Part shown: positions 1 to 43,570 of the stretch, piece after piece
Numbering within the stretch: the first letter of the stretch is position 1
Layout of the letters: each line of letters begins with the position of its first letter
NCBI GenBank assembly: GCA_048939765.1
Contig: JBHLPF010000024.1
Location: 13,776 to 57,345, forward strand
Reading direction: 5' to 3'
Length of the DNA stretch: 43,570 nt
Source: Promethearchaeota archaeon
GTDB taxonomy: Archaea > Asgardarchaeota > Thorarchaeia > Thorarchaeales > Thorarchaeaceae
Notes under the pieces: model-generated
Told to the model about the DNA's origin: nothing
The model's input: only the letters and a program-made list of their open reading frames with translations
Database searches by the model: none
Made by a program: the position numbers and the translations under genes

Positions 1-120
1 CTTCTTCGTGACCTTCTTCTTCGGCTTAGCCTCTTCCTCAGCCTTCTTCTTCGTGACCTTCTTCTTCGGCTTGGCCTCTTCCTCAGCCTTCTTCTTCGTG
101 ACCTTCTTCTTCGGCTTGGC
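1..120. repeat. 45-bp coding tandem repeat (AKPKKKVTKKKAEEE), at least 2.7 copies
   Basis: cttcttcgtgaccttcttcttcggctt recurs at 1, 46 and 91. Confidence 0.95.
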
Positions 121-672
121 CTTTGGCTCGGGAGCTGATTCGGCCTCGGGCTGAGGCGGAATCTCAGCAGGCTCCGCTAGTGGCTCCACAATAACTTCAG
201 GAAGCTTGGCTTTTGATTTCTCCTCCTTCTTCTCTCCTGCCTCTCTTCTCTGCCGTGCTAACCTGCTAGGTTTCATAACGCTGCCTGCTTCTGATGCTGC
301 AATGAGTTCTGCATCCATCTCCTCAGTGATGACTGCAGCTTTTGGTACAGAAGAAGCAACTTCTTCCAGAGCATCTGCTATCATTATTGGCGCTTCAGAC
401 TCTCGCTTCTCCAATTCCGCAGGCGTAGTGTAGACCTCGAGGCCGCCCTCACGAATGTACGGAATAAGAACACCTTCCGATTCTTTCTGCCGGAGGATCT
501 GTCGTGCGACACTCATTCTAACGCCAAATCGGTTGGCAAGGTCGTACTGGGTGACTGAGCGAGCCTTCTGAAGATACTCATCTATATTCGCCGCCACATC
601 TGGCTTCAGAATAGCATCTCTGACAACTCTCTCTGTCTTTGCAGCTGTCTTGCCCCATTTTTTTCGACTGAT
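1..672 (-). CDS. rps25e: 30S ribosomal protein eS25 (S25e) with a long C-terminal low-complexity extension; runs off the window edge
   Basis: Absent from the ORF track. Manual translation gives SRKKWGKTAAKTERVVRDAILKPDVAANIDEYLQKARSVTQYDLANRFGVRMSVARQILRQKESEGVLIPYIREGGLEVYT, which matches the eS25 KKW motif and winged-helix core. There is no in-frame ATG/GTG/TTG between the upstream stop and KKW. ATC (672) or ATT (678) follows an AGGAG ribosome-binding site. Confidence 0.85.
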   Translation of the reverse strand, partial: MSRKKWGKTAAKTERVVRDAILKPDVAANIDEYLQKARSVTQYDLANRFGVRMSVARQILRQKESEGVLIPYIREGGLEVYTTPAELEKRESEAPIMIADALEEVASSVPKAAVITEEMDAELIAASEAGSVMKPSRLARQRREAGEKKEEKSKAKLPEVIVEPLAEPAEIPPQPEAESAPEPKAKPKKKVTKKKAEEEAKPKKKVTKKKAEEEAKPKKKVTKK

Positions 673-801
673 AGGAATTACTCTCCTTTCAACTGTTGAG
701 GAGTCACGCGAAGGTTTTGGGTTCGACTTTTAAAGGTGCTCATTGCTCCACCCCTGCAGAGCTCCATAAGTGCTCCTGATAGCTAAATCGCTGGGATTAA
801 G

Positions 802-1464
802 GTGCCAGTACAATCGAATGACATTGGAGAGCTGGGGCGCAGACTCGTATTCCATGCATACCCCGAACTAGCAGGCAGGAACATTGAGGTAAGTACTGGC
901 AATCTGAGATCCTACGGCCTGGTAAGATGGAGCGACGCTGGTAGAATTAGCATCACATGCCATCAAGATGCTTTGTATTGGCCTGAACCTGCGATAATCG
1001 GATTACTGGCTCATGAGATCAGCCATCCTGCAAAGGGAAAGGATTCCTCTGAAGAAACAACTGACTTGGATGTCATCGACCGGGGTCTAGGTCACTACCT
1101 TGCAACAGAACGCGCATATGTCAATATGTATGAGGATTATACAGTCAGGCGACGCAAGGACCGCTACTTAGGATTTCAAAGCATTAGGAAACTACTCAAT
1201 GACCATGAAATAGTAATGCTAGAACAGATCCTAGAGGATTTTAGGATTATACCTTCGAAAAAGACGACGAGGTTCGGGCTCATTCACGATACGGCAATTC
1301 ATGATGGTGTCGAACACTCGACCCTGATGATTGAAGGACAAGCAATTAGAGTAAAAGGAGTCCGGGCAGGCGCCGACTTGAAATTGCTCTTCCGTGACAG
1401 AGTTCTCTACGTATATGCAGATGACGAAGTCGTTGTCAAAGTTCCATGGCACTCGCGAGAGTAA
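802..1464 (+). CDS. Hypothetical protein with a zincin-like HExxH motif (putative metallopeptidase)
   Basis: GLLAHEISHP followed by EETTDLDVIDRGLG; divergent from rps25e. Confidence 0.6.
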   Translation: MPVQSNDIGELGRRLVFHAYPELAGRNIEVSTGNLRSYGLVRWSDAGRISITCHQDALYWPEPAIIGLLAHEISHPAKGKDSSEETTDLDVIDRGLGHYLATERAYVNMYEDYTVRRRKDRYLGFQSIRKLLNDHEIVMLEQILEDFRIIPSKKTTRFGLIHDTAIHDGVEHSTLMIEGQAIRVKGVRAGADLKLLFRDRVLYVYADDEVVVKVPWHSRE

Positions 1465-1472
1465 GATGGCTT

Positions 1473-2750
1473 TCACTTCTTTTGCTTTATCGTGATTTTC
1501 TGTTCTACACTCACATCACTATTTGGCGGGATGTCTTGATCAATGACACATCCCGGAGCAATTGTGCTTGCGTCCCCAATGCGTTTGCCAGGCATAACTG
1601 ATGCATTGACCCCTATGACGACATCGTCACCAATGATTGCACCAAGTTTCTTGATTGGGACCTCAACCTCTTCATCACCAAACTGTAACTTGATTGATTT
1701 GCCGCCTGGCCTCCAATTCCACATCTGAGCTCCTGCCTCGATGCACGAGTTTCTGCCAATAATAGAATCTGCCACAAAGGTGAGTCTTCCAACCATCACA
1801 TTGTCGAAGACCATCGAGTTCCTCATTTCGACAGCATATCCAAGATGAACACCTTGACACAAACTGGAGTAATCCCGCACAAGCGAATTATTGCCCACGT
1901 AGACGTCCTTGCCTATGTATACCGGACCTCGAATTGTTGCCCCAGGTCTAATGATGCTACCCTCATCAATAAAGACGGGCCCCTCCAAAACGACGTTCTT
2001 GTGTATCTCAGCAGATTCTGCAATGAAACTGCCCTTACCTTTCAATTCTCTATCCATTACAATTCGGTTGGCATTGAGAATATCCCAAGGCCATGTGAAT
2101 TCTGCCCATTCCTTTTCCCAAACAACTGCATTAACAGTCCTGCCATTCTCAATGAGCTTCTCAACGGTGTGTTCCATAGTCTTATGTTTCTCTAAGAGTG
2201 ATATCACATCTGCCTTGAGGACAGAAACCCCAGCAACCGCATAGTTGCTCACATATCTATCCGGGCCACCTTTCTCAACTAGCTTCTCAACAGCTCCATG
2301 TTTTCCCATCCTCACTGTTCCAAATTGCTGAGGATTTGAAACGAGCGTCACAAGCATAGTGATGTCGGAACTCGCGGAACTATGATTAGATAGAGTGCGT
2401 TCAACCATCTCGGATTCAACAAGTACATCTCCATTCACTAGGAGAAATTCCTCTTCGCCTTCAATTTCATCTTTTGCTTGGAGAATTGCATGTTCCACAC
2501 CTTTTTGCTCGTGCTGAATGACATATCGAATTCTGACTCCTTGATCGCCGCCCATCTGGAAGTGATCGATTAGCTGCTCGCGACCATGTCCTACGACAAT
2601 CACAATATCGCGTATGTCATTATCCTTCAGGCTGTCGATGATGTATTGAAGAACAGGCCTTCCTGATATCATGAGCATTGCCTTGGACCTGCTCAAGGTG
2701 AGAGGTCGCAGTCTGAGCCCTTTGCCAGCTGTCAGAACGAGTGCTTTCAT
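1473..2750 (-). CDS. Bifunctional sugar-1-phosphate nucleotidylyltransferase/acetyltransferase (archaeal GlmU-like)
   Basis: Starts MKALVLTAGKGLRLRPLT, contains VNGDVL, and ends in hexapeptide repeats (IGDDVVIGVNASVMPGKRIG). Start moved to the ATG at 2750. Confidence 0.9.
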   Translation of the reverse strand: MKALVLTAGKGLRLRPLTLSRSKAMLMISGRPVLQYIIDSLKDNDIRDIVIVVGHGREQLIDHFQMGGDQGVRIRYVIQHEQKGVEHAILQAKDEIEGEEEFLLVNGDVLVESEMVERTLSNHSSASSDITMLVTLVSNPQQFGTVRMGKHGAVEKLVEKGGPDRYVSNYAVAGVSVLKADVISLLEKHKTMEHTVEKLIENGRTVNAVVWEKEWAEFTWPWDILNANRIVMDRELKGKGSFIAESAEIHKNVVLEGPVFIDEGSIIRPGATIRGPVYIGKDVYVGNNSLVRDYSSLCQGVHLGYAVEMRNSMVFDNVMVGRLTFVADSIIGRNSCIEAGAQMWNWRPGGKSIKLQFGDEEVEVPIKKLGAIIGDDVVIGVNASVMPGKRIGDASTIAPGCVIDQDIPPNSDVSVEQKITIKQKK

Positions 2751-2805
2751 GTATACAACCACATCCCTTGATGATGCAACTTGGCATAAAACTGTTGGTT
2801 GGTAG

Positions 2806-3540
2806 CTATGCTTGTGGAGGTTCAAGGGAGAAGTATATCCTCTGTTTCCCCGCACCGATATTCTTGCTTTTTCCAATCTTGATGGTGCCTATCTCACGAG
2901 TATTTGCAATATGAGTTCCGGCACAGGAAGCAGCATCATAATCTCCGATGATGAGAACCCTGAAGTCAGTAACGTTCTCCGGAACCATTTCGAGATAGCG
3001 AGTCTGATATCCGCGCTCGTTGAGAAATGCGATGGCTTCGGCGCGGGGCATCATTTTGGTTTCAACATCCATTTCCCTGGCAAAAAGGGCATTGACTCCC
3101 GTTTCCACTTCACGCTTCATAGCATCATCAAAGGAATGCAGAGGTGTGAAGTCAGCTCTGCTCCGTCCAGGTTTTATCATGTTTCCGACCGTAGTGAGGT
3201 CATATTCCAGTTGCAGATATCGAGAGAGAAGATGTTGTGCAGTATGAAAACGCATACACTCGTATCTGAAGTCCCAATCTAGCTTGCCATGGACTTTGGT
3301 ACCAACTTCCAATGGAATGGGATCTTTGATGTAATGGCGGATTTCGCCTTCAGCCTTCCTGACCTCGTATATTATCAGGGATGTGCCTTCAAAGGAAAGA
3401 CTTCCACGATCACTGCTTTGCCCTCCTCCTAGATAATAGAACGCAGTCTGATCTAGCACAAGATAATCTTCTCCGACCTTCTGGATGGCCGCATCGAATT
3501 CCCGCAGATAGTTATCTCTCATGTATAATAGATCAGTCAT
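2806..3540 (-). CDS. alaX: Alanyl-tRNA editing protein AlaX (AlaX-M type)
   Basis: LYMRDNYLREFDA, LDQTAFY..GGGQ, HTAQH and CAGTH zinc ligands; ATG at 3540. Confidence 0.92.
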   Translation of the reverse strand: MTDLLYMRDNYLREFDAAIQKVGEDYLVLDQTAFYYLGGGQSSDRGSLSFEGTSLIIYEVRKAEGEIRHYIKDPIPLEVGTKVHGKLDWDFRYECMRFHTAQHLLSRYLQLEYDLTTVGNMIKPGRSRADFTPLHSFDDAMKREVETGVNALFAREMDVETKMMPRAEAIAFLNERGYQTRYLEMVPENVTDFRVLIIGDYDAASCAGTHIANTREIGTIKIGKSKNIGAGKQRIYFSLEPPQA

Positions 3541-3550
3541 TGGAATAGCC

Positions 3551-4078
3551 TCAAGTCCCACTTGACTTCCTAATCCTATTCCATTCTTCCACAGCAAGAT
3601 CCTGCGCTTTCTTGATTTCTTCAGGGGTAAGATCAATGTCCGGAGTGCCTGCAGCGGCGTCTATAATATTCCGAACGTCCTCCTCGGTTTCCTCCTCCTT
3701 GAGTCCAGCAGAGATTGCCGAGGCAATGTCATTAGCAATGCCTCGTTCAGCTAGAAAGCGGGCAAGCGGAGTGTATGAAACAGGGATATATCCAGTTTCG
3801 GTGGAGGGCTGAAGTCCTACCAATCTCATTTCACTCTCGAATATCTCTGTGACTATAGTTTCTCGTGATTTCACCTCAGGAACTTTCACAGTGCGCTCTT
3901 TTTCTACGTCTCCAATCATCCTCTGGATTTTCCCTACAGCAGGAGACCTAGATGGACCGCCTCTTCGCCTTACAGCGAATATTACTACAGCTAGAATGAT
4001 GAAAAACAGTACAAGCAACTGGAACATCGGGTCCATTACCAGTTCAATCAATTGGTTGAGAATTGCATCAATTTGCAT
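3551..4078 (-). CDS. Hypothetical membrane-anchored protein with one N-terminal TM helix
   Basis: FQLLVLFFIILAVVIFAV followed by RRR; sits 10 bp upstream of alaX on the same strand. Confidence 0.7.
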   Translation of the reverse strand: MQIDAILNQLIELVMDPMFQLLVLFFIILAVVIFAVRRRGGPSRSPAVGKIQRMIGDVEKERTVKVPEVKSRETIVTEIFESEMRLVGLQPSTETGYIPVSYTPLARFLAERGIANDIASAISAGLKEEETEEDVRNIIDAAAGTPDIDLTPEEIKKAQDLAVEEWNRIRKSSGT

Positions 4079-4169
4079 GAATAGACGTCCCACCTAGGCA
4101 AGTGGCTATCTAAAGGGCTCCACTGCCAAAGGTTAACTTTAAGGTTTCTCCTATGCAAGATGACCAACA

Positions 4170-5303
4170 TCAGGTCTTAGAAAAATGCCGTGCGATTTCT
4201 AAATAGACGTCAACAGACTGGGCTAATTGTTCAATGTCTATGAATTCATCAGGTTGATGTGCCTGTTCAATTGAACCGGGTCCACATATTACATTAGTGA
4301 TACCTGTCTTAGGTTGAAGAACGGAGCAGTCTGTCCCAAATGTGGCAGCGGTAGGACTTGGCTCAATTCCAGTTATACGTCTGACTGCATCGATGCTGAC
4401 TGAAGCAATTTCTGAATCAATAGGCGTGATAGTTGCAGATGCTCCATGGACAGTTTCTACTCTCACATGGTCTGATAGACCAGCCTTTACGAGTCGCTTG
4501 TTCATATCATCGAGGAGGCTTTCAGGAGTCTGACCTTTGACAATTCGCATATCTAAAAACGCTTCACAGGTATCGGGGACCACATTCACCTTAACGCCCC
4601 CCTGTATGAGGCCCACGCCTATCGTCTGAGTTCCCAGAAGAAAATCGGGTTCATAGTCGTACTCAGCCCCTGTAAGGACCTCGAGTGCTTGAATACATAG
4701 CTCAATAGCATTGATTCCTTCCTCCGGCCGCGAGCCATGGGCTGCCCTTCCTTCTGAGATAATGCGTGACCAAAAAATCCCCTTTTCTCCCACAAGAACA
4801 TTGAGAGAAGTTGGTTCCGCACAAACGCCATATTGAACCCCATTCAAAAGGCCGCTCTTTGCAACATCTTCAGCACCTGTGAAGCCGCTCTCCTCACCTG
4901 AGGTTGCAAGCATCAGGAGAGGGGTCAAGTGCCTTTCGTTACTATATTGGATCATTGTTTCAGCAAGGGCTGCCACTGGTCCCTTCATGTCTGCAGCACC
5001 CCTTCCGAAGAGCAGACCATAAACTATCTCCCCTCCAAATGGGTCATGCGTCCAGGAGTTTCTGGGACCAACTGGAACCGTATCCATATGCCCATGAATC
5101 ACGAGAGGACCGATTTCATCCTCTATAGTTGAGAACAGTAGATTGGGCCGCGCTCTAGGCCCGATGGAAACACAGGAGATGCCGTGGTCTTCCATATGCG
5201 TTTGAAGAATACTGGCAACTTCTGCTTCACTGCCAGGAGGATTTTCAGAGTTGATAGTGACTAGATCTTGTGCTAATGATACTAGCCTGCTTCTGTCAGT
5301 CAT
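4170..5303 (-). CDS. M20 family ArgE/DapE-like deacylase
   Basis: HGHMDTVP, GRGAADMKG, GEE, AEPT, GRAAHGS, KVNVVPD, AHQPDE. Confidence 0.92.
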   Translation of the reverse strand: MTDRSRLVSLAQDLVTINSENPPGSEAEVASILQTHMEDHGISCVSIGPRARPNLLFSTIEDEIGPLVIHGHMDTVPVGPRNSWTHDPFGGEIVYGLLFGRGAADMKGPVAALAETMIQYSNERHLTPLLMLATSGEESGFTGAEDVAKSGLLNGVQYGVCAEPTSLNVLVGEKGIFWSRIISEGRAAHGSRPEEGINAIELCIQALEVLTGAEYDYEPDFLLGTQTIGVGLIQGGVKVNVVPDTCEAFLDMRIVKGQTPESLLDDMNKRLVKAGLSDHVRVETVHGASATITPIDSEIASVSIDAVRRITGIEPSPTAATFGTDCSVLQPKTGITNVICGPGSIEQAHQPDEFIDIEQLAQSVDVYLEIARHFSKT

Positions 5304-5391
5304 ATAACGACCTGCATTGAGCAATACTGTCTAGGCTAAGAAGATTCCTAGCAATAGGAAAGTAGCTTCTCACGATTTCAAATGGGGCACT

Positions 5392-8300
5392 TCATCTTGT
5401 ACTTTGTATAAACGACCTTTGGTTCTCCTGCTTCTTTTCCCACTTTTTGCGTTCTGAACGAAGTTGGAAAAGCTGTACATCCTTGTAGATTAGACCTTCC
5501 TTCCTCGGTGGTATACTTCTTTCGACACGTTCCTTTTCAGGAGTGTAAATGAGCGAAGCTCCGAACTCAGCAATATTCGCAAAGAAACAATAGGCGTAGA
5601 TGGATCTTCGAGCATCAAAGTGGGCTGCCTTGAAGTCTGCTGTAACCGGGGTGAATGCTGGATTGAACACTAGATCCACTGGAGGCTCAAAGTTCTTTAG
5701 CTCCACCCTCAGGTCCATGTCCAGAAAGTCTCGACATATAACAATTACAATCCTTCCAAACTCTGTGTCGCAAACGAACGTTTTCCTCGGGAATGTTCCG
5801 GTTCCTATTTCCTCAGTGAACCTTTCGCCCTTATAGTGAATAGTAGCCGGAATATGCTTCTCCTGGTTCCAAAGGATTCCCCCTGGTCCAATGACCACAC
5901 TTAGGTTCTGCTTTGCTTCATCATCATGGTACGAGCCCGGAATAATGTACATGCTATAGTCCTTGGCTAGGCGGGTTATGTCTTCTAGTAATTCGTTGTA
6001 GTTGAGGTCGATGGTCATTTCCGGGAAGAGTAGGATGTTAACACCTTCTCTGTGAGCGAATTCTATCATGCTTCTCACACTAGATTTTACTGCTTCGACT
6101 TTGTCATGCCGAAGACCTAGAAGGCCATTAGCCTTTATCTCATAGAATTCGTTTAGGATGTCCTTAGTGTTGGAAACTCCTATCTGGGCGATGCCAACCC
6201 TGTACTCCATTCTCTGAACACTTGTGTCATCTTTGAGTAGGTTCCTGTAGATGAGCTCGTATTTTCTTTGACTCGTTTCCTCTCTGACCATCGTTGCTCT
6301 TTCGGTGAATTGACGAACTTCACCTATTCTTGGAGAGAGGCTGGTTTCCACAGGACAGGAAGGGGCGACAATGCCCAATGTGCTTCTGGAGATTGATGGT
6401 TCTGTTATGGTGTCTGAGGCTGAAACTAGAATACGCTCTTCCTTTTCCACCATGTCTAGGTGTCCCAGAATCTCTTTCTCTTTTTCTTTGTGACCCGATT
6501 TGCTGAAGAGCTCAGCTGCTGATTTCAGATACTTAGTCGCGATTCTGAGGAGTTTCTTCCTTCTGTCAATATCCAACTCCTCGTCTGTTCTGATTAAGTG
6601 CCATGCCACATCGAAATAGGTAGATGTTGCTAGAGCCCAGTCAGCTCCGCTATTGTAACCGCCTTTCCGATAAGAAGAGGCTGCTTTTCTAAGCATCTTC
6701 TTGATCTTAGGGTAGAGTGGTGCTTTGACATCTGTTTCAGTTGACTCGTCAAATTTGCATCCGTGTTCTAAAGCCTTACAAAAGGCTGAGTTGCCTGTAG
6801 CTAGTAGTTTCAGCTTGGTATCAGTGAAGAGCTTGCTGGCTTTGGTAAACAAGCTTGCTGCTTCTGCGAACTTGTCTGCATCATCGTAGTTCTCTGCAAG
6901 CTCCATGCTTTCCCAGGCTCTACAGAGGTTGTATACAGCTTCTAATTCCATACGTTCCGCCTTGATTCTGAATTGAGTGAGAACTTCCTTGAACTCAGAA
7001 GCCGCTGAGGCAAATCTCTCTGCAGCTGCCAGGTGTTCACCTTGCTTTCCTAGAATTCTTGCTCTTTCAATATCTGCCCTACCAGAGCAGTAGTTCATTC
7101 TCACTTTGGCGACTTTCTTGAGTTTCTCGATTCTTTCTCTTTCCCATCTCTTTTCCAAAGAAGTGGAGGTTTCTTCTAGTGATATTATCGCGTTATCAAA
7201 TCTCTTTCTGGTTGTTTCATAACTTTCTAAAGCCTGCTCATGATCTTCCTGTTTACTGAGTTGTTCAGCTTCTTCTTGGAGAGCCCAAGCAGAGAAGTAT
7301 GATGCTTCGTAATCATAGCTTGGCAGTTCTTTCAGAATATCGCAAGCTTTCTCATAGTTTTCTTTGGCTTTTTGGTAATCTGACATCCTGTGATAGGCCT
7401 TAGCCTTCTCAATCATGTTCCATGCACAAGCGTAGTTTATTTTCTCTTCCACTCTCTCTCTCAAGGGTTTGAAGTCAATGGTTTTCAATGACTCTGAATG
7501 AGCCTCCTGAGCTCTTTCGTAGTGTTCAGCCGAGGCAAAATGGTTGCCGAGTCGATCTTCGATATGTGCAGTATATTCGTGACCAGCAGCTGCATAGAAA
7601 TGGTATCCTCTCTCATTACTCTCCTTGATTACTCCTAGGAATGTTTCTTTTGCCTTTCTAAGCGGGTCGACCTTTGTCGTCAATTTGCCAAGCTCTTCAT
7701 AGAGAAGTCCTAGCCGCACTTGGGCCGCTACGATGCCGGTACGGCTTTCCACAGCATGTTGATTGTACTTTCTGGAGGCATCTATAGCAGCTGATAGATG
7801 TTTGATTCTTTCTTGCTCGTTTTCTGCAAGGTCTGCGAGAGTCTTGTAGGCTCCGTAGGTAGAAGAATACCCTGCAGCTCGAGCCCATCCTCCATCGTAT
7901 TCTTCCCCGATTTTTTCACCTTGTCGGGCATATTGAAGCATTTTCTGGACGTGTTGATTCCGCTCATCTTTTGTATTAGCAAGAGTAGCTAGCAGTGAAT
8001 GTGCCCATGTTAACGCCTGAAATTGCCAGGCAGAAGCTGGTCTGAAGGTAAACTTCTTCAATCCCTCCAATACATATTCAATTGCCTTCTCAGCAAAAGA
8101 TCTCCTTTGTGCAGTAGTGAAGAAACTCGCCCGAGTGGCCATGTTCGCATAGCAGAAAGCAGGCACAACTTTTCCAGCATGATACCAAATGCTGTTTGAT
8201 TTCGCATATATTCTTACAATCTCTTCCATAAGCCGGATGTCTTCGAATGTTTGTTTCTGGAGGTACTCGTGTCTTCCTGTAGATAGGGCGTTCCAGTTCA

Positions 8301-9222
8301 ACCACCATAACGAAGATAATATCAGAATTTTATTATTCGCTCTCTTTGCGAAGACTACAGCCTTTTTCCCTAACTGAAATCCTTTCTCGGTGTATTCTCT
8401 CTGCTCTCTTTCATCTTTAATGAAATGAAATCCAAAAAAGTAGTATACGGCGCCGGCCGCAAGGTGAACCATACTAATGAGTAGAGGATTATCACAATCC
8501 TCGATAGCCTTTATACTTTCATCACACCTCAATAGAAATTTCCTGTTGTATTCCTTCCAATTCTCATCCCATGTATAAGGTGCAAAGATCATATGAGTCC
8601 AACATAGCCATAATTCAGCATATAATGATTCAACAAGAGATTGTACATTACCAACCTCCTTTGAAAGACCCCAAGAATCTCCAGCTATGGTTATGCCATC
8701 CTGAGATAACTGCTCAATCTCTCGCTTGTCACTACATTGAGTAACTAGGTGGAATGAAACCAGTGCAGCACGACTCAGAGTCCGCGCTTGACCCTCTTGA
8801 TCATTCTCCTTGAAAAAGAACTCACTTGATTTAATGAAGTGGTCATGAGATTTGCTAAGCGCCTTCCTGCTTTCCACATTGGACTCAGCTACAAACCCTT
8901 TGAAGAAGAAGACTTCTCCAAGGCATTCCAATTCCTCCTGCTTATTACCTGTCTGGCTATAGAGAGTGGCAGCTTTTCTATAGGCATGAATAGCATTTCT
9001 GGTATGGTGTATGTTTTCCGCTGCAGTTTCAACTGTATCTGCCAACTGTGCATGAACATATCCAAGCTTCATGTATGCCCCCGCGGCGCCCTTCACATCT
9101 TTCTTGTCTAAATAGGACTCTGCCGCCTGCTTGTAAACCTCCACCATTTGTATCCATTTGTAACCTGTCTTCTCAACGCTCTCCCCTGCAGATAGATCCT
9201 CGCTTTCTTCCTTCTTCATCAT
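5392..9222 (-). CDS. 1276-aa helical-repeat (TPR/SNAP-like) protein with a C-terminal carbon-nitrogen hydrolase (nitrilase) domain
   Basis: About 950 aa of Ala/Tyr/Glu/Lys-rich TPR-like helices. The C-terminal domain has RVGIAQ, ILLFPEM, IIPGSY, QEKHIP, ICRDF and FANIA, giving an intact Glu-Lys-Cys triad. Confidence 0.8.
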   Translation of the reverse strand: MMKKEESEDLSAGESVEKTGYKWIQMVEVYKQAAESYLDKKDVKGAAGAYMKLGYVHAQLADTVETAAENIHHTRNAIHAYRKAATLYSQTGNKQEELECLGEVFFFKGFVAESNVESRKALSKSHDHFIKSSEFFFKENDQEGQARTLSRAALVSFHLVTQCSDKREIEQLSQDGITIAGDSWGLSKEVGNVQSLVESLYAELWLCWTHMIFAPYTWDENWKEYNRKFLLRCDESIKAIEDCDNPLLISMVHLAAGAVYYFFGFHFIKDEREQREYTEKGFQLGKKAVVFAKRANNKILILSSLWWLNWNALSTGRHEYLQKQTFEDIRLMEEIVRIYAKSNSIWYHAGKVVPAFCYANMATRASFFTTAQRRSFAEKAIEYVLEGLKKFTFRPASAWQFQALTWAHSLLATLANTKDERNQHVQKMLQYARQGEKIGEEYDGGWARAAGYSSTYGAYKTLADLAENEQERIKHLSAAIDASRKYNQHAVESRTGIVAAQVRLGLLYEELGKLTTKVDPLRKAKETFLGVIKESNERGYHFYAAAGHEYTAHIEDRLGNHFASAEHYERAQEAHSESLKTIDFKPLRERVEEKINYACAWNMIEKAKAYHRMSDYQKAKENYEKACDILKELPSYDYEASYFSAWALQEEAEQLSKQEDHEQALESYETTRKRFDNAIISLEETSTSLEKRWERERIEKLKKVAKVRMNYCSGRADIERARILGKQGEHLAAAERFASAASEFKEVLTQFRIKAERMELEAVYNLCRAWESMELAENYDDADKFAEAASLFTKASKLFTDTKLKLLATGNSAFCKALEHGCKFDESTETDVKAPLYPKIKKMLRKAASSYRKGGYNSGADWALATSTYFDVAWHLIRTDEELDIDRRKKLLRIATKYLKSAAELFSKSGHKEKEKEILGHLDMVEKEERILVSASDTITEPSISRSTLGIVAPSCPVETSLSPRIGEVRQFTERATMVREETSQRKYELIYRNLLKDDTSVQRMEYRVGIAQIGVSNTKDILNEFYEIKANGLLGLRHDKVEAVKSSVRSMIEFAHREGVNILLFPEMTIDLNYNELLEDITRLAKDYSMYIIPGSYHDDEAKQNLSVVIGPGGILWNQEKHIPATIHYKGERFTEEIGTGTFPRKTFVCDTEFGRIVIVICRDFLDMDLRVELKNFEPPVDLVFNPAFTPVTADFKAAHFDARRSIYAYCFFANIAEFGASLIYTPEKERVERSIPPRKEGLIYKDVQLFQLRSERKKWEKKQENQRSFIQSTR

Positions 9223-9627
9223 CTTTCGAACCTTACATACTCGTCTGGAAGAATGTAAGAAATGCGGTAGGTCTGCGTTATTCTATCTCCATTCCTACCT
9301 GTGGAATCGTTAATAGTCTAATAATATGAAATGAGGTTTTAAGACTTGGCTTCTTTTTTGCGATAGTTGTGAGGTAGGATGGACTTTTACCCTACTATTA
9401 TGATGACTATTCGGATACTGTCTATTTTTGAGATTCTTATGCTTTGGATGCATTCGGTGTTTCCTGAGCAAGACATATCAGCATAGGAGCGGTTAAACCT
9501 GGAGTGAGCAGGTCAATGAGGCGGTTACCCCTGTCTGAGCTATCGCGATGACGACCCAAGAGCATGCTGAGATCTGCCACTCACTCTGAGAGAAGAAGTG
9601 TGGGCTGAGACCGAGTATCGGCTGGTT

Positions 9628-9801
9628 TTAATTCCCCGTCACAGGACTGATCAGAAGCTTATTTCGCTGAAGTGAAACTCCGTAAGATTGTCCCTCTACA
9701 TCTTCAACCGATACTGATTCCCCTTGTAAGAACACACGGACCCTTTTTCGCAATTTCCGTCCTGGCAAATCGCGGATGTTTATTACGCAGGTCTCAGCCA
9801 T
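9628..9801 (-). CDS. Small hypothetical protein, 57 aa (below the track cutoff)
   Basis: Manual translation: MAETCVINIRDLPGRKLRKRVRVFLQGESVSVEDVEGQSYGVSLQRNKLLISPVTGN*. Same strand as its neighbours. Confidence 0.45.
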   Translation of the reverse strand: MAETCVINIRDLPGRKLRKRVRVFLQGESVSVEDVEGQSYGVSLQRNKLLISPVTGN

Positions 9802-10043
9802 TTTTGGAACTCCGACGGATGGATGTGGTGGTCGCGGCAGCCTGATAGGGATGCAAGACTTACTCCTATCCTAGGAAATCAAGTATATAACCGAGATTCG
9901 CATCTTCAATCCCGCAGAACCCTATAGAACTTAAGCTAGAAGCCGTTTCCTGAAGGTACGATGTATTGAATCTTCGATATTTGGAGAAGGCTCTATAGAA
10001 GTAATAGCCCAAACTATACAGACTTAACATTCGGCCAATCTGT

Positions 10044-10238
10044 CTATCGCGATTCCTTTAGGCTCTTGTTGGATGATAGAAGCTTCGTGAAGAGATTCCC
10101 ATTTCGTCGAGAAATAGCTATGAACCTTGATCCGACCTCAACAACAATCTCTTCATTCTCATTAATCAGTGTGTATAGGTTTGGACTGTCCAGGTCACGC
10201 AGGATTCTCTGCAGGTCTTCGGAGTAATCCTTTTCCAT
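10044..10238 (-). CDS. Small hypothetical protein, 64 aa
   Basis: ATG preceded by GGCGGA, globular-looking composition, co-oriented with the neighbours. Confidence 0.55.
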   Translation of the reverse strand: MEKDYSEDLQRILRDLDSPNLYTLINENEEIVVEVGSRFIAISRRNGNLFTKLLSSNKSLKESR

Positions 10239-10346
10239 TTGTATTCCGCCATTGTTTCATTGTGTGGTGAATTCTAGGGATGGAACGGTGCAGCCTAATA
10301 GGGATAACCCATTATTAACTCCTTTGCTGAAACATATCCATAGTTT

Positions 10347-11825
10347 TCATGGATTATATGCAAATGGATGGCGCGCTGATTCCTTTCGCTGAATAATCTC
10401 GTCAACGGTTTGCCGACCCTCAATTGCTCTTCGAATTGCAAAGCGAACAGCTCGGAAGTTGTTGATGTGCACTCTTTTTGGATTGACAGCATTTGGATGG
10501 ACAAAGGTGTTAACTGCGATGACAAGGTCCGGAAGGAGTTCCTCAGGGATTACTCCATCTGTAACTGTGCGTCTAACAGCATCGGCTACCGCTCTCTGAG
10601 CGACTTCCATGACCATCTTCTTCTGCTTCTCACTTGTCACGGTCACAGTGGGTGCAAACACAGTAAGGGGTTCTAGGTCCTTGATGATGCTTGATGAATG
10701 AACGCCTTCGACAATCTTTCCAGCATTCTTCAATGCAGTATTAAGCGGTCCATCTCTGACCCCCATAACTAGGTCAACATGCGCCACCTCTTGACCTTCG
10801 CCTGCCAATGCTTCGCCATGTAGCAATGTCAAATCTTCAACATTATCAGGTACCAAACCTGCTGCCTTTGGATAGCTTTCAGCAAAGAGTTCACGGTCAC
10901 CCATCTTGAAGGTCACTGGCCCGCGTGGAATCAGCTGGAGGTCCTCAAGGCAGGTCCTGAGTTCATCTATGTCTTCATAACTCAGCGAGTCGCTCTCCTG
11001 TAGAGGGCGACGAGCCTGCCCCACAGGAATGCCCATCATGTTCAGTGCCGCTTTGATAGCCAAGCCTCCACCTCGATTCACAAAAATCCGTACAGTCTTC
11101 TGTATACTTCTCTGGATTATCAGAGCTGCTTTGAGATCACCAGTTGCCAGGGCAGCCTGCATCTTTAGATATCGGTCTGGAAAGATATTCGCACTAGCTA
11201 GGATTGCGCCATCACATCCAGAAGCAAGTGCTGGTAGAGCCACCTCATCATGTCCAACCATGACCTGGAACTCCTCTGGCTTCCGAACAAGAATAGTAGT
11301 CAAGTGTACGAGATTCCCGCTTGAGTCTTTGAGACCGATGATGTTGTCAATCTCCCTCAATCCATCAATTACCCACCAATCCAACATAACTCCAGTTGCT
11401 TGAGGAATATTATATGCGATAATTGGAATCTCTGAAGAATTCGCAATCTTCTCGAAGTGCTCGTATATCTCCTTAGTGGAAGGCTTCAGGAAATAGGGTG
11501 TAACAACCAATGCTGCAGAAGCTCCAAACTCAGCGGCTCTTCGTGTCAGCTTGATCACGTCATTTGTGTAGGCGGCTCCAGTCCCGGCGATAACTGGCAC
11601 TTGACCACCAGCGGCTTCACAGGCAATTCGAATGGCTTCTGTCTTCTCTTCCATTCTCATACTAGTGAATTCGCCAGTAGTACCACAAGGAACGATACCA
11701 GTGGCACCTTTTCTAATCGTATAGTCAATCAAGGCACGATACTGTGCTTCATTGACGCCCTTCTCATCGAATGGAGTGACTAGAGCCGGATAGACACCTT
11801 TGAATCTGTAGCTGGGACTTGTCAT
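10347..11825 (-). CDS. DapA/NAL-family class I aldolase fused to a C-terminal formaldehyde-activating enzyme (Fae) domain, paralogue A
   Basis: Aldolase motifs GVYPALVTPF, GTTGE, YNIP, GLKDSSG. C-terminal GEALAGEGQEVAHVDLVMG...GVIP...FVHP...AIRRAIEG...ARHPF matches Fae. Likely start is the ATG at 11825. Confidence 0.88.
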   Translation of the reverse strand: MTSPSYRFKGVYPALVTPFDEKGVNEAQYRALIDYTIRKGATGIVPCGTTGEFTSMRMEEKTEAIRIACEAAGGQVPVIAGTGAAYTNDVIKLTRRAAEFGASAALVVTPYFLKPSTKEIYEHFEKIANSSEIPIIAYNIPQATGVMLDWWVIDGLREIDNIIGLKDSSGNLVHLTTILVRKPEEFQVMVGHDEVALPALASGCDGAILASANIFPDRYLKMQAALATGDLKAALIIQRSIQKTVRIFVNRGGGLAIKAALNMMGIPVGQARRPLQESDSLSYEDIDELRTCLEDLQLIPRGPVTFKMGDRELFAESYPKAAGLVPDNVEDLTLLHGEALAGEGQEVAHVDLVMGVRDGPLNTALKNAGKIVEGVHSSSIIKDLEPLTVFAPTVTVTSEKQKKMVMEVAQRAVADAVRRTVTDGVIPEELLPDLVIAVNTFVHPNAVNPKRVHINNFRAVRFAIRRAIEGRQTVDEIIQRKESARHPFAYNP

Positions 11826-11830
11826 AATCA

Positions 11831-13234
11831 TCAACTCCATAATTGACCTAAGGCTGCTTTCACGGCTTCCTCGGTCGCAGCTCTTATCTCCCTTCGTTCT
11901 CGCGTATTCATGTCGATATCCAGTGCCATTAGCATTACATTGTTAGCTAGTGCCTCTCTTGGGATGAGGTTCTTCTCAAGATAATCAGCAACTGCACGCG
12001 CGGCTCCAGCTTGAACTGGACCATAAAAGAGAGAGGCCTGTCTCATCGATTCGATCTTGCCGATTGGAAACATCAGACTGGATGGCTTGACCGGGAGGTT
12101 TGGTTCCAGAATTACTGTAAGGGCTTCTCGGCCAATTTGAGGCGTTGTCAATAACTTCACAAATGCCTTCCCAACAGACCCCCTCTTAGAGCCCGATAGA
12201 ATACTGGCAGTGGCTTTATCATTTGATCCAGAACCGAATGTAATCCCTTCACCTTCAATTGGGATATCCATTTCACCAAGGATATCTCTGATTGCCATCA
12301 TCTTCACTGATGGATGTTCAAGAGATTCAATGATTCCCAGCTTCTCAAGTTCCAGACGAATCTCCTCTTTGAGTTCTAATGTCAATGTCCCACCGGAGTC
12401 AAGAGGCATCCTACTTCGTCCTGCCTTAATCCCCATCATCTTGAGCGCAGCTTTTACCGGTGGTCCACCTCCGTTCCTCGTAACTATCCTTGCAAGCGTC
12501 TGCACATCCTGTTGCAGTTCAGCAGCATTCGCATAATCACCTGATTTCACAGACTCCATGATTTCCAGCCAGATGTGTGGGATTATGTTTGCAGAAGCCA
12601 TAATCGCAGCACTTGCACCAGCTGCAATGGCAGAAAGGAAGCATTCATCATGTCCAATCAGTACTGGCATCTTCCCCTTCAATTTCTGGATCAGCTCAAC
12701 CGTATGTCCGATATTTCCGCCACTATCCTTGATTCCAACTATATTATCAAGCTCGGCCAAATCCTCAACGACATTTGAGTTGAGAATACCCAGTGTACAT
12801 TGGGGAATGTTGTACAGTATTATGGGCAAATCTGCTTTTCTGGCAACTTCGGCATAGTGATCATAATATCCCTTGTCAGCAGGCCGTAGGTAATAGGGAG
12901 ATATAATCAGTGCGGCATCACAGCCAATATCCGCCGCATATTGGGTGAGCGCTAATGTGGCTCTGGTGCTATTCTGGCCTGTGCCAGCGATAACGGGCAC
13001 TCTTCCATCAACATACTCTATAGCAAGCTTGAGAAGCTTCTTCCGCTCCTCTGTCCTCAGATATGAGAACTCACCAGTTGTTCCAGCTGGCACGACTCCG
13101 GTGACTCCTTTTCCTATTGTGAAATCAATTACCTGTTTGAATCCTTCTTCGAGGATATCTCCGTCCTTTGTAAACGGCGTGACAAGCGCAGGCATTACTC
13201 CTTTTGGAACGAATCTCTTGCCCAACAGTTTCAC
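11831..13234 (-). CDS. DapA/NAL-family class I aldolase fused to a degenerate Fae-like domain, paralogue B
   Basis: GVMPALVTPF, GTTGE, YNIP, GIKDSGG. C-terminal GSVGKAF...ILEPNLPVKPSSLMFP..KIESMRQASLFYGPVQAGAARAVAD matches the central part of Fae. Start is GTG 13234 or TTG 13225. Confidence 0.85.
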   Translation of the reverse strand: MKLLGKRFVPKGVMPALVTPFTKDGDILEEGFKQVIDFTIGKGVTGVVPAGTTGEFSYLRTEERKKLLKLAIEYVDGRVPVIAGTGQNSTRATLALTQYAADIGCDAALIISPYYLRPADKGYYDHYAEVARKADLPIILYNIPQCTLGILNSNVVEDLAELDNIVGIKDSGGNIGHTVELIQKLKGKMPVLIGHDECFLSAIAAGASAAIMASANIIPHIWLEIMESVKSGDYANAAELQQDVQTLARIVTRNGGGPPVKAALKMMGIKAGRSRMPLDSGGTLTLELKEEIRLELEKLGIIESLEHPSVKMMAIRDILGEMDIPIEGEGITFGSGSNDKATASILSGSKRGSVGKAFVKLLTTPQIGREALTVILEPNLPVKPSSLMFPIGKIESMRQASLFYGPVQAGAARAVADYLEKNLIPREALANNVMLMALDIDMNTRERREIRAATEEAVKAALGQLWS

Positions 13235-13261
13235 CCTTGAGTGATGCGGGGCTGGTATCTC

Positions 13262-13272
13262 GCATATAAACT
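13262..13272 (-). promoter_or_regulatory. Putative archaeal TATA box for the dapA-fae pair
   Basis: TTTATAT on the minus strand about 30-40 bp upstream of the start. Confidence 0.45.
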
Positions 13273-13306
13273 AGGGGTTACAAAGTGAAGCAAGATCTTG
13301 AATATG

Positions 13307-13768
13307 TCATGAAGAGGACCTTGCTTCCCAAGAAGAAGATGGTGCTCTGATTATGACTGGTGTCAAAGATAACGCCAATATGGCGACTAATGGTATGGGA
13401 GTGATTAAGATAGGGGGGCCGCTGGCAGTGAGGTAGCCTATGAGAATGAAATATGCGAGTTGCATTAGCAATAGAATGAGAATCACAATAGCGTATCCCA
13501 GCTTGGTCAGATCCTCTCTAGTTATTGAGAGGAAAGTAATACCAGACACTATGAGCCCCATTCCCCAGAAGGGGAGGTAGTCTAGGGTGAGTCCTAGGGG
13601 AAACTCGAAGACAAACGACGCGCCGGAGTATGATACGAATGACCACAGCGGAGCTACAATCCTGAAGATTGTTCCACCAAGCAGATTCTGCTCAATAATG
13701 AAATATGGTGCTAGCAGGGTTGTAGCAAGTAAAAGTGATACAATTCTTCGGGAGAGTCCCAAACTCAT
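13307..13768 (-). CDS. Hypothetical multi-pass membrane protein
   Basis: About 4 hydrophobic segments in 153 aa. Confidence 0.7.
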   Translation of the reverse strand: MSLGLSRRIVSLLLATTLLAPYFIIEQNLLGGTIFRIVAPLWSFVSYSGASFVFEFPLGLTLDYLPFWGMGLIVSGITFLSITREDLTKLGYAIVILILLLMQLAYFILIGYLTASGPPILITPIPLVAILALSLTPVIIRAPSSSWEARSSS

Positions 13769-13872
13769 TTTACAGACCGTCTGTAACTGGGATTTTCAAG
13801 ATAATAACATTCGTTTCTAGCTCGAGCAGATATTGCATATGATTTATGGCTTGGTGTTGCTAAGGAAAAGCT

Positions 13873-14196
13873 ATGACAGAGTACATTTTGGCGATCACTA
13901 CTTGTCCTAATAGCGACGCTACAGCTCTGGCAAAACGACTCGTGGAGGCGAGAGTGTGTGCTTGTGTGAACATCGTCCCTTCAATAAGGAGCATCTACAG
14001 GTGGAAGGGCAAAGTCGTGGATGATGAGGAAAGCATCCTGTTTATCAAGACCGAACGTACTTTTCAGGAAAGCCTCTGGAATGAGCTGAGAGCCCATCAC
14101 TCCTATGATGTACCGGAGTTCATTAGCATCCCAATACAAGGAGGCTCTCAGGACTATTTGAAATGGATAACAGAAAACATCACGGGATATCTCTAG
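13873..14196 (+). CDS. cutA: Divalent-cation tolerance protein CutA
   Basis: ITTCP, ACVNIVP.IRSIYRWKGKV..DEE, IKT, HSYDVPE, YLKWI. Confidence 0.95.
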   Translation: MTEYILAITTCPNSDATALAKRLVEARVCACVNIVPSIRSIYRWKGKVVDDEESILFIKTERTFQESLWNELRAHHSYDVPEFISIPIQGGSQDYLKWITENITGYL

Positions 14197-16643
14197 GCCA
14201 GATTCACACTTCTAGCCGCATAATGCAATGATTCATTGAAGTATCTTCCAATGACTCTAGCAATAGCAGGACCTACTACATAGTTAATGTCGCCTGGCAT
14301 AAGCTGCTTCAGATTTGTCTTTCCTGTTATCTTGCCGTTTCGACGCAGAGTCCTAATCTCCCGGTCTACTATCGACCTTGCTTCTGTGAGCGTCATTGGT
14401 TTGGCTGTCGAACCTATGAGACCTTGTTTTATGTCTGTGATAGCCCGCATCACAAATATAGCCAAGTTCTCTGTATCGTTGCTCGGAATCATATTAGTTG
14501 CCTTGTGTGTGGGACACTTATTATCAGGGGGTGTTTCACCACAAACTGAACATAGCTTTCGACCTCTGCTTGTGCGGATATAGAATGACAAGAGATTAGT
14601 GCATTTTGAATCATCGTTTGTATTCCACTCAAGACCCTTGACACCTACTCTCCCAATTGCTCTAAACACCGTCTGACTCTTTGTGTATATCCAAGTCAAG
14701 ACATCAAGTGAGGCCTTCTTGCTCTCGGCTACTTTCTGTTCCTCGAGCTTGGCTTCGAGTGCCAGTTCCTCCTTGGCAAGCTTTTTCCTGCGCTCAGTTC
14801 TAAGGAACCGATGCATGATATCATACGCAATCGCATAGTTGTCAAAGTCTAGCTGATCTGTCACGAGTTCAGTATCGATTACCCCTTCAAAGACAGGACT
14901 TGGCGTGCTATCAATCTCTGCCTTTGCAGCAGTCATGTCCTTGTTGGAAAGCCGAGCATGCATCCATGAAGTGATGTCTGGTGCCTGTAGGTCAGGATAG
15001 ACCGTCTTCAGTTCATAGATTCTCTTAGAGGCCAAATCAATGAGGATTTCTTCCCGAAGCGCCTGCAGGTCAGTTTCAGGACTCTCATAGATGCTTTTGA
15101 GAAGAGCCTTGACGCGCAGGAGGTCCTGTTTGGAACGGATATATGTTTCAACCACACGTGAGAGATTTGTAAGGACACCTGAGGTGAGGTGCCATACCAG
15201 GTCATATTTGAGAGCGGAGATGGTTTCACCATGGCGACGATGTCGAACTATATCTGATGATGAGGACACGCCAATAGAACTTAGTGCGCCTTGCTTCACT
15301 TTTTCACGCGCCTCGAGTAGTCTCTTCACATCTTCTGGCGACGGAACTCTTGTCTTCTGCTTAAGAGCCTCCAGAACTGTGACCTCAAAACCAATAAGTG
15401 AATCCCGGTCCTTTGCTAAAGTTTCAATTGTGAACTTATCAAGCTCTGATGCCCTGAGACCCTGAGCCTTCAACGCGCCTTTTACCGGTCGCTCCAAGAT
15501 GTTCTCGAGCTTGTCTATTGCCTTGAGCGATCGTTCCAAGTAATCCATTTCTACCTCGCTGATGCCAGGACCCTCCGCTTCAGTTTCCTCAGACTTTGCT
15601 TCCTCCGCAATTCTGAATCCCTTCACCAGATCTGATGGATCAGACAGGCCCTTGCGCCTTAATGCTGCAGCGATGTCCGTGGACGGTATTCCTAAGAGAG
15701 AGGAGAGCAGATCGAAAGCTTGTGCAGGATTGGCTTCAATTGCTGATGCGACATCCTCAGTTACCGTATCCATAAGCTGCGTTTCGTATTCACCAAGTGT
15801 GGTAGGGCTTATGAATTGCGTCTCAACTGCTGTCAGAAAGTTTAGACGGATTTCATGGGCGCGCCTAATGGCGGCAAGTTCATCAGCTGGTCTGCAGTAT
15901 CTTTTTGCCAAATCCTTTGCGATACCGCCCATAGAAGCTGGATATGTCATAGACTCACCAATATGCGCGCTGGCATAGCGTGACTCACCCCATATTCGCT
16001 TCAGGCCTTCCTTCAGAACTGTAATCTCAATAACTTCTGAATCATGTTCTCGGAGAACCTCCTCTCGTAGAGACATAGCGGTTTCTTTGAGACCTGATGC
16101 TTTGGCATATAGCTCTTCTCTCATATTTGAATCGTATTTCGTCAACTGATTGAGGAAGTCAACATCATGATTCTGTGAGAATTCAGTCGGGATCATTCCT
16201 AGATATTCCTTGATGAGATCTCCAGTTTTCGTGATGGTCTCATCATCGGCAGGGTTTCTACTACCAAGCTCATCGCAAAAGCGTAAAACGAATTGGCAGA
16301 GTATCTTTCCCACTGCAACTTCTTCGCGTTGTTTCGTTCCAAGGAGTCTGCGAACTTCATCTTCTAGCCGGACTCTTGTTTCTGCACCAATCTTCTCCTG
16401 TTCCTCAATGCTAAGATTCTGAGCATCTTCAATAGTGTGCAAGCGCACGCCTTGATAGCTCTGCAAATAGAACGATGCAAAGGCTGCCAAGACTCTATCC
16501 AGAGGCTGGGGCTCAGGAATCATTTCATTGAATATCTGTCGAGCTCTTGTGCTTCGTAAATGAGTTGCTAGAGCCTCACGAAGGATAAGTTCTTTCCCTG
16601 CCTCACTCATCTGACGTGTCTTAATGATCCAAGAACTTGACAT
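14193..16643 (-). CDS. Large helical hypothetical protein (816 aa) with a C-terminal CxxC-x8-CxxH zinc knuckle
   Basis: Long ORF. The ATG at 16643 follows GGAGGTG embedded in the end of the upstream gene. Contains CSVCGETPPDNKCPTH. Confidence 0.8.
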   Translation of the reverse strand: MSSSWIIKTRQMSEAGKELILREALATHLRSTRARQIFNEMIPEPQPLDRVLAAFASFYLQSYQGVRLHTIEDAQNLSIEEQEKIGAETRVRLEDEVRRLLGTKQREEVAVGKILCQFVLRFCDELGSRNPADDETITKTGDLIKEYLGMIPTEFSQNHDVDFLNQLTKYDSNMREELYAKASGLKETAMSLREEVLREHDSEVIEITVLKEGLKRIWGESRYASAHIGESMTYPASMGGIAKDLAKRYCRPADELAAIRRAHEIRLNFLTAVETQFISPTTLGEYETQLMDTVTEDVASAIEANPAQAFDLLSSLLGIPSTDIAAALRRKGLSDPSDLVKGFRIAEEAKSEETEAEGPGISEVEMDYLERSLKAIDKLENILERPVKGALKAQGLRASELDKFTIETLAKDRDSLIGFEVTVLEALKQKTRVPSPEDVKRLLEAREKVKQGALSSIGVSSSSDIVRHRRHGETISALKYDLVWHLTSGVLTNLSRVVETYIRSKQDLLRVKALLKSIYESPETDLQALREEILIDLASKRIYELKTVYPDLQAPDITSWMHARLSNKDMTAAKAEIDSTPSPVFEGVIDTELVTDQLDFDNYAIAYDIMHRFLRTERRKKLAKEELALEAKLEEQKVAESKKASLDVLTWIYTKSQTVFRAIGRVGVKGLEWNTNDDSKCTNLLSFYIRTSRGRKLCSVCGETPPDNKCPTHKATNMIPSNDTENLAIFVMRAITDIKQGLIGSTAKPMTLTEARSIVDREIRTLRRNGKITGKTNLKQLMPGDINYVVGPAIARVIGRYFNESLHYAARSVNLA

Positions 16644-16644
16644 A

Positions 16645-19314
16645 TTAGGCACCTCCTATGTGGCGAAAGTGAGTGTCCCCAACGGTTACAGTGAGTTCAT
16701 TGCCTCTTTGTTCATATGTCACTAGATAGATAATTTCTGGATTCTTGGGGTCTCTTAGATACGCTCTGGTGGCACGCGGGAACAATTTGCCTAGACTCCG
16801 AATCTCTGTATTGCGCAAGTACTCCAAGAAGTCTTCTCCAATCCCAACGGTCAATTCGGCTGACACTGCTGATGCCTCCGTGAGCATTTGTTTCAGACTC
16901 TCTGCGAAGACTTGCTCCATTTTCTCTTGAGCAATATCCATACTATCCAGTTTCTGAGTTAGTAGGTCTCGGAGATCAAGATAATGCTGCATTTCAGGGG
17001 GTGGCGGAGGCTTTTCAGGAACTGGAATCTCTTCCATTTCAGGAAATTGATTGTTCACCTCTACGATTCTCACATCGAGTGATTGTGGACGCTTCGGCTC
17101 TGTAGGTAATGGAAGAGGCTCAATGACAGCCGGGGAAGGCTCGCCGAGCGCTAGAGAAGGCACTTCCTCGGCCAATGCCTTTGCAGCTTCCAAGGCTCTG
17201 CGATGTTTCTCCATCTCAATCTCATATTGGGCCTTCTCCTCATTGTACTGAGATTCAGCTAGAGCAATAGCCTCTGCACGTTTCTTGTTATTCTCGCGGA
17301 TGGGTTGATTTTCTGACTCAATGCGTTCGCAAGTCCCTTCCCAATCTTCTACAATCAGCTGGTATGCTTTCTCCTGCTGGTTGGCTTCGAAGGTGACCTT
17401 GTCTACAATGGCCTGCGCTGATGACCCCAAACCAACTTTGTTATGCACATATCTAAGCAATGCCAAGAATCTCTCAGGGGTTTTCGTCTGCGGCGTGATG
17501 GTTTCCAGATAGCCTCTAATCCATACCCGAGCCTCGTTTCTCCATTCATCGGGCTTTTGGGTCATGCTTTCAATGAACTCGCCAATTTCCTTAGTCAAGT
17601 CTGCGCCTTCATCAAGGGCTTTGTCAATGACCTTTCTTATCAGGGTCTTTGAAAGCAGAGTATCTGCAACATTGGGAATGATATTCAGCACAAGGTCCTC
17701 GAAGGTTTCCAATATGGCCAAGATGGCCCGCTCATCCTGAGAGATCTCCGCAGCTTCTGACTCGTCCGTGTATTTGGTGGCAATCTCCGATTTCGCGATT
17801 TCAGCTACATCGCTGAATCCGACAAGATCCCATATTTCAATGCGATCAAATGCCTCGAGCATGTCCTTGTTTATTATTGCCAGAATCTCATCCAAGTTTC
17901 TGTAAACTGAGCCTTCATAAGACACTCTGTCGAAAATGGCATTCATTTGAGAATGCAGTTCGACATAGAACTTGTCGAATAGCATCTTATCAATAGCTTC
18001 AGTTGTGGACGATTTCATATCTTCTTGGAATCTGTTTAGGGCAGTCATGAAAGCTTGACGGGCGGCGGTAACGACCAGAAACTGATTCATTGCATCTGGG
18101 AAGTATCGCATTGCACGTTTCGCATAGAGGTTATAGTATGATACAGTACTACTAAGCCTCCATGCTCGTACCTCTGGAATATCATAGAAGCTGCGCTGTG
18201 CAGATTTCACCAGCTCTTCTGCAAGTGCCTGTGCAATTTCCTTTCTGAATCCAACGAATAAGTCATTATGCATGTCGATTTGATTCAATATCTCCGTTTT
18301 ATGGTCAGGCAGAGAGAGGGTCTTTCCTGATGTGACATGCTGCTCTGTTACCTTCTCAAAAGATTCAACAGATTCGGTGGCTAATGAAACAAACTCATCC
18401 AACTCCCTCTTGAATGAATGCAAATCACGGAGTGACACCTCACTCTTGCCAAGAAATTCCGTGAACTTCGTAGTCATGGTATTCGCGATATCGACTTCCT
18501 CTTTACTATAGGCGTACGTGTTCAGCTCACTAAGGATTGCGCGTCCAGCTTCTGGCACCTTAACAGCAATTGCATCGAGACCACGGGGGGTGAGTAATCT
18601 ATGTTTGAAATGCCTTAGAACTGCCTCTTCACTCTCCCTGGGAAGGAAGAATTCGAGAAGAGTCCGATCCATAACTTTTATCCCAGGCGGAAGAAGTGTG
18701 AAATCTTCTCGGATGTTCATGGTCACTTCAATCTCCTTATCCACATGCTCAGATTTGAGCTGAAGAGAGTCCCAAGATGCTTGAAAGCGTCTGTCCAACA
18801 TCTCGACGAATATGACGCGATTTAGACGGTCATTGAACCTTCGGAGTACAGGTAGGCCATACGTCTCGTAACTCATTCCATTGCTGATGATTGCACTCTC
18901 TATATCGGACATCTTCTTGGAGAGAGTCTGCATATGTTCGTCAATCTTGAATGGATCAACCGCTCCCTTTTCCCAGCTTAGAATGACAACATGGGATCCA
19001 ATACCTCCGGAAGTACCTCCGGCCACCACAAGTTGTTCAGGAAGAACTCCAGGACCTGGTTTTCGTTCCAAGTCCCATTCGAGTGATAGGAGTTCGAGGC
19101 CCTCAGCGTCTAGGAGAGCATCACGTATCGTGAAAACGAGAGGGGCGATATTCATCGCTACCGCATCCGAGTTCTCCTCCATCATGCTCCCTGAACCCAC
19201 AGCACTTCCCAAAGGATAGCCAAGATTCGTGGTAGTGCCAAGAACTGAAGCAGATGCCATTCTAATGGCCTCCACTGTACTTGGAGTGTCGACTTTCTTT
19301 TCCGCCCGACTCAT
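16645..19314 (-). CDS. Large hypothetical protein (889 aa): longin-like N-terminus, helical rod, coiled coil with a Pro-rich insert
   Basis: Long ORF with GGCGG upstream. The N-terminal beta-beta-alpha-beta-beta-beta-alpha pattern was judged by eye. EPLPLPTEPKRP and PVPEKPPPPPE segments. Confidence refers to the CDS; the domain call is weaker. Confidence 0.8.
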   Translation of the reverse strand: MSRAEKKVDTPSTVEAIRMASASVLGTTTNLGYPLGSAVGSGSMMEENSDAVAMNIAPLVFTIRDALLDAEGLELLSLEWDLERKPGPGVLPEQLVVAGGTSGGIGSHVVILSWEKGAVDPFKIDEHMQTLSKKMSDIESAIISNGMSYETYGLPVLRRFNDRLNRVIFVEMLDRRFQASWDSLQLKSEHVDKEIEVTMNIREDFTLLPPGIKVMDRTLLEFFLPRESEEAVLRHFKHRLLTPRGLDAIAVKVPEAGRAILSELNTYAYSKEEVDIANTMTTKFTEFLGKSEVSLRDLHSFKRELDEFVSLATESVESFEKVTEQHVTSGKTLSLPDHKTEILNQIDMHNDLFVGFRKEIAQALAEELVKSAQRSFYDIPEVRAWRLSSTVSYYNLYAKRAMRYFPDAMNQFLVVTAARQAFMTALNRFQEDMKSSTTEAIDKMLFDKFYVELHSQMNAIFDRVSYEGSVYRNLDEILAIINKDMLEAFDRIEIWDLVGFSDVAEIAKSEIATKYTDESEAAEISQDERAILAILETFEDLVLNIIPNVADTLLSKTLIRKVIDKALDEGADLTKEIGEFIESMTQKPDEWRNEARVWIRGYLETITPQTKTPERFLALLRYVHNKVGLGSSAQAIVDKVTFEANQQEKAYQLIVEDWEGTCERIESENQPIRENNKKRAEAIALAESQYNEEKAQYEIEMEKHRRALEAAKALAEEVPSLALGEPSPAVIEPLPLPTEPKRPQSLDVRIVEVNNQFPEMEEIPVPEKPPPPPEMQHYLDLRDLLTQKLDSMDIAQEKMEQVFAESLKQMLTEASAVSAELTVGIGEDFLEYLRNTEIRSLGKLFPRATRAYLRDPKNPEIIYLVTYEQRGNELTVTVGDTHFRHIGGA

Positions 19315-19408
19315 CTTGAAACCGCCTAGTGGTGAATCGAAATATCTAGGATAGAATGAGAAGATACTGCAAGGCTAATTATTGAATGTAGCTCGAATGG
19401 CCTCAAGT

Positions 19409-20353
19409 CTAAATCCGAGTCCAAACTCCTCTGTCATCGGCTCTTACCAATCCAGCCCCTTGGAGCCCCTGCAATACAACCGTTATCGTTGTAACTAGCA
19501 GGAATTCGTAGGTCTGCGGGATGGGTATGCTACGCGACTCTCTAATGTCGAAGACAAGTTGCTCCACATCTGCTTCATCTCGGGCTTCGAGATGATGCAA
19601 GATGCTGTCTTGGAAATGGATGATACCGTCTCCAACTTGCTCAAGCAACAATCGGACATCCTCAAAGAGATGAGGAATATCATGTCCAGGAAGTAAATAG
19701 TCAGCGCCAAGCGCCTTCATGGAAGAAATGGCGCTACTTCGTGCAGCTATACTTCCACTCAGGTCAATGTAGAACTTTCTCGGGTCATTTGGGAAGTTGC
19801 TAGCCTCATCCCCTGTGAAAAGAATCCTATTTGCTCTATCATGAAACACGCAATGACCTGCACTATGACCACCTGTATGAATTACATGTAGGATGATATC
19901 TCCAACATTTACTGTGTCACCATCGCGAAGTCTTCTGAAAGGTTCGACACCTTTGTAGTTCACACGAAGAGGTCCTCTGTCAACCTTCATTGTCATGCGC
20001 TCTGCAACATCAAGAGACATTCGCTCCTTTAGAAATAGTTGAGGTTCCTCAAGAATAGGAGCATCATCCTCTCCAATTAGTACAGGAGCACCAGTCTTCT
20101 TCTTCAATCTATATGCACCTCCCACATGGTCCGGATGCCCATGTGTACAGAGAATTCCCACAACATCACCTGAGCCAAGACCAAGACTGCGTATCAATTC
20201 AATAGTTCTATCTCCAGGGTCTCCAGCAGTGCCAGGATCGATGACTAGTACGCTTTCCCCACTCACAACTATGTAGGATGAGATAAAGCCAAACTCATCC
20301 GCGAACTTACCTCTAATCATGTAGACTCCTGGGATTATCTCTGAGGCCGCCAT
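19409..20353 (-). CDS. MBL-fold metallo-hydrolase with a C-terminal helical/winged-helix domain
   Basis: VIDPG, THGHPDHVGG, GHSAGH, FTGD, PGH; start placed at ATG 20353. Confidence 0.92.
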   Translation of the reverse strand: MAASEIIPGVYMIRGKFADEFGFISSYIVVSGESVLVIDPGTAGDPGDRTIELIRSLGLGSGDVVGILCTHGHPDHVGGAYRLKKKTGAPVLIGEDDAPILEEPQLFLKERMSLDVAERMTMKVDRGPLRVNYKGVEPFRRLRDGDTVNVGDIILHVIHTGGHSAGHCVFHDRANRILFTGDEASNFPNDPRKFYIDLSGSIAARSSAISSMKALGADYLLPGHDIPHLFEDVRLLLEQVGDGIIHFQDSILHHLEARDEADVEQLVFDIRESRSIPIPQTYEFLLVTTITVVLQGLQGAGLVRADDRGVWTRI

Positions 20354-20469
20354 CGCTATGCTTTTGGTAAATGACCATTCCTTATGATGATATCGTAAGT
20401 CAGTGATGCTTATCAACTGCCGAGCTAAAACTCTTGTCAACGAAACAAACCAATTGAGGCCGATATTGA

Positions 20470-20922
20470 ATGAAAGGAGTCTATGCACTCATCATCTCCA
20501 TTTCAGATGAGATAGAGGTCCCAATCGGTGCGATTGGACCACAGAAGTTTGAATCTGGCAAGTGGGTCTATATTGGCTCAGCATTTGGGAGCGCGTCGAC
20601 CAGCCTTGAACATCGTATACAAAGGCACTTTTCCAGTGAGAAGAAGTTTCACTGGCACATTGACCTGCTACTGGGGGTCACAGGCCCACCCAAGCAGGTG
20701 ATTTGGTCAGAATCTGAGAGGAAGAGGGAATGCGAGATTGCCAGCTTCCTAAAACAGCATGAGAAGTTCATTGCAGGGCCGAAAGGATTCGGTTCGTCTG
20801 ACTGTGGGGCGAAATGTGGTACTCATCTGTTCAGGCATAGTGGGAGTGGGACGGAGGAAACCATAAAGAAACTGTTTCGGGGGATTGGTCTTGAGCCTCG
20901 TTCATTAGAGGCCTTGCAATGA
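20470..20922 (+). CDS. Uri/GIY-YIG superfamily endonuclease (DUF123-like)
   Basis: MKGVYAL, YIGSAFG, RIQRH, HWHIDLL, ECEIA, GFGSSDC..CGTHL. Confidence 0.9.
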   Translation: MKGVYALIISISDEIEVPIGAIGPQKFESGKWVYIGSAFGSASTSLEHRIQRHFSSEKKFHWHIDLLLGVTGPPKQVIWSESERKRECEIASFLKQHEKFIAGPKGFGSSDCGAKCGTHLFRHSGSGTEETIKKLFRGIGLEPRSLEALQ

Positions 20923-20988
20923 AATATGGCACAGGTGGCAAGTGTTAAATGGCTGACATGATGAACTGCATCCACTGGAGAAATTGCC

Positions 20989-21201
20989 ATGCCAAACTGG
21001 AAGGAGATATTCACGAATCTCAATGAAACTCAGCAGACCTTCACCGTGTATCTGCGATATACACAGAAAGACACACTGGCGAAGATCTTGAATGTTAGAG
21101 TCTTTGAGGTGCATGATGACTATGTCAAACTTGAGAATCCAAGTGGGTTTGGAATACTTGCCTACGAAGATGTGCTCTACATAGTGATACCTAAAACTTA
21201 G
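20989..21201 (+). CDS. Small hypothetical protein, 70 aa, possibly an Sm/Hfq-like beta barrel
   Basis: GGAG ribosome-binding site; N-terminal helix followed by five short beta strands. Confidence 0.7.
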   Translation: MPNWKEIFTNLNETQQTFTVYLRYTQKDTLAKILNVRVFEVHDDYVKLENPSGFGILAYEDVLYIVIPKT

Positions 21202-21284
21202 TCAGTTCTGGCGGCGCATAAATCCTTATACGGTGAACCTTTTTAACATCGCATAGATGTTTCGTCTGATAGGTGATTGTCCCT

Positions 21285-22241
21285 ATGTCCGCTCCGGTCT
21301 ATATTCCAATTGAAGGAGAGCGTGTTGTATGCCAGGCTGCAGAGTCAGTAGTTAGTAACTATAGACTGGCTCAATTTGATAGAGGCTCCAACACCACGGT
21401 CAGTGTCCCACTTCACATTATCAAGGAGTATAAACTCACACCGAGATCCGCCATGTTCAAGGTTGTGAATGGAATAATCAACGTTATGGGAGCAATGTGT
21501 CGCAGAGAAGAAGTGCGTGGTGCATTGGGGCTAAGAGAGTTTGAGGAGCTGAATGCAGGTGATCAGAGGAAGCTCTGTGAGGTCTGTGGTGTTCCATTCG
21601 TTCACCCTGATCATCCGTATAATCGATGGACCACTATTGGCTATCACCGAAGGTTCTCAAGACATTTCTACTCAACATTTGCATGGCTAAGAGGAGAGGC
21701 GGTATTCACCTATTGGCCAGATGCATTCATTCTTACTAACTACCGCCTCTACATCTTTGATGATAGGAAAAAGAAGATGTACATGTTTCCTCTCCATATG
21801 GTTGAAACCTTCGAGGCTCGGAAGAACAGGTTAAGGATTAAGGCAACGTCTGGCGATTTTGATATCAGAGGAAGGGTCCCAAGACAGGACCATCTTCTCC
21901 AGATGTGGCAGCTACGAGAATGGGACAATCTTGCCAAGGATCATCTTGACTGGCTGATTAGACCATTCAGCTACATCAATCCGAGACATCCGCTATCACA
22001 GTACACCTATAGCGACTCTGCGTCAGTAGCAACACAGGTTGCTCAAGAAACAAGAGAAGAAGCTCAAGTCAGCTCGGCGGAGGCTGGTGCAGGGACTGTA
22101 TTTGTCAAGCCTGTCATTAAGAATCGCTGCGACCATTGCAATGCTCCCATGTCATGGGAATCAATAGATTGGGTCGGCCCAGATCAATATGCGTGTCCAA
22201 GCTGCGGTAATAGTCACAGGGTGGACTACGTTCGCATGTAA
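21285..22241 (+). CDS. Protein with two PH-like domains and a C-terminal Zn ribbon
   Basis: Internal repeat VVSNYRLAQFD..VPLHIIKEY / ILTNYRLYIFD..FPLHMVETF; CEVC, CDHC and CPSC; AGGTGA ribosome-binding site before ATG 21285. Confidence 0.7.
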   Translation: MSAPVYIPIEGERVVCQAAESVVSNYRLAQFDRGSNTTVSVPLHIIKEYKLTPRSAMFKVVNGIINVMGAMCRREEVRGALGLREFEELNAGDQRKLCEVCGVPFVHPDHPYNRWTTIGYHRRFSRHFYSTFAWLRGEAVFTYWPDAFILTNYRLYIFDDRKKKMYMFPLHMVETFEARKNRLRIKATSGDFDIRGRVPRQDHLLQMWQLREWDNLAKDHLDWLIRPFSYINPRHPLSQYTYSDSASVATQVAQETREEAQVSSAEAGAGTVFVKPVIKNRCDHCNAPMSWESIDWVGPDQYACPSCGNSHRVDYVRM

Positions 22242-22244
22242 TGA

Positions 22245-24137
22245 CTATGGATACTTGGCAGTCCATTCCAGTGATAGCCTTCGAATTGTTTCCTTAGTGG
22301 GTAGTCCTGTTTCCAAATCCCACCCTCTAAGCCTGTAGTAGTCATTAAGCATCGATTCAAGATCCACCACTTGACCTTTGCCGGGGCCTTCAGGCATCGG
22401 CTCATCAGTGAAGCGAGCCGGGAGTTTATCGTCCTTACGCGAAATACCTTCGCGTGCATTGAATAGTCGCTTCAGGTTTACCTGTCTTTCAGCTATCTCT
22501 GTGAGTGTGTCTACGCTACCAAACTCCTTGACACCGGTTGCCAAAGGCAACATATCTGCGAAATCCTGCATCCAGAATATTGGCGGCCACGAAACCGAGT
22601 ACCAACAGACGATCAACGTATCGCGGATGCAATAGCTATTTTCAGACTCGAATACTGCAGTTGCCTTATACTTCTCTGTGTACGGATCCACGATCTCTGG
22701 GAGCTTGTCGGCGCCCCAGCGCTCAGCAGCTATATCTTCATACCCCAGTTGATCAACGACAACGAGGCTTCTAAGATGGTCGGCTCCTCGAGCGCCAGTC
22801 GCATGCCCTAGACCAATACTCCGATGAGTTCTTCCATCTTGTCCGGAGATCTCCATTCCCTTCACATGAAGCGCATATTGCTCTGCGCCTTTGCCTATCT
22901 TCTGTGCGGCTTTAGCACTCCCTTCTGCGAGAATATCACCAAATCCCTCGCGCCTGCCCATCATCTCTAAAAGACGAATGGTCATTTCGCGATCGCCCCA
23001 TTGCAGACGAAGGCCACCAGTGTCCTTCTCATCTATTATGCCGTTCTCAAATGCCTCCATGGCAAAACCAATTGTCGCTCCAGCCGAGATGATGTCCATC
23101 CCATATCTATTGCATACCTGATTTGCCTTGAGCGTGGTTGGATAATCATCTATGCCAAGAGAGCTACCAAATGCCATGAGGCCTTCGTACTCAGGACCTT
23201 CTTCAAGTGTCCCGGCGAAGAGGCCCTCACGTACATAGTTGACCTTCTTGCAGCCAAGGCTACAACCGAAGCATGCTCGGTCAGAGATTGTATATCGAGG
23301 ACGAATATAGTCAGCTGCCAGCTTCTCCCATCCTGAGAATACACCAGTTCTATGGTTGTAGGTGGGCAGCTCTCCAATCTCTTGTTTCACTGCAGTTAGG
23401 ATCCAGGTTCCCCAGCGACCCATCTCCTGCGCTTGGGGATTATCTCTGACTCTTTGATGAGCCTTCTTTGCCAGCTGAGTAAAACCTTCATGGTCAAATA
23501 CTTCCACAGAACCATGACCACGAATTGCAATAGCCTTCACGTTCTTTGAGCCAAGGACTGCGCCCATCCCGGTCCGTCCCGCGGCTCTGGCATTATCGAC
23601 TATCACAGCGGAGAAGCGGACTTTGTTCTCCCCGGCCGGACCAATCGCAGCAACTTGTATTTCAGGGTCTTTATGCCTGTTCTTTATTGCCGCTGTGACA
23701 TCATTTGTTGTCATTCCCCAGAGGTCACTTGCATCAACAATCTGGAGATCATCGTCTTCAATGAGAATATAGACAGGCTTCTCGGCTGCGCCTTCAACAA
23801 CTAACATATCATATCCGGCGTACTTCAGCTCTGGCCCAAGAAAACCACCCACATGAGACTCACCCCATATGCCAGTCAGAGCAGCCTTTGATACGAATAC
23901 TGTTCTACCGCTCATTGGCCATAGTGTACCAGTTATGGGACCAGTCGCAATCATCAACTTGTTCTCAAGACCAAGTGGGTCTATGCGTCCAGGCACTTCT
24001 TCATAGAGGAGTTTGGCTGCAAAGCCATCACCACCTATGTAGTCATGAATCCATGCCATGGGAAGGGGTTCAGATTTGAAATCACCATCATTTAGAAGCA
24101 CACGGAGAATCCTGCCCTTGTATCCGCCATACTTCAA
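22245..24137 (-). CDS. aor: Tungsten-containing aldehyde:ferredoxin oxidoreductase family protein
   Basis: GYKGRILRV.L, IGPAGEN, AAGRTGMGAVLGSKNVKAI, CFGCSLGC, GPEYE, CNRYGMDIISAG, LAEG, RGADH, YYRLRGWD. TTG start at 24137 after GGAGAG. Confidence 0.95.
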   Translation of the reverse strand: MKYGGYKGRILRVLLNDGDFKSEPLPMAWIHDYIGGDGFAAKLLYEEVPGRIDPLGLENKLMIATGPITGTLWPMSGRTVFVSKAALTGIWGESHVGGFLGPELKYAGYDMLVVEGAAEKPVYILIEDDDLQIVDASDLWGMTTNDVTAAIKNRHKDPEIQVAAIGPAGENKVRFSAVIVDNARAAGRTGMGAVLGSKNVKAIAIRGHGSVEVFDHEGFTQLAKKAHQRVRDNPQAQEMGRWGTWILTAVKQEIGELPTYNHRTGVFSGWEKLAADYIRPRYTISDRACFGCSLGCKKVNYVREGLFAGTLEEGPEYEGLMAFGSSLGIDDYPTTLKANQVCNRYGMDIISAGATIGFAMEAFENGIIDEKDTGGLRLQWGDREMTIRLLEMMGRREGFGDILAEGSAKAAQKIGKGAEQYALHVKGMEISGQDGRTHRSIGLGHATGARGADHLRSLVVVDQLGYEDIAAERWGADKLPEIVDPYTEKYKATAVFESENSYCIRDTLIVCWYSVSWPPIFWMQDFADMLPLATGVKEFGSVDTLTEIAERQVNLKRLFNAREGISRKDDKLPARFTDEPMPEGPGKGQVVDLESMLNDYYRLRGWDLETGLPTKETIRRLSLEWTAKYP

Positions 24138-24138
24138 A

Positions 24139-24645
24139 TCAGCTCTCTCCGCTAGAACTAAATACATCAGCAGTGCGTTGTATCTCTTTGAGGTAGCTCA
24201 GAATCTTGGAGTGACGATCAACTGTTCGTACTGTAGATGTAGGCCCATAGACAATAGCTCCAGTCGGGCAGACTTTGGCACACTCAGGATCTCCACCACA
24301 ATGGTCACACTTGATAATCCTCATTCGTTCGTTGTCTAGAAGAATAACGCCATTAACACATGCGCCAACACAGGACTTACATAGAATGCATTTCTCCTCG
24401 ACAAGGAATGTCATTTTCGATATTGGATCTCGTCGTATGGCATAGACTGGGCAAATGTCAACACAAGGTGCTGTTTCGCAAGGTCCGCAGACATTTGGGA
24501 TATCTACACCAAGATCATCATACTTGATGATTTTCAGGCGCGCCAAGCTTGGCTGAAATTTGCCCTCATGTTTTGCGGAGCAGGCCAATTCACATATTCG
24601 ACAACCAGTACATTTGGCGAAATCAACAGACAATTGTGATGTCAG
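24139..24645 (-). CDS. 4Fe-4S dicluster (DmsB/HycB-like) electron-transfer subunit
   Basis: CTGCRICELAC, CGPCETAPCVDICP, CILCKSCVGAC, KCDHC..PECAKVCP. Start is CTG 24645 or GTG 24654. Confidence 0.92.
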   Translation of the reverse strand: MTSQLSVDFAKCTGCRICELACSAKHEGKFQPSLARLKIIKYDDLGVDIPNVCGPCETAPCVDICPVYAIRRDPISKMTFLVEEKCILCKSCVGACVNGVILLDNERMRIIKCDHCGGDPECAKVCPTGAIVYGPTSTVRTVDRHSKILSYLKEIQRTADVFSSSGES

Positions 24646-24713
24646 ATGGACCACCTCAGGATTCAACACGACTGCATAGCTGTGGAAAAAGCTTCCTGAA
24701 CGACAGTTTGCAG

Positions 24714-25781
24714 CTATTCTACTTCCACGACCCATCCATAAGGGTCTTCTCGTTCTCCTGATTGGATACCGACTATCTCATCATATAGTCTCTGAGTTAT
24801 TGGGCCAATTCCCCCATCACCAACAGGATGAGGGGTATCCTTATAGTGAAGAGTGCCGACAGGAGCAATTATTGCTGCAGTACCACATCCGAAGATTTCT
24901 TTGACTTTCCCATCTTTGATGCCGCTCATGACTTCATCAATTGATATCTTTCGTTCTATGACATTTAAGCCCCAGTCAGCCGCAAGCTGCAGAACCGAGT
25001 CCCTTGTGATGCCAGGAAGAATTGTGCCCGCTAGTGGAGGTGTCGCCAATTCATCATCAAACACCACAAAGATGTTCATTGTCCCGACTTCCTCGAGATA
25101 CTTTCTCTCATGCGCATCAAGCCATAAGACCTGTGAGTAGCCAGCCCGAACAGCCTGCGAACCTGCCAAGAGCCCCGCTGCATAGTTCCCCATAGTCTTG
25201 GCCGATCCTATACCACCATCTGCGGCTCTTACATGCTTGTCCGCAATCATGATGCCAACAGGATTGAAGCCTTCTTTGAAATAGGGCCCAACTGGACTCA
25301 GAATAACATAATACATGTACTCTGTGGAGGGTCTGACACCAAGCTTTGGTTCAGTACCAATCAATGTAGGACGTATATATAACGAGCTTCCAGGAACTTG
25401 TGGAACCCAGTCACGCTCAATATGAATCAGTTTCTTCAGGGACTCCAATGCAAATTCCTTGTCAAGAGTAGGCATCACCATCCTCTCTGCCGAAGAGTTC
25501 AATCGCTCTATGTTCTTATCAGGTCTGAATAGAAACACTCGCTCTCCGCGCCGATAAGCTTTCAGTCCTTCAAAAATGCCTTGACCGTAATGTAGCACAA
25601 GAGCTGCAGGATTCAACGATAGGTTCTGGAAAGGTCCTATGAGAGGATCGTTCCACTTCCCATCCGAGTAAGTCATTGAGAGCATATGGTCAGTGAACAC
25701 TGTACCAAAGGCAACACTCAAGACATCTTTTGGCTTGGGTTTTTGATTCTCCTTCGGAACAAGATCAATCCTCAAATCCAT
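24714..25781 (-). CDS. ilvE: Branched-chain amino acid aminotransferase (bacterial/eukaryote-type long form)
   Basis: FGTVFTDHM, LHYGQGIFEGLKAYR, LYIRP, AKTMGNYA, EEVGTMNIF, ILPGITR, GTAA. Confidence 0.95.
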   Translation of the reverse strand: MDLRIDLVPKENQKPKPKDVLSVAFGTVFTDHMLSMTYSDGKWNDPLIGPFQNLSLNPAALVLHYGQGIFEGLKAYRRGERVFLFRPDKNIERLNSSAERMVMPTLDKEFALESLKKLIHIERDWVPQVPGSSLYIRPTLIGTEPKLGVRPSTEYMYYVILSPVGPYFKEGFNPVGIMIADKHVRAADGGIGSAKTMGNYAAGLLAGSQAVRAGYSQVLWLDAHERKYLEEVGTMNIFVVFDDELATPPLAGTILPGITRDSVLQLAADWGLNVIERKISIDEVMSGIKDGKVKEIFGCGTAAIIAPVGTLHYKDTPHPVGDGGIGPITQRLYDEIVGIQSGEREDPYGWVVEVE

Positions 25782-25893
25782 CGTTGTTCCCTCAAGCAAT
25801 GGTCTATTCTACCTCCTCATAAAGTCTAGGTATTATCCAGATGTGTGAATCATTTATTAGCAGAAATCGGAATGAGCCAACTAGGTGCATCCA

Positions 25894-26295
25894 ATGGGTG
25901 AGGATGAGGAAAATATCAAGAAATCCAAGAAGAAACCGGCAGATTACACCGAGCTTGAATTTGAGCTTGGAGAACTAGAATTCGAAGCTAAGGGCAAATC
26001 GAAGGTCGTAGAGCGCATGTTCTACACACTTCTCGAGAAGCTCGAAACAGGAAAGCTGAAGGCTATCACAACAGCTGTCAAGGAACTTGAGGATGCTGTG
26101 GATATGGAGGAAGAAGAAGAAGAGGAGGAGGAGGAAGAAGAAGAGGAGGAGGAGGAAGAGGGAGAAGAGGAAACAGAAGAGGAAGAAGAACCCGAATCAG
26201 AAAGCGAGCCACCTCCAAAATGGGAGTCCCTTGATACAGAAACACCTCCTGAGTCAGAGCCTGAGAAGGAAGCTCGCGAATCAGAATTCGAATGA
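25894..26295 (+). CDS. Small acidic protein with a poly-Glu tract
   Basis: Short globular segment YTELEFELGELEFEAKGKSKVVERMF followed by a Glu-rich tail; AGGTG ribosome-binding site. Confidence 0.7.
   Translation: MGEDEENIKKSKKKPADYTELEFELGELEFEAKGKSKVVERMFYTLLEKLETGKLKAITTAVKELEDAVDMEEEEEEEEEEEEEEEEEEGEEETEEEEEPESESEPPPKWESLDTETPPESEPEKEARESEFE
26107..26190. repeat. GAA/GAG trinucleotide run encoding poly-Glu
   Basis: Visible directly in the sequence. Confidence 0.9.
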
Positions 26296-26379
26296 TGCTG
26301 GCACGACGCATAGGCACCCAAGAAAACCCTTAAGCCTGGATGAATGATACGTGTAATGCGATTATACGGAGAGCTGTTC

Positions 26380-26982
26380 ATGAGTCACCACGAGGGAGGA
26401 TCAAGGGATGACTATTACCTTGACCCAAAAGATGTCCTAGCTCAGTATAGTGTTGAATGGGTTTCTCTCCGGAAGTCCTACGATGAACTCAAGGCCAAAC
26501 TGGACCAAGTGAAAGCTGAACTCTCTGATCTTGACAAGAAGCTGGAGAAGGGAGAGATATCTGAAATAGAACACATACAAGAATATAGAGAGAAATGGCG
26601 TGTTTCGACACAAATGGTTCAGGTCAAACGAGAAGTAGAAGGCCGCCTCTACGAGATTCAGAAAGAGATTCGGGCGGCGAATCGACAGTTGAAACAGCTG
26701 GAGGAAGAAAAACATCGAAGAGAACGTCTTGAACAAGAAAAGAGCAATGCCATGATTGAATGGATGTCGCTAAAACAAGGGTTCGAGTTAGTAGAGCAGA
26801 AAAGACGTGAAATAACCACAGAGATGGACAAGTTAGAGGTTCAGAGAAGGCAGGGTTCAATTTCAGAAGAAAACTATAGAGGCCAGCGCATTGAGCAAAT
26901 TAAAGAGCTGGCTCAACTGTCAACTGTTGAATCAGATGTAAAGAGAAGACTGGCTGAGCTTCTTGAGATAATTAGAAAGTAG
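26380..26982 (+). CDS. Coiled-coil protein with a two-fold internal repeat (CdvA-coil/SHOCT-like motifs)
   Basis: EWVSL...LEKGEISE and EWMSL...RRQGSISEENY lie 101 aa apart; GGAGAG ribosome-binding site before ATG 26380. Confidence 0.8.
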   Translation: MSHHEGGSRDDYYLDPKDVLAQYSVEWVSLRKSYDELKAKLDQVKAELSDLDKKLEKGEISEIEHIQEYREKWRVSTQMVQVKREVEGRLYEIQKEIRAANRQLKQLEEEKHRRERLEQEKSNAMIEWMSLKQGFELVEQKRREITTEMDKLEVQRRQGSISEENYRGQRIEQIKELAQLSTVESDVKRRLAELLEIIRK

Positions 26983-27134
26983 CAGCTCAATTCCTCCAAT
27001 CAGCTATAGCCTGCAGCAATTCATGAATAATTAGAGAATAGATGAATTGTCCAAAGAAGGGACTAAACTTAAGTAGTGGTGCAAAATCGCTTCGCTTCCT
27101 AGAACCTTGAATAATCAGGGTGAGGTGAATATTA

Positions 27135-28760
27135 ATGACAACAGTAGGAATTCCTAATTCTGGCACAACAAATAAACGGGGTTCGTCAGGAACAAGAACA
27201 CGCCAATCTGATGTTAATCCTCATTCAGGAATGTGCGCGGCTTGTATAAGATCATGCACTGTTCTTTGCGAGATTAGCAAATCAGCCTTCCGAGGCAAGG
27301 AGGTATTGTATCCTGAACCCGAGGAGTTTGGTGCCAGCACTGCTTCAGGAAACAAATACTATGGTCTTGGATGGGAAGATTTCCAAATAATGGTGCAGGT
27401 GCAAAGCGCCCATGGAATCGAGGCAGACTCTGACAAGGCGATTTTCCCCAATGTTGATGTGACCACACAGATTGGAGGAGTCCCAATGAAAATCCCTGTG
27501 TTCACAGCAGGGCTAGGATCGACCGCGGTGGCTAAGCGGAATTGGGAGCACATTGCTGGAGGCGCAGCGCTTTCAGGTGTCGTTCAGGTTGTTGGTGAGA
27601 ATGTTTGCGGAATGGATCCTGATTCCAAGTTCAAAGAGGTGAATGGGCAGAAGAAGATTGAGCATTCTCCTGATATGGACTTCAGAATCAAGTCATACCG
27701 TGACTGGTGGGATGGCAAATACGGAGACATAGTTGTCCAGACCAATGTGGAAGATCAGCGGCTTGGTGTTGATCTCTACGCCATAAATAAGCTTGAGGTC
27801 AATGTAATTGAGAGAAAGTGGGGACAGGGAGCAAAGGCTATTGGTGGGGAGGTTAGACTTTACAGTCTAGAGAGAGCTAAGCAGCTTAAGAGCCGTGGAT
27901 ATATAGTCCTCCCCGACCCGGATGATCCTGTTGTTTGTGAAGCATTCAATGATGGTGTTTTCAAGACTTTCGAGCGACATAGCAGGGTAGGCATGCCCGA
28001 GTTTAAGGGAATGCAGGAGGACATTGCGTGGCTTCGAGAAAACGGTGCCAAGAAGGTCTTCATGAAGACTGGTGCATATCGACCAATAGATGTGGCATTC
28101 ACGTTCAAAGTGGCGTCTGAAGCCAAGATTGAGCACCTGACCTTTGATGGAGCAGGCGGAGGCACAGGCATGTCACCAGTCCCAATGATGAATGAAGCAA
28201 GCACACCCACGCTATACTTGTATGAACAGGTACTCAGATGTGCTCAGATTCTCAAGGAGAAAGGAAGACATGTTCCAACGCTAGCAATTGCAGGAGGGAT
28301 AATCGAGGAAACTGCGATCTTCAAGGCTATTGCTATGTCCAACTTGGATGGCAAGGGACCTCTTATCAAAGCAGTGGCGATGGCGAGATCACCGATTACC
28401 GCATCTTTCAAGGGAGCATACTTTGCGGAGCTGGCTAAGGAAGGCAAGTTACCCAAACCCTTCGTGAAGATGTATGGTGACGATCCTGAGAAGTACATGG
28501 TATCTACACCCATACTCAAGGACAAGTGGGGTGACAAGTACAAAGACATGCCCAAGGGCGCTATTGGTGTCTTCTCCTACTATCATGAGCGCCTAGGAAC
28601 AGGACTCAAGCAGCTTCTTGCAGGTAACAGGAAATGGAAGCTTGAACTCCTAGACAGAGATGATGTCTGTTCACTTACTCCTCTTGCTGAGGAGGTCACC
28701 GGGATACCGATGCCTCATCGTTACCAGAGAGCCAAGATGGAAAAGATATTGCTGGACTAA
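27135..28760 (+). CDS. FMN-binding glutamate synthase family protein (stand-alone GltB domain 2-like)
   Basis: SGMCAAC..CTVLCE, GALGS-like GLGST, KWGQGAKAIGGE, KTGAYRP, DGAGGGTGMSP, AIAGG; GAGGTGA ribosome-binding site. Confidence 0.9.
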   Translation: MTTVGIPNSGTTNKRGSSGTRTRQSDVNPHSGMCAACIRSCTVLCEISKSAFRGKEVLYPEPEEFGASTASGNKYYGLGWEDFQIMVQVQSAHGIEADSDKAIFPNVDVTTQIGGVPMKIPVFTAGLGSTAVAKRNWEHIAGGAALSGVVQVVGENVCGMDPDSKFKEVNGQKKIEHSPDMDFRIKSYRDWWDGKYGDIVVQTNVEDQRLGVDLYAINKLEVNVIERKWGQGAKAIGGEVRLYSLERAKQLKSRGYIVLPDPDDPVVCEAFNDGVFKTFERHSRVGMPEFKGMQEDIAWLRENGAKKVFMKTGAYRPIDVAFTFKVASEAKIEHLTFDGAGGGTGMSPVPMMNEASTPTLYLYEQVLRCAQILKEKGRHVPTLAIAGGIIEETAIFKAIAMSNLDGKGPLIKAVAMARSPITASFKGAYFAELAKEGKLPKPFVKMYGDDPEKYMVSTPILKDKWGDKYKDMPKGAIGVFSYYHERLGTGLKQLLAGNRKWKLELLDRDDVCSLTPLAEEVTGIPMPHRYQRAKMEKILLD

Positions 28761-28779
28761 TAGTAGTCCCATTCTTAAA

Positions 28780-28810
28780 AGGGGACCTTGGTCCCCTCTC
28801 TTCCCTTTTT
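28780..28810 (+). terminator. Hairpin plus pyrimidine tract after the GltB-like gene
   Basis: aggggacc-tt-ggtcccct followed by ctcttcccttttt. Confidence 0.7.
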
Positions 28811-28857
28811 GGAACTAGTCCTTACATTTACTCAGAAACGACATGATTTGAAATGTA

Positions 28858-28890
28858 GAGAGAAAAAGAGGCCGCCTGAGAAGCAGCCTC
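28858..28890 (-). terminator. Hairpin plus T tract after gdhA
   Basis: Minus strand reads gaggctgc-ttctcag-gcggcctc-tttttct. Confidence 0.7.
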
Positions 28891-28897
28891 AGTAGTA

Positions 28898-30157
28898 TTA
28901 TGGGAAGAGTCCTCTGAGTCTGTGAGCTGCAGCGATACGACCGACAGCAAGCACATAAGCGGCTGTGCGCATATGGACCTTCTTCTCTTGAGATATCTTG
29001 TAGACATCGTTAAAGGCACTGACAATGCGCTTCTCAAGCTTCTCATTGACTTCTTCTTCCGTCCAAGACTCTCGCGTCAAGTTTTGTAGCCACTCATAAT
29101 AAGAAACAGTGACTCCTCCCGCATTCGCAAGGATATCAGGTACCAGAAATACGCCCTTCTTGAAGAGTATCTCGTCAGCTTCAGGTGTCGTAGGACCATT
29201 GGCACCTTCAACAATTATCTTTGCCTTGACCTTGTCAGCATTCTCGGCAGTAATCTCATTCTCCAGAGCTGATGGAATAATGACGTCAACATCAAGTTCG
29301 TAAACTTCCTCTTGCTTTATGTTCTTGGCTCCAGGATAGTCCTTGACACTACTTGTCTTCTGTTTGTGTTCATTTACCTTTCTGGCATCTAGACCATCAG
29401 GGTTGTAGATTGCTCCTCTTGAGTCACTTGCTGCAACCACATTTGCACCCAGCTCCTCCATTAGCCATGCTGCATTGTAGCCGACATTGCCGTATCCAGT
29501 GATTGCCACTGTGGCACCATTTAGATCCAGGCCTATCAACTTGGCGGCTTCTCTTACGCAAAAGACTGCACCTCTTGAAGTTGCTTCATTTCTTCCGAGA
29601 GAGCCACCGACTTCAATAGGCTTTCCAGTAACGACCTCAGGGATAGCATAGCCATGATTCATGCTATACGTATCCATAATCCAAGCCATAGTCTGTGAAT
29701 TTGTGTTGACATCTGGTGCCGGTACATCTCGATAGGGACCGATTATTAGAGAAATCTCTGAAGTGAATCTACGTGTCAGATGCTCAATTTCATGTTCTGA
29801 CATCTCTTTGGGGTTGCATATGATGCCACCCTTTGCACCGCCATATGGAATATCAACCACTGCAGTCTTCATAGACATCCAGGTGGCTAATGCTTTCACT
29901 TCATCAAGATCTACTTGGGGATGATACCTAATTCCCCCTTTGAATGGCCCTCGTGCCTCATTGTGTTGAACTCTGTACCCTGTAAACACCTTAATCTTGC
30001 CGTTGTCCATTCTAACTGGAACCGAAACTTCTAGAACTCTCTTTGGATGCTTCAAGACCTCAAGAAGGTCATCATCAAGCTCCATATGTTTCGCAACAAT
30101 GTCAATCTGTTGTTTGGCAATCTCAAACGGATTCAGCGTTTTATCTTCTCCAGACAT
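28898..30157 (-). CDS. gdhA: Glutamate dehydrogenase
   Basis: GYRVQHN.ARGPFKGGIRYHP, PYGGAKGG, DVPAPDV, TGKP, GYGNVG, EGANGP, PDILANAGGV. Confidence 0.97.
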   Translation of the reverse strand: MSGEDKTLNPFEIAKQQIDIVAKHMELDDDLLEVLKHPKRVLEVSVPVRMDNGKIKVFTGYRVQHNEARGPFKGGIRYHPQVDLDEVKALATWMSMKTAVVDIPYGGAKGGIICNPKEMSEHEIEHLTRRFTSEISLIIGPYRDVPAPDVNTNSQTMAWIMDTYSMNHGYAIPEVVTGKPIEVGGSLGRNEATSRGAVFCVREAAKLIGLDLNGATVAITGYGNVGYNAAWLMEELGANVVAASDSRGAIYNPDGLDARKVNEHKQKTSSVKDYPGAKNIKQEEVYELDVDVIIPSALENEITAENADKVKAKIIVEGANGPTTPEADEILFKKGVFLVPDILANAGGVTVSYYEWLQNLTRESWTEEEVNEKLEKRIVSAFNDVYKISQEKKVHMRTAAYVLAVGRIAAAHRLRGLFP

Positions 30158-30356
30158 AATATCACCTCAAGAGACACCTGAACAAAGTGCTCTTGATAGT
30201 CCCGCGCGTGATGAGCCTTCCTTTTGAATTCATCGATGTGTAGGCAAGCCTGCCGCAAATATGAGGGTGTTCTCCCCTTTCCTTGTGCTGGTTGATGATT
30301 TTCTGTAACAAGAACAGTCATTAGACAACGCTCAAATTCGAAGCAGGGATAGAGTA

Positions 30357-31025
30357 ATGGTTGAATTCGAGCAGGAATGGATATCACCAATTCTTGAGGT
30401 ATATAGGAAAGATGCTCGATCTGAGGAAGTGAGCATAATACTAGGCTTGAACCCGATCGGGCAGTCGATTTGCCGTCGGCTTTATGAGCACAACACGTTT
30501 GAGACTGTTCTTGTCTTCAATTCTCCCTCCTTCTCAACATGGACAAGATATCCAACAGAAATGAAACCTCCTGTGGTCCCAGTCCATGCCATGGTTTCCA
30601 GCGACCTAATGCTAATCTTCGGTGACATCATGATCCGCGAATATGAATGGGTCACGGACATGCTATTCTACCTGCGAGGAAAGGTTCCAACAAGATTCGT
30701 CATTGCCTTTATGACTCACGATGGGGCAACATGTGGTCAAGTGATGTCATCAAAAGGCAATCGCCTTCTAGAGAGAATAGAAGTGCCCCTTGGTAAGTCT
30801 GATTACTACGATGGCTTGGCAGCACCGCTCCTCAGCATTGGACCCGTTGCTGGTTTGGACCCAGTTGTGTTGTTTCTTGAGAGAGCGACCGAAACAGAGC
30901 TCATCCTCCAAGTGGATGATATAACAGTTCATCAGGGTGACGTTGAAAAAGGGCTCACTCTCATCAATAAAGGACTTGGTCTAAATATGCCGGGGGTTCC
31001 GGGGTATGGTTCTGGCTCTTACTAA
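30357..31025 (+). CDS. Hypothetical protein, divergent PAC2/proteasome-assembly-chaperone-like fold
   Basis: IILGLNPIGQSI, FNSPSF, LIFGD, DGLAAPLL, VVLFLE and LINKGLGLNM follow the order of PAC2 family motifs (by eye). Confidence 0.55.
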   Translation: MVEFEQEWISPILEVYRKDARSEEVSIILGLNPIGQSICRRLYEHNTFETVLVFNSPSFSTWTRYPTEMKPPVVPVHAMVSSDLMLIFGDIMIREYEWVTDMLFYLRGKVPTRFVIAFMTHDGATCGQVMSSKGNRLLERIEVPLGKSDYYDGLAAPLLSIGPVAGLDPVVLFLERATETELILQVDDITVHQGDVEKGLTLINKGLGLNMPGVPGYGSGSY

Positions 31026-31738
31026 TTCAGCTCCTCCGACTTCCTTGTCTGGCCAAAACCTGTTCGATCTCGTGTATCCCTTGAGGAGCCACCTAGATTG
31101 ACTGTATCATCACCCATCCTAGTGTCACATTCCTCGCACATCAATGCTCTTGTACTCTTCACATCTACGATTCTTCCACACGAAATGCACGCCCACAGTC
31201 CCGATTGGAGCATCATTGTCTTGCGAAAGACAAGACGGGCTAGCTCCTTCAAGTCGGATGGACAGTCCTTTGCCACGCCAATTACTCCCTCATGAGACCA
31301 CTCGCAGATAACTGACACAAGTGTGGTGGTAAGTTCGATTATCTGGGTTGCAAGATCTTCAATCTCGGTGGATGTTTCTTCTTTGGCGTCCTTTGGTGCT
31401 TGAGGAACAGAAGAGAGAACTTCGAGGAAGGCAAAGAAGGCCGGAGCTGGAAAACGATCCTTTCCTTTCGCTTCGACCATTTGACCGAGAACAGCTGATA
31501 TCATTAGAGTTTGTGTGTAATCTTCCTTCAAGATCCGCTCTATTTCTTTGACAGTCTTGAGGGCGTCGATGCGGTATTTCTTGGAGTCGAGACCATGTTT
31601 CCTTGCCAGCACTTGAACCGCTTCAAGTAGTCCCTTTCCACCATTCATGGCCTCATTGATATTCCTAGCCACATGCTTGTAGGACAACCCCGTGTCGCGG
31701 GCGATCTTCTGGAGGAGGTCTCTGGCTGTCAGACTCAA
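31022..31738 (-). CDS. Hypothetical protein with a C-terminal C4 zinc ribbon
   Basis: CISCG..CEEC; TTG start at 31738 (alternative GTG at 31747). Confidence 0.7.
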   Translation of the reverse strand: MSLTARDLLQKIARDTGLSYKHVARNINEAMNGGKGLLEAVQVLARKHGLDSKKYRIDALKTVKEIERILKEDYTQTLMISAVLGQMVEAKGKDRFPAPAFFAFLEVLSSVPQAPKDAKEETSTEIEDLATQIIELTTTLVSVICEWSHEGVIGVAKDCPSDLKELARLVFRKTMMLQSGLWACISCGRIVDVKSTRALMCEECDTRMGDDTVNLGGSSRDTRDRTGFGQTRKSEELN

Positions 31739-31828
31739 TAAACGCACTTACCTATTGATGACAAAGAAGAGCGAGCGTACAATCTTTTAGTGACTTTGTA
31801 AGACATTACTGCGGCGGGTGACATATAG

Positions 31829-32392
31829 ATGATGTTATCGGATGTCGATATTGAGAAGGCGATAAAGGAAGGATCTATCCTCATAGATCCCTTCTCCCTT
31901 GATTCACTTGGTCCATGCAGTATTGACCTCAAGCTGGATAGTGTATTTCGAATCTACAACCCAGGCACACCAATAGATGTCGAGAATCGGGATGAGCTCG
32001 ATAAGGACACGAGGCTTGTCGATACAGAAGGTAAGCCCTTCATGATTCTCCCAGGACAATTCATTCTTGGCCAGACAATTGAGCGAATCAGAATCAGCTC
32101 GAAGTATGCAGCACTCTTGGAAGGAAAGTCCAGCATAGCTCGATTGGGGATCATTGTACATGCCGCTGGTTTGGTGAACCCTGGAACAGGAATGAAGAAG
32201 CCCGGCAGGCTGACATTGGAAATCTACTGCGAGAATCTCAGTCCAGTTCTGCTCCGACCAGGAATGTCAATAGTTCAGATGATGTTTGTACCTCTGAGTA
32301 GTCCAGCCAAACGCGGGTATGATGACCGATCCGAGAGCCATTACGTCGGACAGGACAGCCCAGATGTGGCGTATAAAGGCAAAGTATCTTAA
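31829..32392 (+). CDS. dcd: dCTP deaminase
   Basis: MLSDVDI, PCSIDLKL, EGKSSIARLG, LTLEI, Y.GQ. Confidence 0.93.
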   Translation: MMLSDVDIEKAIKEGSILIDPFSLDSLGPCSIDLKLDSVFRIYNPGTPIDVENRDELDKDTRLVDTEGKPFMILPGQFILGQTIERIRISSKYAALLEGKSSIARLGIIVHAAGLVNPGTGMKKPGRLTLEIYCENLSPVLLRPGMSIVQMMFVPLSSPAKRGYDDRSESHYVGQDSPDVAYKGKVS

Positions 32393-32430
32393 AGGGACGA
32401 AGACCGCCACAAAATCGGCTGTGGTTCAAG

Positions 32431-33417
32431 ATGAAGGATTACGACGTGGTGCTTGCAAGCGGTGCGGAGCATCTAAGGGAGCGATTTGAAGAACACGGCT
32501 TTCGTGTGTATACATCAAACCTCAATTATGATAGCAGACGTCTTTTCCCAAACACTGACATATATGCTAGACTGGGTAGAGTTTCAGAGTTGACTAACCG
32601 CAAAGTGGTTGTAATCCAAAGCTGCACTGGGGCCGGCCCAGCAGAATTTGAGCGCTACACAACCTCGGACAGAGTTCTTGAGCTACTCCTTCTTCTTGAC
32701 ATCTTGGCACATCCAGTGACAGTAGAGAAAATTGGCCACAAGCAGTTCTTGGAAGCTCCTATCGAACCTCCCTCTAGTATTGAGGTGGTTCTAACTTTTC
32801 AACCATTTGCACTTCAAGACAAGTCATTCTTAACTGGTGAGGCGTCGGCTGCAAGATGGGCCACATGTCAAATCGCCAATGCATGCGACAAGATATGGGT
32901 CGTGAACCCGCATGCACCTCATGATCTACCTTGGGTTGAAGATCTCATCAAGAGAGGAGTATACCAGGAAATCGACATCATCCCAGACCTCATTGCTTTC
33001 GGTCGCGAGAAATTTGGTTTTTCAGATTGCTTGGTAGTCACTCCAGATGAAGGTGCCAGGCAACGATATGATATTGAAGGATTTGGAAAGAGCCGAACGA
33101 ATTCATATTGTGTTGAACTGCATGGAGACCTTGATGTAAAAGGACGGCAGGTCATAGTCATTGATGACCTCACCAAGAGTGGCAGCACCCTGTTGAAAGC
33201 TGCTGAGAAGCTATATTCGCTCGGTGCATCTGATGTAGGCATGGCTGTGGCACATGTCCTACCGGTTAGAGACCGCGGAGAGAAGCTCTTGGACGCATTG
33301 ATTGAGAAGAGCAAGGAGAGAATCGTAACGACTAACACGATTCGAACTCATGCATTTTGTGAGGATGAGCCTGACCTCACCTACAATATAGTAGACACAC
33401 TTGTGAAAGAACTATGA
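32431..33417 (+). CDS. Divergent ribose-phosphate pyrophosphokinase-like (type I PRTase) protein
   Basis: FPNTDIYAR, VVIQS, LQDK, TPDEGA, K.R, DVKGRQVIVIDDLTKSGSTL, TTNTI. Confidence 0.75.
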   Translation: MKDYDVVLASGAEHLRERFEEHGFRVYTSNLNYDSRRLFPNTDIYARLGRVSELTNRKVVVIQSCTGAGPAEFERYTTSDRVLELLLLLDILAHPVTVEKIGHKQFLEAPIEPPSSIEVVLTFQPFALQDKSFLTGEASAARWATCQIANACDKIWVVNPHAPHDLPWVEDLIKRGVYQEIDIIPDLIAFGREKFGFSDCLVVTPDEGARQRYDIEGFGKSRTNSYCVELHGDLDVKGRQVIVIDDLTKSGSTLLKAAEKLYSLGASDVGMAVAHVLPVRDRGEKLLDALIEKSKERIVTTNTIRTHAFCEDEPDLTYNIVDTLVKEL

Positions 33418-33437
33418 TGTGCCCTCAGGAAGCAGCT

Positions 33438-33662
33438 CTAGTCAAGATAATCTTGTGCTTTGGATTTCGCGGCCCAGGCTTTTTCCGTGACTCGCTCAAC
33501 CAAATCGCGTTTCTCTAGATCATTGAGGGCCATGACGACTTCATTTTGATTGCACTCTACGTGTCGTTGTTGAAGAGTTCTCGAAATAGATCCTGCTCTG
33601 CGGTTGTCCTCCAGAATGAGTGTAAGTATTTCTCTCTGCAGCTGAGTAATCTCTTCGCTCAT
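33438..33662 (-). CDS. Small winged-helix protein, 74 aa
   Basis: TQLQREILTLI...AGSISRTL...EVVMALNDLEKRDLVER...W. Confidence 0.7.
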   Translation of the reverse strand: MSEEITQLQREILTLILEDNRRAGSISRTLQQRHVECNQNEVVMALNDLEKRDLVERVTEKAWAAKSKAQDYLD

Positions 33663-33786
33663 ATTCAACACTTGACCACGCCCTCTTCTGGGCGCTTTTA
33701 AGGCTATCTCCAAACAAATCCGAATAACCATTCCATCGAAACGCTTTTCTTGTGTTCAGACTCGGCGCCCGTGGGTTGGCCACTGA

Positions 33787-34527
33787 ATGCGGAGTGATAA
33801 GGAATACCATATTGATATTGCACCAGGAGAGATACCTGAACTCATATTGCTTCCTGGAGACCCTGATAGAGCTCGACTCATTGCTGAGCAGTTTTTTGAC
33901 GAGCCAATAGAGGTTGCAAAGAAACGTGAATATTGGAGCTTCAAAGGAACTTACAAAGGAGTACCAGTTGGCGTGTGCTCGACTGGAATTGGCTGCCCAT
34001 CAGCAGCTATCGCAATTGAGGAACTCGTAAAGGTGGGCTGCAGAGTCTTCGTCCGAGTTGGAACAGCTGGCGCAATTCATCCAGACTTGGTCGCAGGGAA
34101 TCTGATTATATTCACAGGCGCGGTTAGAGATGACGGAACCTCTAGACAGTATGTTCCACTTGAGTTTCCAGCGGTAGCCGACCCGGAAGTGGTTGCGGCG
34201 CTGACCAATGCTGCAGAAAAGCAGGGAGCAACATACTACGTAGGAATTGGCCACAGCAAGGACTCGTTCTACAGTGAGTATCCAGACCTGGTGGCGAATA
34301 CCCAAGCAATGAGAGATCATTGGGAGTCCTTGAAGAGAGCGAATGTGCTTGCCACAGAGATGGAATCAGCCGCACTGTTTGTTATTGGTCACCTTCGCGG
34401 AGTCAAAGTCGGAACAATATGCATAATCGTGGGTGAAAATATCGAGAAGGAATCAAAGATTGTAGGGAAACCGCCTCTTGATGATCTAGTGACAGTTGCA
34501 CTTGATGCCATGATCGGGCTAAGGTAG
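33787..34527 (+). CDS. udp: Uridine/nucleoside phosphorylase
   Basis: YHI, LPGDPDR, STGIGCPSAAIAIEEL, RVGTAG, DSFY, EMESAAL. Confidence 0.92.
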   Translation: MRSDKEYHIDIAPGEIPELILLPGDPDRARLIAEQFFDEPIEVAKKREYWSFKGTYKGVPVGVCSTGIGCPSAAIAIEELVKVGCRVFVRVGTAGAIHPDLVAGNLIIFTGAVRDDGTSRQYVPLEFPAVADPEVVAALTNAAEKQGATYYVGIGHSKDSFYSEYPDLVANTQAMRDHWESLKRANVLATEMESAALFVIGHLRGVKVGTICIIVGENIEKESKIVGKPPLDDLVTVALDAMIGLR

Positions 34528-34551
34528 AAGATTGAACTGGAATCTTCCGCC

Positions 34552-35364
34552 TCAGATTCCGCCGAACCATACTTTCTTCTGCACTGCCATATGAAGATTC
34601 TCAGCCGTGGCTTTGTCTAACCCTGTCGTGAGGGCGAGCTGCTCAGCGCTGGTTGCTACTATATCAGTCACACTAGCATAGCCGGCATTGAATATCGCGG
34701 TAATGGTAGGATCGGGGATTCCCAGCTCCATGAGAAGGCTACGAAGTTCCACCTTACTGGTTTCATCTGCAGTGGGGGGTTTCACTCCAGGCATATCTTG
34801 CTCCAGTGGATCCTCCGTGACAGGTGCGGCTGGAGCTCCGGGAGGACCGCCGGGTGCAGGTTCAGCGAGAGGCTTGGAAGGCTTCTTGACTGGGGCACCT
34901 CCATGCTCCGCAATAAATGAAGGTCGCAGCATCACGAGGCCGGTAATCACCATTGCAATTAGCAGCGGAACCATGAAGATGTTACTTATGTCTATTCCAA
35001 TCAATTCGCCGCCTGGACCAGGTGCCAGTAATCCATTCTCGATTCCATTGAAAATGATATCAGTCCAAGAGTCTCCAGACAAATCAGTCGCAAGGAAAAG
35101 CCAGAAGGGAGAGAAGAGGGCAAATCCTCCGGCCTCGAAAATGATGAATTCGCGGAACATTCCCCTTCGGTTAGCATATACGATAATGACTGGAAAAACC
35201 GCAATGCAGAGAGAGATGAAGAACCAGAGTATATACAATAACCAAATGGATTCTAGGACTTGTGGGTCAGTCACTCCCTGGCCCGCGATTTTAGGGAATA
35301 TACTGCCAATGAATATTACTCCCGGAAGAAGTGCGCCGATTAAGATACCTAGGCCATATCGCAT
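34552..35364 (-). CDS. Membrane protein (about 4 TM) with a Pro-rich linker and a C-terminal helix-hairpin-helix domain
   Basis: Hydrophobic N-terminal half; GIPDPTITAIFNAGYASVTDIVATSAEQLALTTGLDKATAENL is HhH-like; GAGGTGA ribosome-binding site. Confidence 0.75.
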   Translation of the reverse strand: MRYGLGILIGALLPGVIFIGSIFPKIAGQGVTDPQVLESIWLLYILWFFISLCIAVFPVIIVYANRRGMFREFIIFEAGGFALFSPFWLFLATDLSGDSWTDIIFNGIENGLLAPGPGGELIGIDISNIFMVPLLIAMVITGLVMLRPSFIAEHGGAPVKKPSKPLAEPAPGGPPGAPAAPVTEDPLEQDMPGVKPPTADETSKVELRSLLMELGIPDPTITAIFNAGYASVTDIVATSAEQLALTTGLDKATAENLHMAVQKKVWFGGI

Positions 35365-35512
35365 GCTCCAAACTCACCTCAGAGACGCTGGAACGAATGA
35401 GAATAATGCCCACGTTCTTTTAGGTGTTTTCAGAATGTATGTCCTTGAGTAAATGGTTATAGAGCATCATCCTTATGAGCCTCAAACAATGGTATTTGGC
35501 TGGATGATATGA

Positions 35513-36598
35513 TTGAAACCCTTCATCATGGTTGGGACACGACCAGAGATTGTAAAGATGGCCCCTATCATCTATGAATGTGAGAAGAGAGGCATCGACT
35601 ACTATTTCCTCCATACCGGGCAGCACTACTCAGATTTCATGAGTAGCTCGATTTTCGAAGACATGGGATTGCGAACGCCAGACAAGAATCTGAGTGTTGG
35701 ATCCGGAACGCAGTCCGAGCAAACTGCTAATGCTCTGGTAGGTGTAGAGAAGGAACTCATAAGAGAAAGTCCCGATGTAGTCTTGGTTCAGGGTGACACT
35801 AACGCAGTTCTCTCAGCAGCTCTCGCGACTGCAAAGCTTCACATACCATTAGCTCACATCGAAGCCGGGCTCAGAAGCTATGACCAGCGAATGCCTGAGG
35901 AGTACAACAGACGCCTAACTGACCATGCATCTGACTTTCTGTTTGCACCCACAGAGAATTCTGCTGAGATACTCAGAAAGGAGAATGTATGGGGCAAGAT
36001 CTTTGTTACCGGAAACACCGTGATTGATGCAGTCGAGGATCGGCTCCCAATAGCTCTACAGCGAATGGACCAGGCCATTGGCGCTGGATATGACTCCTTC
36101 GCACTACTTACACTCCATCGAGCAGAAAACGTAGACGATGAGGCAGTACTAAAAGGACTGGTGGAGGGACTTATCGAACTTGAAATCGCGATAGTGTTCC
36201 CTGCGCATCCAAGAACAATTAAACAACTATCCAAGTTTGGCCTCATGTCCAGAATCAAAGACGCCGACTGGATTCGTGTGATAGAACCCGTCGCATATCT
36301 AGACTTTCTTTCACTCATGAAGAATTGCTCCTTCATTTTGACTGACTCTGGAGGAATCCAGGAAGAGGCAACAGCACCCTCAATCAACAAGAGAGTCTTT
36401 GTTCTAAGGACCTCGACAGAGAGACCCGAAGCGGTGATATCAGGCCATGCCGAAGTCGTAGGTGTGAATCCCCAAGAGTTCCCCAGGTTAATCGGTCGAA
36501 GTATTCAAGATGGGTTGGATAAGGACAGACAATGCCCATATGGACAGGGCGATGCCTCAAGAAAGATCATAGACATCCTTGGCAAGGAGCTTGAGTAG
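35513..36598 (+). CDS. wecB: UDP-N-acetylglucosamine 2-epimerase (non-hydrolysing)
   Basis: GTRPEIVKMAP, HTGQHY, VQGDT, HIEAGLRS, MPEEYNR, TLHRAEN, TDSGGIQEEA, TERPE. Confidence 0.96.
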   Translation: MKPFIMVGTRPEIVKMAPIIYECEKRGIDYYFLHTGQHYSDFMSSSIFEDMGLRTPDKNLSVGSGTQSEQTANALVGVEKELIRESPDVVLVQGDTNAVLSAALATAKLHIPLAHIEAGLRSYDQRMPEEYNRRLTDHASDFLFAPTENSAEILRKENVWGKIFVTGNTVIDAVEDRLPIALQRMDQAIGAGYDSFALLTLHRAENVDDEAVLKGLVEGLIELEIAIVFPAHPRTIKQLSKFGLMSRIKDADWIRVIEPVAYLDFLSLMKNCSFILTDSGGIQEEATAPSINKRVFVLRTSTERPEAVISGHAEVVGVNPQEFPRLIGRSIQDGLDKDRQCPYGQGDASRKIIDILGKELE

Positions 36599-36673
36599 CT
36601 AGAACAGGTATGTTCCGTCATTCTTATCTTCAAACAGAGGAACGGAAGCCGGACATCGTAGGAGAGAAATGGA

Positions 36674-37453
36674 TTGCACAGAGTCTGCCTAACAAATGAT
36701 GATGGCCCATTAAGTAGTGGTCTGCTGGAGCTTGCTGAAACTCTGGCTTCACATGTCGACATCGCTATCGTAGTCCCAGATGGCGAACGCAGTGCCTCTG
36801 GCAAGGCGCTGACTCTGAATAGGCCTCTACGCATTAAGAAAGTGAAGAGTGCTAATGGGTTTGAAATGATCATCCACGATGGTTCACCAGCAGACTCCGT
36901 TGTGGTTGCTAGTTGTCTTATCAACGACATTGACCTCTTTGTGTCTGGTATAAATGCGGGAGGCAACCTGGGCTATCAAAGCATGTACACAAGTGGAACC
37001 GTAGGCGCTGCGATAGAGGCAGCTCTGATGGGATTTCCAGCTATTGCGGCATCACTTGTTGTTGAGCCCAATGAATGGTTCAACAATGCTGACAAGGAAA
37101 GGGACTATGCCATAATCTGTGATGTGATTCGTGATATTGCTCTGAAGGTGCTGAACAAGGGGCTTCCAGAAGGAATCGATGCCATCAACCTCAATTTTCC
37201 TTCGAACCTATCAGAAGAGAGCAAGGTCGTTGTCGTTAAGCCTGCAAGAGTCCGCATAGGCAATGAATTGGATGAGAGAATTGATCCCAATCAGAGCCCG
37301 TACTATTGGCTGAAAGGTGTCCATCATGATCCTACAAAAGGGTCAGATGCAGATATTGTGTTGAACAGCGGTGGTATCTCACTATCACCTATAATCATTG
37401 AAGCGGCTACCGAGAAGCATATCAATTCGCTCAAAGATTTCATGTCTGATTGA
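36674..37453 (+). CDS. surE: 5'/3'-nucleotidase SurE
   Basis: LTNDDG, GSPADSV, VSGINAGGNLG, SGTVGAAIEA, NLNFP, YYWL. Confidence 0.95.
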   Translation: MHRVCLTNDDGPLSSGLLELAETLASHVDIAIVVPDGERSASGKALTLNRPLRIKKVKSANGFEMIIHDGSPADSVVVASCLINDIDLFVSGINAGGNLGYQSMYTSGTVGAAIEAALMGFPAIAASLVVEPNEWFNNADKERDYAIICDVIRDIALKVLNKGLPEGIDAINLNFPSNLSEESKVVVVKPARVRIGNELDERIDPNQSPYYWLKGVHHDPTKGSDADIVLNSGGISLSPIIIEAATEKHINSLKDFMSD

Positions 37454-38450
37454 GTTTCTTGAGAGCCTGCCAAATAGCATCATTCTTCGGGTGATGCATT
37501 TGAATAGGCTCCCCGTTTCTAGAACCCATTCTCATTGAAGCATCTGAGGAAACAGTTCCTAGGACAGTTGCCTGTAACCCCTTGGCCTCCAAAGCTGCAA
37601 TCACTGATTCAGCACCTTCAGACGCACAGGTCATCAACATGCTGCCACTACTAATCAGTTCAAGCACATTCACGGATAGAAAGTCGCAGATGGACTTCGT
37701 GGCATCATGTAGTGGGATAGAATCCAAGTCGATCTCAAATCCAACTTTACTTGCATCACATATTTCATGCAATCCCCCTATGAGACCTCCCTCCGTTGGG
37801 TCATGCATTGCTGTGATTTGCCCCGTTTCAAATGCAACAATTCCATCCTCTACAACACTAATCTGGGCACGCAGACTCAAAGCGTCATTGACTGTCTTTT
37901 CGCCTAGCGTCTTGAAGAGATAAGGTGCTCCTTCGGCGGCAAGGATTGCTGTACCTTCGATTGCAGCCGTCTTTGTCATTATTATGGCATCGCCGGGTCT
38001 CGCGCCTGCAGACGTCACGTATCGATTCTCAGTTGTCACTCCGATCATAAAACCAGCAATGATTGGCCTGCCAATTCCCTCAGTTATTTCGGTATGGCCA
38101 CCAGCCACAGTAATGTCAAGTGATAAGGCAGCCTCATTAATCTGAGTCGTTATGCGCTCCAAATCAACCTCCTGGAATTCATTTGGAAGCAAAATGGAGG
38201 CCAAGAACCAACGTGGCCGAACACCGAATGTTGCAATATCATTTGCATTGATGTGAACCGCAAGCCATCCTATGTCTTCCACCGATCCTGTGATTGGGTC
38301 AGTCGATGCGACAATGACTGAATTGCCTATACGGATCAATGAGGCATCCTCGCCGACGGCAGGACCAAGGAGGAGGTCCTTGTCCTTCTTGCCAAGATGA
38401 GAAAAGACAATCCGACTCAATACTTCCGGCGGAATCTTCCCTGGTATCAA
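37440..38450 (-). CDS. AIR synthase (PurM-like/HypE-like) family protein
   Basis: GKIP, GPAVGEDAS, STDPITG, NANDIA, GGHTE, MHDPTEGG, LISSG; TTG start at 38450. Confidence 0.9.
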   Translation of the reverse strand: MIPGKIPPEVLSRIVFSHLGKKDKDLLLGPAVGEDASLIRIGNSVIVASTDPITGSVEDIGWLAVHINANDIATFGVRPRWFLASILLPNEFQEVDLERITTQINEAALSLDITVAGGHTEITEGIGRPIIAGFMIGVTTENRYVTSAGARPGDAIIMTKTAAIEGTAILAAEGAPYLFKTLGEKTVNDALSLRAQISVVEDGIVAFETGQITAMHDPTEGGLIGGLHEICDASKVGFEIDLDSIPLHDATKSICDFLSVNVLELISSGSMLMTCASEGAESVIAALEAKGLQATVLGTVSSDASMRMGSRNGEPIQMHHPKNDAIWQALKKLNQT

Positions 38451-38983
38451 TATGAAATACTCCTCTGCAATCAAGGTGCGCATCAGTCTTGTGCCTATTG
38501 CATGAAAAGGAAATTCATCGAAACCCCATTCGGGGTTCTCCTAACTCACTATGACAACAGACCTTTCTCAGACTAGATGCGCAACACAGGAAGAGAGCAG
38601 TAATGGTATAAACTAATCGAGAGATACTAGTCTGGAAGTCAAGCCTCCACTGGTTGGAGATCCTCTGACCTCATACGCGATCTGGTTGTGCTTCCATGCA
38701 GAAAGTCCCCAATAACAAACCGCTTTCGCAGAGTTTCTTCATAGAGAAATACCCTGCCACCTCCCGCACGAGCCATCAAGAATGCACCAAATACCTTTCT
38801 GACCTCTGGGCCTTCAAGAACCGTTTCTAGGGAATCTAAAAGCTAGCTTGAGCTTCTCAAGCCCTAGAATTGATGGAAATGGCAACACGGATCTTCTCAA
38901 TGGTCCCAAGTTCACTTCATCCCACACAGGAAAAGTAACACACTCAAATAAGGGTGCGCGTCTATGTAAGTGTGGGAGTAATT

Positions 38984-40174
38984 ATGATATCTCATCTACT
39001 TCATCTAGAATGTCCACAATGCGGCAGAAGTCACTCTGCTGAAACCCAGACTACTTTCTGTGTTTGCGGCTCCCCCCTCTTTGCAGTCTATGACATGTTT
39101 AGTGTGATAGAGGATATTCAGAGGGAACAGTTTCCGACCAAAGTCAACTCAATGTGGAGATATTCACAATTGCTTCCAGTAAAGTCACCTTCCTTCATCT
39201 ACAGCTTGGGAGAGGGATGGACTCCACTAATCAACACAAGACGACTCGGGAAGCATCTTGGTCTGAGATTCCTCAGTGTCAAGGATGAGGCTCAGAATCC
39301 CACGGGTTCTTTCAAAGACCGTGGACTCTGTGTTGCCGTGTCGAAACATCTCGAACTGGGTTCTACATCATTCGCGTTGCCTTCTGCAGGAAACGCCGCA
39401 GTTTCAACTGCCGCATATAGTGCGGCTGGAGGCGCGGAGTGTCATATCTTCATGCCAGCAGATACACCTGAACCATTCTTTCTCGACTGCGTTGCCTATG
39501 GAGCTGAAACCGTTCGAGTCGAAGGAAACATCTCTGATTGCGGGAAGGCCATGAAGAATGCGGAGGGGGATTGGACAGACCTCTCAACGACAAAGGAACC
39601 ATATAGGGTAGAGGGCAAGAAGACCCTAGCTTTTGAAATCGCAGAACAGATGGGATGGAGAGTTCCCGATGCGATTATTTGCCCTACTGGCGGAGGTACC
39701 GCTCTGATCGGAATCTGGAAGGGCCTTGATGAGCTTGAGGCATTGGGTCTCATCGATAGCAAAAGACCTAGAATGTATGCTGCGCAGAGTGCAGGCTGCG
39801 CTCCTATTGTGAGGGCAATCGAACATGGGAACGAAGCTTTACAACCATGGCAGAATAGCGATACAAAGGCACTCGGATTGAGGGTTCCAAGTCCATTTGC
39901 TGGAAGGCTGATTCTGGCAGCTATTCGTCAATCAGGGGGAGGCGCTGTTGCTGCGGCAGAACAAGAGATAGAGCCCTGCCATAGGATGGCGGCAAGAATG
40001 GAGGGAATGGACTTCTGTCCAGAAGCAGCTGTCGGACTGGCAGGAATTCGGAATCTGGTGGAGATGGGGGAGATAGATTTTGATGAAGAAGTACTGCTTC
40101 TAAACACAGGCTCAGGAGCTAGGTACTATTATGGTAGCCAACGCGAGGTTGACACCGAATCCTCAGGAGATTAG
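38984..40174 (+). CDS. thrC: Threonine synthase (PLP fold type II)
   Basis: N-terminal CPQC..CVC, SMWRY, LGEGWTPL, KDEAQNPTGSFKDRG, SAGNAA, EGKKT, PTGGG. Confidence 0.9.
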   Translation: MISHLLHLECPQCGRSHSAETQTTFCVCGSPLFAVYDMFSVIEDIQREQFPTKVNSMWRYSQLLPVKSPSFIYSLGEGWTPLINTRRLGKHLGLRFLSVKDEAQNPTGSFKDRGLCVAVSKHLELGSTSFALPSAGNAAVSTAAYSAAGGAECHIFMPADTPEPFFLDCVAYGAETVRVEGNISDCGKAMKNAEGDWTDLSTTKEPYRVEGKKTLAFEIAEQMGWRVPDAIICPTGGGTALIGIWKGLDELEALGLIDSKRPRMYAAQSAGCAPIVRAIEHGNEALQPWQNSDTKALGLRVPSPFAGRLILAAIRQSGGGAVAAAEQEIEPCHRMAARMEGMDFCPEAAVGLAGIRNLVEMGEIDFDEEVLLLNTGSGARYYYGSQREVDTESSGD

Positions 40175-40270
40175 CCATAGCGTTAATAGGATGGTATTTG
40201 TGTGAAGAATCCAAGTCTCCAGTGAGAGAGGAGCAATATAACGATAGACATCAGCTCCGGAGGAAATCCA

Positions 40271-41434
40271 TTGAGTGACTCAGCATACACCTATTCAGAT
40301 GATGAAACTCATTTTCGCGGAGTCAGGGATTCACTGCATGCAGGCAAATTCGAAATCGGGATTGCAATTCTGATTGTTGTTGCATTCTTCTGGGCTGAAT
40401 ACATAAACGCAGATCCATTGTTCATCGTTCTTCTAGGAATCATTGGCGGGATATGGCTTGCATTCCGACCTTCAGAATGGGCGGTAGAAGGCGTCGAGAG
40501 CATTTCTGGCCACTTGGGATATAGTACATATGTTGCGGGCCTTTTGTCAAGTCTTGCCAGCAATATGCCAGAGGCTGTTGTCAGCGGGATGACTGCTCTG
40601 GATGGCTTTCTTCAGAATAGGCCTGAACTTCTGACGATTGCTATACTCTCAGTTCTAATAGCAGGTGGTTTCAATATGTTATTGCTTGGGATTACTATTG
40701 TAATCTCAACTCGAAAGAAGGATGATATGGCTGTACCTGAGGAGGCTATCAGGAAGGACTCTGTTCTCATTCGTTGGACTATTGTTGCACTTACCAGCAT
40801 GTTTGCGCTGGGAATTGTTGACATGACATTCATAGGAGGCACTGAAGATTTCCTCTTTCCGTGGGAGGCTTCTCTCATTCTTTTCCTCTCCTATGTCCTC
40901 TATTCTTTTGATTTAATGCGCGGAGAAGAGGTTCAGAATGCAGATGCTGAAACGCCAGAACATTCAATGAAATCGGCATCAATCCTAGGCGTGATGGGAT
41001 TCATAGGAATTTTCTTTGCAGGTGAACTACTCACTTCATCGGTCGATGTCCTGCTTACAACATATGATGCTCAAATCGGTGCTGTGGTTAATCCAATAGC
41101 AGTAGCCGCCCTTATCCTTGGTGCCGCAGGCGCGATTCCAGAACACGGAATAGCAATCGTTGCTGCCATGAAAGGGAAGGTTGACATCGCAGTTGGGAAC
41201 TTGATTGGGGGAGTTCTTCAGATTCTGCTTCTCGTCATGGGGGGGATTGGAATTTTCGTGCCAATACCAATGAATCGCTATGTTCTATTTCAGATAGTCG
41301 TGATTGCTGGCAGCCTATGGTTCCTCAAGCAGGCGATAACTGATGATCATAAGCTAGATACGTTCGAGGGTATGATGATAATATTGCTCCAAGCGTATGT
41401 ATTTGCGCTCCTGATTTGGGGTACGCCTATATGA
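40271..41434 (+). CDS. Na+/Ca2+ or Ca2+/H+ exchanger family (CaCA) membrane protein
   Basis: About 11 TM segments with two alpha repeats, SNMPE..FN and GAIPEH..GNLIG. Confidence 0.85.
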   Translation: MSDSAYTYSDDETHFRGVRDSLHAGKFEIGIAILIVVAFFWAEYINADPLFIVLLGIIGGIWLAFRPSEWAVEGVESISGHLGYSTYVAGLLSSLASNMPEAVVSGMTALDGFLQNRPELLTIAILSVLIAGGFNMLLLGITIVISTRKKDDMAVPEEAIRKDSVLIRWTIVALTSMFALGIVDMTFIGGTEDFLFPWEASLILFLSYVLYSFDLMRGEEVQNADAETPEHSMKSASILGVMGFIGIFFAGELLTSSVDVLLTTYDAQIGAVVNPIAVAALILGAAGAIPEHGIAIVAAMKGKVDIAVGNLIGGVLQILLLVMGGIGIFVPIPMNRYVLFQIVVIAGSLWFLKQAITDDHKLDTFEGMMIILLQAYVFALLIWGTPI

Positions 41435-42059
41435 CATGAGGAAGAATTGACCTCAGGTCGTTCTCTTTTATTGTCAGCATAGCAGATTTGGCAACCTCCT
41501 TATCCTCAGGCTTGAAGGCAATTGAGAGGCCTACGACGCCGAAAACAGAGATGTCATTTCTACCATCGCCCACATATGCAGTTTCAGAGAGCGGGACTTT
41601 GAAATGATTGCTGATGTGCTTCAGTTCTTGCACCTTCTCGCCCCAGCCAACGCATACCTCGACCTCTCCAGTTAACACTCCATTCCTGTGGATCAGCCGA
41701 TTGCTAAGGACGTACTCGATGCCTAGGCGTCTAGCGATGTTCTCAGCAAGAATATCCAATCCTCCTGAGAGAATGGCAACATAGATTCCACGCTCTTTAA
41801 GACTAGCAACTGTTTCAGCAGCCCCCGGAACCAATTCTGTCGCCTCTACGAGCTTCATCACTTCTTCAAGCGACTGTCCCTTCCAGAGACCGGCATCCAG
41901 GTCAGCCCATTTATTGTATGAGATCTGACCAGAGAAGTATTGGTCGTAGAACAATTTGCCCTCTTTCTCTGTTTTGAAATGCTCATGAAGTCGCCACCAT
42001 ATAGATGTGTGAAGTGTCAGTGTGCCATCGACATCAAAGACAACGAGCTTTACAACCAT
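41427..42059 (-). CDS. HAD-IB phosphatase (phosphoserine phosphatase SerB-like)
   Basis: VFDVDGTL, ILSGG, K, YVGDGRND, IAF.P; ATG at 42059. Confidence 0.88.
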   Translation of the reverse strand: MVVKLVVFDVDGTLTLHTSIWWRLHEHFKTEKEGKLFYDQYFSGQISYNKWADLDAGLWKGQSLEEVMKLVEATELVPGAAETVASLKERGIYVAILSGGLDILAENIARRLGIEYVLSNRLIHRNGVLTGEVEVCVGWGEKVQELKHISNHFKVPLSETAYVGDGRNDISVFGVVGLSIAFKPEDKEVAKSAMLTIKENDLRSILPHVI

Positions 42060-42093
42060 CAATAGAAATCTCCGGTGTGAAAAATGATTAGCC

Positions 42094-42762
42094 TCAGCGC
42101 TGAGCCTCACGCTCTCGTTCTTCTTGAGCCTCCTTCTCGAGGTCAGCAAGAAGCTCATCTATGCGTTTTTCTTCCGACTTGACCTGTTCTGCAGGCTTTG
42201 TTGTTGCTGAGGCAGCAGGTGTCTGCAGCGATGGAAGAACTCCTTCCTTCTCAAGAAGGACCTCTGCCTCCATGGCCTCCAACTGGCGTTCAATCCGCTC
42301 ATCAGACTCTACTGTGGATTCAGCTGTTGAGAGATCCTCCGAAAGCAGCTCTCCTGCAATAGTGATGTGTTCAAACGACTCAGAGAGCTTATCCAGCTGC
42401 AGTTGTATCTCTGTTGGGCTCAACATTGCACGGGCATCTGTGAGGGCATCGTTTGCAACGGTGAAAGCCCTCAATACTTCAGCTTGATCCTTTGCTTCTT
42501 CTATGTTAAGGACGGCGGTTTCTAGCGTCAAGTACTGCTGTTGGTATCTTCCACGTCTGCTCTCCAATTCAACAACGATTGAGAGATGTGAACGAGCAGT
42601 GTCCCGATCTCCTTGCGACATGGCCTCCTTGGCCTTCTTCTGCTCCTCTGCTCTTCTTGTATCAAGTCTTCTAATTCGCAGAGTCAAAGCATTCATAGTG
42701 CCTTTGATTTCGAGCATGCCTCTTTCGGCATCTACTTTTTTCTTTCCGCTCAGAAAGCCCAT
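42094..42762 (-). CDS. Snf7-family ESCRT-III protein
   Basis: Starts MGFLSGKKK. Basic helical hairpin RAEEQKKAKEAMSQGDRDTARSHL, then LETAVLNIEEA..VLRAF..ANDAL, and an acidic C-terminus with IERQLEAMEAE and IDELLADLE. Confidence 0.8.
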   Translation of the reverse strand: MGFLSGKKKVDAERGMLEIKGTMNALTLRIRRLDTRRAEEQKKAKEAMSQGDRDTARSHLSIVVELESRRGRYQQQYLTLETAVLNIEEAKDQAEVLRAFTVANDALTDARAMLSPTEIQLQLDKLSESFEHITIAGELLSEDLSTAESTVESDERIERQLEAMEAEVLLEKEGVLPSLQTPAASATTKPAEQVKSEEKRIDELLADLEKEAQEEREREAQR

Positions 42763-42916
42763 GACGTCCACCGAGGATAGGCCTTGTTGTGTTGTGATGT
42801 CATCACTTTGACCATTTAAACGATTGGAATACAGTCCCTGACACCCAAGATGCATGAATCTCATGGACAATAGGGTTTTTGAGCAGTCTACCTGGAATGG
42901 AGATGGGGCTCAAATA

Positions 42917-43570
42917 GTGACGCTGACACGAAACCTTGTCAAGGCTGTTGACGCTGCAAAAGAGACGGTACTGAATAATCTGACAGAATCAGCCACGCTG
43001 ACTGGTGAAACCAATCAGTATGGAGACAAGACGCTGCTTCTAGATTTGAAGGCTGAAAATGCAATCATCGACGTCATCGGGCAATTGGATACTCCAATGA
43101 TGATTCTTAGTGAAGAGCGAGGCCTCATTATCCCCGAAGGTAGACCAGAATACATGGCAGTCATTGATCCAATAGATGGTTCAGCTAATATCAAGAGAGG
43201 AATCCCACTTTGCTCCATTGGTATATCTGCAGTTCGATATTCGGAGAAGATGACAACTGATGATGCTGAGATAAGCATCATAGAGTCCGTCTTCTCAGAT
43301 GAAACCTATATTGCTGAGAAAGAGCTAGGAGTCAGAAGAAATGGAAGAACCGTGAGAGTAGCAGATCCAACCCCATTGCAACAGAACATCATCTCCTATG
43401 ATACGAAGAAATCGGGCGATGAGTCATTTCTGACGAGTTCCATGAGGGTGATACGGGGAGTCCATGACATACGACGTTCTGCGAGCAATCTGTTAGATCT
43501 GTGTTGGGTGGCATCAGGCGCCCTCAATGCGATGGTGGATATGAGGGGTATGCTCCCAATTGTCCACGTG
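42917..43570 (+). CDS. Inositol monophosphatase/FBPase family protein; runs off the window edge
   Basis: Absent from the ORF track. Manual translation gives NQYGDKTLLLDLKAENAII, ILSEERG, VIDPIDGSAN, DLCWVASGAL. Start is GTG 42917, or in-frame ATG 42863 or 42854. Confidence 0.9.
   Translation, partial: MTLTRNLVKAVDAAKETVLNNLTESATLTGETNQYGDKTLLLDLKAENAIIDVIGQLDTPMMILSEERGLIIPEGRPEYMAVIDPIDGSANIKRGIPLCSIGISAVRYSEKMTTDDAEISIIESVFSDETYIAEKELGVRRNGRTVRVADPTPLQQNIISYDTKKSGDESFLTSSMRVIRGVHDIRRSASNLLDLCWVASGALNAMVDMRGMLPIVHV

Follow-up and report, generated by a model that had tools for sequence, protein, structure and literature searches.

A tandem pair of aldolase–Fae fusion proteins in Thorarchaeota: candidate subunits of an enzyme linking a pyruvate-type aldol reaction to C1 metabolism

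Two adjacent genes, A and B, in the stretch of thorarchaeal DNA analysed here (43,570 nt in all; the window) each encode an aldolase barrel of the DHDPS family followed by a Fae-like domain. The residues retained in the two Fae domains suggest that A and B are not equivalent copies, but complementary subunits, each of which would contribute half of one Fae site. On balance, we lean towards the view that the two proteins are subunits of a single heteromeric enzyme that would couple a formaldehyde-type aldol reaction to methylene-H4MPT. Judged from its sequence, such an enzyme would probably move a one-carbon unit between the pterin carrier and a small keto acid. The pair looks like an unstudied enzyme, and a literature search found no paper on a DHDPS–Fae fusion family.

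Gene layout and domain content

Both open reading frames of the original prediction were recovered at their positions, which are listed in Table 1 with the features that they contain. The genes had been described as lying 5 bp apart. That distance holds for a start of A at the ATG at 11825, the sixth codon of its longest open reading frame, but not for the longest frame itself, which starts at 11840 and overlaps B by 10 nt. A GGAG sequence is situated 9–12 nt upstream of that ATG, within the last codons of B, and its location suggests that B and A share one transcript and that their translation is coupled.

Table 1. Features of the A and B genes, in window coordinates
Feature	Position	Strand	Description
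Gene B	11831..13234	(-)	467 aa, GTG start; ORF; Pfam DHDPS + Fae; aldolase–Fae subunit with degenerate, truncated Fae half
B aldolase barrel	12398..13204	(-)	Pfam residues 11-279; GTTGE 51-55, Tyr141 in YNIPQ, Schiff-base Lys169 in GIKDS (nt 12728-12730), Cys146 at DapA Arg138 position
B Fae-like half	11849..12226	(-)	Residues 337-462; retains ILEPNLPVKP 375-383, GPVQ 405-408; catalytic His/Asp gone (DKATASIL), FxH gone, no C-terminal arm
Spacer TGATT	11826..11830	(-)	5 nt, between TGA stop of B and ATG of A
Gene A	10347..11825	(-)	492 aa from ATG at 11825; longest ORF (497 aa) from 11840; aldolase–Fae subunit with catalytic Fae half
A aldolase barrel	10977..11804	(-)	Residues 13-288 of 497-aa ORF; GTTGE 53-57, Tyr143, Lys171 in GLKDS (nt 11328-11330), Ala148 at Arg138 position, Trp155
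A Fae half	10362..10817	(-)	Residues 342-493; retains GEAL, EVAH354VD356L, FVHP 446-449, NNF, C-terminal arm RHPF 490-493; PNL-KP loop deleted; Q77/A78 and Gly-Pro of GPxQ lost

The A orthologues are 491–492 aa long and those of B 464–467 aa, the latter forming more than 100 orthologue clusters in Thorarchaeota. Fusion matches were obtained in 205 species genomes. Asgard families f5 and f28 also have the tandem pair, as do a closed Thorarchaeota genome, a contig of a cluster labelled Anaerolineae by NCBI and a Korarchaeota-labelled contig; the 5-nt spacing between B and A recurs in the closed Thorarchaeota genome CP070761.1. Neighbouring genes were compared across the Thor, Loki, Kor and Anaerolineae-labelled loci, and none was found that recurs or that names a substrate.

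The profile searches proposed in the original prediction gave matches to both proteins, with E values of 3.7e-74 (A) and 3.6e-77 (B) for PF00701, and of 7.3e-34 (A) and 2e-27 (B) for PF08714.

The aldolase barrels and the lysine pathway

Full barrels with GTTGE, YNIPQ and a Schiff-base Lys, as had been reported, are seen in both proteins, the Thr pair of GTTGE being T54-T55 in A and T52-T53 in B. The Schiff-base Lys, the Tyr and the Thr pair are invariant or nearly so in 50 A and 52 B sequences, and in the latter Lys, Tyr and TTGEF are invariant. An AF2 model of the A barrel (pLDDT 89.7) matched DHDPS chains with Foldseek TM values of 0.93–0.95, and the best solved-structure matches of the barrels are DHDPS. 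In both subunits the DHDPS-family barrel looks competent as a pyruvate-type aldolase of class I, the type that works through a Schiff-base lysine. The two barrels differ in the loop that follows YNIPQxTG, where A has Trp155, a residue that is invariant in A-type and single fusions and missing from B. Given the differing loops and two active-looking barrels, one Fae site may serve two aldol activities, which the simple scheme favoured here leaves unexplained. The donation by B, in trans, of a Tyr107 equivalent to A (Phe in A, Tyr in B) was also considered, and was rejected, since the position varies between Tyr and Phe in A-type as in B-type sequences from different lineages.

The name DapA is given to these proteins in every database, and it is consistent with several observations. 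The TIGR00674 (dapA) scores of the two proteins, 232.9 and 234.4 bits, are above the equivalog cut-off of 206.15; DHDPS are the best structural matches, as noted; and the Schiff-base Lys, Tyr and Thr-Thr are retained. That A and B are true 4-hydroxy-tetrahydrodipicolinate synthases with an accessory domain is nevertheless highly improbable. Arg138 of E. coli DapA binds the carboxylate of aspartate semialdehyde, and both E. coli DapA and the stand-alone Asgard DapA read YNVPSRT at this site. The loss of this Arg had been noted in the original prediction, and the alignment bears it out, with Ala in A and Cys in B; in 15 aligned fusion sequences from seven lineages the position is occupied by A, C, V, L, M or Y, and never by Arg. 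Moreover, no match to dapB or asd was obtained in the whole genome (88.5 % complete), which extends to that genome the earlier observation that neither gene is present in the window. Among genomes of the family, no more than 8 of 41 gave an asd match, yet the fusions were found in 78 of 85.

Loki-type Asgard genomes provide a direct comparison, having a separate 300-aa true DapA (YNVPSRT, 330–342 bits) alongside a fusion. In the tree against bona fide DapA that had been suggested as a check, E. coli and Asgard DapA form a clade with support of 100/98, from which all of the fusion barrels are excluded; these group together with support of 83/82, the deep order of A, B and the single form not being resolved. 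Taken together, the absent Arg138, the genome lacking matches to dapB and asd, the true DapA that coexists with fusions in related Asgard families and the separate clade agree with the earlier statement that these are probably not lysine-pathway DapA.

Reciprocal losses in the Fae domains

A C-terminal Fae-like domain had been predicted for each protein. Its presence is clear from Pfam in both (scores of 117.5 for A and 96.6 for B against a cut-off of 27), but only A exceeds the TIGR03126 cut-off (126.5, with 87.4 for B, against 118.05), and the domain in B is truncated and without the catalytic His. The B match covers profile positions 9–134 of 159. Alignment with the M. extorquens Fae structure 1Y5Y is end-to-end for A (E 6.5e-24) and confined to chain residues 14–141 for B (E 4.4e-12).

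Residue retention was scored against 20 canonical Fae representatives. It is apparent that, in 108 A orthologues, H20 (0.99), D22 (0.99), F117, H119, N132 and the H-P-F arm are retained, that P56-N57-L58 are deleted and that Q77, A78, G83 and P84 are lost. The pattern in 120 B orthologues is the opposite of this. Both residue sets are present in the single Loki-type fusion P0400, and the Fae domain of the Loki-type single fusion, at 194 bits, is close to canonical. Combined, A and B have nearly all of the residues that are invariant in canonical Fae, including the acid-catalyst His and the C-terminal arm, and neither chain has the full set. We take His22 to be the acid catalyst of Fae, and Gln88 (in GPxQ) and the coenzyme-clamping C-terminal arm to be functional elements of that enzyme. 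The near-complete reciprocal survival of such residues across A and B speaks for selection on a composite site that works.

The contact between the two Fae halves was modelled as a complex, which scored 0.88, against 0.50 for the best of three controls, the A–A and B–B pairings not being among the comparisons. Among solved complexes, 58 of 80 attained this mark, as did 2 of 110 mismatched pairs. Partner pLDDT was at least 87 and contact agreement between runs at least 83 %. The confident interface of the model involves residues 338–345, H354/D356–358 and 477–493 of A and residues 375–383, 405–409 and 412–420 of B, so that, as modelled, the retained face of A would be set on the retained face of B. 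Solved Fae is a homopentamer with its cleft between neighbouring subunits, and memory of that structure may be a source of the score.

It might be argued that duplication has left two separate homo-oligomeric enzymes side by side, both of them aldolases, the Fae part being a dead remnant in B and weakened in A. Consistent with this are the full sets of catalytic residues and the different substrate loops of the two barrels, the existence of single fusions in Loki-type genomes, and the fact that solved DHDPS-family enzymes and Fae (the PDB matches) are homo-oligomers. We regard this reading as quite unlikely, because the losses are reciprocal, A itself having lost the PNL loop, Q77, A78 and the Gly-Pro of GPxQ, because the near-abutting pair has been maintained across distant lineages, and because the model brings the two retained faces together.

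In the heteromeric enzyme that we favour, the composite site would receive its acid-catalyst His and C-terminal arm from A, together with the FVHP and NN(F/Y) motifs, and its PNL-KP and GPxQ loops from B. Contact between the A and B faces would rebuild one full Fae cleft, like that between the subunits of the solved pentamer. As a guess, the assembly might consist of separate A:B Fae pairs carried by a dimer or tetramer of DHDPS type rather than of a pentameric ring. Formaldehyde would be the aldehyde partner of the aldol step, an assignment that is not readable from sequence, and this step would be coupled to the reaction in which formaldehyde condenses with H4MPT, so that free formaldehyde would not be released. 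The likeliest reaction is putatively pyruvate + methylene-H4MPT <-> 4-hydroxy-2-oxobutanoate + H4MPT. A precedent exists in the Fae-Hps of methanogens, in which Fae is fused to a formaldehyde-releasing aldolase.

C1 context, significance and comparison with known systems

The Fae domains of A and B are the sole Fae domains of the genome. Family f1 has just these lower-scoring Fae matches (best E values of 1e-27 to 1e-36, where Fae-Hps types in other families give 1e-65 to 1e-72), and no canonical Fae or Fae-Hps type is therefore seen in that family. Mch and Mtd are both present in the window's own genome, and all 41 of the family genomes examined have Mch. The link to H4MPT made in the original prediction is thus upheld within Asgard, where all families with fusions have Mch and the families that lack Mch have neither Fae nor fusions. 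It does not extend in the same way to other groups: no Mch match was obtained in 8 of the 10 non-Asgard carriers checked (Chloroflexota, Methanomassiliicoccales, Thermoplasmata, Aerophobetes and Bathyarchaeota), genomes whose completeness was not established. Occurrence mainly in genomes without H4MPT pathways, which had been named as evidence against the prediction, is accordingly seen in part outside Asgard and not within it, and the carrier may not be H4MPT in every case. Beta-RFAP synthase was not detected above cut-off in five of the eight Mch-less carriers; it was also not found in the window's own Mch- and Mtd-positive genome, and is for that reason a weak marker of H4MPT that was not relied on.

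The carriers without an Mch match are consistent with another reading, in which the barrels are aldolases for a different aldehyde (yielding, for example, a 2-keto-3-deoxy sugar acid or other keto acid) and the Fae-like module, having ceased to activate formaldehyde, binds another ligand or serves in assembly or regulation. Cleavage of keto-deoxy sugar acids is common among DHDPS-family members, the Fae domain of A or B is incomplete when taken singly, and there is no pathway context around the pair. Matches to other named DHDPS-family models (NanA, KdgD, archaeal KD(P)G aldolase, HpaI-not-DapA) were also obtained, all of them far under the curated cut-offs; among the NCBIfam examples, TIGR02313 scored 184 and 198 against 396.7, and NF040954 119 and 117 against 390. 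This reading nonetheless appears somewhat unlikely, given the survival in A or B of nearly every invariant Fae residue, the near-canonical Fae of the Loki-type single fusion and the restriction of fusions within Asgard to Mch-positive families.

If the favoured enzyme does produce 4-hydroxy-2-oxobutanoate, A and B could open a natural pathway in which pyruvate and the methylene group of the H4MPT Wood–Ljungdahl branch yield the keto acid of homoserine and hence the C4 amino-acid family. We consider this route unlikely, but it would provide C4 amino acids while bypassing aspartate kinase, aspartate-semialdehyde dehydrogenase and homoserine dehydrogenase. Thorarchaeota, other Asgard lineages and Bathyarchaeia would then possess a natural equivalent of the engineered homoserine cycle. 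In favour of the route, the search of 41 family genomes detected hom in 3 and asd in 8, and gave matches to threonine synthase in all 41 (36 above cut-off), with three paralogues in the window's genome. Against it, none of the 41 has a GHMP-type thrB above cut-off or an ApgM-type kinase above the TIGR02535 cut-off of 446, the matches to the latter (171–320 bits) being most likely ordinary phosphoglycerate mutase; homoserine kinase was consequently rejected as support for an anabolic homoserine route. No kinase adjoins the three ThrC genes of the window's genome, and the A/B pair is linked to neither an aminotransferase nor a kinase.

Hundreds of A- and B-type proteins are named DapA in databases. 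Metabolic reconstructions may, as a result, credit Thorarchaeota, other Asgard archaea and Bathyarchaeia with a lysine step that they probably lack, and the label may hide a connection of C1 metabolism to central carbon metabolism. The divided site would represent a clean natural case of subfunctionalization, from a site between identical subunits to an obligate two-gene site, and in the Loki-type single fusion it has a surviving unsplit relative with which it can be compared. If the proposed chemistry is correct, the pair would be the first dedicated natural enzyme to join a pterin-bound C1 unit to pyruvate; a review (PMC8879981) describes the pyruvate–formaldehyde aldol reaction only as part of an engineered pathway, where a promiscuous enzyme carries it out.

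Among known systems, archaeal Fae-Hps (NF009833), which occurs in most other Asgard families as 395–460-aa ORFs, is similar in joining a Fae domain to a formaldehyde-handling aldolase (putative here), with formaldehyde passing between a C–C bond and H4MPT. It differs in that its partner domain is an Hps of the OMP-decarboxylase fold rather than a class I Schiff-base DHDPS barrel, in the order of its domains (Fae is N-terminal in Fae-Hps and C-terminal here) and in having a Fae site that is not divided over two paralogous subunits. The NF009833 scores of A and B, 98.3 and 73.2 bits against a cut-off of 274, reflect the Fae part only. With the Fae of Methylorubrum extorquens (PDB 1Y5Y/1Y60; PF08714, TIGR03126), A shares the His, FxH and C-terminal arm and B the PNL-KP loop and GPxQ; that enzyme, however, is a stand-alone homopentamer with both faces on each subunit, whereas A and B are each partial and fused to an aldolase. 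DapA (TIGR00674) has the same fold and the same pyruvate-side catalytic residues, and its model scores A and B over cut-off, but the fusions have no equivalent of Arg138, no DAP-pathway partners that were found, a separate clade and an added linker and Fae domain.

Ketopantoate hydroxymethyltransferase, PanB (PF02548), transfers a hydroxymethyl group from a methylene-pterin to C3 of a 2-oxo acid. The chemistry proposed for A and B would be analogous, although the fold of PanB is unrelated and its mechanism metal-dependent. Replacement of a missing PanB by the fusion was rejected, PanB being present in 38 of 41 family genomes. The proposed aldol step would be identical to that of E. coli RhmA, a promiscuous class II metal aldolase that forms 4-hydroxy-2-oxobutanoate, termed a non-native metabolite, from pyruvate and formaldehyde in a synthetic homoserine cycle (PMC8879981). 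Unlike RhmA, which acts on free formaldehyde in an engineered pathway, the A/B enzyme would be a dedicated natural class I aldolase coupled to a pterin.

Domain content of the gene pair and its departure from DapA

Two adjacent genes, 5 bp apart and each encoding an aldolase fused to Fae, had been proposed from the sequence, and this was confirmed by the ORFs, the Pfam matches and the start of gene A (Table). Gene B ends ...TGG AGT TGA, followed by 5 bases and the ATG of A at 11825, which is most likely the start of A and yields 492 aa; GGAG lies 9–12 nt upstream of this ATG, and A orthologues are 491–492 aa long. Pfam searches matched a DHDPS domain (E=3.7e-74 in A, 3.6e-77 in B) and, C-terminal to it, a Fae domain (7.3e-34 and 2e-27) in both proteins. 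Both also passed the NCBIfam DapA model (233 for A and 234 for B; cut-off 206), while A scored over (126.5) and B under (87.4) the NCBIfam Fae cut-off of 118.

Coordinates of features discussed in the text (plain ranges are window positions; G000, the window's own genome; L numbers, individual loci)
Feature	Location	Strand	Remark
Gene B	11831-13234	-	ORF, 467 aa, GTG start
Gene A, longest ORF	10347-11840	-	ORF call
1276-aa TPR protein	5392-9222	-	C-terminal C-N hydrolase domain
57-aa ORF	9628-9801	-	Begins MAETCVINIRDLPGRKLRKRVR
153-aa ORF	13307-13768	-	No Pfam match
CutA1	13873-14196	+	
819- and 889-aa ORFs, neighbouring	14193-19314	-	No Pfam match
Aldehyde:ferredoxin oxidoreductase, poly-ferredoxin, class IV aminotransferase	22245-25799; 28898-30157	-	In a row; glutamate dehydrogenase near
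Third DHDPS-family gene	G000:C13:22886-23722 (L005:1237-2382)		Not fused to Fae
Threonine synthase paralogue	38954-40174	+	NF006050 passed, 484.7 bits
Threonine synthase paralogue	G000:C41 (L108:6352-7845)		NF006050 passed
Threonine synthase paralogue	G000:C78 (L109:5826-7160)		NF006050 passed
Fusion carriers without Mch match, Chloroflexota	L086, L096, L100, L102		
Fusion carriers without Mch match, Methanomassiliicoccales	L099, L101		
Fusion carrier without Mch match, Thermoplasmata	L090		
Fusion carrier without Mch match, Aerophobetes	L091		

The original prediction held that these are probably not lysine-pathway DapA enzymes, and several results uphold it. Firstly, Thr44/Thr45, Tyr133 and Lys161 of E. 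coli DapA are kept in the aligned A and B, but in place of Arg138 A has Ala and B has Cys; none of 15 aligned fusion sequences, from seven lineages, has Arg there. Secondly, in a tree of the barrels with bona fide DHDPS, all fusion barrels fell outside the clade of E. coli and Asgard DapA (support 100/98), grouping together at 83/82 with unresolved internal order. Thirdly, among 91 Asgard genomes surveyed, those of family f22 and others encode in one genome both a stand-alone 300-aa DapA (330–342 bits, YNVPSRT) and a 500-aa fusion (235–257 bits). The absence of dapB and asd noted for the window holds for the whole genome (3.37 Mb, 88.5% complete), in which dapB, asd and LysW were not found; among the 41 family genomes that are 85% complete or better, 8 have asd. 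The genome's third DHDPS-family gene has GNTGEF and VGVKYS motifs and lacks YNxPxRT, and on these grounds dapA seems an unlikely identity for it.

The Lys, Tyr and TTGEF of the barrel are invariant in 52 B sequences and invariant or nearly so in 50 A sequences, one divergent outlier (P0253) excepted. Trp155, following YNIPQxTG, is invariant in A-type and single fusions and missing from B-types. The AlphaFold model of A (pLDDT 89.7, pTM 0.88) is confident except at the N-terminus and C-terminal arm, and its barrel superposes on DHDPS chains with TM 0.93–0.95; no solved chain found in a structure search with this model spans both domains.

Complementary decay of the Fae domains

Twenty canonical Fae representatives were set against 108 orthologues of A and 120 of B. 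Positions with 80% or higher conservation among the canonical sequences divide cleanly between the two proteins. A retains E9, E17, A19, His20 (0.99), Asp22 (0.99), F117, H119, N132 and a C-terminal arm whose last residues are H-P-F; none of these residues survives in B, and its arm is deleted. B retains G46, L50, P56-N57-L58, P62, Q77-A78 and G83-P84-x-Q86, all with a frequency of 97% or more among the B orthologues; in A the PNL loop is deleted and Q77, A78, G83 and P84 are lost. Both sets are present in the Loki-type single fusion, an unsplit counterpart of the pair. The 1Y5Y/1Y60 study reportedly places methylene-H4MPT in the cleft between two adjoining Fae subunits, proposes His22 as acid catalyst and finds that binding shifts both Gln88 and the C-terminal arm; in our numbering the two residues are His20 and Q86.

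A complex prediction, covering the A–B pairing alone, scored 0.88 for the two Fae domains (best control, 0.50), a score that may reflect recall of the solved Fae pentamer and indicates likeness rather than binding. In the benchmark for this score, 58 of 80 solved complexes attained the mark, as against 2 of 110 mismatched pairs. The partner had a pLDDT of 87 or more, and contact agreement between runs was at least 83%. The confident interface comprises residues 338-345, 354, 356-358 and 477-493 of A and 375-383, 405-409 and 412-420 of B; the predicted contact is thus A's retained face against B's.

Distribution, neighbourhood and C1 carrier

Over 100 orthologue clusters were found for each protein (64–94% identity), mostly from Thorarchaeota MAGs; named orthologues are called '4-hydroxy-tetrahydrodipicolinate synthase'. 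Fae matches occur in 78 of 85 genomes of the window's family, nearly always exactly two per genome and of a lower-scoring type, with best E values of 1e-27 to 1e-36. In the majority of the other Asgard families the Fae-Hps type takes their place (1e-65 to 1e-72; ORFs of 395–460 aa). The closed Thorarchaeota genome CP070761.1 has the identical tandem arrangement, with a 5-nt gap. Tandem pairs are also found in Asgard families f5 and f28, on a 297-kb contig of a cluster labelled Anaerolineae by NCBI and on a Korarchaeota-labelled contig; Loki-type genomes have one fusion only. When species genomes were scanned with the Fae tail of the A type, 205 matching stretches were confirmed, and the 80 matches listed include Thor-, Hermod-, Prometh-, Atabey- and Baldr-archaea as well as many Bathyarchaeia, Thermoproteota, Methanomassiliicoccales, Thermoplasmata, Chloroflexota and Aerophobetes. 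Among the 1.84 billion representatives of a cluster library, just 406 clusters match this domain, approximately 10 of them DHDPS-Fae fusions. A literature search found no paper on this family.

Among neighbouring genes, the 57-aa ORF resembles a 72-aa gene 3′ of A in CP070761.1 (L008:11739-11957) and looks like a small conserved protein of no known family downstream of the pair. The 153-aa ORF, between CutA1 and B, may be spurious or an insertion, since in CP070761.1 the CutA1-to-B distance is only 113 bp and no counterpart is present. The 819- and 889-aa ORFs have counterparts of 814 and 867 aa there, in the same position and also without Pfam hits; across the gene pair from them, that genome encodes a TPR protein of 1037 aa. 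The oxidoreductase–aminotransferase row looks like an amino-acid fermentation set.

The predicted link to H4MPT held in Asgard genomes and was weaker outside them. Mch and Mtd are present in the window's genome and Mch in all 41 family genomes; in the 91-genome sample every fusion-bearing family is Mch-positive, and families f8, f10, f11 and f26 lack Mch, Fae and fusions alike. Outside Asgard, Mch was matched in 2 of 10 carriers checked: the single closed Bathyarchaeota genome, one of five Chloroflexota and none of four Methanomassiliicoccales, Thermoplasmata and Aerophobetes, the latter nine of unstated completeness. Fusions in genomes without an Mch match raise the question of which C1 carrier is used. 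β-RFAP synthase catalyses the first step of H4MPT biosynthesis; it (TIGR00144) was not matched anywhere in the window's genome, despite Mch and Mtd, and its gene may lie in the missing 11% or be too divergent.

Proposed reaction and known systems

The domain content, the departure from DapA, the reciprocal Fae losses and the phyletic pattern are observations; the heteromer, its substrate and the reaction direction are inferences. A and B most likely form one heteromer that joins class I aldolase chemistry of the pyruvate type to a composite Fae site, and in its simplest form the reaction would be pyruvate + methylene-H4MPT <-> 4-hydroxy-2-oxobutanoate + H4MPT. An anabolic homoserine route via this enzyme is possible: threonine synthase matches occur in all 41 family genomes, 36 over the cut-off. 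This route has a hole, since neither known type of homoserine kinase passed its cut-off in those genomes. Homoserine dehydrogenase occurs in 3 of the 41, and neither it, aspartate-semialdehyde dehydrogenase nor homoserine kinase was found in the window's genome, with few or none in the family. The coupled aldolase–Fae heteromer is therefore kept as the main reading, with the homoserine route secondary. In one review (PMC8879981), the proposed aldol step appears only as a promiscuous activity within an engineered pathway. The closest known system is Fae-Hps, from which the A/B fusions differ in aldolase class, domain order and the splitting of the Fae site.
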